A stretch of DNA of 64,000 bases. Origin: an uncultured Candidatus Saccharibacteria bacterium (GTDB lineage Bacteria > Patescibacteriota > Saccharimonadia > Saccharimonadales > JBBQAJ01). The stretch lies in contig CAZQZT010000002.1 in NCBI GenBank assembly GCA_964597925.1, positions 103,038 through 167,037 of the forward strand. Direction: 5' to 3'. The position numbers were made by a program, and so were the translations under genes. Of this stretch, positions 1-64,000 are shown one piece after another. How positions within the stretch are numbered: the first letter of the stretch is position 1; each line of letters begins with the position of its first letter. The notes beneath the pieces are model-generated. The model was not told where the DNA came from and made no database searches. It saw only the letters and a list, made by a program, of their open reading frames with translations.

Positions 1-831
1 AAGAGTGAAGTTGCAGAACTATCAGACAAGCTCATAAGTCTCAACTCAGAACTGTCTGGCCTACTTACCCCAAAAGACCCGAACGACGAGAAAGACGTGA
101 TCATAGAAATTCGCGCGGCGGCCGGAGGTGATGAAGCCAGCCTGTTCGGCGGCGAACTGTACCGCATGTATATACGCTGGTGCGAAAACCATGAATACAA
201 AACAGAGCTAATAAGCGAAAGCCCGTCTGAAGCTGGCGGATTTAAAGAAATCATCTTTGCTATACATGGCATAGATGCCTACCGCAATCTAAAGTTTGAA
301 GCTGGAGTACACCGAGTACAACGAGTTCCCATAACCGAAAGTCAGGGACGTATCCATACTTCTACCGTGACCGTTGCAGTTATGCCAGAGGCTGAAGAAT
401 CAGACATAGAAATCAATCCTAGTGACCTAAAGATTGATGTATTTAGATCTGGTGGACACGGAGGGCAATCTGTAAATACTACCGACTCCGCTGTGCGTAT
501 TACTCACTTGCCAACTAGTCTGGTGGTGACTAACCAAGATGAAAAATCTCAGATAAAAAACAAGCTAAAAGCCATGAGCGTACTGCGTTCTCGCCTGCTA
601 CAAATGAAAATAGACGAAGAAACCAAACAGCTCAGTGATGACCGTAAAAAGCTGATTGGCACAGGCGATCGCAGTGAAAAAATCCGTACCTATAACTTCC
701 CCCAAGACCGAATAACTGATCACCGCATAGGCTACTCCCGCAGTAACATCCCCACTGCCCTAGCCGGCGATATAGACGACCTAATAGAAAAACTACATGA
801 ATACGAACGCCAAATTATCAACAACGAATGA
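1..831 (+). CDS. prfA: peptide chain release factor 1 (5' end outside window)
   Basis: Frame 1 is open from nt 1 ([10 protein letters not shown]...[26 protein letters not shown]), so the GTG at 97 in the track is internal. GGQ motif ([23 protein letters not shown]) and RF1-type tripeptide region ([14 protein letters not shown]). Confidence 0.93.
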
Positions 832-1708
832 GTGGCTTGTAGCTTCAACTAAGTTACTAACCCAAAATAATATTGCAACAGCGCGCTTAGATAGTTTGGT
901 TTTATTAGAAGATGCGCTGGGAAGAGATAAGTCACATTTGTTAGCCCACCCGGAAAAACAGTTAACAGCTCTTCAGATACGGAACCTAAACGAGCAGATT
1001 GTGCGACGGAAAAATCATGATCCGCTGGCATATATTCGTGGCAAATCAGAGTTCTATGGCAGAGAATTCATAGTAAACAGACACACCCTAGAGCCCCGCC
1101 CAGAAACGGAAAACATGATTAAACTTTTTAAAAAGTTAATTGCCAATCACCAGTTACCAGTCGCCTATCAAGCTACTAGAGACTTGAAACTAGAGACTGG
1201 GGACAACAATCTGCTGATTGTGGATGTTGGGACGGGGTCTGGGTGTATTGGGATTACTGTGAAACTGGAGCATCCTGAGAATGAAGTGGTTGGTATGGAT
1301 GTTTCTAATGAGTGCCTGGATGTTGCTCGCAAAAACACCAAAAAACTGGGAGCTGATGTGGCATTTTACCAAGGAGACCTTTTGCTTGCTCTGCCCCCTG
1401 CCACTTCAAGCCAACCGTGTATTTTACTGTGTAACTTGCCGTATGTCCCTGATGCGCACACCATTAATAAGGCAGCCATGCAGGAACCGAAGCTGGCAAT
1501 TTTTGGTGGTAGTGACGGGCTGGATTTGTACCGTAAGTTGTTCGAACAAATCGGCAAACTAATGATTAATGCACAGCTCATTTTTACAGAATCGTTACCA
1601 AATCAACACAAAGAATTAACAAAAATTGCTCAAAAACACGGCTTTAGGTTGGAGACTACTGACGATTTTATACAGTTGTTTGTAGCAAAGTCCAAATTTC
1701 AAAGTTAA
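797..1708 (+). CDS. prmC: release-factor glutamine N5-methyltransferase (HemK/PrmC)
   Basis: SAM-binding [11 protein letters not shown] and an NPPY-like catalytic motif (CNLPYVP). Sits immediately after prfA, as is typical. The start is uncertain because it overlaps the prfA end by 35 nt. Confidence 0.85.
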
Positions 1709-1806
1709 AAGACCATATAAATCATCAAATTCACAAAATCCAAACGAACTGTATATAGTTTCATTGATTAGGGATTATTTGAAGTTTGATTTTTGTAGCT
1801 TGAATT

Positions 1807-2994
1807 TTATTGCTGGGGTATGGCCTCTAGAGTGGCTTTTATGGTTTGCTCTTTGTTGTCTCGAAGTATGGTTAGCTCTACTATGTCGCCGACTGATTTA
1901 CTACCAATCAAAGAAGTTAAGCTGTTTTTTTCATCGATGGCTGTACCGTCAATCTTGATAATTATGTCTTTTTCCTGAAGCTCAGCCTTCGAGGCAGGAC
2001 TATCCGGCAATATAGGGCTGCCGTTTTCTACTGGAGCTAGGTAGGCGCCCCTCTTTACTGGTAGATTATATTCATAAGCGTAGTCGTTCGTCAGACTGAC
2101 ATATCGCACTCCCAGATACGGACGTTCAAATTTACCGTTTTTAAGCACACTTTGCACAAGACCCTTGATGTCATTTATGGGGATGGCAAAACCAATATTT
2201 TCTGCACCACCGCCCGCTACTGCCGTGTTTATGCCTATAACTTCGCTACTGGCATTTACTAGTGGCCCTCCGGAATTGCCCTGGTTTATTGCGGCGTCCG
2301 TTTGGAAAAGGTTTTGGAGGCTTTCTTGGCTAACTTCGTCTCCAGCTATAACACTTCTCCCGTAGCCTGAGATTATTCCCGCAGTTACAGAGTTCTGGAA
2401 TTGTCCCAGAGCATTGCCTATTGCTACTACTTTTTCGCCAACCTGGACTTTGCTGGAGTCGCCGAGTTTTGCCGGCACAAGTTTTTGGCCTTTTGCATCT
2501 TTGATTTTGAGAAATGCTACGTCTAGCGGATCGCCTTCGTCACTAAGACCAATCAACTCTACATCTTCTAGCTTTGTACCATCTGATAGCGTGACAACAA
2601 TAACTGCGTCTTTACTGCCCACCACATGACGATTTGTAAGAATAAGACCGTCTTCGCTTATAATTACACCAGTACCAGCCCCCTGTTGCTGAACCGGTGA
2701 TCTGAACCCAAAAAAGTCTGTGCGTGTTGTTTGATTAGTTACCGCAATAGACACAACACTTGGGCCGACGTTTTTAGCAATTGTAGTTATGGCTTGGCTT
2801 TCGTTGACTATTATATCTTGAGCGGCTGATTCATTAGCAGACTGTTCGGTTTGGCGCTTTGAGCCAACCCAGCCGCCGCCAAAGCCAACTATCAGACATG
2901 CCGATAACAAGAAAAACATTTGTGCAAATTTGGCACTAAAAGGGTTTGTATGTTGTGATTTTTGCCTGGTGGATGAAGATTTGTTGTTTTGCAT
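1807..2994 (-). CDS. htrA: HtrA/DegP-family periplasmic-type serine protease with C-terminal PDZ domain
   Basis: N-terminal TM anchor; trypsin-like triad context (TNRHVV, GNSGGPL); C-terminal PDZ-like region (LPDSPASKAELQEKDIIIKIDG). Confidence 0.9.
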   Translation of the reverse strand: MQNNKSSSTRQKSQHTNPFSAKFAQMFFLLSACLIVGFGGGWVGSKRQTEQSANESAAQDIIVNESQAITTIAKNVGPSVVSIAVTNQTTRTDFFGFRSPVQQQGAGTGVIISEDGLILTNRHVVGSKDAVIVVTLSDGTKLEDVELIGLSDEGDPLDVAFLKIKDAKGQKLVPAKLGDSSKVQVGEKVVAIGNALGQFQNSVTAGIISGYGRSVIAGDEVSQESLQNLFQTDAAINQGNSGGPLVNASSEVIGINTAVAGGGAENIGFAIPINDIKGLVQSVLKNGKFERPYLGVRYVSLTNDYAYEYNLPVKRGAYLAPVENGSPILPDSPASKAELQEKDIIIKIDGTAIDEKNSLTSLIGSKSVGDIVELTILRDNKEQTIKATLEAIPQQ

Positions 2995-3022
2995 GGAGTT
3001 ATATAAATATTTATTGCTGAGT

Positions 3023-3775
3023 TTATAGCGCTTGGTCTCCCCAGTCTGATAAAACTAGTACTACTACAATTACCGCCATCATTATAAATACAATCTGACG
3101 ACGAAACGGAATGGAAAGACGATCAGTCTCTTGTAAATAATATAATCCGCCCAGCCCAAAGCCAAGTACAGTCAATAAAAGTGTAGGCTGGGCAATCACG
3201 CCATAAAAAAGTAACCAATGGCCGCATAACCAAGCTAAAGCAGCTGCAAAATAACCCCAAGTATGAGCATACAAAGACACGTAGGGTTCCTCGAAACTAC
3301 TAAGGAAATGGCGGGCAGACAAATAGCAAATACCCCATACTGCTAAGATTAGTAAAGTTAGAGGCACTGCGGGCCATGCTAGGAAAAGTGCCATAAGTCC
3401 ATAAGTTTGCCCAATTAGAGCCTGCGAGGCGACGCTCAGCGTAGTACGTCCCGGTTTGATTGCAACTTGCCAAACTATATAAAGTATTGTCCACAAAAGC
3501 TGAATTGAAGCAGAGCTAGTGTGAGTCATAAATACAATCGTAGACAGTCCAACGATTATATCCACCGCATTAGCTCTTACGATTGCCGGCCAAAAACGCG
3601 GACGCACCGCAAACATACGCCATTTGGTAATTAATACCACCAACACCGCCAACTGAACAAAATTCAAGCGGATCAATACGAACACAAACGCCGGCATGAG
3701 CGCACTTAGCAAAATGTGAGAAACGTGCGCATAGCCCTTGGTAGGCTTGATTTTCCCGGCTATTAATTTTCTCAT
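3023..3775 (-). CDS. polytopic integral membrane protein, unknown function
   Basis: 250 aa and almost entirely hydrophobic helices. Sits between the LCP and HtrA genes with 28-83 nt gaps, so probably in the same envelope operon. Confidence 0.6.
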   Translation of the reverse strand: MRKLIAGKIKPTKGYAHVSHILLSALMPAFVFVLIRLNFVQLAVLVVLITKWRMFAVRPRFWPAIVRANAVDIIVGLSTIVFMTHTSSASIQLLWTILYIVWQVAIKPGRTTLSVASQALIGQTYGLMALFLAWPAVPLTLLILAVWGICYLSARHFLSSFEEPYVSLYAHTWGYFAAALAWLCGHWLLFYGVIAQPTLLLTVLGFGLGGLYYLQETDRLSIPFRRQIVFIMMAVIVVVLVLSDWGDQAL

Positions 3776-3858
3776 CTTATGCCAGTATTATAAGCCATAG
3801 GGGCTTAATGAGCCATTTTTCTTTAACTGGATTGTAAATTGGAACTCGGCTTATTCAC

Positions 3859-5487
3859 TTAGTTTGTCCCTAGGATAATAATAAAATCCGAATTGCCTGG
3901 GTTAGGGATATTCGGGTCTGGCAATGATGTCACTGCAGTTACTCCTAGACGTTTTTCAAGATAGTGCTTGGTGTATTTTTTCTGACCGTTTCTCATGTCT
4001 ACTAAAACAGTTTTGGTGTAGGTTTTAGTGGGCGCATCGGCTATGGTATTTACGTTATATCCGTAGCTTTTCAGCTCGGTGGCTTTTAGCGTCGCTAATC
4101 CACCTGTTTGAGTACCGTTTAGCACTGCAATTGTGGCGTTTTCGTTGGCAATAAATCCGTCTTTTAAAGCATTTCTGACAAAGTTTTGTATTTCCGAAAA
4201 ATCAGTTAGTCCTGCGCGTGGTTGTTGGATGGACTGGCCAGCAATGTTTACACTAGTAAGAAAATTGTTGGGTGGGTCTACTAGGCCAATTGTCGCGATT
4301 TCGCTAGAGTTAATGCTTTTACCGATTTCGTATAAGCGCATAACTTCATTTATGCTCATGTTTGACTGCACACGATCACCAAAGGCATCCAACAACTGGG
4401 ATACCTTGACGGGGTTAGAGAAAGTCCCGAGTGATAAGATACGATCCTTTAAGGCTACTAGCAGTTTACGCTGGCGTTCTGCGCGATCAAAGTCCCCTCT
4501 AGGACTAGTGTATCGTGAACGAGCATAATAAAGTGCGCGCTGACCATCAAAATGCTGATTGCCTTCTTGAACATTAAGCTTGTAGTTTTTGCCAGTTAGA
4601 GTGTCCCACAATACTTCGTTTACAGTGCCATTTTTATCAACGTTTATGTCGACGCCACCCACTGTATTTATTGCCTGGACAAAGCCGGCAAAATCCACCA
4701 TAACATGATAATGAATTGGGACTCCCAGATCATCTTGTATGACTTTTTCTATGGCAGCAAAGCCGGCGTTTTCGGCATCTTCCTTACTGGCTTTGCGATC
4801 CAGTGCTGCGTATTTTGCCTCCGCAAAGACAGAATTTACACGATAGTTGCTTGTTTTAGGATAGTAAAGATCCCTGGGCACACTTAAAAGTGCGGCTTTT
4901 TTATTAATTGGATCGATGCTTGCAACTAGTATGGTGTCTGTCAAATCCGGCGCTGTTTGACCGTCGCCTCCCCGCCCTAATAGAAGTATATTTACGCGCC
5001 CATCACCCTCACCCCTCAACTTGCTAGGGTCTACATTGTCCTGCAATGCGGCGGCACCTTCGGCCCCGCCTTTAAATATCTGATTTAGCTTTAAGTAGCC
5101 TTTGCCGAATAAAAATCCTACAACCACTACTGCAATTACAGTTATACCAGCCAATCCGCGTAGACCTCTTTTTTTCCAACTGCGACGAGTGCGGTGTTTT
5201 TTGAGTGCAGGCGGTAGCGACAGATCTATTGCGCCATTTGCGCCACGCTTAGGATTCCGACCACTATTAAACGGTTGACTACTTTTCATAACTGGCTGCT
5301 GTGCACCCCTAAAACCTTCTTTGCGGCTGAAGTCATTTAGCTGATTGCGAGTAGAAGACTGACCGATTGCAGTTTGGTCTGGCTGTAAGTTTTGTCTACC
5401 AATATGGGGCTGGCTAGAACCACTGTTCAGCATGCCGTCTACTGAATTATGGGGATGTTTGGTTTTTTTTCTATGAAAATTGTCCAT
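3859..5487 (-). CDS. LytR-CpsA-Psr (LCP) family cell-wall polymer transferase
   Basis: TM anchor followed by LCP motifs (NILLLGRGGDG...DLTDTILVASIDP...LSVPRDLYY...R.RYTSPRGDFDRAERQ). I place the start at the ATG at 5487 (MDNFHRKK), because the longer track ORF (to 5604) would run across the divergent lepB start. Confidence 0.85.
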   Translation of the reverse strand: MDNFHRKKTKHPHNSVDGMLNSGSSQPHIGRQNLQPDQTAIGQSSTRNQLNDFSRKEGFRGAQQPVMKSSQPFNSGRNPKRGANGAIDLSLPPALKKHRTRRSWKKRGLRGLAGITVIAVVVVGFLFGKGYLKLNQIFKGGAEGAAALQDNVDPSKLRGEGDGRVNILLLGRGGDGQTAPDLTDTILVASIDPINKKAALLSVPRDLYYPKTSNYRVNSVFAEAKYAALDRKASKEDAENAGFAAIEKVIQDDLGVPIHYHVMVDFAGFVQAINTVGGVDINVDKNGTVNEVLWDTLTGKNYKLNVQEGNQHFDGQRALYYARSRYTSPRGDFDRAERQRKLLVALKDRILSLGTFSNPVKVSQLLDAFGDRVQSNMSINEVMRLYEIGKSINSSEIATIGLVDPPNNFLTSVNIAGQSIQQPRAGLTDFSEIQNFVRNALKDGFIANENATIAVLNGTQTGGLATLKATELKSYGYNVNTIADAPTKTYTKTVLVDMRNGQKKYTKHYLEKRLGVTAVTSLPDPNIPNPGNSDFIIILGTN

Positions 5488-5586
5488 ATAATATGCGAAT
5501 CCTTTCATTATAGCGGTTATGGTAAATATCTGAAAACCATGTAAATCGTATAACGGTAGTGTCAAACATGTGCAAAGTACGCTATA

Positions 5587-6258
5587 GTGGTTGCAACAAT
5601 GCAACAGCCTTCCAGTATACCAGTTGCGCCGATGAGCGCAAGTGATGAAACAGCTCCTATTATAACTTCAAAACCGCCAAGCAAATGGGGAGGCGCTTTT
5701 TATACTATTGCTATTATAATTGCCGCTCCTTTGGTTGCTCTGACGCTGACGTCTTTTGTATTTCAGTCATACGAGGTAGATGGTCCGAGCATGGAAACTA
5801 CACTTCAAAATCAAGACAGATTGATAGTATGGAAGGCACCCCGCACGCTAGCGAAGATTACTAACCATACATATATACCTGAGCGAAGTGATGTGATTGT
5901 GTTTGTAAAACACGGACTATACGAAAGCCGAGGGTCACAAGAAAAACAACTAATAAAACGAGTGGTAGGACTGCCGGGAGACCGAGTAGTTGTGCAAGAT
6001 GGAAAGATTACTATATATAACACCGAAAATCCAGATGGCTACAATCCCGATTTGAATCAGGAGTTTTCTGAAAACATTGCTAGTGTCACAACCGGAAATG
6101 TAGATATAATTGTAGGCGAAGATGAAGTATTTGTATGCGGAGATAATCGTACTAATTCCCTAGATTCACGTGCTTTTGGCACGGTATCCGCAAACGATAT
6201 TATCGGGAAATTGACGATTAGGATATTCCCTATTAATAATTTCCAATCTTTTATCTAG
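5587..6258 (+). CDS. lepB: signal peptidase I
   Basis: TM anchor; catalytic Ser box (VDGPSMETTL); GDNRTNSLDSR box. The start may be the GTG at 5587 or the ATG at 5599. Confidence 0.9.
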   Translation: MVATMQQPSSIPVAPMSASDETAPIITSKPPSKWGGAFYTIAIIIAAPLVALTLTSFVFQSYEVDGPSMETTLQNQDRLIVWKAPRTLAKITNHTYIPERSDVIVFVKHGLYESRGSQEKQLIKRVVGLPGDRVVVQDGKITIYNTENPDGYNPDLNQEFSENIASVTTGNVDIIVGEDEVFVCGDNRTNSLDSRAFGTVSANDIIGKLTIRIFPINNFQSFI

Positions 6259-7109
6259 GAAAGTTTTTTATAGAGGCTTTTCAGGTCTTCGTCGTTTTTG
6301 AAGTGGATTTCTAATTTGCCACCTTTTGCGGTGTGATGAATAGTGACTTTTTTGTTGAGTTTGGTTGAGAGTTTTTTGGTTTCGGCCGTTTCCTTTACAG
6401 CTCGTTGCTTGACTGCATTTGAAGGTTTTATACCTTCTTTGTGCGCTGTTACGAACTGCTCGGCCTGCCTTACTGACCAAGCTTGTCCCTGTATGAGTTC
6501 AAGTAAACGATTTTGAAGTTCCGGCTGATGCTTTAATGCCAAAATGGCTCGTGCATGTCCTTCGGTAATATGCCCCGTCTGCAACGCTTTACGTGCATTG
6601 TCTGGCAATTGCAGCAAACGCACTATATTGTTTACTGTAGGAGCTGCTTTGCCTAGTTTTTTTGCAATCTGCTGGTAGCTTAGGTTGAACTGCTCATGCA
6701 AATGATGAATTGAAACGGCTTGCTCGAGGGGTGATAAATCGACACGCTGAACGTTTTCTATAAGTGCAATTTCTAGCCTTTGTAGCTCAGCTTTCTCACG
6801 TACAACGGCAGGTATGGTTTTAAGGCCGGCAATTTGTGATGCACGCCATCTGCGTTCACCTGCAATAATTTCAAATCCTTTGCCGTGAGGAGAAACAATG
6901 ATTGGTTGCAAGACACCATGTTCACGAATTGAGTCTGCCAATTCATTCAACGCCGATTGGTCGAACTGCTTTCGCGGTTGGTTTGGATTTGCTGAAATAT
7001 CAGCAATTAATAATTTTTGGATTCGTTCATCATTGCTTAAAATACTTTTGTCGAAATCTGTTGGAAGTAAACTCTCCAAGCCTCTACCCAATCTGTTTGT
7101 GTCAATCAT
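6255..7109 (-). CDS. parB: chromosome partitioning protein ParB/Spo0J
   Basis: ParB box (GERRWRA), HTH region and LIENVQRVDLSPLEQA. I place the start at the ATG at 7109 (MIDTNRLGRGLESLLP, a typical ParB N-terminus), overlapping the parA stop by 8 nt. The 72-aa upstream extension in the track lies inside parA. Confidence 0.9.
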   Translation of the reverse strand: MIDTNRLGRGLESLLPTDFDKSILSNDERIQKLLIADISANPNQPRKQFDQSALNELADSIREHGVLQPIIVSPHGKGFEIIAGERRWRASQIAGLKTIPAVVREKAELQRLEIALIENVQRVDLSPLEQAVSIHHLHEQFNLSYQQIAKKLGKAAPTVNNIVRLLQLPDNARKALQTGHITEGHARAILALKHQPELQNRLLELIQGQAWSVRQAEQFVTAHKEGIKPSNAVKQRAVKETAETKKLSTKLNKKVTIHHTAKGGKLEIHFKNDEDLKSLYKKLS

Positions 7110-7872
7110 TTTGCGCTCCACTGGTTCGCTTAATAACCTCTTTTGTAAATTGTTTGTACGCCCTGGCGCCCTTAGACCATTTGTCGTGTTCAGAAATAGG
7201 TTTGCCATGACTAGGGGCTTCTGCCAGGCGAACATTGCGTGGAATTTGTGTTTTGAAAACGGCCTCATCGAAATATTTTTGCAGCTCACCAACCACTTGT
7301 TCTGCCAGAGACGTGCGACTATCATACATTGTCACTAGAACACCCAGTAAGTTTAGGTTTGGGTTAGTTGATTGTTTAATACGCTGGAACACATCCATTA
7401 GTTGACCAAGTCCTTCCATAGCATAGAATTCTGCCTGAACTGGCACTAACAGCCAATTTGCGGCTGTCAAAGCATTTATAGTTAGTAAACTAAGCGCTGG
7501 GGGGCAGTCTATTAGTATGTAGTCATACTCTAGCCCCTCTAGCCTCGTTTTAAGCAAACTTTCTCTGTTCTCTTGATCTTTAAGTTCGAGTTCAGCCGCA
7601 GCTAGATTGTTGTTTGCAGGCAATAAAGAAATACCAGTCTCTGGAGATACCAGAATGGCGCTATTTGCTTTTGTCAGCCCAAGCATAACCTGATAACTTG
7701 TGTTGTCAAGATTGTCGTCTAATCCCAGTCCACTAGTGGCATTACCTTGAGGATCAAAATCTACAATCAATACTGATTTATCCATTTTTGCCAAATATGC
7801 GGCGAGGTTAATCGTGGTCGTGGTTTTACCTACACCACCCTTCTGATTTAAAATCGCAATGATATGCATCAT
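7102..7872 (-). CDS. parA: chromosome partitioning ATPase ParA/Soj
   Basis: Deviant Walker A (NQKGGVGKTTTTINLA); ParA-type length and order, upstream of parB. Confidence 0.93.
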   Translation of the reverse strand: MMHIIAILNQKGGVGKTTTTINLAAYLAKMDKSVLIVDFDPQGNATSGLGLDDNLDNTSYQVMLGLTKANSAILVSPETGISLLPANNNLAAAELELKDQENRESLLKTRLEGLEYDYILIDCPPALSLLTINALTAANWLLVPVQAEFYAMEGLGQLMDVFQRIKQSTNPNLNLLGVLVTMYDSRTSLAEQVVGELQKYFDEAVFKTQIPRNVRLAEAPSHGKPISEHDKWSKGARAYKQFTKEVIKRTSGAQND

Positions 7873-8068
7873 ATCTGTTTTTTACCCCTACTTGCTAGTA
7901 ACAGCCTATCACGAAACAAGGCTGTCCAGAAGACGTAAATCAAGTTATTTTTATCTGTATGCCTTTAGTCTTAGGTATATAAGCCCAATAGAATGCTCAA
8001 CGTCTACCCTTTTTGGAATATAAACATCCTTGGCAGCCCATTTTTTGTGTCGCTACCTGTAGTTGAGA

Positions 8069-8103
8069 ACGGTGGCGGTGCTATCGCAGTGACGGTGGCG
8101 GTG
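8069..8103. repeat. perfect 12-nt direct repeat ACGGTGGCGGTG x2, period 23 nt, in the parA-distal intergenic region
   Basis: Read directly: 8069-8080 and 8092-8103. A GC-rich island inside an AT-rich 590-bp spacer. Confidence 0.8.
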
Positions 8104-8462
8104 TTAGATGGCTGGCTGCTATTACCGGCAGTATCTCTAGTTATGATGGATCAAACCCCGAATCATACCTAGGCACTAACGAAAAACTCCCACAGACAGT
8201 AATATTTCATAAAAACTGCTTACTAGTATTTGTACAGTCCACTTCCACCCTCAACAAATAACAATGACCCAAATACATTACCAAACTTTCATAGTACACA
8301 TATACTAGTACTAAATGGCTAGTATATAATTGCTAGATAATAATCGTCCAACAATTATCCAAGCAATACAAAATTTGGATGTTATTTACCGCCTTTTGCC
8401 TTAAAAAGTTAACCACAGAGTATTTTGGATGTTTTGTTTTTTGTATTCAAGAAGTCCTCACT

Positions 8463-9050
8463 TTATATAGAAAGGCTGTTTGCCGTCAATTTGAACCGTG
8501 CCTCTAGGGCTTCAAAATCTTCTATCTTTGCCTGCATAGACAGATAGAAGGCTTGGTTTTCATCCTTTAAAACAATGTATAGATCTTGGTGTGCTACCTT
8601 GCCGTCTGTACGAATATAAGTAAAAGATACACGTGCCGCCTGCTTGCCTGACTGGTTAAATTTTTCTTCTGACAGTTTTTTATAGTCCGGATAGCGGTCT
8701 GGTAATACCTTGTCGGTATTGGCCAGTAAAAGATCCATGGTACTGGTTTTTGCCAGCTGAGAAGGCAGTCGAAGTCCTTCTTCGTAACGAAGAGTTATGA
8801 GGTAGGGTGTTTGACCTTCACTGTTGGCTCTAAAGAGAAATTTATCTTCGCTGTCTTGCGTGGTAAGGGTTAGTTGCTTTGCTTCGGCTGGATAGGAAAG
8901 CTTGACTCCCTGCTTGTTGTCTTGGAATTGCTGTAGTGTAGCTGAGCCGTTTGAAGGCGTTTCAGGCGCCTTGGCTAATCTAACCAAGACTAACCAAAGA
9001 ACTAATGCTAAAACCAGTAAAAAAGCTCCTACGATTCCCACACGACGCAT
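8463..9050 (-). CDS. membrane-anchored extracytoplasmic protein, unknown function
   Basis: N-terminal anchor MRRVGIVGAFLLVLALVLWLVLV, then a ~160-aa alpha/beta-looking domain. Lies directly downstream of the giant ORF on the same strand. Confidence 0.6.
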   Translation of the reverse strand: MRRVGIVGAFLLVLALVLWLVLVRLAKAPETPSNGSATLQQFQDNKQGVKLSYPAEAKQLTLTTQDSEDKFLFRANSEGQTPYLITLRYEEGLRLPSQLAKTSTMDLLLANTDKVLPDRYPDYKKLSEEKFNQSGKQAARVSFTYIRTDGKVAHQDLYIVLKDENQAFYLSMQAKIEDFEALEARFKLTANSLSI

Positions 9051-9054
9051 GGAT

Positions 9055-9102
9055 AGTAGTCTAACAGTCCAGTAGTCTAACAGTCCAGTAGTATAGGCTA
9101 GA
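9055..9102. repeat. 16-nt tandem repeat (AGTAGTCTAACAGTCC x2 plus a degenerate third copy) between the giant ORF and the downstream gene
   Basis: Read directly at 9055-9070 and 9071-9086; partial copy at 9087-9102. TAGTATAGG recurs at 9089 and 9111. Confidence 0.8.
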
Positions 9103-9126
9103 CATAGTTCTAGTATAGGTGTTGGT

Positions 9127-12100
9127 TTAGTTGTTTGAGCTGGAGAGGGTTATCCAGCGATCGGACATGTAGATTAGGGTTATTGAATCGTTTGGACCTA
9201 GGGTAATGTTTGCACCACCAGGTAACTGAACCACCCCTGCTGAGTTGGTTATGGTAAAGGTATCATTTGTAGCATCTTGTTCGTTGTTTACTATGATAAG
9301 CATGTCACCATCTTTGGCGCTGGCTTCAGATATTGAAAGGTCTGGCACACCGCCGTTGCCAGTTTCGTCTGCATCCACGCGTACATAGCTGGCAGTTGGT
9401 GCCAGCGTATCGTTAGCTGTGCCGTCGTCTGTTAGATTAAGCGCTTGAACGCCTAGGCCGAGGCGATCTTCGATGAACAGGCTCGCCCCAGTACCAGTCA
9501 GCTCTACGCGGTCATCTGTTAATTCGTCATAGCCAAGGTATGCATCTTGATCTATTCCAAGCACCAAGCCAAGGCCATCGCCTAGATATATTGCATCTAG
9601 TTCGTATGCTGCTGAACCAAGAGTTATGCCTTCGGCTGTGCTTGGCAAAATATCTCCACTACTGGTAATACCGACTACTGCAACTATCTTTCCGGAGGCA
9701 TTTACTTGGAAAGCGTCCGCCGTACCTGCGAATAAGGTTCCAGATACATCTAGGTTGCCGGCTATGTTGGTGTTGTCCTGCAGGTTTATGGTGGTGCTGG
9801 CGTTGATGTTTAGCGTGGTTGTACTGGTTATATTTCCGCCATTGACGGCCAAATCGCCCGATAGCGTCGCAATAGCACCGGTGAAATTGTCACTCCCAAT
9901 ATCTATTGCGCCAAAACCATTACTGATTGAGCCGGCATTCAGAACGCCCGTACCAGTGATGGCTGTCGCTACCCCGTCATTGGTGTCGACCAGTGCAACA
10001 TCATGATTGTTCAGCAGACCTAGTTCAGTTGCATTGAGTGTCATACCCATGATGTCAAAGATATTTGTGTAACCCCCTGTTATACCGCTATTCGTAACAG
10101 TTAGAACACTTGAAATTGCCGTGCCAGTTTCTGCGTTATCAACCTCAATTACGTTATCTAGGCCTTGGTTGTGAGCGGAACTATTAATCTGTCTGATATA
10201 GATACCTCGAGTATTAGCATTGTTAGCAGTTGGTGTGGTATCTATGGCAATAATACCCAACGCGCTCGTACCAGTTGTTGTGTCGATATCGATGTTTTCG
10301 GTTGCGGCAAAGACATAATTCACCGTTGTACCAAAATTGATGGCAGTCGCGTTAGTTGCGCCGATATTTATGCTACCCACGGTACCACTAGCAGTCCCAA
10401 CATCTATGTTTATGTTACCCGAGTTACCGGATCCTCCGCCACTGGCGTTGCCACTCTTCAGTGTTAGATTAGCTGAGCTGATATTGGTCGTTTGGTTAAG
10501 GGTCTGTATGGTTTTGGTGCCGTCACTGAAACCAGCGGTACTGCCGAGGTTGATCGTAGACGTAGCATTGGCCCCAAGGTTGATTGTGGTGGCTGCGCCA
10601 AAGGCGTTTATAGTCGTAGAAGTAGTGTTGAACAGAACACCCATAATTTGATTGGTAGCAATAGTGCCGGAGTTAGCGTTGATTTGTCCAGACGTGGTGA
10701 TGACACCCGCGCCGGTAATACTCCACTCTGCGTCATTGAGTATGAGGTTTGAGCCCGAACTTGCCCCAATATTGATACCTAACGGACTATTGATGGTTCC
10801 GATGTTAATAGAACCTGAACTATCAAAGGTATTATCTCCAACATTTATATTTATATCTCCACTGGTCCCACCGGTGCTACCATCACCTGAAAGGAGCGAT
10901 ACGCTACCACCGACACCGCAACCGAAAAAACATGGTGCAATATCACCTTGAATTATGATGCTTTTGCCAGCACCACCGCCACCCTTTATGGTTGCAGTAC
11001 CGCTGCCATAAAAAGTTAGCCCACTGCCATCTAGGGTCGAATTTCCAGCCGTTATTGTAGGTGCATATATTGTCCCAATAGAGTTTATAGAAGTTAGGAC
11101 AGTACCATTTGCGTCCACAACCTCTAGAGCAAAACCAGAAAGTTTTTGTATTGTTAGAGACGCATAACCTACGTCGTCTCCTGTTAAGTATAGGTTTCCG
11201 TTTGATACTGCACCGTATCTCGGTGAAATTGCAACAAGGCCGTTATTTTGCACATAAACTTGTGGGACAGTATCTTTGACCAATTGCGCTCCCCACGCCG
11301 CAACGGTAGTACTACTGTTTGGTAGGATAATTTTTGGTGTGACGGCTGAAACACCCCCAGAGGTATTTTGGGTTACATAAAATCTCTGCCAGGTAGTGGT
11401 AGCAGTAAACGAACTAGCAGTACCTGTTACTGGTGAACCACCCGTGGTGTCGATACGTAAGTTTACGGTTGCTGTGCCACTGTTGGTCTTTACCCAAACA
11501 CTAAAAGTGTAGTTACCAGTTATGGAAGTTGCGTAGGTCTGTGCAAGCGTGCCGTTTATAGAAGTCGAGACCAACTTTTCGGCTGAAGTTTGACCATTTG
11601 GTGCAGGGTTGGAGCCACTATCATCCCCCGTGACAGTTAAGTTTGTAGTTGACCAGAGGGGCGAATCGTCTAGAGACTCACTTTGAGATATGAGGTTACT
11701 ATAAGAACCAAATCCACCGTTCGGCGTGCTTAATGAACCTATCGATTCTTGGTTACCTGCCGCATCAACACCTAATAGTTTTGAACCAAGAGAATTTGTT
11801 AGCTGGAAAAGGTCAGCAGTCTGTGAAGTAGCGCCCTGGATAACACCACCCACACTGCTTGCACTGGCGCTCTGGATTTTGAAGTTAGCGCTACTCTGGG
11901 TACTTGTACCGTTTTGGATATAGCCCGCAGCACCGGTAGATGCGGCGTAGCCACTACAGACGCTACCAGTGCTACATAGTGTGCCTGTTTCATTTGGCAG
12001 TGTCAGCGTGAGGCCTGCGCCAGGAGTAGTTGGTCCCCGTAGTGTAATACCATTTGCGCTACCGCTAGCGTAGAACAGTATTGAGCCAATATTCCCATTG

Positions 12101-15100
12101 GCTGTACCAAGACTGAGGGAATTTGAACCCTGTATAGAAGCTGTTCCTGCGATAGCCAAGCCAGCAAAACTAGGGCTCGCAACAGTATTGATATTTTGTA
12201 TGGTATTGACACTGTAAGCTCCGTTGGGGCCACCATCAGACACATTGAAGTTAGTACCATTAAAGCTCAGTGTACGCTCTGCGCTCAAGCCTGCTTCTGG
12301 CGCAAAAGTGAAATACTCTGCATTCGTCGGTGCATTGCCTCCACCAGAACCAGAACAGTTTTGCAGGGCAAACAGACAAAAATCGTCGGAGGCGCCCGCA
12401 TCAGGGATGGTATAGGTGTAATCGCCTGTTGTAGGAGCTACAACTATCGTAGCCGTATTACTGCTTCCGTCGCTAATTATGAGAGAACCGGCTTGCAGGG
12501 CTGCGCCCAAAGTAGCCGAACCGCCTTGAACAATCAGGCCTACACTAGTGGTTACGTTGACACCGTCATCAGTTAGGGTTGAATCCCCTACAGTTGAACC
12601 AGTAGAGGTGAATTTGGCTATTTGGTTATTGGTGCCAGCGCCAGTTACGCCACCGCCAGAGCCTGCACAGTTACCTAGATTCTCTAGACACAAAGTGTCA
12701 TTACCGCCAGCATCGGGTAATAAAACCGCATAGTTACTTGTTGGTGCTGCAAAATTAAGCGTTGCCGTAAACCCAGCATCTGTAACAGAAAGGCTGCTAG
12801 ACGCATTGCCTTGAATTGTGATGACTTGGCCGGTAGCACCTATAGTAAGAGCACCACTCGGCGTAATGGCCGTAAGAGCAGTCAGAGATGTAATGTCACT
12901 GTTGGCTCCACTTGCGGCAGCAGACAGGTTACTCCTAGCACTCGTAGCGTCAAGTGCACCAGTACCACCGTTCAGCACTGGCAATATACCGGTTACTTCT
13001 GTTGTGAGGTTAATGTCTGTTCCTAGTGTCGTCTGTAGAGCGCCACCAGATATTTGCAGGCCAGTCCCCGTAAGGTCGGTGAAAGCATCACTGTTAAAGG
13101 TAAACGCATCACCTGCTTGGACAGTTAGTCCACCATTGAGACTGGTAAGCCCCGTTACGCTAAATGTACTAGCAGCAGTAGTTGGGCCATTCAGACTAAC
13201 TGCACCCGCACCTGTTCCAAAGGTGCCCGCACCTGTTTGAATGAAGCTGCTGGTTACGGTGGTTGCGCCATCCAAACTGACTGCACCCGTACCTGTGCTA
13301 AACGTGTTTGTACCTGTCTGATTGAAATCAGCGTTCAAAGTCACATCGCCGTTTAGTGTCGTGTTCCCCGTGCCGGTAGTGAAAGTGCCTGAACCCGTTT
13401 GAATGAAGTCCGTGTTATTTAGTAGATTTAAGATACGGCTTGTGCTGTCAACTGCTACTAAGCTCGTTCCGGCTGCGTTGGTAACGTTGAGCGCCTGCGT
13501 ATTATCTGTCCAAGTGCGAATGACAACATTGTCGCTACGAATATTAATATCTCCATCTGTTCCAGTGCCGTCTCGTCGGCCAGTTTCTATATTTAGAGTG
13601 CCCCCATTTCCGTTACCACCGGCTCCTGCGGCACCGCTGAGAAGCGTTAAAGTACCACCCGTACCAGTGCCATTTCCTTCGGCACCCTTAACCCTAAGAA
13701 TCCCCCCGTTGGCGTTCAGGGTAGTTGGCTTCAGCTGGTTTATGGTTCTAGTAATTCCTGAGTTACCACCAAATGATAAATCACCAAACGTCGCGTCACT
13801 AGCGGGCGTGCTGCTGCCTGAGGATACACCTATTTTGCCAGTTACCTGTAGTGCTAAACCGGTATTGGTGCCGTTGTTTATATCTAGCACACCCCCAGTA
13901 AGGGCTGAACTCGAGTTTCTAAAAGTGTAAAGATATTCGCTGTTAGGCACCGCAACAGTAGCCGTGTCTTGAATGATTTTGGATAAATATCTACCGTCGT
14001 TCCCGGTGGAACAAGGCGATGAGTTTGAAGTTGTGCATATGACACCGCTTTCTGTGGGCAGAGTTAGTATATAATTGCCCGTCACACCTGAGCCTATAAG
14101 AGACTGTAGAGTAATACTCCCTCCGCCATCGTACGCGAATTGCAGCTGTCCTAAGTTATCTGTTCCAGAAGTCCCAATGCTACCAATTTGCACTTTATTG
14201 CCTACTGTCTGATGAAGTCGCACATCGTCTACGTAGAAATTCACGCCGCTTGCTTCTGCCGAATTCGTTCTTCGAACGTGAATATTGTGTGAAGGATGGG
14301 TAATATTTGTAGTAAAGCTACAGACAAATTGACTCCATCTTGGCGCCGCGGTGCTACCTTGGGTGGCTTTACTGATCGTACAATCAAGGGCGAACTGTCC
14401 ACCACCCAGTAATTGGTGCCCTATAACTATATCGTTTATGCTTGGAGTACCTACCTCGGCCATAATCCACATCGATAGCACATACGACGAATTTACTTGT
14501 GTGATGACTGGTATGGTTGCGCCATCTCCTGTGTTATTTGTAGTGGTAACTCTCATGGAACGCGAACCAGTGTGTACGTATTGAACATCTGAATTTGTAT
14601 TAATATCTGGCGTACCTGCTTGTGCTGGGTACTCTTGGGTCACCCAGCTAACTGGATCTACCCCCGGTGTGTCGGACTCAAATGTTCCATTGTTTATTAG
14701 GTTTGTGTACGTGTCGTATACGGTACTGACATTGAGTACCGAATTGCTGGCGGAATTTTGCACTTGGAAGACATTGGTTGAGTCTACTGTGCTTCTGAAC
14801 AATCCGTTACCAAAAGCTGAGAGGTTGCCTGCAACTGAAATAGTATTGCCCGACTGCGTAAGCAGAGAATCCCCTATCACGTCTGCGCTCGTGAACATTG
14901 GAATGGTTCCTGGTGTACCACCAGCTGTGGTTACACTAGAACCAGCACCTGATGACTCATCATTGGTACACAAAACCTGACCGAGGTTGTTGGTAGTCAG
15001 CGAGCCGCCATTTAGGAAAACCGTACAGTTGATGGGCAGCGTAAGCGTGCCGCCGATGTTAAGGTTGCCGCTCAAAGTGGCGCTGGCAAACGTTGGCGAG

Positions 15101-15852
15101 CTGGTTATGCCAATGTCTTGTGGAGTAGAAAGTGTGATAACTCCGTTACTATTGGTAACGATTATTTGATTCCCTGTACCTTGTAGGGTAATTCCGCCAA
15201 TCATGCCGTTGAGTAAGCTTGAGGCCGGTACATCATCTGGCTGGTTGATGAGACCAACGACCGCAGCAAGATCTTCGTTGGTCACGAGGTCACAGTTGTT
15301 GGTGCTCAAACAAAAAGTGCCCGAAGCATTCGGAAGTGTGTAGGTTTGGTTAGCCGTTAGAGTTTCTGTACTTAGGGTTCCTGCGAAACCGCTGTTTACA
15401 ACCTTCAGGCTACCGCTTGTAATAATGTCTCCATTTACAAAAAGTGAGCTTTTTGCACCCTTTATCTCCGCCGGTAAATCTGCAATCTCTGCATCTTTTA
15501 GAGATAGGTCTTGAGTTTGAATAACTGATTGACCATTTTGCTGGGCTTTGGGTGCTTTGCGAGCCAAAATAAGTATACTTGCCCCTGTAAATAGTGTCAC
15601 TACGAGCGCTATGGCTATAGAAACTATCACAGCTTTACGGTGAGAAAATGGCAGGAGTTTAGCGTGAGGAGTGTATTGGCTTGCCTGTGCTGCAGTACCT
15701 TGCTCATGAACTTCGAGATCTTCAATGGGATAGTTCTTTTGCGGCAAACCGTACTGGGCTACGAACGGCTGAGTCGTAGTTGACGCGGCCTTAACCGAAG
15801 TTACAGTATCGGGATTATTAGAATTATCAGCTTTGAGCTGAGAGTTATCCAT
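9127..15852 (-). CDS. giant (2,241 aa) single-pass membrane-anchored fibrous surface protein; putative adhesin / host-recognition fibre
   Basis: Uninterrupted 6.7-kb ORF. About 73 aa of N-terminus, then one TM (AVIVSIAIALVVTLFTGASILILA), then a T/S/G/N/A-rich ectodomain with internal repeats, two jelly-roll/CBM-like modules and tail-fibre-like motifs. All antisense ORFs in the track are short composition artefacts. Confidence 0.85.
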   Translation of the reverse strand: MDNSQLKADNSNNPDTVTSVKAASTTTQPFVAQYGLPQKNYPIEDLEVHEQGTAAQASQYTPHAKLLPFSHRKAVIVSIAIALVVTLFTGASILILARKAPKAQQNGQSVIQTQDLSLKDAEIADLPAEIKGAKSSLFVNGDIITSGSLKVVNSGFAGTLSTETLTANQTYTLPNASGTFCLSTNNCDLVTNEDLAAVVGLINQPDDVPASSLLNGMIGGITLQGTGNQIIVTNSNGVITLSTPQDIGITSSPTFASATLSGNLNIGGTLTLPINCTVFLNGGSLTTNNLGQVLCTNDESSGAGSSVTTAGGTPGTIPMFTSADVIGDSLLTQSGNTISVAGNLSAFGNGLFRSTVDSTNVFQVQNSASNSVLNVSTVYDTYTNLINNGTFESDTPGVDPVSWVTQEYPAQAGTPDINTNSDVQYVHTGSRSMRVTTTNNTGDGATIPVITQVNSSYVLSMWIMAEVGTPSINDIVIGHQLLGGGQFALDCTISKATQGSTAAPRWSQFVCSFTTNITHPSHNIHVRRTNSAEASGVNFYVDDVRLHQTVGNKVQIGSIGTSGTDNLGQLQFAYDGGGSITLQSLIGSGVTGNYILTLPTESGVICTTSNSSPCSTGNDGRYLSKIIQDTATVAVPNSEYLYTFRNSSSALTGGVLDINNGTNTGLALQVTGKIGVSSGSSTPASDATFGDLSFGGNSGITRTINQLKPTTLNANGGILRVKGAEGNGTGTGGTLTLLSGAAGAGGNGNGGTLNIETGRRDGTGTDGDINIRSDNVVIRTWTDNTQALNVTNAAGTSLVAVDSTSRILNLLNNTDFIQTGSGTFTTGTGNTTLNGDVTLNADFNQTGTNTFSTGTGAVSLDGATTVTSSFIQTGAGTFGTGAGAVSLNGPTTAASTFSVTGLTSLNGGLTVQAGDAFTFNSDAFTDLTGTGLQISGGALQTTLGTDINLTTEVTGILPVLNGGTGALDATSARSNLSAAASGANSDITSLTALTAITPSGALTIGATGQVITIQGNASSSLSVTDAGFTATLNFAAPTSNYAVLLPDAGGNDTLCLENLGNCAGSGGGVTGAGTNNQIAKFTSTGSTVGDSTLTDDGVNVTTSVGLIVQGGSATLGAALQAGSLIISDGSSNTATIVVAPTTGDYTYTIPDAGASDDFCLFALQNCSGSGGGNAPTNAEYFTFAPEAGLSAERTLSFNGTNFNVSDGGPNGAYSVNTIQNINTVASPSFAGLAIAGTASIQGSNSLSLGTANGNIGSILFYASGSANGITLRGPTTPGAGLTLTLPNETGTLCSTGSVCSGYAASTGAAGYIQNGTSTQSSANFKIQSASASSVGGVIQGATSQTADLFQLTNSLGSKLLGVDAAGNQESIGSLSTPNGGFGSYSNLISQSESLDDSPLWSTTNLTVTGDDSGSNPAPNGQTSAEKLVSTSINGTLAQTYATSITGNYTFSVWVKTNSGTATVNLRIDTTGGSPVTGTASSFTATTTWQRFYVTQNTSGGVSAVTPKIILPNSSTTVAAWGAQLVKDTVPQVYVQNNGLVAISPRYGAVSNGNLYLTGDDVGYASLTIQKLSGFALEVVDANGTVLTSINSIGTIYAPTITAGNSTLDGSGLTFYGSGTATIKGGGGAGKSIIIQGDIAPCFFGCGVGGSVSLLSGDGSTGGTSGDININVGDNTFDSSGSINIGTINSPLGINIGASSGSNLILNDAEWSITGAGVITTSGQINANSGTIATNQIMGVLFNTTSTTINAFGAATTINLGANATSTINLGSTAGFSDGTKTIQTLNQTTNISSANLTLKSGNASGGGSGNSGNINIDVGTASGTVGSINIGATNATAINFGTTVNYVFAATENIDIDTTTGTSALGIIAIDTTPTANNANTRGIYIRQINSSAHNQGLDNVIEVDNAETGTAISSVLTVTNSGITGGYTNIFDIMGMTLNATELGLLNNHDVALVDTNDGVATAITGTGVLNAGSISNGFGAIDIGSDNFTGAIATLSGDLAVNGGNITSTTTLNINASTTINLQDNTNIAGNLDVSGTLFAGTADAFQVNASGKIVAVVGITSSGDILPSTAEGITLGSAAYELDAIYLGDGLGLVLGIDQDAYLGYDELTDDRVELTGTGASLFIEDRLGLGVQALNLTDDGTANDTLAPTASYVRVDADETGNGGVPDLSISEASAKDGDMLIIVNNEQDATNDTFTITNSAGVVQLPGGANITLGPNDSITLIYMSDRWITLSSSNN

Positions 15853-16043
15853 AGTTGTGTTTTTGATTGTTTTTATTTGAGTTCGCCTCTGTTAGAAGCA
15901 AGATTGTAGCTTGTTGTGGCTACACTTTCCCATCACTATAGTACAAGAGGTCAAGGAGTTGCGCAAGCAATTTTGAACACATAATTTATAGATACGTACT
16001 TACTTATCCCCAGGTCTAGCTTTTTAGACAATTATTTTATTCC

Positions 16044-16865
16044 TTAGACCCATAGAATCGCATAGACGGCAGCCAAGCCAACCAACATAACAGCCAGAGC
16101 AATGAAGACAACTCTGATCATTTCAGCCCTTATAATTTTGCGCGCTAGCGGGTTGCGCCCTAGCGCAGTCATGGCACTAGATATGGCGCCGTAAATAATT
16201 GCACCTTCAGCAATTAGTACTATTACAAAAATAATCAGTGCAATCAGTACGCGTGCTTCGCCCACGTCTTTGCCAACTATGGTGCGTCCTAGACGTGCTA
16301 GCGCTGAATCACTTTCTGTGCCGGCATTTGCGCTTCCCTGTTGATTGAGATTTAGGGTGACTTTAGCGATTTGAGTTTGTTTGGTTTGACCTGCGTCTGT
16401 GTAGTTATACGGTGACGGATTTGACGGAGCATCCCCAGCAACACCAATAACCGTAGCCGCAAGCTCACTTGATTTCATGAGTATTCCTTTGAGCGGAGAA
16501 AGTACCAGCAAGTCCCCCCTTGCAACACCTCCGTTTATGTCGCTCACATAAGCTTGAACCTGACCCTCGCTTTCTACTAACACATTCGATGATTCGGATC
16601 CAACAGTAACAAAACTATTTTCTACAGTTGTAACAACTCCAACCACTCTGGTGCTGGAATCTTGAGTAGCACGCTCTACCCCTGAATCAGTTGAACCGTC
16701 AGCACTAAGCGCAACTACCATCCCCGTCTGAAGACCGCTGTCGATGGTAGTGTAGCCGCGAGCAATTGCCAAGACAGAAGCCTGAAATAATAAAAGTGCC
16801 ATCAGTGACAAGCCAGCAATTAGGCCCCCGAACAGTTTGATATTTCGTACTTCTCTTCGTCTCAT
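16044..16865 (-). CDS. secreted/membrane protein with a C-terminal two-helix membrane hairpin, unknown function
   Basis: I place the start at the ATG at 16865 (MRRREVRNIKLFGGLIAGLSLMALLLFQASVLA, a signal-like sequence). Central ~170-aa soluble domain. C-terminal hairpin ...LIAEGAIIYGAISSAMTALGRNPLARKIIRAEMIRVVFIALAVMLVGLAAVYAILWV. Confidence 0.6.
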   Translation of the reverse strand: MRRREVRNIKLFGGLIAGLSLMALLLFQASVLAIARGYTTIDSGLQTGMVVALSADGSTDSGVERATQDSSTRVVGVVTTVENSFVTVGSESSNVLVESEGQVQAYVSDINGGVARGDLLVLSPLKGILMKSSELAATVIGVAGDAPSNPSPYNYTDAGQTKQTQIAKVTLNLNQQGSANAGTESDSALARLGRTIVGKDVGEARVLIALIIFVIVLIAEGAIIYGAISSAMTALGRNPLARKIIRAEMIRVVFIALAVMLVGLAAVYAILWV

Positions 16866-16989
16866 GCCAGCCATTATCGTTATGTTTGTTGCTAGTATGA
16901 CGGCATTTACTCCGTAAAACAAGCGTTTAGCATTTAAAAACACCTTAGCGCAAATCAACCATACAATAGTGCTTAAGGTGAACTAGATT

Positions 16990-17298
16990 TTACGCTATTT
17001 TGGTGATTTTGAGATGCGTGTGGCGCTGACGATGCCCGCGGACTGTGTGAACGCGTTTTTTGGCTTTGTAGCGAATTGACATAACTTTGTCCGCCTGCAC
17101 ATCTGGAGTAACAACTTCTGCGGTAACTTTGGCACCCGTAACTTCGGGAGTGCCAACGGTGGTTTTCTCTCCGTCAATAACAAGTAATGGCACAAAACTT
17201 ACTGTTTTGCCCAAGTCTTTCAAAAGTTCGACTTCAACAGTTTCGCCTTCACTGACGATATACTGTTTACCACCGGTTGCAATAACTGCTTTTTTCAT
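16990..17298 (-). CDS. rplU: 50S ribosomal protein L21
   Basis: MKKAVIATGGKQYIVSEGETVEVE... and the C-terminal KKRVHTVRGHRQRHT are L21 hallmarks. Start taken at the ATG at 17298. Confidence 0.92.
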   Translation of the reverse strand: MKKAVIATGGKQYIVSEGETVEVELLKDLGKTVSFVPLLVIDGEKTTVGTPEVTGAKVTAEVVTPDVQADKVMSIRYKAKKRVHTVRGHRQRHTHLKITKIA

Positions 17299-17348
17299 AG
17301 ATACCAAGAGATTCTATCAGATACGAAGAGCCTTGTCAAAGGAGTAAA

Positions 17349-20210
17349 TTAGCTTTTGGTGAGCTTGACTTTGAGCTGAGCACCTTCGATAGCGACTTCC
17401 ACTTCATGCGTGCCGGCTCCACTTTTTGTCAGTTGAGTAGCAAGAGTTTCTTGCTTGAGCAGGTCAATGTGTTCGTGGATAGCTTTTTGCAACTCCGCGT
17501 AATCTGTGGTTAGTACTAGCGATATACGATCATCTACCCGTAAACCTGCTGTCTTGCGAGCGCTTTGGACATGACGAATTACTTCGCGAATCAAGCCTTC
17601 ACGTTTCAGTTTGGGTGTGAGTGTAGTATCGAGAGCAAGCTCTTTACCCCATTTAACTTCTTTGACATTAAGTTCTTCAGCTATGATTTCTTTGTACATA
17701 TCAGGTAGTTCAACGGTAGTAACACACGCCAATGGCTGGCGAACTTTTATGCCAGCCCGAGCACGCATGGCCAAGCCTTCTGTAATGGCTTGGCGGGTTT
17801 GCGCCATATGGTCCACGAGAAGTTCATTTACATGACCCACCTCTGGCCAGTCCTGTAGATGTACCGACTCGCCACCGGTCAATTTCTGATACAATTCTTC
17901 GCTCAAGAATGGCGTAAATGGCGCCATGACATAGGCTAGCTGAACCAAGATATAGTGCAGAGTACGGTAGGCGTCGTTTTTGTCGCTGTCATCTTGACTC
18001 TTCCAGAAACGCTTTCTACTACGACGCACATACCAGTTACTAGCATCGTCTATAAACGGCAGGATTGGTTTTACGGCGCTTGTTATATCGTATCGGCTCA
18101 TGTGCATATCAACTTCTTGTATAACTTGATGCATGCGAGAGATAATCCATTGATCTAAAGTATTTGTGCAATTCAAAAAAGGATCTTGTATTTCACCATC
18201 CCACTCCCAGCCATCAACATCGGCATAAAGGGTGAAGAAGTCGTACATATTCCAAACCATCGCTAGTTTGCGAAAAATATCTGCCACATCTTTGTCTAAC
18301 ATAGAGAAGTCTTCGCCGTTTAAAAGCGGGGACTGAAGAAACAGAAAACGAAGAGCATCGGCGCTGTAGGTATCCATGAGCTCGTTTGGATCTGTATAGT
18401 TGCCAAAGCTTTTACTCATTTTTCTACCGTCGTTACCAGCAATAGTGCCATGAACCAAAGCCGTTTTAAATGCCGATTTGCCAAACAATCCAACGCTTAC
18501 TGCATTCATGTAGTAAAACCATGCTCTAACCTGAGGTACGTATTCTACGATAAAATCACCGGGGAAATTTTGTTCAAATTTCTCAACATTTTCAAAAGGG
18601 TAGTGGAATTGAGCAAACGGCATACTGCCCGATTCAAACCAACAATCCAAAACCTTTTCTATTCTCTTGTATTTGACTTTATCTATTGTGAAAGTTACAG
18701 CATCAATCCAAGGACGATGATAATCATCTAACTCCACTCCGGAGAGCTCTTTCAGCTCGGCATAGCTGCCAATCACCTTGATGTGCTCTTTGCCTTGAGC
18801 ATCCGCACCTTTCCATATGGGCATGGCCGTTGCCCAAAACCTGTCACGGCTAAGATTCCAGTCCGGCGCTGTTTCTATAGTTTTTTCTGAACGGCCGTGT
18901 TTGATATGCTCTGGAAACCAATTTACTAGCCCATTTTGTTCTAGCATTTGGGTACGCTGGCCGTCTATATCCATAAACCAACTAGGATGAGCTCTGTACA
19001 TAAGCTTGGTGCCACAACGATGACAGTGGGGGTAACTATGCTGTATATAGTCTATCTTCCAAACACTGCCACGCTCTAGAAGGGTTTTGGCAATTTCTTT
19101 GTTAGCATCCCAGATGTTTTGGCCCTTCCATTCACCTACAGTATAAATACCGTTTTCATCAGTGTTCATAACCCACGGGAAATCCTGAGTCTTGCTAAGC
19201 GCATAATCTTCTTCACCATAGGCTGGTGATTCATGGGCTATACCAGTACCCTCTTCGTCATGCACAAAGTCTGCGTGCCAAACCCTAAAAGCACGATTGC
19301 CTAGATCTTTGTGGGTATCGACTATTGGTTCATAGATTTTTCCAACCAGCTCGCTACCCTTGAAAGTTCTTAGTAACTTATAGGGCAGAACTTGATGCTT
19401 TTCATCAGTTAGAGCTTTATCTAGTAGCGATTTTGCCAGAATTAATTTTTGCCCGTCTAATTGAACTTCGGCATATGTTAGACCTGCGTTAACTGCAATT
19501 GCCGAGTTTGATGGCAGAGTCCAAGGCGTTGTAGTCCAAGCCAGCAGATGAGTGTTTTCGCCAACAATTTTAAATTTAGCATACACCGAGGGGTCGGTTA
19601 CGTCTTGATAGCTATTGTCCATGGCTACTTCTGATTTACTAATGGGAGTGGCATCTCTCGTGCAATAGAGCAGAACCTTTTCACCTTCGTAGATTTTGCC
19701 TTTGTCGTACAACTGTTTGAAAGCCCACCAAATAGACTCCATGTAATTTTTGTCCATAGTTTTGTACGCACCCCTAAAATCTACCCAACGACCTATGCGA
19801 TCAATAGTATCTTCCCAGAGTGAGCCAGTTTGAGTCATATTATCACTACAGGTAAGTATGTATTCTTCTAGGCTGACTTTTGTACCGATATCTCTCTTGT
19901 CTTTGATACCAAGCTTTTTTTCTGTAAACACTTCTGCGGGCAAGCCATGACAGTCCCAGCCCCAAACTCGCTGTACGTGCTTGCCTTTCATGGTTTGATA
20001 GCGAGGTACAGCATCTTTGACTATAGAAGTAAGTAGGGTGCCGTGGTGAGGTACGCCAGTGATAAACGGTGGACCATCGTAAAAAACAAAGGCATTGTCT
20101 TTGGACCGCATTGAAACAGACTTTTCAAAAGTTTTATGTTGCTTCCAATACTGTACGAGATCTTTCTCGTACTCTATGGCTTTTCTGCGTGTTCCTTGCT
20201 TAAATTTCAT
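17349..20210 (-). CDS. ileS: isoleucyl-tRNA synthetase (type 2, eukaryote-like)
   Basis: Class I HIGH region in a type-2 context (FYDGPPFITGVPHHGTLL); KMSKS (GRKMSKSFGN); 953 aa; preceded by an Ile-specific T-box. Confidence 0.93.
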   Translation of the reverse strand: MKFKQGTRRKAIEYEKDLVQYWKQHKTFEKSVSMRSKDNAFVFYDGPPFITGVPHHGTLLTSIVKDAVPRYQTMKGKHVQRVWGWDCHGLPAEVFTEKKLGIKDKRDIGTKVSLEEYILTCSDNMTQTGSLWEDTIDRIGRWVDFRGAYKTMDKNYMESIWWAFKQLYDKGKIYEGEKVLLYCTRDATPISKSEVAMDNSYQDVTDPSVYAKFKIVGENTHLLAWTTTPWTLPSNSAIAVNAGLTYAEVQLDGQKLILAKSLLDKALTDEKHQVLPYKLLRTFKGSELVGKIYEPIVDTHKDLGNRAFRVWHADFVHDEEGTGIAHESPAYGEEDYALSKTQDFPWVMNTDENGIYTVGEWKGQNIWDANKEIAKTLLERGSVWKIDYIQHSYPHCHRCGTKLMYRAHPSWFMDIDGQRTQMLEQNGLVNWFPEHIKHGRSEKTIETAPDWNLSRDRFWATAMPIWKGADAQGKEHIKVIGSYAELKELSGVELDDYHRPWIDAVTFTIDKVKYKRIEKVLDCWFESGSMPFAQFHYPFENVEKFEQNFPGDFIVEYVPQVRAWFYYMNAVSVGLFGKSAFKTALVHGTIAGNDGRKMSKSFGNYTDPNELMDTYSADALRFLFLQSPLLNGEDFSMLDKDVADIFRKLAMVWNMYDFFTLYADVDGWEWDGEIQDPFLNCTNTLDQWIISRMHQVIQEVDMHMSRYDITSAVKPILPFIDDASNWYVRRSRKRFWKSQDDSDKNDAYRTLHYILVQLAYVMAPFTPFLSEELYQKLTGGESVHLQDWPEVGHVNELLVDHMAQTRQAITEGLAMRARAGIKVRQPLACVTTVELPDMYKEIIAEELNVKEVKWGKELALDTTLTPKLKREGLIREVIRHVQSARKTAGLRVDDRISLVLTTDYAELQKAIHEHIDLLKQETLATQLTKSGAGTHEVEVAIEGAQLKVKLTKS

Positions 20211-20212
20211 CG

Positions 20213-20445
20213 TTTACCTTTTTAGAAAATAAAAAGCCCCTTCACACAGGAGCTCCATTGCTGGGGCGGTACCATCCTGATTGGGACTTAATTGCGGCTA
20301 TTACGGGCCTGCCCGGCGAGTTCTACTGAGCCAAAGCTGTTCTTCTCACTCCTCGCAGTTGATGTGCTGCTTTCACCAGGCTGTCTTACAGACGGTCTGA
20401 CGGGCGGATTAGTAAAATTGTACCTCAGTTCTCTGTTAGTAGCAA
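20213..20445 (-). promoter_or_regulatory. T-box leader (Ile specifier) of ileS
   Basis: On the minus strand: AGAGA/GA motif (aacAGAGAactgagg); distal GGUGAAAG; specifier AUC (reverse complement of gat at 20361-20363) followed by A; T-box sequence aatcaGGATGGTACCGCC (20266-20278) whose UGGU matches the A73 discriminator of the tRNA-Ile encoded in this window; then hairpin GCCCC...GGGGC plus UUUUUAUUUU (20221-20267). Confidence 0.8.
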
Positions 20446-20446
20446 C

Positions 20447-20713
20447 CTATCTCTGAACAAGATAGCCAGCAACTTCGTTCATGAGAGGAAGCGGATCGCC
20501 TTCCCAGTGCTTGAGCAACTCTCCGCTGTCTCGCCTTACAAGAACCGCTGGATACTTAACAATATCATACAAAGTCGCGAGCTCTGCCCCTTCCCTAGTC
20601 TCAAGGCTAATCAGCTCTATAACTAAACTTTTTTGCCGCTCGAAATCACGAACATATTCTTCCACGGCCCTAGAAAACTCGGATGCTGGATGATAGAGAA
20701 TAGCTGTCTTCAT
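20447..20713 (-). CDS. small thioredoxin/glutaredoxin-fold protein lacking the CXXC active site
   Basis: 88 aa. The beta-alpha-beta start TAILYHPASEFSRAVEEYV aligns by eye to NrdH/Grx ..LYTKPxCPxCxxAK, but there are no cysteines anywhere in the protein. Immediately downstream of nrdJ. Confidence 0.55.
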   Translation of the reverse strand: MKTAILYHPASEFSRAVEEYVRDFERQKSLVIELISLETREGAELATLYDIVKYPAVLVRRDSGELLKHWEGDPLPLMNEVAGYLVQR

Positions 20714-20809
20714 GCATGTTAGTTTACAGCAAACAGGTTATGGTTAACAGTAGGGACCGTTTGTTTTTCCTGCTGTTATCTGTGTACTGTAAACTGTCAG
20801 CTTTATTAC

Positions 20810-23596
20810 TTAGCTGCAGCCTGTTGTCGATCCGCATGAGCTACATACGTAGCAGCTGCCGGCTTTTTGGGTTTGGTTGCCACAGTTGAAGCACATAGGA
20901 GCTGACTGATCCATAACTTTGCTTTCTGCGGGCTTGTAGGGAACTGCTGATTCTACAACCGCTGGTGCTGGCTCCACCCTTAACTCAACTGGTTTGGTTG
21001 GTTCTGGATAAATTTCAACATCGCTGTCTAGTAAGCTGGTTTGTTCTTCTGGCATATCATCTATGGAAGCCAGGCCCAACTCTAGACGATCATCAAATGA
21101 CAGATAATCCATAGCGAGTCGGCGGAATATGTAGTCAATCAGTGATGAAGCTGTGCGAATTTCTGGATCATCAGTAATACCCGCTGGTGCAAATGACATG
21201 CTGGTCATACCCTTTACATAAACCTTTAGTGGAACACCATACTGCAAACTGTAGCTAATAGAGCGCGCAAATGAATCCATGAGGCCAGCTAGAGTGGAGC
21301 CCATTTTGGCAACTCTCACAAACAGCTCGCCCGGAGTACCGTCTTCATATTCTCCTACCGTAAAGTAGCCGTGGCAGTCTGAGACAGTAAATGAGTAGGT
21401 TTTTGATGGTCTAACTTTGGGCATATCCTTACGAATAACTCCTTTTACGACGACTTTGTCGTTTATTGACTCTGGGACTCCACCGCTTGGCGGTAAGTCA
21501 TTGTTGCTATCTGCACCTTTTTTGGTCATAGACAATGGCTGAGCAACTTTACAATTATCTCGGTAAATAGCCACCGCCTTAAGCCCCAGTTTCCAGGCCT
21601 CTATGTGCAGCTGCTCTATTTCTTCTACAGTGGCTTGTTCTGGCATATTAACAGTTTTGCTAATAGCTCCAGAAATAAAAGGTTGTACTGCTGACATCAT
21701 CTTTACATGCCCCATATAGTGAATTGGATTGTCGCCCATAGAGCAGGAAAAGACTGCAAAATGTTCTTTCTTGAGGTGAGGTGCATCAGTTATAGTTTTT
21801 TCGACATCAATATAATTTACGATGTCGTCTACTTGCGACTTAGTGTAGCCGAGTACTTTTAGTGCTCGAGGTACTGTTTGGTTAACTATATTCATAATAC
21901 CGCCACCGACTAGTTTTTTGAATTTTACTAGCCCGAGGTCTGGCTCTATACCAGTAGTATCGCAGTCCATCATAAGGCCTATAGTACCGGTAGGAGCAAG
22001 CACGCTGGCTTGAGCATTTCGCACACCGTACAAACCGCCAAGCTCTACGGCATCGTCCCAAGCAGTTGCAGCAGCGCTAAGAAGATCTTCTGCTACCATG
22101 CTCGCGTCAATATTAGACACTTCCTCTCTATGCATCTTTAGGACGTTTAGCATGCCTTCACGGTCTTTGTGAAAGCCAGCAAATGGACCAACTCTATTAG
22201 CCAATCGAGCACTGGTTGCGTAAGCGTGACCAGTCATTATAGCCGTAATGGCAGCTGCTTGAGCTCTGCCTTCATCGCTATCATATGGCAAGCCTTGGGC
22301 CATAAGCATGGCACCTAGGTTTGCGTAGCCTATACCTAGTTCTCTGTAAGCTCGGGCATTCTTGGTTATATTTTCCGTTGGGTATTCACTGTAGCCTACT
22401 AAAATCTCTTGCGCAGTAAATACGAGTTCTACGGTGTGCCTGAATGCTTCCACATCAAAACTACCATCTTCATTTAGGTATTTAAGTAGGTTAATTGAAG
22501 CTAGGTTACATGCAGAATTGTCTATATGCATGTATTCGCTGCAGGGGTTACTACCGTTTATGCGACCAGCGTTTGGTGTAGTGTGCCAACTGTTTATAGT
22601 GCTATCAAACTGCATACCTGGGTCTGCACACTCCCATGCCGCTTCTGCGATTTGACGGAACAAATCACGCGCTCTTATGTGCTTCACGGTTTTGCCGGTG
22701 CTAACAGAGCGAAGCTCGTAGTCTTTGTCATCTTCGACTGCCTGCATAAATTCGTCTGTAACACGAACTGAGTTGTTGGCATTTTGATACTGAACGGAGG
22801 TAATATCTTTACCATCTAGTGTCATATCCCAGCCTGCGGCCTGTAGGTCACGAGCTTTGCGCTCTTCGCGTGCTTTGCACCAAATAAACTCTTCTACGTC
22901 GGGGTGATCGGAGTTTAATATAACCATCTTGGCTGCTCTGCGAGTTTTGCCACCACTTTTAATAGCACCCGCCGAAGCATCGGCACCGCGCATAAAGCTA
23001 AGAGGCCCGGAAGCTGTACCTGCACTTTTACCAAGTGGCTCTACGGACGAGCGAATGCTACTGAGGTTTATCCCCGAACCTGAGCCACCCTTAAAGATCA
23101 TACCCTCTTCTTTGTACCAGTTCAGGATGGACGGCATAGTGTCTTCTACTGCCAGTATAAAACATGCGCTGGCCTGCTGAGCCCTGCCAGGAGCTCCAAT
23201 ATTGAACCAAACTGGCGAGTTAAAAGCGGCACGCTGAGTAGCAAGAATGTATTTGAGCTCTTCACGAAAGTCTTCTGCTTCTGCCTCAGACTCAAAATAA
23301 CTTTCTTGTAGGCCCTGACGGGTTACGGTGTCTACCACCCTATCGATTAATTTTTTAAGAGAATCTTCTCTATCATCCGTTCCTGGCGTACCCGTAAAAT
23401 ATTTTTGAGCAACAATGTTTATGGAGTTGAGCGACCAGCCTTCTGGAAACTCTAAACCTTTTTGTTCAAAGACTGGTTTTTCAGTCATTGGATTCATAAT
23501 GACTGAATCACGCTTAGTCCACTTTAGTTGATCGTATGCTTTGCTTTTGGCTGGCGTAAAGAACCGCCTGCGACCCAGGATTGTTGTTTGTCCCAT
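20810..23596 (-). CDS. nrdJ: class II (adenosylcobalamin-dependent) ribonucleotide reductase
   Basis: 928 aa. Active-site region NPCSEYMHIDNSACNLASINL. C-terminal Cys-rich redox tail (CFNCGNQTQKAGSCYVCSSCGSTTGCS), typical of NrdJ. Confidence 0.9.
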   Translation of the reverse strand: MGQTTILGRRRFFTPAKSKAYDQLKWTKRDSVIMNPMTEKPVFEQKGLEFPEGWSLNSINIVAQKYFTGTPGTDDREDSLKKLIDRVVDTVTRQGLQESYFESEAEAEDFREELKYILATQRAAFNSPVWFNIGAPGRAQQASACFILAVEDTMPSILNWYKEEGMIFKGGSGSGINLSSIRSSVEPLGKSAGTASGPLSFMRGADASAGAIKSGGKTRRAAKMVILNSDHPDVEEFIWCKAREERKARDLQAAGWDMTLDGKDITSVQYQNANNSVRVTDEFMQAVEDDKDYELRSVSTGKTVKHIRARDLFRQIAEAAWECADPGMQFDSTINSWHTTPNAGRINGSNPCSEYMHIDNSACNLASINLLKYLNEDGSFDVEAFRHTVELVFTAQEILVGYSEYPTENITKNARAYRELGIGYANLGAMLMAQGLPYDSDEGRAQAAAITAIMTGHAYATSARLANRVGPFAGFHKDREGMLNVLKMHREEVSNIDASMVAEDLLSAAATAWDDAVELGGLYGVRNAQASVLAPTGTIGLMMDCDTTGIEPDLGLVKFKKLVGGGIMNIVNQTVPRALKVLGYTKSQVDDIVNYIDVEKTITDAPHLKKEHFAVFSCSMGDNPIHYMGHVKMMSAVQPFISGAISKTVNMPEQATVEEIEQLHIEAWKLGLKAVAIYRDNCKVAQPLSMTKKGADSNNDLPPSGGVPESINDKVVVKGVIRKDMPKVRPSKTYSFTVSDCHGYFTVGEYEDGTPGELFVRVAKMGSTLAGLMDSFARSISYSLQYGVPLKVYVKGMTSMSFAPAGITDDPEIRTASSLIDYIFRRLAMDYLSFDDRLELGLASIDDMPEEQTSLLDSDVEIYPEPTKPVELRVEPAPAVVESAVPYKPAESKVMDQSAPMCFNCGNQTQKAGSCYVCSSCGSTTGCS

Positions 23597-23729
23597 ATTA
23601 CCCTCACTTTTACCTTGTTATATTGTTTAGTTTTTTGTTTAGAGTTGTTGTATTGTCTGCTCTCAGGAGACATTACCAGCTCTTCTGGGTAATGAGATTA
23701 CTGTCATTAAACAGAAGAACCGGCAGCTC

Positions 23730-24203
23730 CTAGTTAGCACTGTGTTTGACTTTTCGCTCTTTGATTTGCAGGAGTTCTCTTTCGAACCCGGCAATATCTT
23801 TGAATCGTCTATACACACTTGCAAAGCGGACATAAGCAACTTCGTTTAGTGGTGCTAGTCGCTCCATAACCAGTTCACCTATTTGAGCTGTGCCAATTTC
23901 TTGGTCTCCACAAGCATAAATATGATGTTCCATGTCTGCAACTAGGCGTTCTAGTTGCAGGCTAGTTACAGGAGTCTTCTCACACGCACGATACAGTCCG
24001 GCCAGTAGCTTGTCTCGGCTAAATCGTTCACGAATACCATTATTTTTAATAACGATAATCTGTGGACGCTCAATCCTCTCATATGTAGTAAAACGATATC
24101 CGCAATCAGGGCATGCCCGGCGGCGGCGAATAGCTTCGCCTTCACTCACATCTCGGGATTCAATAACCTTTGTATCTACTGACGAGCATTGGCTGCATTT
24201 CAT
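23730..24203 (-). CDS. nrdR: transcriptional repressor NrdR
   Basis: Zn-ribbon MKCSQCSSVDTKVIESR...CPDCGYRFTTYERIE plus an ATP-cone. Start at the ATG at 24203 with SD GGAGG (reverse complement of 24213-24217). Confidence 0.93.
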   Translation of the reverse strand: MKCSQCSSVDTKVIESRDVSEGEAIRRRRACPDCGYRFTTYERIERPQIIVIKNNGIRERFSRDKLLAGLYRACEKTPVTSLQLERLVADMEHHIYACGDQEIGTAQIGELVMERLAPLNEVAYVRFASVYRRFKDIAGFERELLQIKERKVKHSAN

Positions 24204-24291
24204 ATATGTTGCCTCCTCGTCTCCGACACCTCTATGTGAGGACGGATACAAATTATGTGTTCATTCTGAATGTGCTATTACTATATCTAAA

Positions 24292-24340
24292 TCACTACAT
24301 ATAGCGTCTATACTCTAAATCATAGACCTATATACAGGGT
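24292..24340 (-). promoter_or_regulatory. two candidate NrdR boxes upstream of nrdR-nrdJ
   Basis: tcaCtAcATaTaGcgt (24292-24307) matches about 13 of 16 positions of my recalled consensus acaCwAtATaTwGtgt. gacCtAtATacaGggt (24325-24340) matches about 11 of 16. Centres are about 33 bp apart (about 3 helical turns). Confidence 0.4.
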
Positions 24341-24394
24341 TTTGCAATACAATAATTGGTGTATTATTTACTTAAATAACCCCTGTTATAAACG

Positions 24395-25720
24395 TTATTT
24401 TTCGTCTTTGTCGGTAGAACTATCGGTTTTTTTATCGTCATTCAGCTGACGACGCTTGGTAAGTCGTCGTAAAAATGATGGTTTTTCTAGCTCGTCTTCT
24501 TCTACCGAGCCTACGATTGGGTTTGTATCTAGGAAATTTCCATTTTTAGCTTCCATATCTTTTTCTTTACTGTCATTTGAGTCATCTTCGGAGTCATCCA
24601 AAGTCCAAATGTTAGGCATGGGCGTGTCTTTATTTAGCTCACTGTCTTGTTCTTCGTCATGAAGCTCCATGTCTATTCCGGTCATATCGTGATCTTCGGT
24701 GATTTTTGGTAGAGATGCTGGTTGAGCATTCGTAGTCGATTTGGTGGTTTTGCGGTTTGCATAATAGGCATCATCGAATCCAGTCGCAACAACTGTGATT
24801 ATAATTTCGCCCTCTAGCTCCGGACTGATAGTAGCACCGAATATTATATTGGCCTCTGGGTCAGCGGCAACTGTAATTGTTTCGGCAGCTTGATTGATTT
24901 CGTGCATAGACATGTCGCTGCCACCAATAACATTGAACAGAATCCCTCGGGCACCATCTATAGAAACCTCTAGTAGTGGTGACTCGATAGCTTGTTGAGC
25001 GGCCTTGACAGCACGATCCTCGCCAGAGGCCCTACCAATACCCATAAGAGCTGAACCGGCATGGCTCATGACAGTCTTGACATCTGCAAAATCAAGGTTT
25101 ATAAGACCGTGGACCGTTATGAGATCTGAGATACCTTGTACGCCTTGACGGAGCACATCATCTGCAACCTTGAAAGCCTCAAGTAATGGTGTCTGACGAT
25201 CGATTGTCTGGAGAAGGCGATCGTTTGGAATAATGATTAGTGTGTCTACGACTTTGCGAAGATTTTCAATGGCGATATCTGCATTACGGCGGCGTTTTTC
25301 GCCTTCAAATGCGAATGGCTTTGTAGCAAAACCCACAACAAGCGATCCTTGTTCCTGGGCTGCTTCGGCTACCACATGACCCGCACCGCTACCCGTACCA
25401 CCGCCAGCACCTATGGTTACGAACACCATGTCCGCACCGGCAACTGATTTACGAATTTCTTCAATTGATTCTTGGGCTGCCTTTTGTCCAACAGTAGGAT
25501 CTGCACCCGCACCAAGTCCACGCGTAGCATCACGACCGATGTGTATTTTGGTCTGCGCTTTTGAGTGATGGAGTGCTTGGGCGTCTGTATTTACAACAAC
25601 AAACTCAACACCCTCCACGCCAGCTTCAACCATTCTGTTAATTGCAGCGCCACCAGCGCCACCAACACCAATAACTTTTATTCGAGCGAATGTTTCAATT
25701 GCGGGGTTTACTTGGGGCAT
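24395..25720 (-). CDS. ftsZ: cell division GTPase FtsZ
   Basis: GGGTGSGA tubulin signature; NTDAQAL; long acidic linker, then a conserved C-terminal peptide ([10 protein letters not shown]). Confidence 0.95.
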
Positions 25721-25823
25721 GTTCTCGTACCTATCTTCACTTACTTATAGATTGGAGTATATATGACATTCCCTCTTCTTTGCAACCCCATGATAACTCC
25801 TTGCTGACTATAGTGAGCAGAGA

Positions 25824-27050
25824 TTAGCTTTTACGGAAGCGTTTAAGCAAGCCCTGTATCATGCCAAGGGCTTTTTGGTTAGGATTACCCTTTATAGCGT
25901 CAGCCTCTGGCATTAGTAACATATCTAGCTGCATGAGCCCTATAGCTGTAGTGAAGGACAGGTCATCAATAACATCAACAAGTCCCTGAAGCGGCTGTAG
26001 ACTACCGAGACGAGCGGGGAGTTGTAGTTTTTCTTTAGCAAAATCCGCTAGACCAGGTAGTTTGGAGGTTCCACCAACTATAACTACTCCACCAGGAAGC
26101 TTTTTTGAACGACCAATCTTTTTAAGTTCTTTGTCTACGAATTCAAATAGTTCATCTACTCTGGCTTCAGTTATCATATGAACTTCACTTTTAGTAAAAG
26201 TATGTTCTTTTCCACCTAACTCTAAAGTGATAGTGTCGTAATCCGGGCGGTCTAGAGTGGCATAGCCAACTTTTACTGCTTCCGCTACGTCTAAATCGGT
26301 TTTTAGACCAATTGCTAGGTCATTTGTGATATTTATGCCGCCTATTGGCAATATTGCAACGTGCTGGATTTCGCCATCTTCTACCACTACTAAATTAGTT
26401 GTACCGGCACCTATATCTAATAAAACGGTGCCCGATTCCTTTTGCTGACGATTTAGAACTGCCTCGGCAGCCGCTAAACTGGAAACTGTAATATGATTTA
26501 GGTTTACATGTGAACGCTCTAGTACAGCAGTTAGACTCTTGAGCGTAGGCGAAGCAGCTGTAACTATATGAGTGTCTACCTCTAGCCGCACTCCGTTCAT
26601 GCCAACTGGATCCTTAATGTTGTCTTGGCCGTCTACTCGATAATTTTTAGCAAAAACTTGTATGATTTCTCGATTTGGCGGCAGCTGCATAATAGTAGCG
26701 GCCTCCTCAGCGCGATACCTATCATCGGTAGTTATTTCTCGGTTTGCTCCGCTAATAGCCACAACCCCTTTAGAGTTCAAGCCACTAACATGCGTACCAT
26801 TTACGTTTACGGTGGCACTTTTTATTTGCACCCCAGAAATACGCTCTGCTTCGGTTACTGCATGAGTAATTGCCTCTTTAACGTCGTCTATGTGGACTAC
26901 TACACCCTTACGCATGCCAATGTTTTTAGCAATACCGTGACCAATAATTGATAATTCAGCCGGATGTTCGTGATCAAACATACCAACAACACACCTCACT
27001 GCAGAGGTGCCGATGTCCAGGCCAAAAAAATGTTGTGTATTATCGTTCAT
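25824..27050 (-). CDS. ftsA: cell division protein FtsA
   Basis: Actin-fold phosphate motifs (FGLDIGTSAVRCVVG, LLDIGAGTTNLVV). Upstream of ftsZ. Start taken at the ATG at 27050 (MNDNTQHFFGLDIG). Confidence 0.9.
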   Translation of the reverse strand: MNDNTQHFFGLDIGTSAVRCVVGMFDHEHPAELSIIGHGIAKNIGMRKGVVVHIDDVKEAITHAVTEAERISGVQIKSATVNVNGTHVSGLNSKGVVAISGANREITTDDRYRAEEAATIMQLPPNREIIQVFAKNYRVDGQDNIKDPVGMNGVRLEVDTHIVTAASPTLKSLTAVLERSHVNLNHITVSSLAAAEAVLNRQQKESGTVLLDIGAGTTNLVVVEDGEIQHVAILPIGGINITNDLAIGLKTDLDVAEAVKVGYATLDRPDYDTITLELGGKEHTFTKSEVHMITEARVDELFEFVDKELKKIGRSKKLPGGVVIVGGTSKLPGLADFAKEKLQLPARLGSLQPLQGLVDVIDDLSFTTAIGLMQLDMLLMPEADAIKGNPNQKALGMIQGLLKRFRKS

Positions 27051-27289
27051 ATTATTTTTTTCTTGCGCTATTTCATAAACAAGCGAGAGTAATTGGCGAT
27101 GAACCATCACACATGACTTAAAGTATAACTCTTATACTTGTCCTGTAGCAAGAATACCAAATACAAAGTTCAAAAATCGAAGTACAGATAAAATATCGAA
27201 CATAATAAAAGCAGAAACTTTTCTATTTCACATCTATAGATTTGTATCTCGAATATTTTTATGAATTTTGAGGCTTGATCTTGGTGTTT

Positions 27290-28045
27290 CTAAAGAGTGG
27301 TCAGTATTTCTACACCGTCATTTGTAACTAGAACGGTATGCTCAAAATGCGCAGCCAGCGAACCGTCTTTAGTGCGAATAGTCCAGTTGTCTGGATCTGT
27401 TTGTATCTCAAAACTACCTAAGGTAGCCATTGGTTCTATTGCTAATGTCATGCCGGCAACCAGAGTCTGGCCTGTGCCCTTTTTGCCATAGTTGGGGATA
27501 TTCGGCTCTTCATGCATTTCGTGGCCCACACCATGTCCTACTAGATCACGAATTATCCCGTATGTTCCATGTTTGTTGAGTGATGCCTGTACTGCTGCTG
27601 AAATATCACCTACTCTGGCGCCTGCCGTCACCGCGCTAATACCTGCCATGAGTGAGCGCTCTGTAGCAATCAAAAGGTCTTTGTTTTGGCTTGATGGCTT
27701 TCCAGCAATTACAGAGATTGCAGCGTCTGTAATCATACCTTTGTGAGTCACGCAAAAATCAAGGCTCACTATGTCACCGTCATTAATAATGTGACCGGGT
27801 CTTGGTATGCCATGAACTACTTCATCATTTACAGATATACATATAACGTCCGGAAAGCCGTGATACCCCAATGTGGTGGGCTGTCCGCCAAGTTGTCCGA
27901 TTTTTTGTTTGGCAATCTCTGCCAAATCCTTAGTACTAATACCCGGCTCAACTTGACCAGAAAGATCGCGTAGAACCGTAGCCAGCATGTGCCCACCTTC
28001 ACGCATGGCCGCTATTTCTACAGGAGTTTTAATTTGCGTTTGCAT
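27290..28045 (-). CDS. map: methionine aminopeptidase, type I
   Basis: Pita-bread metal ligands in context (DIVSLDFC, DAAISV, GHGVGHEMHE, LAIEP, FEHTV). Confidence 0.93.
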   Translation of the reverse strand: MQTQIKTPVEIAAMREGGHMLATVLRDLSGQVEPGISTKDLAEIAKQKIGQLGGQPTTLGYHGFPDVICISVNDEVVHGIPRPGHIINDGDIVSLDFCVTHKGMITDAAISVIAGKPSSQNKDLLIATERSLMAGISAVTAGARVGDISAAVQASLNKHGTYGIIRDLVGHGVGHEMHEEPNIPNYGKKGTGQTLVAGMTLAIEPMATLGSFEIQTDPDNWTIRTKDGSLAAHFEHTVLVTNDGVEILTTL

Positions 28046-28620
28046 TAGTTTGCCGCAGCTCTAAGCCAATTCACGATTTCAGCATGTATTTCTTCGACCG
28101 TTCCTTCGGCATTTACTTCTCTGACAGGAACAGCTACATCTATTAAAAAATTAATGATTGGTACGGTATCTTGCTCATATTCGCGAAATCTTTGCTCAAT
28201 GCCATCTTCGTTATCGTCCTGACGGGCACGCTCAAGGAGACGTGCTTTTACGGCTGACTTTGACGCTATAAGATGCACGACTGAGCTTACGTCAAATCTG
28301 CCAGCTTGCGCTAGCAACCACTCTGCTTGAGAGATTCTGCGTGGATAGCCATCTAGAATTATGTTGTTTTGATCCTTTATTTCAGACAATGCACGTTCGA
28401 GCAGTTCAGTTACTTCCCGATCGCCTAGTATTTCGCCCTTGCTCATACGAGTGTGCTGGTCATCAGAACCATATTTACGAAGTAGTTCTCCGGTAGAAAT
28501 AACATTGAAGCCGTCTTTTTTGGCCAATAATCTACTTTGAGTGCCTTTGCCAGAACCAGCTATGCCCATCAAAAGGACCACTGCGTGACCTCGTTTTCCG
28601 TTTTCCAGACGTTTACTCAT
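28045..28620 (-). CDS. adk: adenylate kinase (short, no zinc lid)
   Basis: P-loop GIAGSGKGTQ, then ISTGELLR and DGYPRR. Start at the ATG at 28620, overlapping the upstream stop by 8 nt. Confidence 0.85.
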   Translation of the reverse strand: MSKRLENGKRGHAVVLLMGIAGSGKGTQSRLLAKKDGFNVISTGELLRKYGSDDQHTRMSKGEILGDREVTELLERALSEIKDQNNIILDGYPRRISQAEWLLAQAGRFDVSSVVHLIASKSAVKARLLERARQDDNEDGIEQRFREYEQDTVPIINFLIDVAVPVREVNAEGTVEEIHAEIVNWLRAAAN

Positions 28621-29071
28621 TTGTAAGCTTCTCCTTAACGATTCTGGCAATAACGGCTCCATCCGCACTACCCGCTGTTCGCTGCTTAACCACGCCTATG
28701 ACCTGACCCATGGCCTGCATTCCACTGGCTCCCTGCTCAGCGATTACGTCTGAAACAAGCTGGCTTATATCTGACTCTGCTAACTGAGCTGGTAGATATT
28801 TTTCTATGACTTGTTTTTCAGTCATTTCCGCATCAGCACTTTCTGGTCGACCACCCTGATTGTACATGTCCGCACTTTCTTGACGTTTTTTGGCTTCCTT
28901 GGCAAGAATGTCTATAATTTCGGTGTCTGGTAGGCCGCTAGCGCGAGCACCTTTGGCGACCTCAGCATTTAAGATGGCACTCTTAAGCCCCCGTAGTGTA
29001 GTAACTAGAGTTTTATCACCAGACAGCATGGCTAGCTTGATGTCTTGTTCTATCTGTTCTTTGATACTCAT
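28613..29071 (-). CDS. GatB/YqeY domain protein
   Basis: MSIKEQIEQDIKLAMLSGDKTLVTTLRGLKSAI... matches the YqeY family pattern; 152 aa. Confidence 0.8.
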   Translation of the reverse strand: MSIKEQIEQDIKLAMLSGDKTLVTTLRGLKSAILNAEVAKGARASGLPDTEIIDILAKEAKKRQESADMYNQGGRPESADAEMTEKQVIEKYLPAQLAESDISQLVSDVIAEQGASGMQAMGQVIGVVKQRTAGSADGAVIARIVKEKLTNE

Positions 29072-29141
29072 GTATGAATTTTCCCTAGATTTCTCCCAGA
29101 TTGTACCAGAGATGACCTTACATGCCCAGAAATTTTCTGAA

Positions 29142-29375
29142 TTAGCGTTCTTTTTGAGGTGGAGCTTGGCCTAGTTTGATCTTTTTCATTTTGATTGCTT
29201 TGCGTTCGCTGCGAATTATAGCTTTTTGGCGACGGTCGCGTTTACTGAGTGGTTTTTCGAAAAATTCCGCTTGTTTTGCCGCGGTTACTACACCCGCCTG
29301 CTGGACCTTACGGGTAAAGCGTCGGATTAAATTTTCTACTGACTCTTTGGAATCTTTACGTGTAACTTGTATCAT
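29142..29375 (-). CDS. rpsU: 30S ribosomal protein S21
   Basis: ESVENLIRRFTRKVQQAGVVTAAKQAEFFEKPLSKRDRRQKA is S21-like. The start is either the ATG at 29375 or at 29396. Confidence 0.8.
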   Translation of the reverse strand: MIQVTRKDSKESVENLIRRFTRKVQQAGVVTAAKQAEFFEKPLSKRDRRQKAIIRSERKAIKMKKIKLGQAPPQKER

Positions 29376-29418
29376 AACTTGAATTTGAGTATACATTAAC
29401 AGAGACAGCTTTACAAGC

Positions 29419-29712
29419 CTATGGAGTAGTTTGCTGCTTTTTTTGACTCATTCGTTGTGACTTCAACACTATACTCTGTAATTCTTTGAAGATAGCAAAC
29501 TGTTTGTTGGTGTGGTAAATCTTGGTATTCCCTTGTCTTTCAGAAATAAGGAATCCAATTTTTTCTAGACGCTTTAGTTCGCGCTGAATGTTGCCAGCAT
29601 CTTCTTTAATGAGCTTAGCTAAGCCGCGTACGTGAGTTTTAAAATCAGGGTACTTTGCATATACCACAATGATTTTGCGCCTGACTCGAGAGGTTATAAA
29701 TACGTCCAACAT
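29419..29712 (-). CDS. small winged-helix (ArsR/TrmB-like) transcriptional regulator
   Basis: 97 aa. HTH-wing pattern VRGLAKLIKEDAGNIQRELKRLEKIGFLISERQGNTKIY. Confidence 0.55.
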   Translation of the reverse strand: MLDVFITSRVRRKIIVVYAKYPDFKTHVRGLAKLIKEDAGNIQRELKRLEKIGFLISERQGNTKIYHTNKQFAIFKELQSIVLKSQRMSQKKQQTTP

Positions 29713-29886
29713 AAGCTCTTATTGTTACTCCTACAACGTAAAGTATAGGCAAGGTTGGTTAACAATTCAATACATTTTTTATAAAAAGCTATACTTCATC
29801 TGTTGAAGATAAAATATATGCAGAACTCTAAAGAGTGAGCCTCTACAGAAATAGCCCTATGGGCGTGAAGCTATATAATAAGCCCT

Positions 29887-31818
29887 ATGTACTACAGAGT
29901 CTTGGTAGCAAGCCAGCGTTTTAGGGGCAAAGAAAGTTTGACGTATTCATCTGGAGAGACACTTAGTATTGGCCAGATAGTTTCTGTACCATTGCAGCGA
30001 AACATTGTACTGGGTATAGTTGAAAATATAGCCGACAAGCCCAGTTTTGCCACAAAAGTAATCGCTGGACACTGGGAAGTGTTTATCCCGGGAAAATCTT
30101 TAGAGCTACTCTCGTGGCTAAGCAAATATTACCCCGGCCCACTTGGAGTAATTACGGAACTATTTACTCCGCCAGCACTGCCAAAAAAATTACCGGATAC
30201 GCTCAACGAACAGATAGCAGAGCAGCCTGGCGTAAAATCTCCAAGCTTAACCTCAGAGCAGTCAAAAGTGCTGGATTTAATACAAAAAAAACAGCCACGA
30301 AGCGTTTTGCTACATGGCAATACTGGAACCGGCAAAACAAGACTATATGTAGAGTTAGCAAAAGAAGCTTTACGAAAAGGCACGTCAGTAGTTGTGTTGA
30401 CGCCCGAGATTGGCCTGACGAGACCATTGTTAGAAACATTCAAAAAAGCTCTTGGGTCACGCGTAGTGGTAACTCACTCTGATATGACACCAGCTCAGCG
30501 CCGAACTGTTTGGCTGAAAGCCAGTACATCTGAAACAGGACTGGTAGTTATTGGACCTCGTTCTGCACTTTTCTCTCCTCTAAAGAAAATTGGGCTAATC
30601 GTGCTGGATGAGGCTCACGATGGAGCATACAAACAAGAACAGGCTCCGTATTATCAGGCAAGCCGTGTTGCCGGTCATTTGGCCCATGCGCATGGTGCAT
30701 TACTCGTCATGGGCAGTGCTACACCATTAGTATCCGATTATTTTACTTTTATACAGAAGAATTTACCGGTGCTAAGGATGGTACAACCTGCACTGGAAAT
30801 ACGTGAGCCCACGTCAGTAAATGTGGTTGATCATAAAAACAAAGACTTGTTTAGCCGCTCGGCATGGTTGGCAAACACGTTGCTGGACAGCATAGGCGAG
30901 GCTCTCAAGAACGGAGAGCAATCGCTCCTATTTCTTAATCGCCGTGGTAGCGCGCGACTTATACTGTGCAGTAATTGTGGCTGGCAAGCACTCTGCCCAC
31001 ACTGCGATGTAGCACTTACTTATCACCACGATACGTACCAAATGCGCTGTCATAGCTGTGATTTTATAGACCACGTCCCCACCAATTGCCCAACCTGTAA
31101 TGGCAGTGAACTTGTATTTCGCACTATTGGCACTAAGGCACTTGAAATCGAGATTGGCAGGCTGTTTCCAGGTGCTCGGGTAGGCCGGTTTGACAGAGAT
31201 ACAGAAAAAACTCAGCGTCTGAGTCAACAACACGACGCCCTGCAAAGTGGCAAAATAGACATAATGATAGGAACGCAGAGCATTGCCAAGGGCTTTGATC
31301 TACCAAAACTAAGCGTTGTGGGCATAGTACAAGCCGACAGCGGACTGCAAATCCCTGACTATACTGCTAACGAACGTACTTATCAGCTGATTAGCCAAGT
31401 TAGTGGGCGCATTGGCAGAGGTCATCGTGCGGGCAGACTATACGTACAAACATATGAACCCGAAAGTCTATTAATTACTCTGGCACTTCAAAAAAATTAT
31501 GCAGGCTTTTACGAGCAAGAGCTGGAGCAAAGAAAACTCTACAATTTCCCGCCGTTTGTATACTTGCTCAAGATTACCTTTTCCCGAGCAAGCAGTAAAA
31601 GTGCCCTTGGCGCTTGTCAGCAACTGGCAAATAGCCTAAAGAAGCTGGGTAGTGGCGTTGAGATAGACGGACCGTCGCCGAGGTTTATAGAAAAAATTGC
31701 TGGCCGTTATGCATGGCACCTAGTGGTGAAATCGAAGCGTCGTCAAAACTTACTAAAGATTATTGATTCACTGCCCTCCAATTGTACGTATGATATAGAC
31801 CCGAGCGACTTACTGTAA
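29887..31818 (+). CDS. priA: primosomal protein N' (replication restart helicase PriA)
   Basis: Walker A LLHGNTGTGKT; DEAH-like LDEAHD; Cys-rich zinc region CSNCGWQALCPHCDVALTYH...CHSCDF...CPTCNG. Confidence 0.92.
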   Translation: MYYRVLVASQRFRGKESLTYSSGETLSIGQIVSVPLQRNIVLGIVENIADKPSFATKVIAGHWEVFIPGKSLELLSWLSKYYPGPLGVITELFTPPALPKKLPDTLNEQIAEQPGVKSPSLTSEQSKVLDLIQKKQPRSVLLHGNTGTGKTRLYVELAKEALRKGTSVVVLTPEIGLTRPLLETFKKALGSRVVVTHSDMTPAQRRTVWLKASTSETGLVVIGPRSALFSPLKKIGLIVLDEAHDGAYKQEQAPYYQASRVAGHLAHAHGALLVMGSATPLVSDYFTFIQKNLPVLRMVQPALEIREPTSVNVVDHKNKDLFSRSAWLANTLLDSIGEALKNGEQSLLFLNRRGSARLILCSNCGWQALCPHCDVALTYHHDTYQMRCHSCDFIDHVPTNCPTCNGSELVFRTIGTKALEIEIGRLFPGARVGRFDRDTEKTQRLSQQHDALQSGKIDIMIGTQSIAKGFDLPKLSVVGIVQADSGLQIPDYTANERTYQLISQVSGRIGRGHRAGRLYVQTYEPESLLITLALQKNYAGFYEQELEQRKLYNFPPFVYLLKITFSRASSKSALGACQQLANSLKKLGSGVEIDGPSPRFIEKIAGRYAWHLVVKSKRRQNLLKIIDSLPSNCTYDIDPSDLL

Positions 31819-31851
31819 TTAACCGGTCTACATAAGGTATACTACTCTGTA

Positions 31852-32430
31852 ATGAAAACTCCAAAAGACAACATAATCCACTTGCCTAATAAGCAATTGC
31901 GTACACGCTCTAAGCGCGTGGGACTGATAGACAAAAGTATTCAGCAAATAATTGACAGCATGTCTACTGCTATGTTGGACTGGGAAGATAGTCGGGAGCA
32001 CGAAGTTGGGGTGGCATTAGCAGCAATTCAGATAAATGAACCCCTGAGAATTGTCGTAATACGTAATGATTTTGACAACAAAAATGATCGAACATTTAAA
32101 GTGTTCATAAACCCTGAAGTTACTAAATTTGAGGGAGAACTGATAGAAGACTTTGAGGGCTGCTTGAGTATAAAGGATGTATACGGAAAGGTTTCCCGTT
32201 TTGAAAGAGTTAAAGTTAAAGCACTGGACCACACCGGAAAGCCGATTCGTGTAACTGCCGATGGATTTTTGGCCCGTATATTTCAGCACGAAATCGACCA
32301 CACCAACGGCAAGGTATTCATAGATCATATACGCGATAAACCCGAAGCATTTTATAGACTGGAAGAAGATGGGAAACTAAGAGAACTTGATTACGAGAAA
32401 GATATCCGTGGAAATAATAGTCTTTGGTAG
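31852..32430 (+). CDS. def: peptide deformylase
   Basis: GVALAAIQI, EGCLS and QHEIDH motifs. Confidence 0.93.
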   Translation: MKTPKDNIIHLPNKQLRTRSKRVGLIDKSIQQIIDSMSTAMLDWEDSREHEVGVALAAIQINEPLRIVVIRNDFDNKNDRTFKVFINPEVTKFEGELIEDFEGCLSIKDVYGKVSRFERVKVKALDHTGKPIRVTADGFLARIFQHEIDHTNGKVFIDHIRDKPEAFYRLEEDGKLRELDYEKDIRGNNSLW

Positions 32431-33301
32431 CGGTCCTGTGGCCGCAAAATCCCTTGAGTTACTGGCTAGGAATTTTAAAATTGAAGCCGTAGTCACCAAG
32501 CCGAAGCCAACTTATCACAGAGGCAGTTTCCCTGTTTTAGACACTGCCAAGGCACTAAAACTACCGACTCATACCGTAAGTAACAAAGCTGAGCTCTCTA
32601 AACTATTAGGCACTAAGCCGTTTCATAGCAAACTTGGTGTGCTAATAGACTTTGGAATTATCGTTACTCAGGACGTGATAGATTATTTTGGCTTGGGTAT
32701 AATCAACAGTCACTTTTCTTTACTGCCCGAGTGGCGTGGAGCAGACCCAATCACATTCGCAATTTTAAGCGGACAAGCAAAAACCGGAGTTAGTTTGATG
32801 CTAATAGACGCTGGCATGGATACCGGCAAGATACTGACTCAGAAGAGTTTGCCAATTAGTCCATTAGCTACAACTGAAACGCTTACTCAAGAACTAATAA
32901 GCCTAAGCGATAGTCTGTTAATTAAATATCTGCCGAAATACGTGGACGGGTCTCTGCAGCCACGCCAACAGCCACACCCAGACCGAGCTACGTATTCACG
33001 CAAACTTACTAAGTCAGATGGCACAATTGACTGGAACAAACCTGCACAGCAGATAGAGCGAGAAATTCGTAGCTACGTATCATGGCCCAAAAGTACTACT
33101 ACTTTGGCTGGTAAAGAAGTAATAATTACAGAAGCTCGTTTAGTTGAGGGCGAAAGCCAACCAGGAAAGGTTGAGCTTCGAGATAAAAACTTAGTTGTCT
33201 ATACTGCCGCCAAGGCTCTGTGCATTGAAAAACTTAAACCCTCAGGTAAGGCCGAGATGAGCGCTCAAGCTTTTTTAGCTGGCTATGGTAATTTACTGTA
33301 A
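32408..33301 (+). CDS. fmt: methionyl-tRNA formyltransferase
   Basis: IINSHFSLLPEWRGADPI catalytic region; follows def. I prefer the GTG at 32408 (MEIIVFGSG...) over the TTG at 32387 used by the track. Either way it overlaps the def end. Confidence 0.88.
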   Translation: MEIIVFGSGPVAAKSLELLARNFKIEAVVTKPKPTYHRGSFPVLDTAKALKLPTHTVSNKAELSKLLGTKPFHSKLGVLIDFGIIVTQDVIDYFGLGIINSHFSLLPEWRGADPITFAILSGQAKTGVSLMLIDAGMDTGKILTQKSLPISPLATTETLTQELISLSDSLLIKYLPKYVDGSLQPRQQPHPDRATYSRKLTKSDGTIDWNKPAQQIEREIRSYVSWPKSTTTLAGKEVIITEARLVEGESQPGKVELRDKNLVVYTAAKALCIEKLKPSGKAEMSAQAFLAGYGNLL

Positions 33302-33311
33302 TAATTGATGT

Positions 33312-33647
33312 CTATTGCTCTGGAACTACTGGTGGCTGGGATGCGGCTGCAACAATCTGAGGCGCCGACTGCTTGATTTCTAATTTTAATTTCTCTAGCT
33401 CTTCGGCTACAACCTTTTTATAGTCGGGAAAGTTGGTTTCTAGCCATTTGAGTGCTCCGGCTTCGTCGTTTTTATCTATAAAACTTTCGAATTCATCTAG
33501 TTGTTCATTGGTCATTTGTTCCGCAAGTTTCATGCCAACTCGCATTTCTAGCGTTTCGTAGATATGAGCCAGCATTTTATTTTTTTCTTCAGCAGGCAAA
33601 TTTCCTAAACCAAGTTCTCCTAATAGGGTGTTGTCTAGTTTGAACAT
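33312..33647 (-). CDS. small helical protein, conserved hypothetical (DUF5663-like by recollection)
   Basis: MFKLDNTLLGELGLGNLPAEEKNKMLAHIYETLEMRVG... No TM. Last gene of the rpsA-infB string. Confidence 0.5.
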   Translation of the reverse strand: MFKLDNTLLGELGLGNLPAEEKNKMLAHIYETLEMRVGMKLAEQMTNEQLDEFESFIDKNDEAGALKWLETNFPDYKKVVAEELEKLKLEIKQSAPQIVAAASQPPVVPEQ

Positions 33648-33711
33648 GTTTTATATTTTATCAAAGACCTGCCGTTACCGCTAGAGGAGATCTTGTTACG
33701 TCCCTAGGTTT

Positions 33712-33939
33712 TTATCCAATAAAGGGGCCTGTTGCGCAGCCCACGATAATGCCCACTAAAGCACCTAGCCTTATAGCTCTACGATATTTACGCTTCTTAT
33801 ACAATCTAGCTGCTGACAAATTAGCAGTATTGGTAGGTCCTGCGTTTGCCACTTTAGTGTCGGAATAATTTGCGAGTATTTCACCGACTGGGATCATGCG
33901 ACTTACGGATGGTTCTGGGATGTTTGGAATTTCATCCAT
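33712..33939 (-). CDS. small C-terminally anchored membrane protein
   Basis: 75 aa. Basic stretch KKRKYRRAIR followed by the TM LGALVGIIVGCATGPFIG. 23 nt downstream of infB. Confidence 0.45.
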   Translation of the reverse strand: MDEIPNIPEPSVSRMIPVGEILANYSDTKVANAGPTNTANLSAARLYKKRKYRRAIRLGALVGIIVGCATGPFIG

Positions 33940-33962
33940 GGATAAGCTTAACTATAGTGGCC

Positions 33963-35720
33963 TTAGAGCGTTCTAGCAACTGTCTCTCGAGTAAAGAATT
34001 CTAGATGGTCGCCTTCTAAAATTTCTAGCTTGCTAGTGGTAGAAAGGCTTACGCCACACATGTCGCCTTCGAATACCTCTTTGGTTTCTTGGGGACCACG
34101 CTTAAGTAGTGTGGCTTCAACTTCCGCTAAGGTTTTTTTGTCTCTAACGAGACGTACTAATGCTGGAACCGTTAGTTTACCCTTAGTAACTTCGCCACCA
34201 CAGATAATTTCTTTTTTGGAGGTTTTAAAAACACCCTTTACCACTAAGCGCCCGAGGTCCGTTTCTACTATTTCTGGCGGTAATAGTAACTGTAGTTCTG
34301 CTTTGGTGTCGTCAATGAGTTCGTAGATTACTTTGTAGAGACGTATAGGCACCTTGTCTCTGGAAGCAAGTTGTTTGATGTTGGTAGGCATTTGTACATG
34401 GAAGCCATAGAGAATAGCCCCCGTAGTTGCGGCTAGATGAACGTCGTTTTCGTTAATATTACCAACTCCTGAACCAACCACACGAATGGCAACTTCTTCT
34501 GTATCTAAAGCCTTGAGGCTGTCAATCACTGAGGTGAGCGAACCTTGGACGTCGGCTTTGACAATGATATTTAGTTCGTTGACTTCGTTGCTACGGTTGA
34601 TCATACGTATGAGTTCACCGCTGTTTATGTCCATCCTGCCGCCACTTTTTTGATCTGTAGCTGACTGGCTAGCTTTGGCACGAGCCGTTTTTTCATCTAC
34701 TACCGCAACGAAAGTATCTCCAAATTCTGGAAGCGACTTAAAGCCAGTCATAACAACAGGAGTAGATGGACCGGCCTGCTTGAGCACTTCACCACTGGTA
34801 GATTCTAGATTTCGTATGCGAGCATAGCTACTACCCGCTACAACAAACTGGCCTGGTTTGAGCGTACCAGCCTCTACAAGCGCTTCTGCGACTGAACCTC
34901 GCCCTTGTTCCATGTGAGCCTCAATAATCAAACCTTGGGCGGGTACGTCCGTGTCAGCACGTAAATCTTCTACATCAGCCACTAGCAGAATCATATCTAG
35001 TAGGTGCTGTACACCGTCTCCTGTTTTGGCAGAGACAGGAGCAACTACGATATCACCACCCCATTCTTCAATAAGCAAGTCTTGTTCTGAGAGCTGTTGT
35101 TTTATACGATTTACGTCTGCGCCTTCTTTGTCCATCTTATTTATGGCAACAATGATTTTGACGCCAGCTTTGCGGGCAAAGCGAATGGCTTCTACTGTTT
35201 GCGGTTTTATACCGTCATCGGCGGCGACAACTATGATTACAACATCTGTGAGAGCAGCGCCGTGCTCACGCAAGGCGGCGAAGGCTTCATGGCCGGGAGT
35301 GTCTAGGAAGGTGATTTGTCTATCAGCGTGTTTTATCTGATAGGCAGATATGTGCTGGGTGATACCGCCCGCTTCTGATTTGACCACCGTGGCGCCACGG
35401 ATATTGTCTAGCAAACTGGTTTTGCCGTGGTCTACGTGACCCATAACAGCTACCACTGGTGGGCGCTGACCAGCCGATTTGCTAGCTGTGGGCTTTTCGC
35501 GCACGGTCTCTGTTTTACTGGCATCTTTTTTGGCAAGCTCTATGTCTAGGTCCAGTTCTCCAACAATAATCTGGGCTGTGTCGTAATCTATTCGCTCGTT
35601 TACGGTTGCCATAACACCATTTTTCATAAGCTCGGTTATGAGCTTGGTCACGGGTATACTTAACTGCTCCGCCAGATCACCCACTGTGATCATATTATCT
35701 ATTTCTATGGTGGTTGGCAT
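33963..35720 (-). CDS. infB: translation initiation factor IF-2 (short form)
   Basis: G-domain [39 protein letters not shown] upstream of the ATG at 35720. Confidence 0.94.
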
Positions 35721-35764
35721 ATGATCACTCCTTCCTGGCTGGTAAGCCGTTAAAACTTACACAA

Positions 35765-36841
35765 TTACTTAGCGTCTTTGAGGCTAAGGGCAATCTTTCT
35801 GCCTTCAGTATCAATGTCTAATACTTTAAACTTCTTGGTTTCGTTGAGTTGAAAGATTTTTTCTGGATCTATGCCTTCTTCGTCACTCATCTCGGATACG
35901 TGTACTAGCGCTTCGACGGCGGAACTCAGTTGTACGAACGCGCCAAATGGCGTAATTCGCGTGACTTTGCCTTCTACGACAGCGCCCTTTTTGAAGGCTT
36001 TTACTTCTTGTAGCCATGGGTCTTCTTGCATCTGTTTTAGGCTGAGTGACAATCGATCTTTGTCTATGGCAATGATTTTGGCTTGAACTGTTTGACCAAT
36101 TTTTACGTAGTCATGAGGATCTTCAACTCGTTCCCAGGAAATTTCTGAAATATGTATGAGACCCTCTATACCGTCGACATTTACGAAGGCGCCGAAATCA
36201 ATCACACCCGTAACTACTCCTCCGACGGTGTCACCAATTTTAAGCTCAGAGAAACGAGCTTGCATGTCGTCTTTTACAGCTTCTTTTTCTGAGAATATAA
36301 GTTTGTTGTCTTTGCGGCTGATGTCTAGAATGCGAGCTCTGATGGGTTTGTTGGCAAGTTGATTTAGCTTTTGTAGAATTTCGTCTTTATCTGCACCAGA
36401 AACTCTAGGGTAGTGCCCTGCGGCGAGCTGTGACACTGGCAGAAAGCCACGAATACCTTCTAGCTCTACTAGTAATCCGCCACGGTTGGCGTCGTATGGT
36501 GAGATTTCGATGATTTCCTGATTGTCGAACAAAGTCTGGAGTTCATCCCAGCCCCTGTCTTTGGCGGCTCTACGCATGCTTAGGAGCGCGTAGCCTTCGT
36601 CCATTTCTGGGTCTACTACACTAGTCAGGATTTCCTGTCCTGGCTCTAACTTTTGACCGTGACCTATTTCTCGGCGCATAACTACACCTACACCGTTAGC
36701 TCCAAGGTCTATCCAGACCTCGTGCTTGTGTACGCTAGAGACAACGCCCTCCACGACGTCACCGGTTTTGAGCTGGATAATATCGCTGGACGCTAGCAAT
36801 TCGTCCATAGTTATATCTGGCGATGTGCTTGTTTTTGACAT
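35765..36841 (-). CDS. rpsA: 30S ribosomal protein S1 (four S1 domains)
   Basis: Repeated S1 OB-fold motifs (G.VV.G.V..V....V.VDLG..G..H.SE). Start at the ATG at 36841 with SD AAGGAGG 10 nt upstream. Confidence 0.88.
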   Translation of the reverse strand: MSKTSTSPDITMDELLASSDIIQLKTGDVVEGVVSSVHKHEVWIDLGANGVGVVMRREIGHGQKLEPGQEILTSVVDPEMDEGYALLSMRRAAKDRGWDELQTLFDNQEIIEISPYDANRGGLLVELEGIRGFLPVSQLAAGHYPRVSGADKDEILQKLNQLANKPIRARILDISRKDNKLIFSEKEAVKDDMQARFSELKIGDTVGGVVTGVIDFGAFVNVDGIEGLIHISEISWERVEDPHDYVKIGQTVQAKIIAIDKDRLSLSLKQMQEDPWLQEVKAFKKGAVVEGKVTRITPFGAFVQLSSAVEALVHVSEMSDEEGIDPEKIFQLNETKKFKVLDIDTEGRKIALSLKDAK

Positions 36842-36989
36842 GATATACATGCCTCCTTGTTGTCTGCGGTGCACCGTAGCGCATAACTCCGATCAGATTT
36901 CATGAATAATTATATCTGTTAGAGCAGAGATTGTAAAGGGTTGAGCGATTGGTTTTTGAGTTTGAACTTTTTACTTTATACTTATTTAT

Positions 36990-37808
36990 ATGTTTGCAGC
37001 TGTTGATATTGGGGGTACAAAGACGCTAGTGGCGGTGTTTGACGCACACGGCAAAATAGTAGAGCAAATAAGATTCCCTACTCCAAAAGATTACAAAGAA
37101 TTCAAGATGGAACTGGCAAAAGTTGTTGATAAATTATCAACACAAGGGTTTAAGTACGGATGTGTCGGCATACGTGGAAATATTGATAGAGCAAAAGGCT
37201 TATCATTATATGACGATATTCTTATTTGGGGTGAGGTGAAGATACGCGATGATTGTGTAAAGATTTTTGGATGCCCATTTTTGCTAGAAAACGATAGTAA
37301 GTTAGCGGGGCTGTCAGAAGCAGTACTCATGAAGGCTGAGTTTAGTAAAGTGTTGTATTTGACCATCAGTACGGGCATAGGCTCTGCTTTTGTGCTCAAT
37401 GGTAAGCTTGATCAGAACACAATAGATTCGGAAGTAGGTAAAAGTCTGTTTGAACATGAAGGCTTAATTGAACAATGGGAAGATTTTGCCTCTGGTAAAG
37501 CCATAGTAGCTAAATATCATAAGCGCGCAAGTGATATTGAAGACCCCATAGTGTGGGAGGCTATATCTAAAAATATAGCCTTGGGTCTGGTTAATGTAAT
37601 TGCTGCTTTTACTCCCCAGATAGTAGTGTTTGGTGGTGGAGTTGGCACACACTTTTCCAAGTTTAAGCAACCCCTTAAGCAAGCGCTTATCACACTAAAG
37701 CCTCGGGAAATATCTTTGCCTGCGCTACGAAGAGCACAGCGTCCAGAAGAAGCTGTTCTTTATGGCTGCTATGAACTAGTGAGGCAACATGAAAAGTCAG
37801 CTTCTTAG
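36990..37808 (+). CDS. ROK-family sugar kinase-like protein (glucokinase-like)
   Basis: N-terminal ATPase motif AAVDIGGTKTLVAVFD, then ENDSKLAGLSE and ISTGIGSAF. The ROK Cys motif is not evident. Confidence 0.6.
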   Translation: MFAAVDIGGTKTLVAVFDAHGKIVEQIRFPTPKDYKEFKMELAKVVDKLSTQGFKYGCVGIRGNIDRAKGLSLYDDILIWGEVKIRDDCVKIFGCPFLLENDSKLAGLSEAVLMKAEFSKVLYLTISTGIGSAFVLNGKLDQNTIDSEVGKSLFEHEGLIEQWEDFASGKAIVAKYHKRASDIEDPIVWEAISKNIALGLVNVIAAFTPQIVVFGGGVGTHFSKFKQPLKQALITLKPREISLPALRRAQRPEEAVLYGCYELVRQHEKSAS

Positions 37809-38292
37809 TGGGCTCCGTAAGATGTTGCCGACCATACAATTCGTAGAGTCAACTACTTTTTACTGGTCACCACAAACAAGTTCAATATACATGAATAGTT
37901 CCACTCTGAATAATGAGGATGGACAATGGGCTCTATTGCACGAGGCTAGCCATGCTCTCTTGGACCATCAAAGTTACCATACTGACGTAGGGCTACTGAT
38001 GCTTGAGGTGGAAGCGTGGCAATCTGCTGAATTGCTTAGTAAAAATATGGACATTGCCATCACTGAAGAGCACATACAAGACTGCTTGAACACCTATCGG
38101 GATTGGCTATACGCCAGAAGCACATGTCCGACCTGTGCGCTAAATAGCCTACAGATAGATGAGACAACTTATCTGTGCCTTAACTGCTCTACGCGGTGGT
38201 CGGTTTCTCGATCACGTTTTTGCAGACCCTATAGGATGCAGGACAGACACAAAAAAACACCGTCAGAACTAAATCAGACGGTGTTTCAGTAG
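37789..38292 (+). CDS. putative HExxH metallopeptidase-like protein with C-terminal zinc ribbon
   Basis: LLHEASHALLDH (HExxH) and CPTCALNS...CLNCSTRW (CxxC...CxxC). Overlaps the ROK gene end by 20 nt. Confidence 0.45.
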   Translation: MKSQLLSGLRKMLPTIQFVESTTFYWSPQTSSIYMNSSTLNNEDGQWALLHEASHALLDHQSYHTDVGLLMLEVEAWQSAELLSKNMDIAITEEHIQDCLNTYRDWLYARSTCPTCALNSLQIDETTYLCLNCSTRWSVSRSRFCRPYRMQDRHKKTPSELNQTVFQ

Positions 38293-38305
38293 AATCCTGA
38301 CTGTA

Positions 38306-38503
38306 TTAGACAGTTTTCTTAGTTCGGCGAGAAATTCTCCCACCTTTGGCACCAGCAACGCGGGCTAGTTCACGGTTAGCAAAAAAACCGCCTGTGCGAC
38401 CCTTTTTGCCACCTTGAGCACCGATTTTTGCATAAAAATCAGCACCGTATTTAGCTTTGTTTGTAGATGCAGCAGCTTTGCCGCCAGCTTTAGTTCCAGC
38501 CAT
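38306..38503 (-). CDS. KGG-repeat general stress protein (YciG/GsiB-like)
   Basis: 65 aa with repeated GG(K/R)KG / GAKGG motifs (AKIGAQGGKKGRTGG...ARVAGAKGGRISRR). SD GGGAGG upstream. Confidence 0.7.
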   Translation of the reverse strand: MAGTKAGGKAAASTNKAKYGADFYAKIGAQGGKKGRTGGFFANRELARVAGAKGGRISRRTKKTV

Positions 38504-38525
38504 TCGAAACCTCCCTGTTAATTAG

Positions 38526-38561
38526 AAATAAAAAAGGGTCTTCTGCCTGAGCAGAAAACCC
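38526..38561 (-). terminator. rho-independent terminator
   Basis: Minus strand: GGGUUUUCUGC-UCAG-GCAGAAGACCC followed by UUUUUUAUUU. Confidence 0.75.
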
Positions 38562-38634
38562 TCTAGCTTCTTTCGAAGTTATGGTTATGTTAGCATAACG
38601 TTTTTAATATGTCAAATACCTTATGGTTGTGCGT

Positions 38635-38874
38635 TTAAGGAGTGTTTGGTGTTGCAGGGGATTCTGTGGGAGTTTTGATGGGAGCTGTGTTGATACCTTG
38701 GTCGGTGGTTTCACGAAATATCACGGCTCGTTTAGGGAAGATGACCAAGTAATCACCCCGCTCAACATCTTCGTAAAACTCTTCGTTAGATTTTTTGAGC
38801 TTTTCTGGGTCATCTATCCGGGCTACTGTTGGGTGTTCTGTTTCGTTGATAAGTAATTGTTTCTTAGTAACCAA
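38635..38874 (-). CDS. small hypothetical protein (TTG start)
   Basis: 79 aa with a plausible composition (…DPEKLKKSNEEFYEDVERGDYLVIFPKRAVIF…) and a terminator downstream. The overlapping plus-strand ORF (38623-38856) is Cys/Phe/Trp-rich junk. Confidence 0.45.
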   Translation of the reverse strand: MVTKKQLLINETEHPTVARIDDPEKLKKSNEEFYEDVERGDYLVIFPKRAVIFRETTDQGINTAPIKTPTESPATPNTP

Positions 38875-38965
38875 ATTTGAGTTTGCTTAAACCGTCAGTT
38901 CTAAGATCATGAAAAAGGAGCCCTTATTGGACTCCTTTTATTATCTATTTAAGGATTACCTCGAG

Positions 38966-39508
38966 CTATTTTTTGTTTAATTCTACGCCCATAGCAATAG
39001 TGAATGAACCTATTATCAGGGAGTAAAGACCTAGGACCCATACAAATGCCAAGCTACCTGTTACTGGGTAGCGCCAAATAGCGATACCGGCTGTGATAGC
39101 GAGCAAACCGCCTATAACCGCCAAAACACGGTTTTCAGTTTCATCACCGACAAATGCTACTACCAGCTCGATTACTCCTTCGGCAATCAGTGTAATTGCT
39201 AAAAGTACAACTATTGTAGCAACCGAGATGCCCGGACGCTGTACCAAGTACGCGCCAATACCTAGCTGTAAAAAACCTAAAATCATACCGAATACCCAGT
39301 GATTGGTTTCATGTCGATTTAGAACGCTGGAAACGAGTCCTGTTGCGCCTATGACGAGTAGCCATATGGATAGCAATACACCGAATGAAACTAGCGTAAT
39401 GCCTGGCCATACTAAAGCAATGATACCGAAGATAACGGATATTAGTCCGCGCGTTATGAAAAGCTTTCCAGTCATAGACTGAAGCTCAGCAGTTGATGAT
39501 TTTACCAT
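38966..39508 (-). CDS. HdeD-like (DUF308) membrane protein
   Basis: Repeated TM pairs with the family start ...FITRGLISVIFGIIALVWPGITL. Start at the ATG at 39508 with SD AAGGAGG. Confidence 0.7.
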   Translation of the reverse strand: MVKSSTAELQSMTGKLFITRGLISVIFGIIALVWPGITLVSFGVLLSIWLLVIGATGLVSSVLNRHETNHWVFGMILGFLQLGIGAYLVQRPGISVATIVVLLAITLIAEGVIELVVAFVGDETENRVLAVIGGLLAITAGIAIWRYPVTGSLAFVWVLGLYSLIIGSFTIAMGVELNKK

Positions 39509-39695
39509 AGAACCTCCTTGATTGTTTGATAGTTTATTTATAGTACTTATGTACAGAAAAGTCAACGAAATATTTAGGCAATTATCCTCTGAAACCATAT
39601 TAATAGTTAGCCTAGTTGTATTCTTGATAGTAACTTGGCTGATACGTAAACGATAAATGAAAAACGATCCACCGGAAGGACCATTGATAATGCCA

Positions 39696-39731
39696 TGAAA
39701 AGATAAAGGACTCCCTTTCGGAAGTCCTTTA
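39696..39731 (-). terminator. terminator after 5S rRNA
   Basis: Minus strand: AAAGGACUUCC-GAAAG-GGAGUCCUUU, then UAUCUUUUC, starting 7 nt after the 5S end. Confidence 0.6.
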
Positions 39732-39737
39732 TATAAT

Positions 39738-39850
39738 TTGGCACCGTGCTATTTTCCCAGGGTTAAAACCCAAGTATTGTAACCGCTGCGAGGCTTAACT
39801 GCTGTGTTCGGCATGGGAACAGGTGTTTCCCTCGCGCCATGGGCACCAAA
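39738..39850 (-). rRNA. rrf: 5S rRNA
   Basis: Reverse complement reads UUUGGUGCCCAUGGCGCGAGGGAAACACCUGUUCCCAUGCCGAACACAGCAGUUAAGC...GGGAAAAUAGCACGGUGCCAAA. Confidence 0.93.
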
Positions 39851-40070
39851 TTCTGCGTCTCGATGGCGCAGAATTTGGTATTCTACACCTTAGGCGCTCG
39901 TTTGATGCTCAGGCTTATACCATATGTGATATAGAGCTAAATTAGCTTAATACCATCTATGATATATTGCACGTGATTTTGAGATTTTAAGGTAAACGGG
40001 TGGTGATTTAGAACCACCAATAACTAGTCAATGCACTTACTCAGAGAAGGCTCGCGCCTTGTCTGAGTTC

Positions 40071-43295
<3,225 letters not shown>

Positions 43296-43540
43296 CGATA
43301 TTGTGCATCGACTAGTTATTGGTAATTCCAATTTCTTTGCCGTTTGCCTTATCGAACGATTACATACGTTCCATTACGTACATAACCGTATCTATTCTCA
43401 AAATTTGAATCTAATTGTTAAGTTACAAAACTCAAGGAGGCCCAAATACATTACTGTCCTAACCCTGATAACTTGAGTTTATGCTGAAAGTCTGCAGGTC
43501 AATCCTTACAACTTCGTGCTTAAACTCAAGTAGTTGCAAT

Positions 43541-43569
43541 ATCTTATCACCAATAACAGGGGCGGTCAA
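43541..43569 (-). promoter_or_regulatory. candidate sigma-70-type promoter for 23S-5S
   Basis: Minus strand: TTGACC (43564-43569), 17 nt, TAAGAT (43541-43546). About 240 nt upstream of the 23S 5' end. Confidence 0.4.
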
Positions 43570-43658
43570 GCATATTCTGATGTCAAACTTGCTACGCTTT
43601 TACAGTTTAGAAGGAACTAATAAGTACCTAAACTAGCGTAGCAAGTTCTCTGTTATGC

Positions 43659-45401
43659 TTATTTTGTAGTTAGAACGACTAAATTTGAAGCAACTGACTT
43701 GTTGTTGCTTGTATCGACAGCCTGGATGTAATAGGTGTATTTAGTCTTGCGGGCAACGTTTGTATCTGTATATGTCAGACTCGTAGTCTTGGCATAGAGG
43801 ATGCCGTTTCGATATACCCAGTATTCTTTTACGGCTACGTTATCTTTGCTAGCGGTCCAGGTAAGCTTTGGCTTACCGTTCTGTAATCCTCCAGATAGTA
43901 CTGATGCTGTTGGAGCAGTAGTGTCAGTCGGAGACGTAAGTGTACCTAGCGCACGATTCAAGTTTGGCAGAGGACCAATGTTGCCACTCAACGTACCAGC
44001 GCTGGTGTTTTGCAAAGTTCCGGTTTGAATCAAAGTGCTGCGTATTTGTGCAGGAGTCAGTAGTTTACCTGGGTTGAGCGTTTTATATGCAGAGCTTAGC
44101 GATGCTATCGCTGAAGCTACAATTGGAGCAGCCGAACTTGTGCCATTGAAGTTTGATGTATATGCACCATTTGGTGTGGTACCTGCTTCTAATGCACCAT
44201 AACCAGCCGTTGTTACACATTCTCCATGACCTTGTAGTTCAACACGTGATCCATAATTGCTAAAGTACAATCGAGCATTTAGCGGTGCGGCACAAGCAGA
44301 ACCCGCGCCAGCAATCACTGAACCAGAGCTAACTTTGCCCATAGGAAACGTTGTGCCCCATACAGCAGTATCGTCTAGGTTATGACCGCTGTTAGCTGCT
44401 GCCTGTACAACGTTTATGCCGCTATCTGTCAGTGCTTTTATGGCGTCATATATAGCTGGCTCCCATTCAACCGGTGCATAGCCGCCTACGCTTGATGGAG
44501 CCCATGTTTGCTGTTCAATAAGCACTACGTCGCCAGGTACAGCTCGAGTAGCAGCAGTCTGCAGTGCACCCACTATATCCCAGCCACGTTCTTGATTGTA
44601 GGTATTAACTCGTGACAATGCCGCCCCACTAACTGCGCCAGTTACGCCCGTGCTATTATCTGTAGCAACTATCTCGCCCAACACTGCCGTACCGTGGTTG
44701 GAGTCATTAAAAGGATCTGCCGGAGTTCCGTTATTTAGATTGCTACCGACGGCTTTTGCTAAATCTTCATGACTAGCGTTCCAGCTGTATTCTAGATCAA
44801 TTACACGAACCGCACTACCGTTTCCGCCAGGAATAGTTTTGGCATAGGCAGAGTCAATCCCATAGGGGCTGGCGTTTAGGTATTTCTGCAAACTAGTGTA
44901 GTTGTTTACAGTAGGAGCTGGAGCGGGCTTGGATTGTGGATATACAGTTTCCACGCTGTCCAATAATGCAATCTTACCGACAAGTGCTTGTATGTTGTCA
45001 CTTGGCTTAACTTTAACTACAAAATAGTCGTCAAGATTACTGGCTAGTTTCTTACTATAAGCAGTTTCTGGTTCGCTACTTTGACCCACTAGTTTTTCTA
45101 GCTTTTGCTTGCCGGCATCATTTAGAACCTTGTTTAGGTTGCTGGCTTTGGCTTGAGACTTGGTGGTTTTTGGTTTGAAGTTGCTGGACTGGTCTATTTC
45201 CAGCTGCGCGGTATCTTTTAGCTTAACTATCAGACTATCATTGCGATATTTCTGACTGTCAGAATAATCATTGTTTGGACTTGAACCAGCGCCAACAGCG
45301 CTACCGGAACCGAACAGATTAGTAGCGACCAATAGTGTTGCCAGAAACGTCGATAGAACAGATACCGGAACTTTACCAAAACGTGTATTTCGTAACTTCA
45401 A
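43659..45401 (-). CDS. secreted subtilisin-family (S8) serine protease with propeptide-like N-region and C-terminal FN3-like domain
   Basis: Signal peptide (MKLRNTRFGKVPVSVLSTFLATLLVATNLFG). Catalytic D (VRVIDLEYSW), H (SNHGTAVLGEIVA), N (AAANSGHN), S (NGTSSAAPIVAS). C-terminal beta-sandwich (KPKLTWTASKDNVAVKEYWVYRNG...YTYYIQAVDTSNN). TTG start with SD GGUGAGG. Confidence 0.9.
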   Translation of the reverse strand: MKLRNTRFGKVPVSVLSTFLATLLVATNLFGSGSAVGAGSSPNNDYSDSQKYRNDSLIVKLKDTAQLEIDQSSNFKPKTTKSQAKASNLNKVLNDAGKQKLEKLVGQSSEPETAYSKKLASNLDDYFVVKVKPSDNIQALVGKIALLDSVETVYPQSKPAPAPTVNNYTSLQKYLNASPYGIDSAYAKTIPGGNGSAVRVIDLEYSWNASHEDLAKAVGSNLNNGTPADPFNDSNHGTAVLGEIVATDNSTGVTGAVSGAALSRVNTYNQERGWDIVGALQTAATRAVPGDVVLIEQQTWAPSSVGGYAPVEWEPAIYDAIKALTDSGINVVQAAANSGHNLDDTAVWGTTFPMGKVSSGSVIAGAGSACAAPLNARLYFSNYGSRVELQGHGECVTTAGYGALEAGTTPNGAYTSNFNGTSSAAPIVASAIASLSSAYKTLNPGKLLTPAQIRSTLIQTGTLQNTSAGTLSGNIGPLPNLNRALGTLTSPTDTTAPTASVLSGGLQNGKPKLTWTASKDNVAVKEYWVYRNGILYAKTTSLTYTDTNVARKTKYTYYIQAVDTSNNKSVASNLVVLTTK

Positions 45402-45427
45402 ATCAAATACCTCACCTTTACAGCGCC

Positions 45428-45456
45428 ATTATACCACCTACTATTGAATTTGTCAA
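45428..45456 (-). promoter_or_regulatory. perfect consensus sigma-70 promoter of the protease gene
   Basis: Minus strand: TTGACA (45451-45456), 17 nt, TATAAT (45428-45433). About 27 nt upstream of the TTG start. Confidence 0.75.
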
Positions 45457-45473
45457 CTACTACGTTTTGTGTC

Positions 45474-45501
45474 TATAAAAAACCCACCTTTCGGTGGATT
45501 C
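45474..45501 (-). terminator. rho-independent terminator directly after tRNA-Ala
   Basis: Minus strand: AAUCCACC-GAAA-GGUGGGUU followed by UUUUUAUAG. Confidence 0.7.
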
Positions 45502-45507
45502 TTTATT

Positions 45508-45584
45508 TGGTGGAGCAACAGGGACTCGAACCCTGGACCCCCTACTTGCAAAGCAGGTGCTCTAGCCAACTGAGCTATTGCCCC
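45508..45584 (-). tRNA. tRNA-Ala (UGC), CCA encoded
   Basis: Reverse complement: GGGGCAATAGCTCAGTTGGCTAGAGCACCTGCTTTGCAAGTAGGGGGTCCAGGGTTCGAGTCCCTGTTGCTCCACCA. G3:U70 present. Confidence 0.95.
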
Positions 45585-45661
45585 AAAGTGTATTTTCCAT
45601 AGGAGACTCAAGTCTCCTTAGAAAACATTATACTTTTGCTTCGCAAAAGTGAAATGTATTC

Positions 45662-45738
45662 TGGTGGGCGATGAGGGACTCGAACCTCCGACCTCGTCAT
45701 TATCAGTGACGCGCTCTAACCAGCTGAGCTAATCGCCC
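45662..45738 (-). tRNA. tRNA-Ile (GAU), CCA encoded
   Basis: Reverse complement: GGGCGATTAGCTCAGCTGGTTAGAGCGCGTCACTGATAATGACGAGGTCGGAGGTTCGAGTCCCTCATCGCCCACCA. Confidence 0.95.
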
Positions 45739-45980
45739 CTACTTGAACTGGGCTATTGTACCCGATTTCCCTCTGTTAAACAACTGGCCCATAAAAAGAG
45801 CGCCTCTCGCAGGGGCGCCCTTATTGTTAAAAACATATATAGTGCAATCAACGTCAGGTCGGTTCAAAACTGGTATCTCGTCCTCTTGCGAGGAAAAGTA
45901 GATTATCAGTTTTGACAATAATCTACCAAGATCGACCTAGCTCGCACAGGATTGCTCCGCATGCTGCTAGTTTTCTCCCT

Positions 45981-47531
<1,551 letters not shown>

Positions 47532-47705
47532 AAAGTAGAATATGATCATGAAACAGTCGAACATGTAATTCTCGAAAGAACTACACTGACTTAATTTTCA
47601 AAAAACAATTCAAATGAACTGACGTTGATTTGCACTATATAAGTTTTTAACGAACTGACTTTTCTAGAGACACCTTAACAAGAACTCCGAAAAGACGTAA
47701 GGGCT

Positions 47706-47734
47706 AGTGTACCTATCCGCACCCCTTATGTCAA
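47706..47734 (-). promoter_or_regulatory. candidate 16S promoter
   Basis: Minus strand: TTGACA (47729-47734), 17 nt, TACACT (47706-47711). About 175 nt upstream of the 16S 5' end. Confidence 0.5.
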
Positions 47735-47776
47735 CAGTATTTCTGGCAATATAAGCAGTAGCATTTACAACAATAC

Positions 47777-48163
47777 TTATGTTCGCTTGACCTCTAGGCC
47801 GATTAACCATCGAGAAAGCTGTCTTGCTGCCTGCTCTGCTCTATTTCTGGGTATTAATAAATCCCGGGTGGTCAGTACAATTGAAGAACTAGATGTAAAT
47901 ACAGCACAAGGTACCTCTAGTTCATGGGCTAAAGCCAGTAACTCTTTGCCAGTGTTTTCTTTTTTCTTAAAATTAGCCGGCGCCATAATCACTGCTTCGA
48001 AGGTCTTGTCTAAATCTTCTTTTGCAAAAATTTCTGAATCGTAAGTATCAGCACGCAAAGTCATTAACTTACCGATCACATCCATCCATGCAGGTAGGTA
48101 AAGACCTCCTGGTGAAGTATCGAAAAGCATCACTGCTCTTGGAGCTGGTTCTGGCTGTGTCAT
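47777..48163 (-). CDS. hypothetical cytoplasmic protein (128 aa)
   Basis: ORF with an alternating beta/alpha pattern (AVMLFDTS...FEAVIMAPANF...VPCAVFTSSS). No motif recognised. Confidence 0.45.
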   Translation of the reverse strand: MTQPEPAPRAVMLFDTSPGGLYLPAWMDVIGKLMTLRADTYDSEIFAKEDLDKTFEAVIMAPANFKKKENTGKELLALAHELEVPCAVFTSSSSIVLTTRDLLIPRNRAEQAARQLSRWLIGLEVKRT

Positions 48164-48273
48164 ATTTAGGCTTCGACAAGAGTTAATCGTAGGGTCTCTC
48201 TTGATTCAAAGATGGCATCAGGCATGGCTAAGATTATATTGCTGAAACTGGTTACTTAGCAAGCAGTAGAACT

Positions 48274-50898
48274 TTATTCCTCTGGAGCTTCGGCTGAAGC
48301 TTTTGTCTCTTCGTCGTCTTCTTCTGGTGCTTTGTCTACCAGAGCTAGTGAGACTACTCTGTCATCTTCGTTCAGACGCATAATTCTCACACCTTGTGTG
48401 GCACGACCAAGCTGTGGCGTGTCTTTCAATCCTAAGCGGATTGTCTGACCGTTTTGGCTGATGATGATTACTTCTTGTGTGTCATCACCGTTAAGGGTCT
48501 TCACGCCTATGAGTTCGCCTGTCTTCTTGTTTACCACTGCAGAGCGTATACCCACACCGCCCCGTTTATGAGGACTAAACTGGTCTATCTTCGTTCTTTT
48601 GCCATAGCCAAGCTCACTAATCACAAATATACTACTACCTTCTTCTACGAGGTCCATGCCAATAACTTGGTCACCCGCTCGCAGGCGAATCCCACGTACA
48701 CCACGGCTTACGCGCCCCATTGGTCGGGAGTCTTTTTCGTGGAAACGGATTGCCTGGCCCTGTTTTGTAGAGATTACGACTTCATTATCACCAGTTGTCA
48801 TTCGAATCCACTTAAGTTCATCGCCGTCGTCTAGGTTTATTGCAATCAAACCGGACTGACGAACATTTTTATACTGTTCAAACGGCGTTTTCTTCACCAC
48901 ACCACGAACCGTACACATAAGTAGGTTACCTGTCACATTTTTACTGACGTTTATAACTGAGCTTATGGTCTCTTCTGGTTGCAGTTGTAGCAGATTCACT
49001 ACGGCTATACCCTTGGCATTAAGACCAACCGCCGGTACTTCGTAAGTCTTCAGACGGAAAACCCTACCCTTGTTGGTAAAGAACAACAAGAAGTCATGGG
49101 TACTAGCATTTACTACGTGCTCTATCACATCTTCTTCTCTGGTAGCCATGCCTCGTTTGCCCTTACCGCCACGGTTCTGTCTGCGATAATCACCAATCTG
49201 ACTACGTTTTATATAGTTGGCGCTGGTTAGAGTTACTACTACCTGCTCGTCAGGTATTAGATCTTCATCTGCCATCTTGCCAAGTTCTTGTGGAATCACT
49301 TTAGTACGACGCTCATCGCCATATTGTTTTTTCAGTTCTATCAGCTCGTCTTTGATAATCTTTAGTATTTTCTTTTCGTCTGCCAAAATAGCTTCCAGGC
49401 CAGCAATAATCTTCTGTAATTCTGCTAGCTCATCTTCTACTTTTTGGCGCTCCAGCCCAGCAAGTGCACGTAGTTGCATAGCCAAAATTGCTTTGGCCTG
49501 TATGTCTGTCAGCTTGAACTTTTTAATCAAATTAGCTGCAGCTTCTTCTGTAGTATCGCTATTTCGGATTGTTGTAATTACTTCATCAATATTATCCAAA
49601 GCTATCTTGAGACCTTCTAATATATGGGCTCTATCTTTGGCTTTTCGAAGTTCAAATTCTGTCCTTCGGCGTATCACAATCTGGCGATGTTTTATATGCT
49701 CGCTAAGTATATCTTGCAACCCCAAAACGCGGGGCTGTATGCCGTCTATCAGCGCCATCATGTTAAAGTGAAAACTCTGTTGCAACGGCGTAAGTTTGTA
49801 TAACTGATTTAATAGCTTCTTTGGATATGCGTCTTTTTTCAAATCTATCACGATCCGCACATTGCCACGAGCTGTTTCATCACGTAGATCACTTATACCA
49901 GTTAGTTTTTTGTCGCGTACTAAGTCAGCTATCTTCAGAACCAAAGACTCTTTATTCAGGGAAAACGGAATCTCTGTTATAACTATTTGGCTTTTATTGC
50001 CTTTGGTAGCTTCTATAATTTCCGCCACACCGCGAGTTACAACACCGCCACGACCAGTGGCGTAAGCTATGCGGATAGATTCCTGGCCATAAATCACGCC
50101 GCCTGTTGGAAAATCCGGACCTTTTACGTACTGCAGTAAATCATCGAGGCTTGCATCTGGATGGTCTATCATATGAATTTCTGCATCAACAAGCTCGCCT
50201 AGGTTATGTGGTGGTATGTTAGTAGCCATTCCCACAGCAATACCCAGCTGACCGTTTAGTAGCAGGTTTGGAAGTTTTGCTGGCAAAACTGTCGGCTCAC
50301 TAGTTGTTCCATCATAATTGGGTCGGAAGTCTACGGTTTCTTTGTCTATATCTATGAGCGTCTCGTCGGCCAGTTTGGCCATTTTGGCTTCCGTATAACG
50401 CATAGCAGCTGGCGGATCACCGTCCATACTACCGAAGTTACCCTGACCATTTACCAGCATATAACGCATAGCCCATGGCTGTGCCATACGAACCATAGCG
50501 TCATATATAGAAGAATCTCCGTGCGGGTGATATTTACCCATAACTGCACCAACCACGTTGGCGCTCTTTCTGTGGCGTGCCCCACTACGCAAACCATCTT
50601 CGTGCATACTATATAAAATACGACGGTGGACTGGTTTCATGCCATCACGCACATCCGGCAATGCACGGTCAATGATAACACTCATGGAATAGCGCAAATA
50701 GCTATCTTCCATAATGTTTTCTACTGTTCGTATTTCAACTGCTCGCGAGTGACCACTGTCCATAACATCGGCAGCATGCTCCTGACCACGACGCTGTTCT
50801 TCCATAGATATTTCTACATGCGGCGTTTTTACCACCTCTTCAGGGGCGGTCTGTTCGTCATTTTCCGGCGGAATTATAGGTATTTGTTCATCATCCAT
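48274..50898 (-). CDS. gyrA: DNA gyrase subunit A
   Basis: Catalytic Tyr region ([10 protein letters not shown]), QRDR-like [21 protein letters not shown]-terminal beta-pinwheel repeats. Confidence 0.95.
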
Positions 50899-50899
50899 T

Positions 50900-52921
<2,022 letters not shown>

Positions 52922-53039
52922 TTATAGGTTATTTTTTGAGCCAAAACAACTATTTGCCCTTGTTTGAACACATGGTTTTATGGTTCAATAAGCATGAGTT
53001 CTTATATAAGCAAAAATTACAGAAGTGTAAGCAAAAATT

Positions 53040-54635
53040 ATGTTCAAAAAACTTCTCAGCAACCTCCCCTTCAACCCCAGTCTTATGGGACAGGTTTCTT
53101 TCTATGCCCAGCGCATGAAAAAGGAATCAGCCATCAGGCGCATGGGACTGTTTTTTATCGTCCTAGCTATGGGCGTACAGTTAATGGCTACTATCTCACC
53201 TGCCCAGGCATCACTCGAAGGCTCAACAAATGACATAGTATATGCCGGTTTCAATTCTGCTGCTGACGCTGCTGCAAAATGCAACAACAACGTCCAAAAC
53301 TTCCGAACCATCCTAGAGTATTATGGTCTGGACTGTACGCTTGTGGGCAGTGGAGTAACAACAACAATATCATCATCGGATACAAACCTAGACTCGCTCG
53401 GTCGCAATCAGCCATCAGCAGTCAGCCCAAGAAATGGCAATCCATCTGGCCTTTACAACGTAGACATACCAGGAGCGGGCCGTCTTTATATGAAAAACCT
53501 TTCATATTGGGATAGTTATGGACCTTCCACCTATCAAGTACTTAGAGTAACCAATAAAATCGATGGCCGCACATTGTGGATTATGTATAGCTGCGGCAAC
53601 ATCGTAACTGCTTCACCATTCCTGCCACCACCGCCACCACCGCCACCGCCACCACCGCCACCACCAGTGCTACCCAAGGTAATTAGTTGCTCAAATCTAG
53701 TGATGAACGTTGCCAACAAATCTAGAATAAAACTTGGCAGCAAAGTAACCGTACGCGGGCAAGCAGCCGGCAAAAACTTTGCAACATCTTCTCCGTACGT
53801 AAGCATGCAGTATGACCTTGTAAACGCAACAACCAACAAAGTAATATCTACCAAGAAAACAGACAGAGTGCCGTTCAATGGCAGTATTGCTAATGATCCA
53901 AATACCTACGACTTCTCTAGCGATACAGCCGGTCCTTATTTCATACGGCTAATCGTAAAATATGATTCTACGAAAACGGCGTCTGGTAGCGCCGATGGGG
54001 ACTGTCTCAAAAACATCACTGTTGATAAACCCTGCCAAGATGTAAAAACTACTGAAGATCTAGAACTATGCTTACTGCTACATAAGAAAGCCAAAAACGT
54101 AACTCAAAACATAGTTGATGCCAACGGCACTACTGCTCAGGCTGGTGACGTTATCGAATACACACTATCGGTTACTAACGAAGGTCAGGTTACGGTACCT
54201 GATTTCATAATAAAAGAAAACATGAATGATGTATTAGAATACGCCAATATAACAGACCTGCATGGTGGACAGCTAGACAAAGACGGCTACATATTTTGGC
54301 CAACGGTAGATGTACAACCAAAACAGACCATCCAAAAACTTATCACTGTAAAAGTGAAAAACCCCATACCAGCCACGCCAATTTCTGCATCAGACCCCGG
54401 CTCTTTCAACCTCATGATGACTAACGTCTACGGTGACAGCATAGACATTAAACTGCCTGGCAATATCGTAAAACAAGTAGAAACAGTGACCACTCTGCCC
54501 AACACCGGCCCCGGCGAAAGCCTAGCTGCTGGCTTTACTATAACCGTGATCGCCGGTTACTTCTTTGCCAGGAGCAAACTATTTGCCACTGAACTAGATA
54601 TAGTGCGTCGAGATTTTAGCCATGGAGGTAGCTAG
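53040..54635 (+). CDS. cell-surface protein with poly-proline spacer, DUF11-like repeat domain and LPXTG-type sortase signal
   Basis: N-terminal anchor/signal (RRMGLFFIVLAMGVQLMATISPAQA); 14 consecutive Pro codons (53625-53666); AQAGDVIEYTLSVTNEGQVTV (DUF11-like); C-terminal LPNTGPGES plus a TM and a basic tail. Confidence 0.75.
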   Translation: MFKKLLSNLPFNPSLMGQVSFYAQRMKKESAIRRMGLFFIVLAMGVQLMATISPAQASLEGSTNDIVYAGFNSAADAAAKCNNNVQNFRTILEYYGLDCTLVGSGVTTTISSSDTNLDSLGRNQPSAVSPRNGNPSGLYNVDIPGAGRLYMKNLSYWDSYGPSTYQVLRVTNKIDGRTLWIMYSCGNIVTASPFLPPPPPPPPPPPPPPVLPKVISCSNLVMNVANKSRIKLGSKVTVRGQAAGKNFATSSPYVSMQYDLVNATTNKVISTKKTDRVPFNGSIANDPNTYDFSSDTAGPYFIRLIVKYDSTKTASGSADGDCLKNITVDKPCQDVKTTEDLELCLLLHKKAKNVTQNIVDANGTTAQAGDVIEYTLSVTNEGQVTVPDFIIKENMNDVLEYANITDLHGGQLDKDGYIFWPTVDVQPKQTIQKLITVKVKNPIPATPISASDPGSFNLMMTNVYGDSIDIKLPGNIVKQVETVTTLPNTGPGESLAAGFTITVIAGYFFARSKLFATELDIVRRDFSHGGS

Positions 54636-54637
54636 TT

Positions 54638-55210
54638 ATGTCAGAAAAAAACATTCCACGTTTAGAGCATGCTAAATCCCACGAATCACCCGTAGGGCAT
54701 GAACATCACGAACGCGCTCAAAAACACCTCCATGAACAAGCAGAAAAAGCCAGACATGAAAAATCAGCAGAAAACCTAGCTAAAATACATGAGCTAGCCA
54801 AGGCCGAAGCTGAACTAACTAAAAAAGTAGTAGCAGAAAGTGTGCAAAACGAATCTAATAATACGGCTGACATGCAGCATTCACTAAAGGCCAGTGCCTA
54901 TGAGCGAATACTTACCAAAACTCAGCAAAAACTACCCAAAACTGCTCAAACATTTAGCAAAGTAGTACACAACCCTACTGTGGATAAAATCAGCGAAATA
55001 AGTGCCAAAACCGTAGCTCGCCCATCAGGATTTCTAGGAGGTAGCATATGTGCATTCTTGGGTAGTTTAATCGTGTACTACTCCGCTAGCCGCAGTGGTT
55101 TTAAGTATAACTATTTGCTACTTTTTTTGCTGTTTATAGCTGGCTACATCATTGGGTCCATACTAGAACTAATCGTGTGGTTTTTCTATTCGCGCAAACA
55201 ACGATATTAA
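54638..55210 (+). CDS. His-rich coiled N-terminal / two-TM C-terminal membrane protein
   Basis: Starts 2 nt after the upstream stop. N-terminus HAKSHESPVGHEHHERAQKHLHEQAEKARHEK. C-terminal TMs (FLGGSICAFLGSLIVYY, LLLFLLFIAGYIIGSILELIVWFF). Confidence 0.6.
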   Translation: MSEKNIPRLEHAKSHESPVGHEHHERAQKHLHEQAEKARHEKSAENLAKIHELAKAEAELTKKVVAESVQNESNNTADMQHSLKASAYERILTKTQQKLPKTAQTFSKVVHNPTVDKISEISAKTVARPSGFLGGSICAFLGSLIVYYSASRSGFKYNYLLLFLLFIAGYIIGSILELIVWFFYSRKQRY

Positions 55211-55233
55211 ATAGCAGGCTATTGTTACTCGTT

Positions 55234-58047
55234 TTACTTTGGCTGTAAATTGCCGTCACGATCTATTACTATTGTATCTGCTTCGGAGTTTTCGCTAGAA
55301 TCTGCTGTGCGGAGCTTTAGTTCACCTTCAATATTTGCATCTGTTTTGGTTGAGTTATTAATAATGTTTTGCTGAGTTTTAAGGTTCTGTGTAGGTGCAT
55401 ATGTAGGAGCGGGATTCTTGGGTGAACCCATGTCATTGGTTGCTGAAGTAGGGCTGGCAGTTTTTCGTTTGGCTAGCCATTCGTCAAGAAAAGAAGAGCC
55501 GCTACTAGCTGGTTTTGGCGCCGAACCAAGCGCTCCAGCGCCAGTGGGACTGGCTCCAAACGCACCAGGAGCGGGTTTTCCAAAAGCTGGTTTTGGTACT
55601 TCTATGGTTTTCATTCGCTTAGTGATCTCTTCGTCCACGATCGCCCGCGGTCTGCCAAATTTTGCTGCCGAAAGTTGCCTAAGCGCTTGTTCAAGCCTTG
55701 GATTCGGCGTACCAAGAGCCGGCAAAGCCGCCATACTAAAAGGCTGCGTCGGCACACCGTTTATGAGCGTACGTACAACTGCGTTAAAGTTTGGGACACG
55801 GAGAATGTCATCTGCCTCAAAAATAGGCTTGAAATAGCGCGACAATGCCTCCACGTCGTTTTGTCCCACGCGGAACGATACTATAGTACCCATGTTCCCA
55901 AATACTGCATCACGAATCTCTTCGGATAGCTGCGTCGTAAACTGGTTGGCCACTATCAAGTTCAGGTGATATTTACGAGCTTCAGACATAATTGTCGCAA
56001 ACGAATCAGTAGAAAAGTTTTGGAATTCATCCACATACAGACAAAAATCAGGCCGTTCAGACTCTTCCACGTTCGCCCTACTCATAGCCGCAGCCTGAAA
56101 TTTCATCACAAAAATCATACCCAACAGTTTGGCATTTAACTCGCCTGTACGGCCTTTGCTCAGGTTTACTAGCAAGATTTTTTTGTTATCCATGATGTCG
56201 CGTAGGTCAAATGCACTCTTGGTCTGGCCAATTATGTTTCGCATCATGCTGTTCGACAAAAACGCGCCAAACTTACTAACAAACCAGCTCACCACCTCAC
56301 CGAATTCATTAGAACGTTGCGACTGAGGCATTTCTTTTTGCCAAAATTCCAACACTGTTGGATCAGTAACATATTTGAGTTTTTGCTTTACAAATTCTGG
56401 ATCCCTAAACAATTTGGGAATATCGATAAAACTACCACCCTGCGGGTCGGCCATAACCGTCAATGCGGCATTGCGAAAAAGGTGTTCGTAGCGCGGACCA
56501 ATAATTCCCTGGTGTTGCGGATCATAAAGTTTATAAAGCATATTTATAGCCTCTTGGATCAAAAAGTCTTTCTGATCGGCAGTATCAGCTTCGAAAAGGT
56601 TCAAACCGAGTGGGTAGTCGGTTTCTGCTGGACAGAAGTATATAACGTCTTCTGTGCGCTCTCTAGGCACCATCCCAAGTAGTCGCTCTGCAGTGTCGCC
56701 GTGTGGATCTATAAATGCGAAGCCATTGCCATTCAGCATGTCCTGCAAAGCCATATTTTCCAAAAACCACGATTTACCCACACCAGTCTGGCCCACAACA
56801 TACATATGCCTGCGCCGATCTTCATCTGCCAGTCGCACGGCTTTTTTGGCACCCCTAAAGATGTTATAGCCCATTAGCAAGCCTTCATCCGGCATATTCC
56901 GCGGACCATCAACCTGCTTACTAGCCTGACGTTCCAACTGACTTGTCGGTATGTTTTTCTGATCTGGAAAGTGAAACAGCGTAGACAGTTCTACAGTATT
57001 TAATACATTTTGGTTATTTTCCTGGGGGAAAAACCGGAGTATATACGCCGTTACAAACCGCTCTATGTCCTTTGCGGAAGTGTACTGAAAACCATTCCTG
57101 CCAGGTGCATCAAACAACGCAAAAGTAGCTACTACATTATTCAAAATAGCTTGTGCCCTATGCGATATGTTAGAAGATGCCACCACTCGAATCAGCACTT
57201 CGTAGCCAGCATGGCGAGTTTTATCATCTATAGCATCCAGTGTTGTCTGGTCTAGGGAGGATAAATCATGCTTGCCACCACCATTACTGCTTTTATCTTC
57301 TGGTGGTTTCACTGCCGCGCTAAACAACTGCTTCAGCCACCAAAAAGCTAAATCACCACCCTTTTTACTCTGATGGCCTTTACGTTTTTTATTGGCTATT
57401 GCCTGTGCATGCTTGCGCCATCCGCTCGCTGCCGGCCGCAACATTATCTGCACGCCCGCCCCATCGTCTTTCTCTAGTGTTGAGAGTGCATTTAAAAGAG
57501 ACTGTATGGCGTCACGCTTTAGGTCTTGAAATGTAGCAATCGGGTAAGCAAAGGGTTCCTTAAGTGTCAATTCGCCTCCCATAGTACCGCTTATTTTGCC
57601 CACGGGACTAAATATATTGTGTTCCGCTACTTCCTCTAAACGTGCAGTTGGATAAGCGCTAACTATGGCTTGGCGTACTACATCAACTAATGCCACCGGC
57701 ACAGCCGCATAAAAGCTCACAAAACCCCTAGAGCCAACTATCTCAAATGCAATGTGCCGCTGACCATAAAAACGACTCTTGAAGCCCTTTTGCATCGTAC
57801 TGGCAATAATGTCGTACATGATTTGGGCTTTAGATATGTTTTCTTCGTTTACATCTCTTTCATCTCTATTACTACCCTCTACATCCTCGCTAAGTGGTGG
57901 CAAATGTATGAGTAATGGAACCATTTTGAGCCCACGTTCAAAATTTTTCTGTTCTCTGAATATCTTGCGTACCTGAAAAAACACAATTGGCCCAACTATC
58001 AGCAACAGTACCAGGATGAAACCAAGTGCGGTCAGTAAAATACTCAT
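55234..58047 (-). CDS. membrane-anchored P-loop ATPase of the TraD/VirD4 coupling-protein / HerA-FtsK superfamily
   Basis: N-terminal TM (ILLTALGFILVLLLIVGPIVFF). Walker A HMYVVGQTGVGKSWF followed by FAFIDPHGD. Walker B CLYVDEFQNF, then ARKYHLNLIVANQFTTQL. About 130 aa of A/G/P/S-rich low-complexity C-terminus. Confidence 0.7.
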   Translation of the reverse strand: MSILLTALGFILVLLLIVGPIVFFQVRKIFREQKNFERGLKMVPLLIHLPPLSEDVEGSNRDERDVNEENISKAQIMYDIIASTMQKGFKSRFYGQRHIAFEIVGSRGFVSFYAAVPVALVDVVRQAIVSAYPTARLEEVAEHNIFSPVGKISGTMGGELTLKEPFAYPIATFQDLKRDAIQSLLNALSTLEKDDGAGVQIMLRPAASGWRKHAQAIANKKRKGHQSKKGGDLAFWWLKQLFSAAVKPPEDKSSNGGGKHDLSSLDQTTLDAIDDKTRHAGYEVLIRVVASSNISHRAQAILNNVVATFALFDAPGRNGFQYTSAKDIERFVTAYILRFFPQENNQNVLNTVELSTLFHFPDQKNIPTSQLERQASKQVDGPRNMPDEGLLMGYNIFRGAKKAVRLADEDRRRHMYVVGQTGVGKSWFLENMALQDMLNGNGFAFIDPHGDTAERLLGMVPRERTEDVIYFCPAETDYPLGLNLFEADTADQKDFLIQEAINMLYKLYDPQHQGIIGPRYEHLFRNAALTVMADPQGGSFIDIPKLFRDPEFVKQKLKYVTDPTVLEFWQKEMPQSQRSNEFGEVVSWFVSKFGAFLSNSMMRNIIGQTKSAFDLRDIMDNKKILLVNLSKGRTGELNAKLLGMIFVMKFQAAAMSRANVEESERPDFCLYVDEFQNFSTDSFATIMSEARKYHLNLIVANQFTTQLSEEIRDAVFGNMGTIVSFRVGQNDVEALSRYFKPIFEADDILRVPNFNAVVRTLINGVPTQPFSMAALPALGTPNPRLEQALRQLSAAKFGRPRAIVDEEITKRMKTIEVPKPAFGKPAPGAFGASPTGAGALGSAPKPASSGSSFLDEWLAKRKTASPTSATNDMGSPKNPAPTYAPTQNLKTQQNIINNSTKTDANIEGELKLRTADSSENSEADTIVIDRDGNLQPK

Positions 58048-58063
58048 ATGCGTCCCAAGCCTA

Positions 58064-58474
58064 CTAGCCTTCGATTACTTTCAGGTCTTTGTTGTAGCGT
58101 TTTTTCAGATAATCGGCTTTTACTTTGTTCATTTCACGGTTTTGGGTATGCGGATCGTCTTTTGTCTGCAGCACGATACCTTTGGCCCGTATCACCCACT
58201 CTTTCTCTATCAAATCAGCGTCGTCAGCAATCATCCCTGTAGTTTGACCGCCGGCCGGCATAGCACTTTGCCCAAAACTAGGTTGCGCTATAGACGCAGG
58301 GTCGAGTGAAGTGGCACGATCTGGTGCCTGAACTGGGGTCGACGCAGCCGGCATTTGATTACCGATTATTTCGGGGTGAGCCGCTAAACCCTGTTCGGGC
58401 ACTGCTCGTATACCTACTTCTGGCTGAGGCAACTCCGAAGGTGGCCCAAAATTATTCGCTTCATGCTGTTCCAT
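58064..58474 (-). CDS. hypothetical protein: disordered P/A/Q-rich N-half, conserved-looking basic C-half
   Basis: 136 aa. C-terminus DADLIEKEWVIRAKGIVLQTKDDPHTQNREMNKVKADYLKKRYNKDLKV. 16 nt upstream of the ATPase gene. Confidence 0.5.
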   Translation of the reverse strand: MEQHEANNFGPPSELPQPEVGIRAVPEQGLAAHPEIIGNQMPAASTPVQAPDRATSLDPASIAQPSFGQSAMPAGGQTTGMIADDADLIEKEWVIRAKGIVLQTKDDPHTQNREMNKVKADYLKKRYNKDLKVIEG

Positions 58475-58534
58475 TGGTGCTTATTATAGCATCCCCTGTT
58501 TTTACAGGTTTCATCTTAGCCAAGCGTAGTGTAT

Positions 58535-58900
58535 TTATTTAGAAGAGCGTAAAAAGTCGGCTCTCCATATATACAACCAGAATAATCCCGCAAAAAGTAC
58601 TGCTAAAAGCCCGTCTCTCCATGTCAGCTGATTAAGAGATTGTAGAAGTAGTAGCCCGATCCCGAGAGTAGCCAGACTAAGAGCAATTATTTTTCCCAGA
58701 TAGCTGCTCTTCTGTCTGCGTGCCAGTAATGAAACTAATAATAATGTTTGATAAAAAATAACTCCGAGTAATGCAAACGGCACCATTAGTAGTGGTAAAG
58801 CGACTTTATTAGGGTCAGTAAGCAGCAGAAACCCCACAAAACACCCTGCTAAGAACAGTATAATTAAAAGTTTATTCAAAATTGTTTTTCTAAAATTCAT
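58535..58900 (-). CDS. small four-TM membrane protein
   Basis: 121 aa with four hydrophobic helices. First gene of the three-gene minus-strand string. Confidence 0.55.
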   Translation of the reverse strand: MNFRKTILNKLLIILFLAGCFVGFLLLTDPNKVALPLLMVPFALLGVIFYQTLLLVSLLARRQKSSYLGKIIALSLATLGIGLLLLQSLNQLTWRDGLLAVLFAGLFWLYIWRADFLRSSK

Positions 58901-59060
58901 AACATTATAAAAACTGCACTACTTCTATATTGTAGTGCAACTCTTACTATTTTTGGAGCCTGGACGGTAAATGCGCTCTTGTTAGTAAACTATATAGCGC
59001 TTACCGTCCTTGGCTGTGACTGACCGCTCTCGTGCTACCGGTAAGGTAGTGAGAGCGTTA
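58901..59060 (-). promoter_or_regulatory. structured 5' leader (three hairpins, the last terminator-like) upstream of the 121-aa gene
   Basis: Hairpin A 59025-59057 (CGCUCUC...GAGAGCG with an inner CUACC/GGUAG). Hairpin B 58962-59009 (14 bp with a 2-nt bulge). Hairpin C 58915-58939 (8 bp), followed on the minus strand by GUUUUUA just before the ATG. Confidence 0.35.
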
Positions 59061-59954
59061 TCGGCTATAAACCGTAGTTTGGTAGTTTTTGTTTTATCAT
59101 ACCGTGTTTCATACTACTACTTAATTACATATTAGTCAACTCTTACTTGTAGTTATATAAACTACATTACTTCTTTAGTATTGAAGTCTATTAGAAATTT
59201 ATTTGAAATGTATTGGTTGCTATAATTACAACTAATACATTTAACTTTTGCTTATGGTTTTAAACTATTCTTTCTGCTGAGCAGCCTTTGTCAGGGGTCA
59301 TATTTGGTTCCAAAAATTACTTTAATTTAGTGGTACAATTGAACACTTTTAAGTATACGATTGGCCTCAAATTACAGAATCTAACGGCCCTTTACTGTTT
59401 TTCGTTTTACTAATTTTTACTCATTTCAGTCATAATTTTGAACAAATTGTTTGGTTTTGATCACCTAGCATTTACTAATCCGATACAATTAAGTTACGCC
59501 TATTACATAAGACTTCTGTTTTATTTATATAGTAAAATCTGTATGAACATAAGCATGAGCATAACTAGCCGTATAGTACTAGATACATCTTATACTTCTA
59601 CAAATACCGCTAACTCTCTTAATAAACTCACTGCATCTCATAGAAAAAGGCAGCCCTGATAGCTAATACTAGCTCAATTCTGGTTAGTTACTGCCTGTTG
59701 TTATTTGTTTTAGCCAGATTAATCTATTTTTTTGAATCCAAACTCTGTATGCAGGCATAAAACTCATCCCTACGTTGGCTACCCAGATGAATTTAGTTCA
59801 TACATTGGACTACCCGCTAAGCTAGGTACATAGCCCATAAAATCACATCAAATATTCATCATTTGTTGGTCTGATGTAGCGTTATATCGACACATAAATA
59901 CGTCAATAACGGGACATAGTTATGCACAGCTATAAAAATGTAAACACAAACGTG

Positions 59955-60157
59955 TTGACATAGTAAAACAGAGTCGTTACTATTAGCTCAGCACTTGAAT
60001 AAAAAAAGTGCTCAAAAATAAAAACGTATCTGTAACAACGGCTTCTCGCAAGCCGTTGTTCCATGAAACAATCATGGAGCAACAGAACATTTGATCGATA
60101 CAAAAAGTCAAACCAATACAACTGAAACGATCCGCCCAAGCGGATCGTTTTATATTT
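59955..60157 (+). ncRNA. candidate small transcription unit (sRNA or micro-ORF mRNA): promoter, about 160 nt, intrinsic terminator
   Basis: TTGACA (59955-59960), 17 nt, TACTAT (59978-59983). Internal hairpins at 60034-60061 (11 bp) and 60062-60078. Terminator AAACGAUCCGC-CCAA-GCGGAUCGUUU plus UAUAUUU (60125-60157). Contains a 20-codon ORF, MKQSWSNRTFDRYKKSNQYN, ending at the terminator. Confidence 0.3.
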
Positions 60158-60492
60158 CACGGCATTGAAGATCTGATATTTAGCTTACAGTATGTGCAAG
60201 TATGGGAAACGTTCGAAGCATTGCAGAGTCCGGTTGATAGCTCTTCGAGCTATTCCATGGTCTTCCCCAGCCTCTGGAAGCTCCTGAGACATGTAATGTC
60301 AAAGCCGCCTTTAGAGTGAGTTGAAACTACTGATCATGGGGAGATTTTTGACGAGTATGGTCATTTTGACTGTGGAGTTCTTCGAGAACTGGAGGTGGCT
60401 GTCGCTCTTTTTGCATACTTTTTCTTCGACAAGAAAAGTACGGCGGGAAGCCAGACGTAGGCGAGCGCCGAACTGTTTTATGAAAATAAAGT

Positions 60493-60521
60493 TTGACCTC
60501 TGTTGTAACTTCTGTTAAACT
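60493..60521 (+). promoter_or_regulatory. candidate promoter of the infC-rpmI-rplT operon
   Basis: TTGACC (60493-60498), 17 nt, TAAACT (60516-60521). Confidence 0.5.
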
Positions 60522-60557
60522 GCATGCAATCAGCTAACGTTCTTAAGGAGCAGATAA

Positions 60558-61118
60558 ATCAGCAATTCAGTTCGTCTGAATCATCAGATTCGGGCACCTC
60601 AGTTACGCGTCATTGACGAAGACGGTACCCAAATGGGCGTCCTCTCAAAACAAGAAGCTCTGGAACATGCAGCAATGCGCGAACTTGATTTGGTTGAAAT
60701 CTCTCCAAACGCTGATCCACCCGTTGCCAAGATAGTTGACTGGGGTAAATACAATTACCAAAAAACCAAGCAACTTCAAAAGCAAAAGCGCGGGGCCAAA
60801 AATCCTGAGATGAAACAAATGCGTTTTGGTCTCAAGATTGGTGATCACGACCTAGACGTCAAGCTGAAAAAAGTTACCGGTTTCTTAGAGGCCGGACACA
60901 AAGTCAAAATCACTATCTTCTACCGAGGACGCGAAAACGCCCACAAAGACATGGGTTTCCAGCTAGCAGATAGAGTTATACAGTTGCTCGGCGAGTCAAT
61001 TGCAGTTGATCAGCAGCCACAATTAGCCGGAAAACAACTCAGTTTCACCATTCGTGGTACTGGAAAACCAATTTCAAGCAACGAACCAGAAGAAGAACCA
61101 GCAATTAAAGTAAACTAG
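60558..61118 (+). CDS. infC: translation initiation factor IF-3 (non-canonical ATC start)
   Basis: The frame is open from ATC at 60558 (just after an in-frame TAA), with SD AAGGAG 7 nt upstream. The extension ISNSVRLNHQIRAPQLRVIDEDGTQMGV is the conserved IF-3 N-terminus, so the ATG at 60633 in the track is internal. Confidence 0.85.
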   Translation: MSNSVRLNHQIRAPQLRVIDEDGTQMGVLSKQEALEHAAMRELDLVEISPNADPPVAKIVDWGKYNYQKTKQLQKQKRGAKNPEMKQMRFGLKIGDHDLDVKLKKVTGFLEAGHKVKITIFYRGRENAHKDMGFQLADRVIQLLGESIAVDQQPQLAGKQLSFTIRGTGKPISSNEPEEEPAIKVN

Positions 61119-61127
61119 GGAGTCTAC

Positions 61128-61325
61128 ATGCCAAAACTGAAGACGCATAGCGGAACCAAAGACCGCATCAAAATCACCAAAACCGGCAAAGTTATGCGCC
61201 GTCGTGCTGGCCGTAGTCACATGATGGAGCACAAAAGTGCTGCCCGCAAACGTACCCAAGCTGGCAAAGAAGTAATTACCGGCAAATCTGCCAAAAGTAT
61301 CAAACTGAATCTAGGAGTCAAATAA
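61128..61325 (+). CDS. rpmI: 50S ribosomal protein L35
   Basis: MPKLKTHSGTKDRIKITKTGKVMRRRAGRSH. Confidence 0.93.
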   Translation: MPKLKTHSGTKDRIKITKTGKVMRRRAGRSHMMEHKSAARKRTQAGKEVITGKSAKSIKLNLGVK

Positions 61326-61666
61326 TGCGCGTTAAACGCGGCGTTGCTAGTCACGCCAAACACAAGAAAATCCGCTTAGCCACTCGTGGCATGACCAAAA
61401 GTAATCGTAGCTCTATAAAGCGTGGCAAGCAAGCCCTAACTAAGGCTATGGAAAACGCCACTCGCGACCGTAAAGAGCGCAAGCGAACGTTTCGCCAGCT
61501 TTGGAACGCCCGCATAAATGCAGCGGCTCGTATAAATGGCACCACTTATTCCAAACTAATCGCTGGTCTCAAAAAAGCCAACGTCACCCTTGATCGCAAA
61601 GTCTTGGCAGAGCTAGCAGTAAACGAACCAAAAGCTTTTGAAGCAGTAGTAAAAACCGCTAAATAG
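61325..61666 (+). CDS. rplT: 50S ribosomal protein L20
   Basis: MRVKRGVASHAKHKKIRLATRG...FRQLWNARINAAAR. TAATG overlap with rpmI. Confidence 0.94.
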   Translation: MRVKRGVASHAKHKKIRLATRGMTKSNRSSIKRGKQALTKAMENATRDRKERKRTFRQLWNARINAAARINGTTYSKLIAGLKKANVTLDRKVLAELAVNEPKAFEAVVKTAK

Positions 61667-61697
61667 AGCTACTCAGTTTGTTGCGGTATAATAAATG

Positions 61698-62042
61698 AGT
61701 CAGATTATCGGCTAATCGCGGTCCGCTTCGGCGGAGCGAGGAAAGTCCGGGCAGCGCAAGGAAAGGTAGTTGTTAACGGCAACCAAGGGCAACCTTAGGG
61801 AAAGTGCCACAGAAACTATACCGCCCTAGTCTTTAAAAACTGGAGTAAGGGTGAAATGAGTGGGGTAAGAGCCCACAGTTCTGTGCGGTGACGCATGGAA
61901 GTGGTAAACCCTACCTGCTGCAAGGAGGTGTCTCGTATAGGTTTCCCGCCTGAGGCATCGACATCCGCTCGAACCATGGAGCAATCCACGGTCTAGATAG
62001 ATGATTAGCTAGAACAGAACCCGGCTTACGGATAATCTGACA
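61698..62042 (+). ncRNA. rnpB: RNase P RNA (bacterial type A)
   Basis: P1 stem GUCAGAUUAUC (61699-61709) pairs with GAUAAUCUGAC (62031-62041). Conserved GAGGAAAGUCCGGGC, AGGGUGAAA..GGUAAGAGC, ACAGAACCCGGCUUA. TATAAT at 61687-61692. Confidence 0.92.
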
Positions 62043-62044
62043 CT

Positions 62045-62072
62045 AAAACACCGCAGTTACTGCGGTGTTTTT
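62045..62072. terminator. bidirectional intrinsic terminator shared by rnpB and the convergent gene
   Basis: AAAACACCGCAG-UUA-CUGCGGUGUUUUU. The A-run on the left gives a U-run for minus-strand transcripts. It overlaps the stop codon at 62071-62073. Confidence 0.8.
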
Positions 62073-62739
62073 ACTTTGTGTTGGCATCCAAACATTTATT
62101 CACTTCCCCATCCGCAAGCTTGTTCAACTCTCTGGGTACATGCGTAAAGCTTACTGACTTAAACTGTGTTACTAGATCTTTTATTGCTTTATGGATCGGC
62201 CACAAATCTCTGTTTTTTATCTTAAAAATACCCTTCATCTGATTAACCACCAGCAAACTGTCCAGATACACATCTACTTCCCGTGCGCCACCTTTCTGTG
62301 CCGCTTCCAACCCAAATTTCACTCCCTGATATTCTGCCTGATTATTGGTAGTAATTCCAAGATACACACCCTTTTCAATCAGCACATTGTCATCCATATC
62401 CATAAGTACAAATCCAGAGGCTGAAGGACCGGGATTCCCGCGCGACCCGCCATCTGCAAACATTTTTATCTCTTTTGGAAATCTTGAACCCGAAGCTTCT
62501 TCTGATGTCTGAAATAAAGCATCCACCCGATCCGCAAATACTTTGTCTTTATCAGTAACAACATCTCCCGCATCATGAGTACTGAGCCACAAATCGACAG
62601 TATTATATGTGTTCTGAATGGTAGGATGATGATTTAGTTCGTTGGCTATATCAGCAACTGTGTTTATAAAATCCAGCGCTTCTTTGAAGTCCTTGAACTC
62701 GAATTTTTTATATAGTTTATTATTTTCTTCTTGCCACAC
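62071..62739 (-). CDS. fusion protein: pterin-4a-carbinolamine dehydratase (PCD/DCoH)-like domain + RNase H (type 1) domain
   Basis: N-terminal FEFKDFKEALDFINTVADIANELNHHPTIQNTYNTVDLWLSTHD (PCD signature). C-terminal FADGGSRGNPGPSASG...NNQAEYQG...VYLDSLLVVNQ...NKLADGEV (RNase H D-E-D-D). Confidence 0.8.
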   Translation of the reverse strand: MWQEENNKLYKKFEFKDFKEALDFINTVADIANELNHHPTIQNTYNTVDLWLSTHDAGDVVTDKDKVFADRVDALFQTSEEASGSRFPKEIKMFADGGSRGNPGPSASGFVLMDMDDNVLIEKGVYLGITTNNQAEYQGVKFGLEAAQKGGAREVDVYLDSLLVVNQMKGIFKIKNRDLWPIHKAIKDLVTQFKSVSFTHVPRELNKLADGEVNKCLDANTK

Positions 62740-62767
62740 AACTACATCTTAACAGATAATATCCGCC

Positions 62768-63817
62768 ATGCGCGTCTCAGATTTTAATTACGAACTCCCC
62801 GAAAACCTCATCGCCCAGCACCCACCCAAACAGCGTGGCGCCAGTCGATTGTTAGTACTAGATAAACAAACTGGAGAAGTTACTCATATAAAATATCCAG
62901 ACTTTGTAGACCATGTTAACCCAGGTGATGTAGTCGTCCTAAACGACACCAAAGTCATAAAAGCTCGTCTCATAGCCAAAAACGCCAAAGACCAAACCAG
63001 AGAATTACTGCTCCTAGAAGACCACCACAATACAGACTTTACTCACCGAAGGGCCCTGTACAGAGGCAAACTATCAGATGGAGAGACATTAGATGTCAAG
63101 GGTACTACTGTCAAAATAGAATCTGTTTTAGGTGGTGGTATTGCAGAAATTAGCAGCCTGCAAAACCTATTGGACTTAGCCGAACACCAGGGTACGGTTC
63201 CGCTTCCACCTTATATGAAACGAGATGCCACCGTCGAGGACGTAGAACGCTACCAAACTGTCTTTGCCAGAGACCCTGGTTCAGTAGCTGCTCCCACTGC
63301 CTCACTAAACTTCACACACGAACTAGAAGCTAAACTCAAGGCCAAGGGCGCAAAACTGGTATATCTAACACTACACGTAGGCCTGGGAACATTCCTCCCC
63401 ATTCGCAGTGATGAAGTAAAGAGCCACAAAATGCATAGTGAATACTTCGAAATCCCACCCCAAACAGTCCAAGCCATCCAGCTAGCCAAAGCCTCCAAAA
63501 ACAAAGTCTTCGCCATAGGCACCACAGTAGCCCGCACCCTAGAATATGCCAATTCACAATTCCCCTCTCTTGAAGAGGATTATCCCCTTACGGGGAAGAA
63601 AAATGTGATTTCGGGCGAAGCGGATATTTTTATTTATCCGGGGTATGAATTTAGGGTTGTCGATGCCCTGCTTACTAACTTTCATGCACCCAAGTCCACC
63701 GTACTGATGCTCGCTGCCGCTTTCGCCGGCTGGGAAAACTTGGAACATGCTTACCATAAAGCAATTAAAGAAAATTACACCCTATTAAGCTATGGCGACT
63801 CTATGCTGATTATCTAG
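62768..63817 (+). CDS. queA: S-adenosylmethionine:tRNA ribosyltransferase-isomerase
   Basis: MRVSDFNYELPENLIAQHPPKQRGASRLLVL...GTVPLPPYM...AAPTASLNFT...LTLHVGLGTF...AIGTTVARTLE. Confidence 0.93.
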   Translation: MRVSDFNYELPENLIAQHPPKQRGASRLLVLDKQTGEVTHIKYPDFVDHVNPGDVVVLNDTKVIKARLIAKNAKDQTRELLLLEDHHNTDFTHRRALYRGKLSDGETLDVKGTTVKIESVLGGGIAEISSLQNLLDLAEHQGTVPLPPYMKRDATVEDVERYQTVFARDPGSVAAPTASLNFTHELEAKLKAKGAKLVYLTLHVGLGTFLPIRSDEVKSHKMHSEYFEIPPQTVQAIQLAKASKNKVFAIGTTVARTLEYANSQFPSLEEDYPLTGKKNVISGEADIFIYPGYEFRVVDALLTNFHAPKSTVLMLAAAFAGWENLEHAYHKAIKENYTLLSYGDSMLII

Positions 63818-63966
63818 TTTAAGCTAGAATACAGGTTGTTTTATGCCAGTTCACCAAACCAAGCAGCTTTCCTGCTGTTTGGAGGACTGAGAGGAAGAAA
63901 CGACTAGAAGTTGGGGTAAGGGAAAATCCTTTTGACCTTACGAAATCTGATTGTCGGTTCTGACGA

Positions 63967-64000
63967 CGGGGTGTGGCGCAGTTGGTAGCGCGTACGGCTG
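63967..64000 (+). tRNA. 5' part of a tRNA (truncated by the window end; possibly tRNA-Pro, anticodon starting with G)
   Basis: CGGGGTG-TG-GCGC-AGTTGGTA-GCGC-G-TACGG-CTG... gives an acceptor arm, a D-arm and the start of the anticodon arm. Confidence 0.6.

Follow-up and report, generated by a model that had tools for sequence, protein, structure and literature searches.

A GTA/phage head-spike-fiber-type CBM4/9-like module within a predicted giant surface fiber of a Candidatus Saccharibacteria-like bacterium

The window, meaning the whole stretch of 64,000 nucleotides that was analyzed, carries RNase P, ParA/ParB, IleRS, a class II RNR, NrdR and FtsZ in addition to a full rRNA operon. Its 16S gene lies at 45983-47533. 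Judged by protein relatives and synteny, the carrier bacterium is Candidatus Saccharibacteria-like (Patescibacteria). A giant open reading frame lies in the order IleRS-L21-ORF~290-GIANT-ORF~195-ParA-ParB. Its 2241-aa product, found in exactly this form on 9 public contigs, is rich in Thr, Gly, Ser, Ala and Asn and is predicted to be a membrane-anchored surface fiber. The features of the locus are as follows.

9127..15852, minus strand: giant ORF, 2241 aa (ORF list, translation, composition)
15562..15621, minus strand: N-terminal transmembrane/signal-anchor helix, aa 78-97, SIAIALVVTLFTGASILILA (predicted from sequence)
14182..14745, minus strand: module 1, CBM_4_9 (CenC-like) β-sandwich, aa 370-557 (Pfam, AF2, Foldseek)
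12877..13011, minus strand: short phage tail-fiber-like motif (LPVLNGGTGA...), aa 948-992 (phrog_11393)
11719..11919, minus strand: "YIQNGTS..ANF" linker unit directly preceding module 2, aa 1312-1378 (tblastn alignments)
11236..11718, minus strand: module 2, GTA/phage head-spike-fiber-type CBM4/9-like β-sandwich, aa 1379-1539 (NF048003, A1 profile, AF2, Foldseek)
9154..9327, minus strand: C-terminal segment with weak similarity to a phage depolymerase C-terminal β-sandwich, aa 2176-2233 (Pfam PF25692)

The predicted anchor coincides with a Kyte-Doolittle 19-mer mean of 2.58 at aa 79, and two orthologs (P0009 and P0010) have an equivalent hydrophobic N-terminal feature at aa 81. The motif at aa 948-992 matches phrog_11393, "tail fiber protein," in PHROGs (E 4.5e-10). 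Relatives have the linker together with module 2, some of them in repeated form; in tblastn alignments its aa 1312-1372 aligned both alone and jointly with module 2 (L003-L029). The C-terminal ~200 aa are conserved, with 49-66% identity to orthologs L002 and L018.

The peptide singled out in the initial annotation as a second jelly-roll module occurs in the translation, where NLISQSESLDD starts at aa 1386 (window position 11697) and AAWGAQLVKD ends at aa 1527 (window position 11272). Its placement at aa ~1385-1525 was correct, whereas the interval given for it, 11275-11700, codes on the minus strand, the plus-strand frame being filled with stops. The boundaries obtained from the profile and the structural model slightly exceed the quoted peptide, at aa 1379-1539 (window positions 11236-11718).

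The consensus derived from 140 domain copies reads NLL.ySE.F..a.W...n.TvTAn...APdGt.TAd.l...Q....YTFSVWLK..SGT..v.Lr.....T...TTtWQRfSVT...I....vyAWGAQLE.g..p.vY..T. The pattern given in the initial annotation (W..v..aPdGt.tAd.l..g.yt.SvyvK..W.R) is the true consensus of the family, and the match is far above chance. Nearly invariant family residues are N8, W22, P40, W110, R112, W142-G-A-Q and Y155. An exhaustive HMMER search retrieved 1108 representative proteins at E<=1e-3 (181 at E<=1e-10). The NCBIfam model NF048003, "phage head spike fiber domain," matched module 2 with 68.3 bits (cut-off 36, E 1.2e-18), over profile positions 5-176 of 182 and query aa 1383-1539.

Since a single-sequence phmmer search of module 2 against the PDB gave no significant match (best E 0.42, filamin), a family profile was needed for this comparison. 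The profile, A1, was built on 42 module-2-type sequences, and module 2 scores 164 bits with it (aa 1380-1537). Among PDB sequences, A1 matched 6tb9 chain F3 (Rcc01080) at E 2.5e-19, with profile positions 4-154 aligned to residues 83-265; this entry resolves only residues 2-10 of Rcc01080, and the subfamily is without an experimental RcGTA structure (PMC7296036). The profile also matched the phage baseplate/structural proteins gp45 and gp46 at about 1e-7, Rhodothermus CBM4-2 at E 4e-6 and Thermotoga CBM4 at 3e-3. Within the family, phrog_5939 "tail protein" is matched by 29 of the 42 A1 members and Pfam CBM_4_9 by 17 of the 42 at E<=0.01 (best 1.2e-8). Module 2 itself scores 20.0-20.4 bits with CBM_4_9 (PF02018), under the gathering score of 25.9. 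Single-sequence searching of PHROGs gave no match to module 2, and a word-indexed homolog search returned two matches for module 2 (short proteins only for the profile) and none for module 1.

The AF2 model of module 2 (pLDDT 94.7, pTM 0.90) is all-β, with 10 strands occupying aa 1401-1525, which bears out the jelly-roll proposed earlier. Foldseek searches of the PDB returned, at probability 1.00 and TM 0.55-0.64, CBM4-2, CBM16, CBM22 and CBM61 modules as well as the CBM-like domains of the CBA120 TSP4 and Klebsiella K2-2 tailspikes; for 3jxs, 4bj0, 2zey, 4xup and 2xom the TM was 0.59-0.64, also at probability 1.00. In BFVD, the matching proteins (TM 0.74-0.78, 24-31% identity) were phage proteins annotated as tail or as "CenC-like carbohydrate-binding," among them tail proteins of uncultured phages. 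Profile and structure searches with module 2 both led to phage and CBM families, with a β-sandwich superposable on CBM4/16/22. In fold and family, module 2 is almost certainly a β-sandwich of the CBM4/9 (galactose-binding-domain-like) superfamily, of ~160 residues and belonging to the NF048003 subfamily. Its resemblance to a lectin-like domain holds in the sense of a lectin/CBM-like family of phage and GTA fibers, as seen in the NF048003 score above cut-off, the Rcc01080 match, the PHROG tail-protein matches and the BFVD superpositions. Because module 2 falls within a curated family, this domain call is routine.

Module 1 (NLINNGTFESD...VDDVRLHQ, aa 384-548) is present as well, and is a canonical CBM_4_9 domain (aa 370-557) with 29.4 bits against PF02018, above the cut-off of 25.9. 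Its AF2 model (pLDDT 76.8, pTM 0.78) matched CBM22, CBM16 and CBM4-2 in Foldseek, and the two modules have PDB fold neighbors in common. They are non-identical, as had been said of them: module 1 is canonical, whereas module 2 stays below the PF02018 cut-off. Whether they are also paralogous has a divided answer. Profile-profile alignment (hhalign) of A1 with the module-1-type family A4 gave 97.35% and E 1.6e-11 over 146 columns, A4 being an independent set of 14 sequences used after another set, A3, was dropped for containing two sequences retrieved by the module-2 motif. Comparing the two modules directly was unsuccessful, with a pairwise BLASTP E of 0.14 and an hhalign probability of 3.3% when the lone module-1 sequence was used, and recent tandem paralogs were rejected for this reason. 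The relationship holds at the level of superfamily homologs, and the profile comparison identifies modules 1 and 2 as remote homologs, not recent duplicates.

The distribution of the domain was examined with a genome-collection scan, for which the tighter A2 alignment was used, A1 being too diverse; the whole giant protein as query retrieved no relatives in this collection. The copies closest to module 2 have 43-62% identity, and every one of them comes from a Saccharibacteria/Patescibacteria MAG, embedded in an open frame of 970 to >4000 aa, whereas viral copies reach 24-44% identity at most. The pairing of both CBM types recurs in 11 of 150 relatives, at least two module-2-type copies are present in 55 of the 150, and arrays of this domain reach 5 copies per protein. 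Within the orthologous group, the conserved core is made up of both termini and, between them, the linker with module 2. Module 1 and the long intervening repeats are lineage-specific additions in this group, and module content is therefore shuffled among relatives.

The genomic context speaks to whether this fiber is cellular or viral. The initial annotation had likened the segment to domains of phage fiber proteins, and a phage or prophage tail-fiber gene with module 2 as receptor-binding domain would fit the phage-type domain family and the tail-fiber motif at aa 948-992. However, the neighbors of the giant gene are housekeeping genes (L21, IleRS, ParA, ParB, LytR, signal peptidase), with no phage genes among them. 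The same gene order recurs in two other Saccharibacteria genomes, on one MAG contig of 773 kb and another of 88 kb, and the syntenic orthologs in Saccharibacteria MAGs have 1860 aa and 2069 aa. The GC content of the gene (47.7%) is close to that of its neighbors (42.5-46.4%), and the viral copies of module 2 are far more distant than the Saccharibacteria ones. Given its chromosomal location, the N-terminal transmembrane helix of its product and the synteny seen across Saccharibacteria genomes, the phage identity of the gene does not stand and can be considered effectively refuted. A prophage origin was likewise ruled out by gene context and synteny. The giant protein is very likely a cellular surface protein.

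In the mechanism proposed here, the giant protein would project from the cell as a long fiber, on which module 2, and probably also module 1, may bind surface polysaccharide. The likeliest target would be glycans in the envelope or capsule of the bacterium hosting the episymbiont, and such binding could provide adhesion or host recognition. Bipartite receptor recognition, which the initial annotation took two non-identical modules in one fiber to suggest, would be a hypothetical feature of such binding. We consider this whole explanation, a CBM-like module binding host glycans from a membrane-anchored Saccharibacteria fiber, to be reasonably probable. Taken by itself, glycan-binding adhesion as the putative function of the giant protein is a proposition on which the analysis leaves us evenly poised.

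Module 2 might instead bind nothing external, serving as a structural spacer or oligomerization knob, or might bind the cell's own envelope or EPS in a self-anchoring, S-layer-like coat. Residues W69 and F110 of CBM4-2 are ligand-stacking aromatics. The positions of module 2 aligned to them are non-aromatic, although the binding face may differ between the two domains. These non-aromatic positions agree with a spacer or self-anchoring role, as does the resemblance of the nearly invariant residues to core or framework positions. Moreover, among the orthologs module 2 is part of what is conserved and not of what varies, so that a structural role fits equally with a binding role. Nevertheless, the nearest characterized relative, the RcGTA head fiber, binds capsule polysaccharide, the fold neighbors are overwhelmingly glycan-binding modules, and arrays of up to 5 domains per protein are typical of avidity-based lectins. 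With these points on the other side, we regard a spacer or self-anchoring role as unlikely, though deserving of some weight.

It is also conceivable that module 2 is a targeting CBM for an enzyme in the same protein that, like a phage tailspike, degrades the capsule or cell wall of the host. One such arrangement would be a depolymerase-like β-helix at aa ~1550-2170 with a depolymerase-type sandwich C-terminal to it. In the PDB, the best Foldseek matches of module 2 are indeed CBM-like domains inside tailspike depolymerases (CBA120 TSP4, K2-2 TSP, Kp7 gp52), aa 2176-2233 weakly match PF25692 (Phage_depo_C; 23.1 bits, E 1e-4), and adhesion or degradation is the role that Wang et al. propose for proteins of this kind (PMC10633639). 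The Phage_depo_C score is, however, below its cut-off of 25. In addition, no catalytic family was detected in any 320-aa slice of the giant protein with Pfam, PHROGs and NCBIfam, and a sequence search of the PDB with the last 714 aa gave nothing at E<=1. We therefore hold an enzyme-targeting role, including the β-helix arrangement given as its example, to be improbable, and retain host-glycan binding by a surface fiber as the preferred explanation.

The domain family of module 2 is already curated, and the mildly interesting part is the protein that carries it. Apart from type IV pili, little is known of how ultrasmall episymbiotic Patescibacteria recognize their hosts and stay attached to them (PMC11623550). 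The single Saccharibacterium studied genetically depends on glycan-binding envelope proteins, which are essential (PMC10633639), and our literature searches found no publication on this protein family in Saccharibacteria and nothing specific on giant or tail-fiber-like proteins there. A conserved syntenic giant fiber with interchangeable phage-type carbohydrate-binding modules is a candidate host-range determinant. More tentatively, a Saccharibacteria clade might keep, at one fixed place in the chromosome beside parAB, a giant membrane-anchored fiber built from phage receptor-binding parts, with its CBM content swapped between lineages. The parts in question, in a list that is equally speculative, would be the tail-fiber motif, the GTA/phage head-spike-fiber CBM, the CenC-type CBM and the depolymerase-like C-terminus. 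If true, such a fiber would be a cellular, phage-fiber-like determinant of the host bacteria open to attachment by the episymbiont.

Among known systems, the type protein of NF048003 is the RcGTA head spike fiber Rcc01080 (GhsB), which places it in the same curated family as module 2; the two have in common the motifs NLL.SE.F..W, APdGt.TAd, YT.S.W.K, W.R and WGAQLE. Rcc01080 is a 325-aa virion protein whose N-terminal Leu-Gly repeat plugs into a capsid pentamer (PMC7296036), and RcGTA head fibers attach the particles to capsular polysaccharide (PMC7296036, PMC10218006). Module 2, in contrast, lies inside a membrane-anchored cellular protein of 2241 aa from another phylum, and its identity is no higher than about 30%. 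It lies outside any virion structural protein; location in a virion defines the type protein Rcc01080 and not the domain model.

The CBM4 modules of Rhodothermus marinus Xyn10A (CBM4-2, PDB 1K42/3JXS) and Thermotoga Lam16A (1GUI) have the same fold as module 2 at a TM of about 0.6, and the CBM4-2 motifs APEG, YTYTIWARA and TTEWQPF align with those of module 2 (profile E 4e-6). Module 2 differs in ending in WGAQLE where canonical CBM_4_9 has fYvDDv.l, in having non-aromatic residues at the positions aligned to W69 and F110 of CBM4-2, and in having no recognizable glycoside hydrolase attached.

The fold is also common to CBM-like domains of phage tail and tailspike proteins (CBA120 TSP4, Klebsiella K2-2 TSP, Cyanophage S-TIM54 virion structural protein), and the sequence family to the tail proteins of PHROGs 5939, 34853 and 22177. 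On viral contigs, the domain is found in tail proteins adjoining tail assembly or tail fiber genes, whereas module 2 is chromosomal and membrane-anchored, with 24-44% identity to these copies. The giant protein shares modules with phage fibers, namely, the phrog_11393 motif, module 2 and the weak Phage_depo_C similarity, but its gene stands outside a phage structural cluster.

Among Saccharibacteria, Southlakia epibionticum requires envelope proteins that carry polysaccharide-binding domains for its epibiotic growth, and host glycans have been proposed as their targets (PMC10633639). Like the predicted giant fiber, these are Saccharibacteria surface proteins with glycan-binding modules; they carry VCBS, dockerin or FN3 domains, and the likeness to the giant protein is one of description.

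The segment under study, module 2 (aa ~1379-1539), is encoded on the minus strand, the plus-strand reading of window 11275-11700 being interrupted by stops throughout. Translation recovered the peptide of the initial annotation at the residue numbers given there, within the giant ORF. The features of this ORF and its surroundings are as follows:

Window 9127..15852, minus strand: giant ORF, 2241 aa in one uninterrupted frame (ORF list, translation)
Window 11272-11697, minus strand: flagged peptide, NLISQSESLDD from aa 1386, AAWGAQLVKD up to aa 1527
aa 384-548 of the giant ORF, minus strand: peptide of module 1 (aa 370-557), NLINNGTFESD...VDDVRLHQ (translation)
Window 12877-13011, minus strand, aa 948-992: tail-fibre motif LPVLNGGTGA...ARSNL, phrog_11393 'tail fiber protein', E 4.5e-10
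Window 9154-9327, minus strand, aa 2176-2233: sub-threshold Phage_depo_C match (Pfam, 23.1 bits versus 25, E 1e-4)
Window 16044-16958, minus strand: ORF beside the giant gene, 304 aa, without Pfam match
Window 8463-9050, minus strand: ORF beside the giant gene, 195 aa, without Pfam match

The giant protein consists mainly of Thr, Gly, Ser, Ala and Asn and is membrane-anchored, with a single strongly hydrophobic stretch at aa 78-97. Inspection of the translation by eye revealed a recurring unit with paired cysteines, '...Y.LTLP...G..C......C.G(S)GGG' (e.g., aa ~170-190, ~610-625, ~1080-1095, ~1165-1180 and ~1300-1310), which suggests repeated disulfide-stapled segments punctuating the fibre.

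Searched as a single sequence, module 2 scored 20 bits against Pfam CBM_4_9, under the cut-off of 25.9, and E 0.019 against BppA domain 1 (Pfam), and had no match in PHROGs or among PDB sequences. By contrast, it clears the cut-off of NCBIfam NF048003 ('GTA_spike_fiber / phage head spike fiber domain-containing protein'), scoring 68.3 bits where 36 are required (E 1.2e-18) and aligning with positions 5-176 of the 182-position profile. When 1.84 billion representative proteins were searched exhaustively with HMMER, a large family emerged: 1108 of them reach E<=1e-3 and 181 reach E<=1e-10, many holding 2-5 copies of the domain. The consensus of 140 domain copies, NLL.ySE.F..a.W...n.TvTAn...APdGt.TAd.l...Q....YTFSVWLK..SGT..v.Lr....T...TTtWQRfSVT...I....vyAWGAQLE.g..p.vY..T, showed that the pattern first likened to phage tail proteins is that of a real family.

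The family profile (A1, 42 sequences) matched, among PDB sequences, the RcGTA head spike fibre Rcc01080 (E 2.5e-19), the phage structural/baseplate proteins gp45 and gp46 (about 1e-7), Rhodothermus Xyn10A CBM4-2 (E 4e-6) and Thermotoga Lam16A CBM4 (E 3e-3). Pfam CBM_4_9 was matched by 17 of the 42 members and phrog_5939 'tail protein' by 29. The AlphaFold2 model obtained with the family alignment is all-beta with ten strands (pLDDT 94.7, pTM 0.90). Its Foldseek neighbours in the PDB are CBM4-2, CBM16, CBM22, CBM61 and CBM11 modules and the CBM-like domains of the tailspikes CBA120 TSP4, Klebsiella K2-2 TSP and Kp7 gp52; those in BFVD are uncultured-phage 'CenC-like carbohydrate-binding' and 'tail protein' entries and Synechococcus phage S-CAM8 (TM 0.74-0.78, identity 24-31%). 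Module 2 belongs to the known curated family NF048003 within the CBM4/9 superfamily, and these matches bear out the jelly-roll fold and the phage-fibre resemblance first proposed. Only head-fibre residues 2-10 are resolved in the RcGTA entry 6tb9 (PMC7296036), which thus provides the module 2 subfamily with a sequence and not with an experimental structure.

Module 1 scores above the CBM_4_9 cut-off (29.4 bits), and its model (pLDDT 76.8) shares the PDB neighbours CBM22, CBM16, CBM4-2, CBM61 and CBA120 TSP4 with module 2 (Foldseek). Two non-identical CBM-like modules are present in one protein, as had been noted. Their pairwise similarity was not detectable by BLASTP (E 0.14), and hhalign of the module 2 family against one module 1 sequence gave 3.3% probability; a recent tandem duplication was therefore rejected. 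An earlier module-1-type alignment (A3) was dropped because two rows had come via a module 2 motif. Profile-profile comparison of the module 2 family with an independent 14-sequence alignment drawn from other giant relatives (A4) aligned the two from one end to the other across 146 columns (97.35% probability, E 1.6e-11), with these motif pairs (module 1 type, then module 2 type):

NL..N..FE with NLL.ySE.F
YT.SF.a with YTFSVWLK
TT.WTRF.CTF with TTtWQRFSVT
fYvD.v.L with vyAWGAQLE

Judged from these profiles, the modules are remote homologues in one superfamily and not recent duplicates; of the paralogy raised in the initial annotation, superfamily homology stood and recent paralogy fell.

When GTDB species genomes were searched with a tight alignment of the domain, 46 loci were recovered; their distribution is biased, since the search patterns were built from Saccharibacteria-like sequences. 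The best 29 of the 46 are in MAGs (down to E 2e-17, 35-62% identity), most titled Candidatus Saccharibacteria, Saccharimonadia or Saccharimonadales, others Patescibacteria group, Doudnabacteria or Uhrbacteria, and two without a phylum name; the more distant loci include Planctomycetia and Alphaproteobacteria (Acidisoma, Acidisphaera). At each of the 15 loci examined, the open frame that holds the domain is between 970 and more than 4000 aa long. Mixed architectures are seen repeatedly: of the 150 best relatives, 55 have at least two module-2-type copies and 11 have both module types (e.g., P0021, M2-M1-M1, and P0012, M2-M2-M1-M1). A hydrophobic segment at the N-terminus is present in 44 of the 150, and many of those without it are fragments.

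The gene order around the giant gene is kept at two Saccharibacteria loci, L002 (773-kb contig; 1860-aa protein, the same length as the relative P0009) and L018 (2069-aa protein), whose orthologues align with the giant protein as follows:

aa 1-260, N-terminus: 32-43% identity
aa 1236-1614 (L002) and aa 1362-1595 (L018), linker and module 2: 37-56% identity
aa 2031-2241, C-terminus: 49-66% identity

Module 1 and the long-repeat region have no counterpart in these orthologues when aligned to the window protein; module 2 is therefore part of the conserved core and module 1 a lineage-specific addition. Both flanking ORFs are kept in position at L002 and L018 (38-67% identity) and might function together with the giant protein. 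Locus L008 of a Candidatus Saccharimonadia MAG (JBGPNM010000009.1, open frame 4423-11763) has IleRS upstream and encodes a relative of ~2420 aa in which the module order of the window protein is inverted: a single module-2-type domain precedes two module-1-type CBM_4_9 domains. This arrangement shows that modules are shuffled among the giant proteins.

The domain also occurs in viral contigs, in tail proteins adjoining tail-assembly or tail-fibre genes, and among isolated phages a single-sequence search matched a 'virion structural protein' of Cyanophage S-TIM54. Because the viral copies are only 24-44% identical, the copies in Saccharibacteria were not acquired recently from phages. The DNA of the window is cellular: it carries a complete 16S-tRNAIle-tRNAAla-23S-5S operon, RNase P RNA, and genes for ParA, ParB, LytR-CpsA-Psr, IleRS, class II ribonucleotide reductase, NrdR and FtsZ. 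Nine public contigs carry the identical giant protein; on one of them, Logan SRR8670881_6659, the called gene order is IleRS, L21, 276-aa ORF, giant gene, 195-aa ORF, ParA, ParB and signal peptidase. No phage genes were seen among the called genes flanking the giant gene, and its GC content (47.7%) is near that of its neighbours. This copy is not a phage protein, and a prophage fibre is effectively refuted by this housekeeping context and the synteny within Saccharibacteria.

Within the rRNA operon (window 39736-47533, minus strand), the interval from tRNA-Ala to the 23S rRNA holds a 580-aa ORF (43659-45401) in the same orientation, which matches Pfam Peptidase_S8 (E 2e-17). The 23S model is 2925 nt long but its match covers 3226 nt, and so includes ~300 nt of extra sequence.

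On a less likely reading, module 2 would be the targeting CBM of a depolymerase-like activity hidden in the C-terminal half of the protein. The sub-threshold match to Phage_depo_C, the C-terminal beta-sandwich of phage depolymerases, falls in the C-terminal ~200 aa conserved among orthologues; however, no catalytic domain was found in the giant protein by Pfam, NCBIfam, PHROGs or, for the last 714 aa, PDB-sequence searches. The modules might also be purely structural, or bind the bacterium's own envelope. In the profile alignment, the positions that correspond to the ligand-cleft aromatics of CBM4-2 are not aromatic in module 2, whose binding face may differ.

We infer that the giant protein would form a long fibre at the cell surface and attach to polysaccharide through its CBM-like modules. 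Three points underlie this: nearly all the structural neighbours bind glycans; capsular polysaccharide is bound by the RcGTA head fibre (PMC7296036; PMC10218006); and a Saccharibacterium amenable to genetics needs, for its epibiotic growth, envelope proteins that carry polysaccharide-binding domains and for which host glycans were the proposed target (PMC10633639). The bipartite receptor recognition proposed in the initial annotation is a conjecture. A tentative and rather doubtful extension is that the giant protein, derived from phage parts and swapping its modules, determines host recognition by episymbionts.

In the limited collection of literature searched, no description of this giant protein family in Saccharibacteria was found. 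The type protein of the domain family, the RcGTA head fibre, is a virion fibre, whereas the protein described here is a giant, transmembrane-anchored and chromosomally syntenic protein of Saccharibacteria.

Follow-up and report, generated by a model that had tools for sequence, protein, structure and literature searches.

A divergent CBM_4_9-type module in a membrane-anchored giant surface protein of a Saccharibacterium is a candidate glycan-binding lectin

A giant surface protein encoded in the chromosome of a Saccharibacterium carries a domain (module 1) that we confirm to belong to the CBM_4_9 (CBM4/9/16/22) superfamily of beta-jelly-rolls, as a genuine if divergent member. Like other Patescibacteria, a Saccharibacterium lives attached to a bacterial host; its cells are tiny. 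Because this carbohydrate-binding type of module sits in a membrane-anchored surface protein of a Saccharibacterium, we consider it a candidate host-glycan lectin. Our main explanation, which we hold to be probable, is that module 1 serves as a lectin-type module of the anchored protein and binds a cell-envelope glycan. Module 1 lies in the extracellular part of the N-terminally anchored protein, as one of two such modules; its most probable target would be a polysaccharide in the cell wall of the host bacterium, and binding would contribute to close-range adhesion and host discrimination by the epibiont. The features discussed, all from a 64,000-nucleotide stretch of DNA (the window), are collected in Table 1.

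Table 1. Features of the giant-protein locus, with positions in the window
Feature	Position	Strand	Basis
Giant ORF, 2241 aa	9127..15852	(-)	ORF list and translation
Single predicted transmembrane helix, aa 74-97, AVIVSIAIALVVTLFTGASILILA	15562..15633	(-)	Hydrophobicity of giant protein
Conserved membrane-proximal "stalk A," aa 101-380	14713..15552	(-)	BLAST coverage over 50 homologs, tblastn
Module 1, CBM_4_9-superfamily beta-sandwich, aa 383-548	14209..14706	(-)	Pfam, family profile, AlphaFold2, Foldseek
Cys pair C491...C511 inside module 1	14320..14382	(-)	A1 alignment and Cys positions
Module 2, aa ~1384-1520, distant relative of module 1 fold	11293..11703	(-)	Iterated family HMM, hhalign
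C-terminal (distal) beta-sandwich, aa ~2130-2241	9130..9465	(-)	Alignment A3, AlphaFold2
Upstream membrane protein, 304-aa ORF (276 aa in public data)	16044..16958	(-)	Synteny, gene tables
Downstream 195-aa protein, N-terminal hydrophobic segment	8463..9050	(-)	Translation, synteny

A divergent module missed by routine annotation

Translated on the minus strand, 14209-14706 reads TNLINNGTFESDTPGVDPVSWVTQEY...HTGSRSMRVTT...SSYVLSMWIMAE...RWSQFVCSFTT...GVNFYVDDVRLHQ, which contains every peptide string quoted in the initial annotation of this DNA. That annotation had placed the domain at 14210-14705; the region is right and the exact ends are not, since one base is missing on each side and the interval taken literally is therefore out of frame, with stop codons in its translation on both strands. 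Motifs along the module are NNGTFE (F391, E392), W403, Y457, W462, W506, CSFTT, and FYVDDVRL (D542, D543). By the Pfam, profile, and Foldseek scores given below, this pattern lies far outside what chance would produce.

When searched in isolation, module 1 matches Pfam PF02018 (CBM_4_9, clan GBD) at an E value of 6.5e-7 and 30.2 bits, with a gathering score of 25.9, and wider boundaries give 30.0 and 29.4 bits. Scans of the full-length protein, or of 300-aa pieces that cut module 1, report no CBM_4_9 (Pfam, NCBIfam, PHROGs), and the precomputed Pfam field for the identical public protein is empty, so that the domain escapes routine annotation; giant proteins of low complexity should accordingly be scanned domain by domain.

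The module 1 family alignment (A1, 22 sequences) extends the match, as 20 of its members hit PF02018 (best E value, 1.6e-16) and one relative, P0054, is named "carbohydrate binding domain-containing protein" by NCBI. Against solved structures, the A1 profile finds CBM22 4xup (2.6e-16), CBM16 2zew (1.5e-14), CBM22 1dyo (1.4e-11), and CBM4-2 1k42 (5.6e-5), and PHROG 1775 matches module 1 at an E value of 1e-5. The single sequence has no solved relative among all PDB chains by phmmer (best E value, 0.22, to an unrelated protein), a word-indexed search with module 1 alone returned no homologs, and an exhaustive representative search found only 17 other proteins of 1.84 billion at an E value of <1e-3. 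From the lack of a single-sequence PDB match and the small number of relatives we conclude that module 1 is very divergent. The domain type itself is ordinary, and the protein adds another case to a known superfamily; module 1 cannot be placed in any CAZy family, its similarity to characterized CBMs lying at the profile level only.

Fold and ligand site

The AlphaFold2 model of module 1 is all-beta, with 9 strands (pLDDT, 80.4; pTM, 0.80). Its top Foldseek matches are to CBM16, CBM4-2, a CBM-like domain in the arabinanase EndoMA1, and CBM22, and TM-scores on the target reach 0.75; among the PDB matches are 2zex (CBM16; E value, 1.9e-7; target TM-score, 0.73), 2y64 (CBM4-2; 3.7e-7), and 4xup (CBM22; 5.6e-7). 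As modeled, the domain has the beta-sandwich/jelly-roll fold of the family (~130 to 170 residues) and superposes on solved members. The PF02018 match above the gathering score, the profile comparison with CBM structures, and the predicted fold are three independent lines that thus agree with the CBM4_9-like jelly-roll that had been proposed from the letters of the sequence, and the significant jelly-roll or lectin profile match to aa 383-548 that this proposal called for is present.

Module 1 resembles the type B modules of xylanases, mannanases, and glucanases (CBM22, CBM16, and CBM4; 4XUP, 1DYO, 2ZEW, and 1K42) in being a beta-jelly-roll of ~150 residues, and shares with them an N-terminal NGxFE, central Y.ls.W/Y and W..f..fT, and a C-terminal (Y)vDDV.L. 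Unlike them, it has no attached glycoside hydrolase and carries a family-specific Cys pair and the loop insertions VDPVS, PAQAG, and SAE. The two cysteines, C491 and C511, occupy nearly invariant A1 columns (C114 and C134, each at least 90% conserved), and probably form a disulfide that would staple the loop ahead of strand W506-T515.

The positions that contact ligand in characterized families have changed. For CBM16-1 (ManA, 2ZEW), we take the sugar-stacking pair to be Trp20/Trp125 in paper numbering (chain residues 23/128), together with Gln121. At these stacking and Gln positions module 1 has Q (WVTQ), R (HVRR), and N, according to the profile-to-2zew alignment and A1, and the A1 family consensus is K, K/T, and Y. 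In CBM22, the ligand Trp belongs to the loop that follows strand 3 and is Trp53 in 1DYO; the corresponding Trp of 4XUP (EAWNGP) aligns with the residue ahead of the family's conserved DGA, which is G in module 1 (TGDGAT). Because the stacking Trp residues of CBM16 and CBM22 are replaced, module 1 keeps no known binding site, and the ligand specificity of these families is not transferable to it.

These replacements could also mean that module 1 is a spacer or protein-binding domain that uses the CBM_4_9 scaffold without binding sugar. Such a role is compatible with the conserved F391, W403, Y457, W506, C491/C511, F513, and D542, which by motif position only read as core or structural residues, and with non-lectin uses of the fold among the Foldseek matches, which include Cry toxin domains, HpiC1-type cyclases, and gingipain adhesin domains. 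However, true CBMs, together with receptor-binding and tail proteins of phages, make up the overwhelming majority of the nearest relatives in sequence and structure, and ligand-face residues normally vary between CBM families; we regard a non-lectin role as unlikely. Carbohydrate binding by module 1 is putative and, in our judgment, probable; that the carbohydrate belongs to a host is a more tentative assignment, which falls short of an even chance.

Carrier protein and position of the module

Thr, Gly, Ser, and Asn make up 46% of the residues of the giant protein, and all 16 of its Cys residues are arranged as close pairs. The predicted helix follows an N-terminal tail of ~73 aa; no other uncharged hydrophobic stretch of the protein reaches 18 aa, and most homologs show a counterpart at around aa 65 to 100. 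This predicted helix acts as the N-terminal membrane anchor and the part that carries module 1 is extracellular, in a carrier that we take to be a monoderm-type Patescibacterium. The giant protein has no LPXTG motif, and BLASTP self-comparison found no internal repeats at an E value of <1e-3.

Positional orthologs retain the first ~345 residues and are otherwise mosaic. Stalk A and the N-terminus form the portion common to them, with about 43% identity (BLAST coverage over 50 homologs; tblastn to the syntenic loci L008 to L010), and their module content differs. An iterated family HMM detects 89 copies of the CBM-type module across 68 proteins. Homologs of the giant protein have 0 to 7 copies each, and other proteins as many as 10. 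The CBM-type modules of the wider family thus look, from sequence comparison, like a single interchangeable cassette.

Module 1 begins ~285 residues past the membrane anchor and is not at the distal end of the protein. Since it lies near the anchored end and not at the tip, a serious alternative is that it binds the envelope of its own cell: module 1 would attach to a wall or S-layer glycopolymer of the Saccharibacterium itself and fix the base of the fiber, and host contact would be left to distal parts such as module 2 or the beta-sandwich at the C-terminus. In the relatives closest in architecture, the module is similarly N-proximal (P0053, aa 409-559; P0052, 523-683; P0071, ~625-772), a fixed position that suits a basal role, and the domain at the distal C-terminus is conserved separately. 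Yet most other homologs carry the cassette at aa 2000-3000, far from the anchor and in tandem arrays, which fits outward-facing binding better, and Pfam-type scans of the whole giant protein and its pieces detected none of the SLH, LysM, or GW cell-wall-binding families. We consider self-envelope anchoring unlikely.

Module 2 and the distal domain

NGxFE, the Cys pair, and DDV are all missing from module 2, which terminates in AWGAQLV. The iterated family HMM matches it at 3.4e-11 and 1.3e-10, and the two module families align by hhalign with a probability of 94.8% and an E value of 5.5e-8. The link is made by profile-profile comparison only, as BLASTP of module 1 against module 2 is not significant; against Pfam CBM_4_9, module 2 is under the gathering score (E value, 7.2e-4; 20.4 bits).

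The giant protein ends in a family-wide ...DRWI.LSSSNN-COOH (alignment A3). This C-terminal domain scores 24.6 bits against Pfam Phage_depo_C, for which the gathering score is 25, and has weak Foldseek matches to phage tailspikes; some homologs carry Beta_helix/NosD or Peptidase_S74 domains. Such resemblances would suit a tailspike-like polysaccharide-degrading enzyme in which module 1 targets the substrate. Against this depolymerase reading, no catalytic domain or beta-helix family was detected in the giant protein (Pfam, NCBIfam, and PHROGs; whole and in 300-aa pieces), the beta-helix regions of homologs fall in parts that do not align to it, and AlphaFold2 models of the C-terminal region reach pLDDT values of 80 to 93 in the last ~110 residues only and are of low confidence elsewhere. 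Degradation of polysaccharide by this protein is, in our view, very unlikely. The absence of a detected catalytic domain, which a CBM normally serves, counts against the main explanation as well.

A conserved chromosomal locus

The giant gene lies in a conserved order of IleRS, L21, a ~275-aa membrane protein, the giant gene, ParA, and ParB. The membrane protein invariably adjoins the giant gene in the gene tables compared, and at L008, L009, L010, and L005/L002 a homolog of it (32 to 62% identity) stands directly upstream; the 304-aa ORF has no known domain and no Pfam family. The downstream 195-aa protein keeps its place between the giant gene and parA, with syntenic genes of 181 to 201 aa (27.5% identity in L008), and has sub-threshold matches only to Pfam.

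Neighboring genes encode IleRS, L21, ParA, ParB, RNR, NrdR, FtsZ, and FtsA, and an rRNA operon and housekeeping genes lie within the window. This context (chromosomal neighbors and rRNA operon) rules out a phage origin of the giant gene; no phage genes were found near it, and pieces of the giant protein have no PHROG structural match besides the CBM. The fiber setting in which the module had initially been placed must therefore be revised: by gene context and transmembrane helix, this is not a phage fiber but a chromosomal, membrane-anchored surface protein of a Saccharibacterium.

Relation to known systems and host range

Module 1 has the same fold as phage tail CBM proteins (CenC-like proteins of uncultured Caudovirales and minor tail proteins of Mycobacterium, Gordonia, Arthrobacter, and Rhodococcus phages), and CenC-like CBM proteins and actinophage minor tail proteins are the best Foldseek matches of its model in a viral library. 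The giant protein is long, fibrous, and mosaic, as phage receptor-binding and tail proteins are, and its cassettes behave similarly. Unlike the phage receptor-binding proteins, it is encoded chromosomally between L21 and parAB and has an N-terminal membrane anchor in place of a virion attachment domain.

Within the Saccharibacteria, Southlakia epibionticum has essential envelope proteins with polysaccharide-binding domains (VCBS, dockerin, FN3) (PMC10633639), and TM7x has the lectin-like minor pilins PilX1 and PilX2 (PMC11623550). Binding by TM7x requires host cell-wall glycans, rhamnose especially, and the lectins involved were not identified in that study (PMC11623550). These envelope proteins and pilins share with our case the phylum and the proposed logic of glycan-binding folds in attachment to Actinomycetota hosts, whereas here the domain type is CBM_4_9 and the carrier is a 2241-aa membrane-anchored mosaic protein, not a pilin. 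Giant fibrillar RTX adhesins (MpIBP; PMC5550230) are likewise very long and modular, with modules of sugar-binding type among extender regions; unlike them, the giant protein has no detected RTX repeats, type I secretion signal, or Ig-like extender repeats, and its anchor is an N-terminal transmembrane helix.

A broader reading, speculative and unlikely in our estimate, is that the IleRS-L21-(~275-aa membrane protein)-giant-ParAB locus could be the main close-range determinant of host range in Saccharibacteria. It would encode a tailspike-like anchored fiber whose CBM_4_9 cassettes, module 1 included, are swapped between lineages and track variable host wall polysaccharides (e.g., rhamnose-rich CWPS). 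If true, this would parallel the way in which phage receptor-binding proteins evolve as mosaics. Module 1 offers an expressible, ~170-residue, concrete candidate for Saccharibacterial lectins, and the conserved yet mosaic locus is a place to seek host-range determinants across the phylum.

A strain-level hot spot of variation at module 1 is not supported: only 6 of 106 differences from the variant P0069 fall there, and the actual hot spot is at aa 1551-1650. Scanning the genome contig collection with the whole giant protein returned no loci; alignment A2 gave two loci in genome contigs and only three in metagenome contigs. Public contigs of up to 184 kb encode a protein identical to the giant protein. 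GyrB is 85 to 93% identical to listed relatives, the named ones of which (86 to 87%) are Candidatus Saccharibacteria/Saccharimonadales MAGs, and the TM7 580F primer matches the 16S of the window exactly.

A CBM_4_9-superfamily jelly-roll in a giant protein

The largest open reading frame (ORF) near the stretch flagged in the initial annotation encodes a giant protein, one segment of which (module 1) had been proposed to be a CBM4_9-like jelly-roll. Three independent lines, Pfam, a homologue profile and a predicted structure, uphold this proposal, and because they agree, the fold of module 1 and its placement in the CBM_4_9 superfamily are secure. All of the peptide strings originally quoted occur in its translation; the interval first given, 14210-14705, lay in the right place and was missing a single base at either side. 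The suggested Pfam check of aa ~383-548 returned PF02018 (CBM_4_9; E 6.5e-7, 30.2 bits vs a gathering score of 25.9) over profile positions 2-119 of 136. This match was lost when the whole protein, or 300-aa pieces that cut module 1, were scanned, and the public precomputed Pfam field for the exact protein is empty; the whole-protein miss probably arises because HMMER filters act on a protein in which T, G, S, and N make up 46% of residues. No other ORF of the window carries the module family.

A word-indexed homologue search with module 1 gave no matches. Exhaustive phmmer comparison with 1.84 billion representatives recovered 17 proteins besides this one at E<1e-3, the nearest 40% identical. 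Searching with the whole protein added 50 giant proteins, 1500-3900 aa long, several of them already assigned PF02018 in precomputed data. By locally iterated HMM, the family comprises 89 copies in 68 proteins (at most 10 per protein). The 22-sequence family alignment (A1) shows the signature NLITNxSFE...GW...G..SL.V.T...DGA.Y...L...T.Y.LSFYAK...GYS.DGST.T.C...QTV.T..W.R..CTFTT...SG..Y.Y..QT.ATA.TF.ID.VQLE., and PF02018 matches 20 of its members (best E 1.6e-16).

A single-sequence search of module 1 against all PDB chains found no CBM. Among solved structures, the A1 profile matched 4XUP (CBM22-1/-2; E 2.6e-16), 2ZEW/2ZEX (CBM16-1; E 1.5e-14), 1DYO (CBM22-2; E 1.4e-11), 1K42 (CBM4-2; E 5.6e-5), and 1GUI (CBM4; E 0.012). 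The AlphaFold2 model of module 1, built with A1, is all-beta with nine strands (mean pLDDT 80.4, pTM 0.80). Its Foldseek matches in the PDB include CBM16 (2zex; E 1.9e-7, TM 0.73 on target), CBM4-2 (2y64), the CBM-like domain of arabinanase EndoMA1 (8hhv), CBM22 (4xup), and porphyran-, alginate-, and hyaluronan-binding modules. Among viral models, phage proteins labeled "Carbohydrate-binding, CenC-like" ranked first, ahead of minor tail proteins from phages of Mycobacterium, Gordonia, Arthrobacter, Tsukamurella, and Rhodococcus.

Coordinates of features in the window and in the giant protein
Feature	Window position	Strand	Residues (aa)	Remark
Giant ORF	9127-15852	-		2241 aa
Anchor helix			74-97	Hydrophobic
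Connector motif		-	~170-187, 594-614, 1041-1062, ~1145-1166, ~1280-1299	Segment ends, conserved stalk regions
Module 1	14209-14706	-	383-548	In-frame translation: TNLINNGTFESDTPGVDPVSWVTQEYPAQAGTPDINTNSDVQYVHTGSRSMRVTTTNNTGDGATIPVITQVNSSYVLSMWIMAEVGTPSINDIVIGHQLLGGGQFALDCTISKATQGSTAAPRWSQFVCSFTTNITHPSHNIHVRRTNSAEASGVNFYVDDVRLHQ
Tail-fibre-like motif	~12870-12980	-	~958-995	
Module 2			~1384-1520	Very divergent
Variable segment	10903-11202	-	1551-1650	Just after module 2
C-terminal beta-sandwich	9130-9465	-	~2130-2241	Last ~110 residues, confident prediction
Conserved locus	6255-20210	-		Recurs in relatives' loci L008, L009, L010, L005
Upstream membrane protein	16044-16958	-		
23S rRNA	40070-43295	-		3226 nt
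Peptidase_S8 ORF	43659-45401	-		580 aa
tRNA-Ala	45508-45584	-		
DUF11 repeat protein	53040-54635	+		531 aa
Possible coupling protein	55234-58047	-		937 aa

A conserved locus with a mosaic giant gene

The window is bacterial chromosome: it holds an rRNA operon (16S-tRNAIle-tRNAAla-...-23S-5S), RNase P RNA, and genes for IleRS, class II RNR, NrdR, FtsZ, FtsA, ParB, LytR, an HtrA-like protein, GyrA, GyrB, IF-2, PriA, and S1. GyrB is 85-93% identical to >100 metagenomic proteins among the matches listed, with named relatives (86-87%) assigned to Candidatus Saccharibacteria, Saccharimonadales, or Patescibacteria, and the TM7-specific 580F primer matches the 16S exactly. Judged by these two markers, the source organism is a Saccharibacterium.

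The full gene order is IleRS, L21, a ~275-aa membrane protein, the giant gene, a ~190-aa protein, ParA, and ParB. It is repeated around four giant homologues (P0002, P0006, P0007, and P0003), complete only at P0002; directly after the giant gene, in place of the small downstream gene, the P0007 contig has a second, tandem giant paralogue and the P0003 contig a 1405-aa Kelch-repeat protein. In the syntenic loci, identity to the window is 71-81% for L21, 73-74% for ParA and ParB, 45-62% for the upstream membrane protein, and ~43% for the first ~345 residues of the giant protein, the remainder of which is unalignable or aligns in patches of 28-53% in other positions. Across syntenic loci, giant proteins range from 1795 to 3804 aa and differ in content: P0007 has CBM_4_9, P0003 has Beta_helix/NosD, and P0002 and P0006 have neither. 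About 11 of 51 proteins (the giant protein and its 50 homologues) carry the module family, in one to seven copies each, and the layout of this protein, with module 1, mid region, and C terminus, is found again in three further relatives (P0052, P0053, and P0071). From the conserved flanks and variable module content, we infer that module 1 is an interchangeable cassette, carried by a rapidly evolving surface protein whose chromosomal position is fixed.

The upstream membrane protein, which has no known domain, always directly precedes the giant gene, and does so even in a Patescibacteria MAG that is more distantly related (32% identity). It may act as a partner in export, assembly, or anchoring.

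Proposed function of module 1

The best-supported function of module 1 is that of a cell-surface module of lectin type. It would bind an envelope glycan, most probably that of the host bacterium, and would help the cell to adhere at close range and to discriminate between hosts. This reading draws on its nearest relatives in sequence and structure, namely genuine CBMs and proteins with which phages recognize their hosts, on its behavior as a cassette, and on published work: TM7x binding depends on host cell-wall glycans, above all rhamnose, with the responsible lectins still to be identified (PMC11623550); essential envelope proteins of Southlakia bear polysaccharide-binding domains (PMC10633639); and infected hosts remodel cell-wall polysaccharide synthesis (PMC13622651). 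Extra close-proximity surface adhesins have also been proposed (PMC11623550).

The CBM_4_9 domain type is well known, relatives are already automatically annotated as carbohydrate binding, and earlier publications have put forward the idea that Saccharibacteria use glycan-binding surface proteins. The novel elements are the module's presence in a protein left blank by standard annotation, family-specific features (a cysteine pair and replacement of the aromatic residues known to contact ligand), and a locus conserved in order yet mosaic in giant gene content.

Ligand positions, cysteines, and protein architecture

Ligand residues were mapped onto module 1 by combining the A1-profile-to-structure alignments with A1. 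CBM16-1 has two tryptophans that stack against sugar (chain residues 23 and 128, taken as Trp20 and Trp125 in the original paper's numbering; the offset agrees with Q121E mutants 3OEA and 3OEB). At these positions module 1 has Q and R, and in place of the Trp of the CBM22-1 EAWNGP loop it has G (in TGDGAT). Module 1 can be placed in no CAZy family, and ligand specificity is not transferable from known CBMs. Residues conserved family-wide (F391, W403, Y457, G483, C491, W506, C511, F513, D542, and L546) read, by motif position, as scaffold positions with no obvious binding site; a rival to the surface lectin is that module 1 is itself a non-lectin scaffold. By analogy with the fold, we take E392 (NGTFE) and D542/D543 (VDDV) as a candidate structural Ca2+ site. 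C491 and C511, at least 90% conserved within the family, form a putative disulphide, and all 16 cysteines of the giant protein lie in close pairs, consistent with an extracellular protein.

Apart from the anchor helix, the giant protein has no transmembrane segment, and no LPXTG motif was found in it; we read it as N-terminally membrane anchored, with a predicted ~2140 residues outside the cell. Module 1 follows the helix by ~285 residues, and this membrane-proximal position suggests an alternative in which it anchors the protein in the Saccharibacterium's own envelope. Module 2 has the same fold (family HMM 3.4e-11, hhalign probability 94.8%) and a Pfam CBM_4_9 score of 20.4 bits, under the cut-off. 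The C-terminal end, ...DRWI..S.SNN-COOH, is conserved in eight family members; its domain is borderline for Phage_depo_C (24.6 bits, cut-off 25) and weakly resembles phage tailspikes in Foldseek (Acinetobacter phage Solidus gp83 and CBA120 TSP4). Pfam/domain scans of the whole protein and of pieces detected no catalytic domain; the rival here is that module 1 is the targeting module of a depolymerase that escaped detection.

A connector motif, Y.L.LP...G..C....C, with a close Cys pair recurs along the protein. A separate motif, GILPVLNGGTGALDATSARSNLSAAASGANSDITSL, which we take to resemble one of phage tail-fibre proteins, lies in a stretch without a Pfam/PHROG family match. Comparison with P0069, a nearly identical variant from another strain (2247 aa), shows 106 differences, 6 in module 1, 12 in module 2, and 38 in the variable segment, suggesting that this segment is a local hot spot of diversification.

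Other features of the window

Between tRNA-Ala and 23S, the rRNA operon contains the Peptidase_S8 (subtilase) ORF (E 2.1e-17), encoded on the operon's own strand. The 23S rRNA (2904 nt in E. coli) shows several expansion-type insertions in a MAFFT alignment: in E. coli numbering, 133 nt follow position ~278, stretches of 65, 21, and 57 nt lie around 1709-1769, and another 63 nt come after ~2207. None of the Rfam intron families attained its gathering score in it. The 937-aa ORF, with weak AAA_22, HerA, and TraG-D_C matches, all under Pfam cut-offs, is a possible coupling protein for type IV secretion, and near it lies the DUF11 repeat protein, which is probably surface located.

Follow-up and report, generated by a model that had tools for sequence, protein, structure and literature searches.

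A phage-type tail-fibre repeat unit in a giant, predicted membrane-anchored protein of a Saccharimonadales bacterium

How does a short peptide resembling parts of phage tail fibres come to lie within a giant gene of a bacterial chromosome, and what might the protein that bears it do? The question is posed by a window of 64,000 nucleotides from an uncultured Saccharibacteria bacterium, in which an open reading frame of 2,241 residues (9127..15852, minus strand) includes the peptide EVTGILPVLNGGTGALDATSARSNLSAAASGANSDITSLTALTAITP. The original prediction likened this peptide to phage side and tail fibre proteins and proposed that part of the gene had either a phage origin or converged on the same fibre architecture. 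Here we define the repeat unit to which the peptide belongs, describe its distribution among phage and cellular proteins, and consider the predicted architecture of the giant protein, its chromosomal setting, and its likeness to known fibres.

A 40-residue repeat unit shared with phage tail fibres

The peptide occupies residues 952-998 (12859..12999, minus strand), close to the residues ~950-1000 and positions 12880-13000 given originally, the low end of which was 21 nt short and the strand unstated. Its sequence identifies it as a single unit of a fibre repeat 40 residues long (GGTG-x6-ARxNLGAAxSGANSDITSLxGLTTxLSxxQ), and not as a free-standing signature. The repeat occurs in ~7,800 protein clusters (defined at 50% identity) and in hundreds of phage genomes, and is without a Pfam or NCBIfam model; string searches of the literature found no paper quoting the motif. 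All twelve invariant columns of the module alignment, G-G-T-(G), A(R), L, A, N.DI.S and L, are present in the window copy. The computed consensus, GGTGAxtAxxARtNLgAAaSGANSDITSLtGLT, is identical for cellular and viral copies, and agrees with the elements (L/I)P(V/I)xNGGTG, AR.NLG and GANSDITSL.GL named in the original prediction. In proteins P0118 and P0110 the repeat is arranged in tandem with a period of 40 residues, and many phage and metagenomic relatives carry 2-22 tandem units, whereas the giant protein has no such array, its one unit being also the only one in the whole window.

Searched alone against PHROGs, the 47-residue peptide matched phrog_11393, "tail fiber protein", at E=2.8e-11, and tail-fibre families made up seven of its ten matches. 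BLASTP with composition adjustment aligned it to the tail fibre of Pectobacterium phage PhiM1 with 28/45 identities (62%, E=1e-12), and a viral contig from IMG/VR (L092) was identical at 29 of the 33 residues of the core (88%). Profile matches in the PDB included PhiM1 gp47 (8VBX chain R, E=1.4e-17) and SU10 gp12 (7Z47 chain D, 7e-17), as well as R1/R2 pyocin fibres, these last at E=3.5e-4 to 0.017 and over 26 residues only (profile positions 6-31). The module consensus was matched by 166 GenBank phage records, the annotated features among the matches listed being mostly tail fibres, and by at least 245 stretches of IMG/VR at 60-79% identity; in the carrier ORFs tested from viral stretches, the remaining domains likewise mark tail-fibre proteins. 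Among 5.8 G proteins, the named matches bore a single functional name, "phage tail protein", the rest of those with a name being "hypothetical protein". The enrichment of phage fibre proteins expected from the original prediction is therefore borne out in PHROGs, PDB, GenBank phages and IMG/VR, and these alignments mark the unit in the giant protein as a true copy of a module that is otherwise characteristic of phage tail fibres.

Against this, the resemblance could be a chance match in low-complexity sequence, the outcome originally named as the alternative. It could be argued from a tblastn search for the window segment among GenBank phages under low-complexity filtering, which returned only mycobacteriophage minor tail proteins at E>=0.1, the module consensus being needed as query. 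We consider its probability negligible: a leave-one-out profile built from 15 other module copies scored the window copy at 72.5 bits, against a maximum of 11.4 bits when the whole protein was shuffled 2,000 times at matched composition, and, the pyocin fibres apart, the E-values of the module matches lie between 1e-11 and 1e-17.

Searches with the whole giant protein against Pfam, PHROGs, NCBIfam and PDB sequences gave no useful match. The motif surfaced only in searches of the segment by itself; the probable cause is the HMMER bias filter acting on such a composition, the residues T, G, S, A and N accounting for 55% of the protein. When 84 phage or viral loci selected for the motif were compared by tblastn, all 81 HSPs fell inside residues 849-1050 (12703..13308, minus strand), a phage-tail-fibre-like segment that is the sole part of the giant protein similar to these motif-selected fibre loci. 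The longest HSPs cover residues 869-994 at 44% identity, and the similarity overall extends to ~125 residues at 44-49%.

This extent bears on the choice between common descent and convergence, the latter supposing that a fibrous protein rich in Gly, Thr, Ser and Ala reached the same short motif independently. Compositional bias and the empty whole-protein searches of PHROGs and PDB are what such a process might leave behind, but we judge it very unlikely in view of the 29 identical core residues in the viral copy, the single consensus of cellular and viral copies, the similarity reaching well past the motif, and the failure of any composition-matched shuffle to approach the score of the window copy. 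Shared ancestry of the cellular and phage motifs is favoured over convergence because core identity reaches 88% and similarity extends to ~125 residues. The other part of the original proposal, that the segment came from phage, found no support. When 25 cellular cores and 90 viral ones were compared by nearest neighbour, over 33 residues and with a viral set pre-selected for likeness to the window copy, the two kinds interleave. No foreign GC or GC3 island occurs at the motif along the giant gene, so that base composition speaks neither for a particular direction of transfer nor for a recent one.

Chromosomal setting and mosaic architecture

The window holds an rRNA operon and genes for FtsZ/FtsA, ParAB, GyrAB, IleRS and RNR, and its GyrA, on which the taxonomic placement rests, is 88% identical to that of Saccharibacteria MAGs. 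The order IleRS-L21-275aa-giant gene is kept in four genomes (MAGs). Directly upstream of the giant gene, and syntenic in all four, is the gene of a 275/276-residue membrane protein (16044..16874, minus strand), a possible partner of the giant protein; directly downstream lies that of a 195-residue N-terminally anchored protein (8463..9050, minus strand), which also adjoins the homolog P0022. A contig scan of GTDB representatives found no relatives of the whole giant protein. The host gene is cellular, as the original prediction had assumed, and lies on a Saccharimonadales chromosome.

This setting, together with the N-terminus described below, makes it highly improbable that the giant gene is the tail-fibre gene of a prophage, tailocin or GTA lodged in the chromosome, and so part of a viral particle instead of a cellular protein. 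That one ORF has three distinct regions resembling phage or GTA fibres would suit such an origin. The neighbours of the gene, on the other hand, are ParA/ParB, L21, IleRS, RNR and FtsZ, and the flanking ORFs scanned include no gene for phage structural proteins, integrase or lysis; the gene order is identical in four different MAGs; and the gene shows no GC3 anomaly and begins with a family-conserved transmembrane anchor in place of a baseplate-attachment domain.

Residues 1-73 (15634..15852, minus strand), presumed cytoplasmic from the predicted topology, contain a family-conserved motif YPxExLEVH (residues 41-49), of which P42, L46 and E47 are invariant columns in the N-terminal family alignment. 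They are followed by a Kyte-Doolittle transmembrane helix, AVIVSIAIALVVTLFTGASILILA, at residues 74-97 (15562..15633, minus strand), where the 19-residue maximum of 2.58 (residues 79-97) stands against 1.42 for the next best segment; this helix is likely an uncleaved signal-anchor. The protein's 16 cysteines lie in eight close pairs, all after the helix. A proximal ectodomain (residues ~98-330; 14863..15561, minus strand) is conserved at 36-47% identity among family members whose distal parts differ. The family as a whole preserves the proximal ~300 residues and the chromosomal locus while distal modules are shuffled, homologs swapping in Beta_helix/NosD, CBM_4_9, Peptidase_S74, Kelch and YadA-head domains.

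Beyond the proximal region, a first jelly-roll/CBM-like domain is suggested at residues 383-518 (14299..14706, minus strand) by a weak match to phrog_1775 (E=1.5e-4), homologs carrying PF02018 CBM_4_9. A head-spike-fibre/tail-protein-related domain is proposed at residues ~1385-1510 (11323..11700, minus strand), the profile of which aligns, weakly and in sequence only, to residues 86-230 of the Rhodobacter capsulatus GTA head-spike fibre Rcc01080 (6TB9, E=3.7e-4), a protein whose carrier differs from the giant protein; family members' versions of this region match tail-protein PHROGs, and it shows a weak CBM_4_9_1/BppA match (E=0.058). Between these two domains lies the repeat unit. An AF2 monomer of residues 860-1060 was of low confidence (pLDDT 61 in the motif region), its sole helix being a short alpha-helix predicted inside the unit on DATSARSNLSAA (residues 969-980; 12913..12948, minus strand; pLDDT 65-72); that such a monomer is uninformative is as expected for an interdigitated trimer.

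The chain ends in a C-terminal beta-sandwich, the putative distal tip, at residues ~2130-2241 (9130..9465, minus strand; AF2 pLDDT 75-93). Its 13 highest-ranking Foldseek matches in the PDB (E=5e-6 at best) come without exception from phage proteins of the tailspike, tail-fibre, baseplate or capsid-spike kind, with TM-scores of 0.34-0.41 that are low because only ~110 residues align, and 176 BFVD matches were obtained at E<=1e-3. PF25692 (Phage_depo_C) scored 23.1 bits at the C-terminus, under the 25-bit cut-off. The small tandem-repeat protein P0118 was considered as a bearer of the same C-terminal domain and was dropped, since hhalign shows no similarity.

These features also bear on whether the protein might be a surface structure of another kind, either an envelope or S-layer-like scaffold or a fibre-mounted polysaccharide-degrading enzyme, akin to a depolymerase-type spike, that serves in feeding or in penetrating a host capsule. 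Homologs have the Beta_helix/NosD domains typical of tailspike depolymerases, the nearest Pfam family of the C-terminal domain is the depolymerase beta-sandwich just mentioned, tailspike depolymerases are among its top structural matches, and G/N/T-rich stretches at residues ~640-870 and ~1560-1900 could be beta-helical. Neither the whole giant protein nor its slices matched Beta_helix/NosD, however, and no catalytic domain was found; as for a scaffold, an N-terminal transmembrane helix is not the normal anchor of S-layer proteins, and neither an SLH nor any other S-layer domain turned up. We regard such a non-adhesive role as unlikely.

Likeness to and departure from known fibres

Phage fibres of the PHROG 11393 type (PhiM1 gp47, SU10 gp12, the Stf-like fibres of the lambdoid phages HK022/mEp, and that of Pseudomonas phage Bitten) share with the giant protein the same kind of 40-residue unit, including the invariant residues GGTG, AR.NL and AA.SG.N.DI.S.L, and in both the unit lies within the chain, ahead of further distal domains. 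Their carrier is a virion protein of 150-1,500 residues whose N-terminus docks on the tail, whereas here it is a chromosomal protein of 2,241 residues with an N-terminal transmembrane anchor; an N-domain for docking on a tail, adaptor or baseplate was not detected, N-terminal slices being without a PHROG match. Trimers are known for the fibres PhiM1 gp47 and SU10 gp12 (PMC11440229, PMC9509320). The SU10 gp12 model was built for residues 1-90 only (PMC9509320), and the solved structures leave out the second half of the unit (GANSDITSL).

The Shaft (529-598) of the R1/R2 pyocin fibres is an interdigitated homotrimer of helix-plus-turn motifs (Buth et al. 2018, PMC6116203) lying just before a distal lectin-like domain. 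Shaft residues ~570-595 (6CL5, 6CL6, 6CT8) can be aligned with hLPhxxGGxGxxxAAGARxxhGA, the first half of the unit, but the likeness stops there: the pyocin fibre has GGLG or GGVG instead of GGTG and is without GANSDITSL. The giant protein also has no counterpart of the buried HxH iron site, residues 860-1060 containing no histidine.

Two cellular systems invite comparison by analogy. The mosaic adhesive trimer (MAT) fibres of Bdellovibrio bacteriovorus, characterised by a beta-prism trimer, are tail-fibre-like, cellular and displayed at the surface, with trimerization and binding shown (Caulton et al. 2024, PMC10769870). They would resemble the giant-protein family in combining a conserved proximal N-terminal part with swappable distal tips and in belonging to bacteria that live on other bacteria, and Peptidase_S74 ends some MATs as it does the homologs P0012, P0018 and P0023. 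MATs, however, are proteins of ~900-1,200 residues from a diderm, with a cleaved signal peptide and a beta-rich N-domain of ~130 residues, in contrast to the much longer, membrane-anchored protein of a CPR bacterium; a phmmer search of every PDB chain, a set that has the MAT fragments but not the MAT N-domain, returned nothing for the whole protein at E<=1. Trimeric autotransporter adhesins of the YadA family are similar in concept, as long trimeric fibrous adhesins with a modular stalk and head. One YadA-head repeat match occurs in the homolog P0012 and none in the giant protein, whole or in slices, and these adhesins are held in the outer membrane by a C-terminal beta-barrel, whereas the giant protein has its anchor at the N-terminus and a predicted soluble beta-sandwich at the C-terminus.

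A candidate surface fibre of an epibiont

The presence of a phage-fibre repeat together with two further phage-fibre-like domains leads us to conclude that the giant protein is probably a cell-borne adhesin in the style of a tail fibre. We think it reasonably probable that it is a membrane-anchored, mosaic surface fibre or adhesin of this Saccharimonadales bacterium, presumably trimeric, its display outside the cell, adhesive function and ligand being parts of the same inference. The single N-terminal helix would anchor it in the cytoplasmic membrane and place ~2,140 residues outside the cell, where the ectodomain would form a mosaic of fibre modules like those of phage receptor-binding proteins. 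Polarity would be that of a tail fibre, with the N-terminus fixed to the carrier and the C-terminus distal. In the fibres of phages and R-type pyocins the repeat contributes a helix-plus-turn element, in which a tight Gly-rich turn leads into a short helix, to a shaft of three intertwined identical chains. Here the unit would most likely serve likewise, keeping the three chains in register and joining the proximal fibre segment (residues ~850-950) to the next module (residues ~1000-1060). Ligand binding would fall to two jelly-roll/lectin-like domains and the C-terminal beta-sandwich tip, the most plausible ligand being a glycan on the bacterium to which the epibiont attaches; the epibiotic lifestyle is assumed from cultivated relatives, the organism itself being known from MAGs. 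A conserved proximal part bearing shuffled distal modules is also seen in phage receptor-binding proteins and the MAT fibres of Bdellovibrio.

A curated model of the 40-residue repeat would improve the annotation of tail fibres and flag fibre-like proteins in cellular genomes. For the Saccharibacteria themselves, adhesins are essential for epibiotic growth (PMC10633639), and the known players in host recognition and attachment comprise type IV pili together with a small number of adhesins that bind glycans (PMC10633639, PMC11623550). A family of giant, membrane-anchored proteins at a conserved locus adjacent to rplU would be a concrete candidate for determinants of host specificity. This idea is testable, since genetically tractable Saccharibacteria exist.

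More tentatively, the giant fibre may be a host-range determinant of Saccharimonadales epibionts that draws on the pool of phage receptor-binding modules, the 40-residue repeat then serving as a joint for recombination and registration, and the jelly-roll domains and S74 or depolymerase tips coming from a pool shared with phages. If so, fibre tips interchangeable in the manner of viruses would let an ultrasmall parasitic bacterium identify the bacterium it lives on, in parallel to the MAT fibres of Bdellovibrio, in another phylum and with another solution to anchoring.

A tail-fibre module in a giant cellular protein

The peptide that the original prediction had likened to phage tail-fibre motifs occupies residues 952-998 (window 12859-12999) of a protein encoded by a single ORF of 2,241 codons on the minus strand (window 9127-15852). 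Because threonine, glycine, serine, alanine and asparagine together make up 55% of this giant protein, a chance match in low-complexity sequence was a real possibility and was therefore tested directly: the window copy scored 72.5 bits under a leave-one-out profile, whereas shuffling the protein 2,000 times with its composition kept gave 11.4 bits at best, which rules out a chance origin. Pfam and PHROG searches with the whole protein returned no match; searched alone, the 47-residue peptide matched phrog_11393 ("tail fiber protein", E=2.8e-11), and tail-fibre families provided seven of its ten PHROG matches. Aligned directly by BLASTP, the window segment and the tail fibre of the Pectobacterium phage PhiM1 were identical at 28/45 positions (E=1e-12), and the proposed resemblance thus holds.

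An alignment of 16 module copies taken from the giant protein's own family yielded the consensus ..FTGxLxVxxGGTGAxTAxGARTNLGAAASGANSDITSLxGLTTALSVxQGGTG and, used as a profile against all PDB sequences, retrieved tail fibres gp47 of PhiM1 (8VBX, E=1.4e-17) and gp12 of the E. coli phage SU10 (7Z47, E=7e-17), together with the R1/R2 pyocin fibres (E=3.5e-4 to 0.017). The enrichment of phage fibres that had been anticipated among the matches was found in PHROGs, PDB, GenBank phages and IMG/VR alike. In GenBank, 166 phage records contained a match to the module consensus (80-96% identity), and most annotated features among the matches listed were tail fibres, from kuraviruses, HK022/mEp lambdoids, PhiM1-like and KP34-like podophages and Pseudomonas phages. 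IMG/VR held at least 245 confirmed stretches with the same element order and 60-79% identity to the window copy, and a 33-residue core was identical at 29/33 positions in one viral contig. Of ten viral carrier ORFs tested, seven matched PHROGs with a tail-fibre annotation; in three of these the match was strong and came from C-terminal domains that have no relation to the motif. Among 5.8 billion proteins, the sole functional name borne by a match was "phage tail protein", all other named matches, among them one in a Patescibacteria group bacterium, being listed as "hypothetical protein". Judged by sequence, the window module is a genuine homologue of tail-fibre modules, carried by a cellular and probably surface-exposed CPR protein, and this homology is solid.

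A 40-residue repeat and its structural relatives

The flagged motif is one copy of a repeating unit 40 residues long. One carrier of 480 residues (P0118) contains five to six of these in tandem, all near-perfect, and another of 2,114 (P0110) contains 22 matched stretches; long perfect tandem arrays, of up to 22 stretches, were seen in these two proteins and in a third, P0136. An exhaustive HMM search covering 1.84 billion cluster representatives (50% identity clusters) identified 7,835 repeat-bearing representatives at E<=1e-3 and 2,445 at E<=1e-10; the top 150 are mostly of phage-fibre size (300-1,300 residues), with a minority exceeding 2,000. No model in Pfam (E<=10) or NCBIfam (E<=1) detects the 40-residue unit, and a literature search found no paper quoting the repeat sequence.

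Solved structure covers the first half of the unit only: in the R1/R2 pyocin fibre fragments that half aligns with chain positions 251-277, which the published limits of the constructs (323-691 and 323-701) convert to pyocin residues ~570-595. These residues belong to the C-terminal portion of the Shaft (529-598), a domain that forms an interdigitated homotrimer of "helix-plus-turn" motifs and directly precedes the distal lectin-like domain (PMC6116203). SU10 gp12 and PhiM1 gp47 also form trimeric fibres (PMC9509320, PMC11440229), the former modelled for residues 1-90 only, with the motif region outside the model (PMC9509320). An AF2 monomer model of residues 860-1060 was of low confidence (pLDDT 61); its sole helix, DATSARSNLSAA (residues 969-980), would fit a turn-plus-short-helix unit. 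By analogy with these relatives, the window protein may itself trimerise.

Phage-like similarity extends beyond the peptide. When the whole giant protein was compared by tblastn with 84 phage and viral loci, all 81 HSPs lay inside residues 849-1050, some covering residues 869-994 at 44% identity; the shared segment therefore spans ~200 residues (window 12703-13308), not just 47. Two further regions have independent phage-type relatives, their domain assignments being weaker than that of the motif. A C-terminal slice scored 23.1 bits (E=1e-4) against PF25692, the phage depolymerase C-terminal beta-sandwich, below the 25-bit cut-off; an AF2 model of residues 2030-2241 contained a confident beta-sandwich at residues ~2130-2241 (pLDDT 75-93). 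In a Foldseek comparison with the PDB, the 13 best neighbours of this model were all phage proteins (best E=5e-6), including CBA120 TSP4, an Acinetobacter phage tailspike, a capsid spike of Pa223 and baseplate proteins of KP1, and 176 BFVD entries matched at E<=1e-3. Another of the 13, 6O38 ("Structure of a chaperone-substrate complex"; 109 columns, rmsd 4.1 Å, 24% identity), we take to show the tail fibre of phage Mu together with its assembly chaperone. A profile of residues ~1385-1510 matched the Rhodobacter GTA (gene transfer agent) head-spike fibre Rcc01080 (6TB9, E=3.7e-4), and family members of this domain match tail-protein PHROGs.

Chromosomal setting and family architecture

That the gene belongs to a cellular chromosome, as originally proposed, is borne out by its surroundings: the window carries the rRNA operon, RNase P RNA, FtsZ/FtsA, ParA/ParB, GyrA/GyrB, IF-2, S1, IleRS, class II RNR and PriA; its GyrA is up to 88% identical to those of Candidatus Saccharibacteria/Saccharimonadales MAGs; and synteny is kept. 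The order IleRS, L21, 275-residue membrane protein, giant gene recurs on the contigs of two homologs (P0003 and P0010), and on that of a third (P0022) RNR replaces IleRS with the remainder retained. A virion protein was rejected on this genomic context. Along the giant gene, GC3 gave no sign of a foreign island where the motif lies. By identity, cellular and viral copies of the repeat core are intermixed and thus favour neither direction of exchange.

The 275-residue protein (16044-16874, minus strand), upstream of the giant gene and syntenic in four genomes, combines a signal/TM segment and a ~180-residue ectodomain with a pair of TM helices at its C-terminus, and carries the motif AEGxIIYGAxSSAxTxLGRNP. 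Downstream lies an N-anchored protein of ~200 residues (8463-9050, minus strand), syntenic in at least two genomes; both may be partners of the giant protein in assembly or anchoring. Two other envelope-type ORFs encode a 937-residue protein that has a TM helix at its N-terminus and matches nothing in Pfam (55234-58047, minus strand) and a 531-residue DUF11-repeat protein (53040-54635, plus strand). Within the rRNA operon (39736-47533, minus strand), a 580-residue Peptidase_S8 (subtilase) ORF lies between tRNA-Ala and the 23S gene (43659-45401), and the 23S match, 3,226 nt long where the model has 2,925 nt, suggests an insertion of ~300 nt. GenBank MAG records titled Candidatus Limnocylindria, Limnocylindrales or Sulfotelmatobacter (L055, L064, L079) encode a Saccharibacteria-type GyrA ~81% identical to that of the window, and the giant-protein homolog P0022 is likewise named as Limnocylindria; such contigs are probably mis-binned.

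In the giant-protein family (n=51; 1,500-3,900 residues), aligned members have the first ~300 residues in common, among them one TM helix preceded by YPxExLEVH; beyond this region module sets differ (Beta_helix/NosD, CBM_4_9, Peptidase_S74, Kelch, YadA-head). YPxExLEVH, conserved family-wide (residues 41-49, window 15706-15732) in the 73-residue stretch before the helix, may act as a signal for sorting or secretion, or provide a docking site in the cytoplasm. The giant protein has one strong hydrophobic helix (residues 74-97), and its 16 cysteines, grouped into eight close pairs (C-x3-20-C), all follow this helix, in keeping with a position outside the cytoplasm. These pairs span residues 181-1645 (window ~10918-15312), several within a recurring "hhLP(N/D)xxGTxC...NC" module terminating fibre segments, and are probably local disulfide-stapled loops.

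A candidate adhesive fibre

The closest functional precedent would be the mosaic adhesive trimer (MAT) fibres of Bdellovibrio, trimers resembling phage tail fibres that the predator displays on its surface, whose adhesive tips can be swapped and whose N-terminal part is conserved (PMC10769870). Peptidase_S74, which in phage tail fibres and endosialidases is an intramolecular chaperone/protease, ends three homologs (P0012, P0018, P0023), as it does the S74 subgroup of MAT fibres. Membership of the MAT family was rejected by sequence, in a comparison with all PDB chains including the MAT fragments, and a trimeric autotransporter was rejected as well. As to function, we infer that the giant protein would be a membrane-anchored, probably homotrimeric fibre with the polarity of a tail fibre, its N-terminus at the carrier and its C-terminus distal, in which the 40-residue unit would act as a registration and joint element linking modules. 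Multiple adhesins are essential for epibiotic growth in a cultivated Saccharibacterium (PMC10633639); in the present organism, jelly-roll domains and the C-terminal beta-sandwich would bind a ligand, most plausibly glycans of the bacterial host.

Follow-up and report, generated by a model that had tools for sequence, protein, structure and literature searches.

How are the rRNA genes of a Saccharibacteria genome organized when a gene for a secreted protease lies between 16S and 23S? We examined this question in a 64-kb stretch of DNA (hereafter the window), in which a preliminary description, made from the sequence alone, had noted such a gene between 16S-tRNA-tRNA and 23S-5S. The locus was annotated and set beside a comparison set of about 150 related loci, including a metagenomic scan that covered at least 120 Saccharibacteria rRNA loci and is biased to JGI soil, rhizosphere, and peat samples. 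On this evidence, we think it likely that its single rRNA locus consists of four autonomous modules on the same strand and not of one operon.

Results

The 16S-23S gap holds one long ORF

On the minus strand, the genes follow the order 16S, tRNA-Ile, tRNA-Ala, a putative terminator, a candidate promoter, the subtilase ORF, a hairpin, a second candidate promoter, and 23S-5S (Table 1). Rfam, ARAGORN, and ORF and motif scans confirmed this order and every coordinate of the locus as first described. The gap from 16S to 23S, put at about 2.7 kb, measures 2687 nt between the Rfam matches (45983 to 43295), and the subtilase ORF (1743 nt) is the sole long ORF in it. The separate processing stems reported for 16S and 23S are also real and were found as inverted repeats. 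Any rrn operon normally has separate 16S and 23S stems; their presence is therefore uninformative on whether the units are independent. RNAduplex applied to the whole flanks was dropped, as its duplexes were loop-ridden (−109 and −98 kcal/mol versus −96 and −74 kcal/mol for mismatched controls), and an inverted-repeat finder was used instead.

Table 1. Features of the rRNA locus, in the order of the minus strand (window coordinates)
Feature	Position	Strand	Remarks
Candidate 16S promoter, TTGACA-17-TACACT	47706-47734	−	10/12 consensus match; upstream of the 16S 5′ processing arm
16S rRNA gene	45983-47533	−	Rfam RF00177, 1456.6 bits, full length
16S processing stem	5′ arm 47609-47651; 3′ arm 45826-45867	−	Inverted repeats I2 + I6, 82-95% complementary
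Candidate end of the 16S unit	boxA-like GTTTTTAACAAT 45834-45823, then GC hairpin + U-run 45820-45791	−	Read from sequence
Candidate tRNA-module promoter, TTGTTT-17-TACAAT	45755-45783	−	Ends 16 nt before tRNA-Ile
tRNA-Ile(GAT); tRNA-Ala(TGC)	45738-45662; 45584-45508	−	ARAGORN; Rfam tRNA, 67-68 bits
Putative intrinsic terminator of the tRNA module	45475-45506	−	A-tract, CCACC-GAAA-GGUGG, U6
Predicted protease promoter, TTGACA-17-TGgTATAAT	45428-45456	−	12/12 match, extended −10
Prepro-subtilase (S8) gene, 580 aa	43659-45401	−	Shine-Dalgarno AGGTGAGG at 45417-45410, TTG start
Long hairpin after the protease stop codon	43585-43648	−	3′ arm = CGTAGCAAG, part of the conserved block upstream of the 23S promoter
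Candidate 23S promoter module, CGTAGCAAGTTTGACATCAGAATATGCTTGACCGCCCCTGTTATTGGTGATAAGAT	43541-43596	−	TTGACC-17-TAAGAT at 43569-43541 (motif scan); −35 at 43569-43564, extended −10 at 43549-43541
23S leader	43303-43531	−	Hairpin 43531-43471; boxA-like CTTAACAAT 43422-43414; 5′ processing arm 43351-43303
23S rRNA	43295-40070	−	Rfam RF02541, 2577.6 bits
23S processing stem	Arms 43351-43303 and 40036-39988	−	Inverted repeat I1; leader repeats = I8 + I1
5S rRNA	39850-39736	−	Rfam RF00001, 90.5 bits
Putative intrinsic terminator after 5S	39703-39732	−	13-bp stem + T-run; −19.1 kcal/mol, z = −5.6

rRNA regions are often misassembled in metagenomes, and the ORF could in principle be an assembly artefact or a recently inserted, functionless pseudogene in decay. 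Two related loci could be read in this way: in L001 (79% identity) the protease cassette is located elsewhere, and the sequence of L002 breaks off within the 23S promoter block. However, identical tRNA-Ala/ORF/23S junctions occur in six independent Logan assemblies, which argues that the locus is not misassembled; the sample series with the identical contigs comprises runs SRR8670872-SRR8670882. None of the relatives has a shortened protease ORF (556-601 aa), and its catalytic residues are intact. At 71% identity to L087, its divergence is also in line with that of gyrA (79%) and gyrB (75%), which rules out fast evolution of the protease. We therefore regard an artefact or pseudogene as extremely unlikely. 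The 16S gene of the window is 99% identical to that of L003, a metagenome-assembled genome (MAG) labelled Saccharibacteria, and 98% identical to that of L087. L001, L002, and others from the same scan as L003 are MAGs labelled Saccharibacteria or Saccharimonas. DUF308 and rpsA pairs were tried as a divergence yardstick against L003 and set aside, being 16-22% identical and not orthologues.

The ORF encodes a predicted prepro-subtilase

The preliminary description had called the product a secreted S8 subtilase of 580 aa, and by Pfam, alignment, and a signal-peptide heuristic it is an intact predicted peptidase with signal peptide and propeptide. It matches Pfam Peptidase_S8 (PF00082; 63.8 bits against a cut-off of 21.8, residues 201-461), phmmer relates it to subtilisins BPN′, DY, and E (1e-8 to 1e-6), and its sequence matches in the PDB are subtilisins and the FN3 domain of chitinase A1. 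The domains run approximately from a signal peptide (residues 1-37) through a propeptide (46-160) and a catalytic domain (178-485) to an FN3-like domain (491-580). D202 (VIDLEYSW), H236 (NHGTAV), N337 (AAANSG), and S422 (NGTSSAAP) show no variation among the 33 orthologues aligned and provide the triad in the order Asp-His-Ser together with the oxyanion-hole Asn. We found 728 homologues. The nearest relatives of the protease outside Saccharibacteria are uncharacterized S8 proteins of Actinomycetes, Acidimicrobiia, and Lysobacter.

An AF2 model (pLDDT 81) shows the subtilisin α/β fold and an N-terminal propeptide. In Foldseek it came closest to unautoprocessed pro-subtilisin E (3whi) and to pro-Tk-subtilisin (2z2z, 2e1p), with alignments of 450-490 columns and E = 2e-12; the Pfam I9 propeptide profile gave no match in the protease. 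With these prepro-subtilisins (MEROPS family S8A) the protein shares a signal peptide, an N-terminal propeptide, an α/β catalytic domain, and the D-H-S triad. Unlike subtilisin E and Tk-subtilisin, to which it is just 17-25% identical, it carries an extra C-terminal FN3-like domain and long low-confidence insertions (residues 248-255 and 397-402). The N terminus reads MKLRNTRFGK-VPVSVLSTFLATLLVATNLF-GSGSAVGA, with four Lys/Arg residues ahead of the hydrophobic stretch and a 15-residue Kyte-Doolittle maximum of 2.13. A heuristic that looks for a positive n-region, a hydrophobic h-region, and a small-residue c-region found signal-peptide-like N termini in 30 of the 33 orthologues. Export would presumably proceed through Sec and, by analogy with subtilisin E, the propeptide would be removed autocatalytically.

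The match to TIGR03921, at 35.1 bits, stayed far below the cut-off (278.75), and a type VII secretion mycosin was rejected on this score. The window has two further ORFs of similar length (about 580 aa; 3859-5604 and 33963-35720, the latter encoding IF-2), which were considered as paralogues but are unrelated to the protease. Literature searches brought up no relevant account of a subtilisin or serine protease from Saccharibacteria, and the suggestion that the enzyme serves to feed on host protein is speculation.

A predicted consensus promoter accompanies the protease gene

The sequence TTGACA-17-TGnTATAAT at 45456-45428, earlier described as a perfect promoter, scores 12/12 against the sigma-70 consensus, which no other site in the window does on either strand; the 11/12 matches lie before rplU, before rpsA, and, in one case, inside a gene. 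Its conservation bears the description out: in 12 of the 15 orthologues examined (35-82% identity), whatever the context, an 11-12/12 promoter precedes the start codon by 52-76 nt, and the distance is 52-64 nt in all of these except L009. The promoter is kept where the gene stands in non-rRNA contexts (L001, L004, L007-L010, and L015). The preliminary description had expected strong expression of a protease with a consensus promoter placed between rRNA units. Because the promoter travels with the gene outside rRNA contexts, the rRNA position is apparently not the source of its expression. The same description had proposed coupling to growth rate; reading the promoter sequences of the 15 orthologues revealed neither a conserved GC-rich discriminator nor any other element of growth-rate control, and such coupling is speculative. 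To judge from its promoter, the protease gene is probably an independent unit that is very strongly transcribed.

Putative terminators and promoters subdivide the locus

One long operon is the reading with which ours has to be compared. Transcription would start at the 16S promoter and pass the hairpins by antitermination, RNase III and RNase P would cut the transcript, and the internal promoters would be minor or silent. All genes do lie on the same strand and close together, boxA-like boxes stand after 16S and before 23S, no U-tract terminator follows the protease, and Lui et al. (PMC8172020) conservatively counted such same-strand cases as operonic. What speaks against a single operon is, first, the hairpin that follows tRNA-Ala (45506-45475), which has the form of a canonical strong terminator: it folds at −18 kcal/mol (z = −5.9), none of 200 shuffles folds as well, and, like the hairpin after 5S (39732-39703), it joins a GC-rich stem directly to a U-run. 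The good intrinsic terminator described at this position thus gains support both from its fold and from relatives, where 17 of 39 loci among those listed have a hairpin with a T-run behind the tRNA pair; nearly identical terminators follow the pairs of L003, L189, L124, and L112. The hairpin at the candidate end of the 16S unit (45820-45791; −15 kcal/mol, z = −1.0) folds no better than shuffles. At this position L087 has a different hairpin with a T-run, and the similarity between L003 and the window ends right after the boxA-like box downstream of 16S; the 3′ arm of the 16S processing stem is conserved in both L003 and L087.

The putative internal promoters, better conserved than their surroundings, also argue against a single operon. 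A block before the tRNA pair, CAGTTGTTTAACAG..GGTACAATA, is common to the window, L003, and L087, though the sequence upstream of it differs, and in metagenomic loci many tRNA pairs, inverted ones among them, have a TTGTnT..TAnAAT version of it upstream. Its −35 hexamer is poor (TTGTTT) and the block is also boxA-like, so it could be an antitermination element and not a promoter. For the candidate 23S promoter, comparison shows that the motif first proposed from the sequence is real: six protease-linked loci agree fully in its −35 hexamer and the bases that flank it, and CTTGACY.CC.CTG with a −10 at 17-18 nt recurs in 46 of 87 metagenomic Saccharibacteria loci among those listed. The block lies 220-600 nt upstream of 23S, in compact operons as well (e.g., L137 and L143). 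TTAACAA, invariant in the same six loci, is found at most 650 nt upstream of 23S in 54 of the 87 loci among those listed, and a partly palindromic conserved element, GTAGCAA...TTGCTAC, stands just upstream of the −35 hexamer.

Finally, the modules are rearranged independently of one another in relatives and persist where co-transcription is impossible. Among the loci listed, the tRNA pair is inverted relative to the rRNA genes in 13, and in 24 the stretch upstream of 23S is free of 16S and tRNA genes for more than 2 kb; in L003, ORFs on the opposite strand take up 2.7 kb between 16S and the tRNAs. Taken with the terminator and the promoters, this makes a single operon quite improbable in our view.

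The protease adjoins the 23S promoter block within one clade

A tblastn search for the protease found it in none of the 120 metagenomic rRNA loci listed, which indicates that its placement in the spacer is clade-specific and not phylum-wide. Within the clade, 11 lineages have at least 49% protein identity, and in 10 of them the gene stands directly upstream of the 23S promoter block, at a distance of one ORF, or next to a truncated form of the block. It adjoins the block in the window, L003, L087, L088, L214, L211-213, L209, L011, L215, and L005, and L002 keeps a truncated block.

Other cargo varies. L003 has, besides its opposite-strand genes, a 333-aa ORF before 23S; neither this nor the five small opposite-strand ORFs gave a significant Pfam match, which excludes pyrD. 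L087 carries a GIY-YIG ORF and a partial copy of tRNA-Ile, L088 and L209 an ORF of about 860 aa, and L215 four small ORFs. In 16 further loci among those listed, 0.7-9 kb separate the tRNAs from 23S.

At the 3′ end of the protease unit, the long hairpin of the preliminary description is present (43648-43585; −27 kcal/mol, z = −4.1), and a weaker one occurs in L087. As a boundary, however, it is weaker than first described. Only UUUG follows in place of a U-tract, as an intrinsic terminator would have, and the hairpin was not found in L005, L011, L003, L001, or L006; nor did the relatives yield a conserved terminator after the protease, L005, L011, and L003 having none at all. Given these two weaknesses of the hairpin, read-through from the protease into 23S may occur, and the two units may be co-transcribed.

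This bears on a second alternative, a transcriptional fusion in which the protease promoter, as the strongest of the region, also feeds 23S-5S by read-through, and the genes stay adjacent because the output of protease and of large-subunit rRNA is physically coupled. Besides the missing termination signal, it draws on the position of the protease upstream of the 23S block, directly or with one ORF between, in about 10 lineages, on the remnant in L002, and on the hairpin itself, whose 3′ arm belongs to the conserved 23S upstream block. Yet none of these loci has lost the conserved promoter of 23S itself, other ORFs intervene between protease and 23S in L003, L088, and L209, and the protease promoter is retained where no 23S follows (L006, L001, L004, and L007-L010). 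We consider such a fusion unlikely. In its fullest form, which we hold to be equally doubtful, secretion of a protease that releases nutrients would rise and fall together with ribosome production: the mRNA would run into the 23S leader, RNase III would separate the two at the 23S stem, and GTAGCAA...TTGCTAC would be the putative binding site of a shared regulator. If this were true, coupling and not tolerance of insertions would explain an adjacency that reaches down to relatives of 44-54% protein identity.

Discussion

The preliminary description took a spacer with only tRNAs as the normal state, which fails for Saccharibacteria. Protein genes in the 16S-23S spacer have been published for oral Saccharibacteria (Murugkar et al. 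2020, PMC7651992) and for TM7x (PMC12424978), as well as for other CPR bacteria (PMC8172020). With both tRNAs and at least one protein gene in a Saccharibacteria genome, the spacer of the window fits the description in PMC7651992. Oral Saccharibacteria likewise have tRNA-Ala(TGC), tRNA-Ile(GAT), and protein cargo between 16S and 23S, with one to five protein genes in various orientations and a variable tRNA order. The cargo given there comprises a 79-aa protein, dihydroorotate dehydrogenase (pyrD), and hypothetical proteins, and a tRNA-Val is present as well; the window has a single S8 protease and no tRNA-Val. Since spacer protein genes are on record for Saccharibacteria and CPR bacteria, the protease is, as a bare observation, one more cargo gene of a kind already known for the phylum. 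The available parts of PMC7651992 and PMC12424978 do not describe promoters, terminators, or modular transcription, which are read here from the sequence. The CPR survey (PMC8172020) found spacer protein genes in 16S-23S or 23S-5S, often homing endonucleases, and frequent unlinked rRNA genes in small genomes; both of its Saccharimonadia genomes were classed as operonic, and transcription signals lay outside its analysis. Unlike those homing endonucleases, the cargo of the window is a predicted secreted hydrolase with what appears to be its own promoter.

The locus departs from a canonical rrn operon in that its spacer holds a 1743-nt protein ORF besides tRNAs and, at the sequence level, an internal terminator (45506-45475) and internal promoters (45456-45428 and the 23S block). 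For calling rRNA genes unlinked, Brewer et al. reportedly use a threshold of more than 1500 bp. Lui et al. (PMC8172020) require more than 2000 bp plus opposite-strand or non-connecting genes; the window, at 2687 nt, exceeds both distances, but its ORF lies on the same strand. Unlinked 16S and 23S-5S are known from Buchnera, Wolbachia, Borrelia, and Helicobacter, as cited in PMC8172020 and PMC12424978. As in these genomes, 23S-5S is predicted to have its own promoter, independent of 16S. The genes usually lie far apart in such reduced genomes, whereas in the window they are 2.7 kb apart on one strand, with the tRNA pair as a third unit.

In the modular arrangement that we favor, the motifs would act as the promoters and terminators they resemble. 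The first unit would comprise the 16S promoter, 16S, and a hairpin with a U-run, and the second the tRNA promoter, tRNA-Ile, tRNA-Ala, and a strong intrinsic terminator. In the third, the secreted prepro-subtilase with its C-terminal FN3-like domain would be under a consensus extended −10 promoter. The fourth would run from the phylum-conserved 23S promoter through the leader hairpin and boxA-like box to 23S, 5S, and the final terminator. Because each rRNA or tRNA unit would bring its own promoter, the junctions between units would be permissive, and genes could be inserted and units inverted or relocated there without harm to rRNA synthesis. The protease cassette (promoter and ORF) would be one such cargo, which would have settled directly upstream of the 23S promoter in an ancestor of the clade and stayed; this ancestry we infer from about a dozen loci.

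Because the locus is split in this way, long-read 16S-ITS-23S amplicon methods fail to pick up these organisms (PMC12424978). With its conserved consensus promoter, the protease is presumably highly expressed and a good candidate to rank among the most abundant proteins that these epibionts export, and on that ground a candidate for the study of the epibiont-host interaction. For the phylum as a whole, own promoters on 16S, on the tRNA pair, and on 23S-5S would be a simple reason why insertions in the rRNA spacer are tolerated.

Gene order and transcription signals of the rRNA locus

As the preliminary description had proposed, a protein-coding gene lies between the 16S-tRNA and 23S-5S parts of the rRNA locus. 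Rfam and ARAGORN gave this order, the sole long ORF of the 2687 nt separating 16S from 23S encodes a 580-aa S8 protease with a TTG start, and the tRNA-Ala/ORF/23S junctions are base-for-base identical in six independent assemblies from other sequencing runs. On the 16S side the locus is preceded by gyrB and gyrA, and on the 5S side it is followed by a DUF308 gene. All the signals named in that description (a terminator, two promoters, a hairpin, and processing stems) were found, and a predicted terminator is also present 3′ of 5S. A hairpin 3′ of 16S folded no better than shuffled sequence. The separate processing stems of 16S and 23S are present, but they are no evidence of independence, because any rrn operon normally has them.

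Features of the rRNA locus and of other parts of the window
Feature	Position	Strand	Basis or remark
16S	47533-45983	minus	Rfam
tRNA-Ile(GAT)	45738-45662	minus	ARAGORN, Rfam
tRNA-Ala(TGC)	45584-45508	minus	ARAGORN, Rfam
Terminator 3′ of tRNA-Ala (A-tract/hairpin/U6)	45506-45475	minus	-18 kcal/mol, z = -5.9
Protease promoter TTGACA-17-TGnTATAAT	45456-45428	minus	sequence match
Protease ORF	45401-43659		580 aa
Long post-ORF hairpin, without U-run	43648-43585	minus	-27 kcal/mol, z = -4.1
Half-site GTAGCAAGTTTGACA	43596-43575
Candidate 23S promoter TTGACC-17-TAAGAT	43569-43541	minus	sequence match
23S	43295-40070	minus	Rfam
Extra 23S segment	40753-40839		~64 nt
5S	39850-39736	minus	Rfam
2241-aa ORF	9127-15852	minus
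937-aa ORF	55234-58047

Elsewhere in the window are a 2241-aa ORF and a 937-aa ORF; the latter has weak matches to AAA_22, HerA, and TraG-D_C, which makes its product a possible coupling ATPase of type IV secretion.

The protease and its promoter

The protease matches Pfam Peptidase_S8 and solved subtilisins. All 33 aligned orthologues share residues D202, H236, N337, and S422, and 30 of them carry a basic n-region and a hydrophobic h-region at the N-terminus. The AlphaFold model (pLDDT 81) gave its best superpositions with unautoprocessed pro-subtilisin E and pro-Tk-subtilisin (450-490 columns), pointing to residues ~46-160 as a predicted propeptide packed against the catalytic domain, and residues 491-580 are similar to FN3-type domains found in chitinase A1 and in other enzymes that act on glycans. 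No paralogue was found within the 64-kb window. The nearest non-Saccharibacteria relatives, S8 proteins from Actinomycetes, Acidimicrobiia, and Lysobacter, are uncharacterised and share ~45-49% identity with the protease in the catalytic domain; a profile comparison rejected identity as a mycosin. Unusually fast evolution was also rejected, since the protease is 71% identical to that of a relative with 98% identical 16S, a divergence similar to that of gyrA (79%) and gyrB (75%) in the same pair. The suggestion that the protease serves feeding on host protein was not supported.

The protease promoter is the sole 12/12 promoter match in the whole window. Of the three 11/12 matches, two precede the genes for ribosomal proteins L21 and S1, and the third is intragenic. 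Upstream sequence was available for 15 orthologues (35-82% protein identity); the match is 12/12 in eight of these and 11/12 in four. It is positioned 52-76 nt 5′ of the start codon (52-64 nt except in L009, a more distant orthologue), often with a TGn extension, and is kept downstream of tRNA-Ala, of another tRNA, and of unrelated protein genes alike, which argues that the promoter goes with the gene, not with the rRNA locus, and that the two together make up a conserved transcription unit that is autonomous and presumably very active. This conservation speaks for the strong independent expression proposed earlier, but the associated idea of growth-rate coupling through position in the rRNA locus found no support. 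The post-ORF hairpin, which lacks a U-run, is poorly conserved: 3′ of the ORF no terminator-like structure was found in L005, L011, L003, L001, or L006, all related loci, and only a weak counterpart in L087. Transcription from the protease promoter could thus run on into the 23S leader.

A conserved putative promoter block upstream of 23S

When six protease-linked loci (44-82% protein identity) were aligned upstream of 23S, a shared block, CGTAGCAAGTTTGACATCAGAATATGCTTGACC-N17-TAAGAT, emerged, in which the -35 hexamer and flanking bases are invariant and the -10 hexamer is in register. The block is followed by a hairpin in the leader, then by a boxA-like box (TTAACAA, invariant), and then by the processing stem. 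A metagenome scan with the 23S-stem sequence as query yielded at least 120 Saccharibacteria-type rRNA loci, of which 87, with at least 650 nt upstream of 23S, were informative. CTTGACY.CC.CTG with an extended -10 hexamer at 17-18 nt occurs in 46 of these 87 (among the matches listed), 220-600 nt ahead of 23S, including loci where 16S, tRNAs, and 23S are tightly packed (e.g., L137 and L143). The candidate promoter described earlier thus corresponds to the window's own copy of a conserved element, and 23S appears to have its own promoter across the phylum.

An element just upstream of the -35 hexamer, present at corresponding positions in the window, L094, L112, L137, and other loci, takes the form of a near-perfect palindrome in some loci (GTAGCAAAAGTTGCTAC in L112) or, as in the window, of a half-site. 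Conservation extends to the promoter spacer GCCYCTGTT, which is unusual for a plain promoter. The upstream element might act as the operator of a 23S transcription regulator. One protease-linked locus, L209 (6826-9240), has two copies of the block (6826 and 8751) and two 23S 5′ ends (7150-7439 and from 9092), with a glycosyltransferase-2 gene between the copies, which reflects a duplication or else an insertion into the 5′ region of 23S.

The window 23S is 3226 nt long versus 2925 positions in the Rfam model. One extra segment (23S positions ~2470-2533), missing in L003, coincides with a 24-nt inverted repeat (I3) and so looks like a hairpin-type expansion or intervening sequence. 23S spans of 4.4-6 kb in several metagenomic loci (L137, L155, and L183) suggest larger insertions.

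The tRNA pair as a probable module

A block CAGTTGTTTAACAG...GGTACAATA, also boxA-like, ends 16 nt ahead of tRNA-Ile and is common to the window, L087, and the MAG locus L003. In L003, 2.7 kb of opposite-strand ORFs separates 16S from the tRNAs; similarity to the window ends right after the 16S 3′ stem and picks up again at this candidate promoter block. Many tRNA pairs of the metagenomic loci, inverted pairs included, have a TTGTnT-17-TAnAAT version of it upstream. In 13 of the 87 informative loci, among the matches listed, the tRNA-Ala/tRNA-Ile pair is on the strand opposite to the rRNAs (L128, L133, L153, L161, L163, L184, L186, L189, L195, L203, L107, L112, and L173), between 16S and 23S or upstream of 23S, and therefore has no functional co-transcription with them. 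A hairpin with A- and T-tracts lies 3′ of the pair in 17 of 39 loci, several of these hairpins being almost identical to the window's terminator. By these sequence features, the pair appears to be a module of its own.

L003 also shows, at 3995-4215, tRNA-Ala, a terminator-like hairpin, an insert of ~150 nt, and a second tRNA-Ala 3′ end (GTCGAGTCCCCGTTGCTCCACCA) with a window-type terminator; such duplication of a tRNA 3′ end typically marks integration at a tRNA gene. In L087 (8367-9813), tRNA-Ala comes before tRNA-Ile, an order opposite to that in the window.

Cargo genes and the reach of the protease-23S association

The junctions between modules appear to accept cargo genes. Besides the inverted arrangements, the matches listed among the 87 loci comprise 16 with same-strand tRNAs <700 nt from 23S, 16 with 0.7-9 kb between tRNAs and 23S, and one of mixed orientation; in 41, the available upstream sequence, >2 kb in 24 of them, contains neither tRNA nor 16S. 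In close relatives of the window, cargo includes a GIY-YIG (LEM-3-like) endonuclease ORF in L087 (8965-9729), followed by a 58-nt partial tRNA-Ile copy (9756-9813) just upstream of the protease promoter, a 333-aa ORF in L003, an ORF of ~860 aa in L088 and L209, and four small ORFs in L215.

Large low-complexity proteins (273-2540 aa; rich in Thr, Ser, Gly, and Asn) recur ~0.4-1.6 kb upstream of 23S in at least 20 environmental loci (L092, L101, L109, L111, L120, L124, L140, L172, and ~12 more) and look secreted or surface-exposed. A second family, ~180-aa single-pass membrane proteins, occurs at this same distance in at least 12 loci, and Kelch-like repeat proteins in at least five.

The protease precedes the 23S promoter block, either immediately or with a single intervening ORF, in L003 (82% protein identity to the window protease), L088 (74%), L087 (71%), L214 (67%), L211-213 (54%), L209 (53%), L011 (51%), L215 (49%), and L005 (44%). 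The MAG locus L002 (68%; 5760-5850) has the block after the protease stop codon, but broken inside the -10 hexamer (TAAGGG versus TAAGAT) and with no 23S behind it; this marks either a true breakpoint of rearrangement or chimerism of the MAG contig. L006 (45%; 16S 88% identical) has 16S-Ile-Ala-protease, then opposite-strand genes. The gene is elsewhere in L001 (79%) and in more distant orthologues (L004, L007-L010, L015, and others), and none of the at least 120 metagenomic rRNA loci listed contains it. This distribution argues that the association is clade-specific and not required for the gene; within its clade, it is probably ancestral.

A protein gene in the 16S-23S spacer is an already known kind of feature. 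Murugkar et al. (2020; PMC7651992) describe between one and five variously oriented coding regions, among them pyrD and the gene for a 79-aa protein, and a 2025 preprint (PMC12424978) places pyrD and a hypothetical gene in the TM7x spacer. For other CPR, Lui et al. (PMC8172020) have described protein genes within rRNA spacers. No Saccharibacteria subtilase turned up in the literature searched; the protease is a new cargo. The most useful by-product of the analysis is the proposed modular-promoter picture of the rRNA locus.
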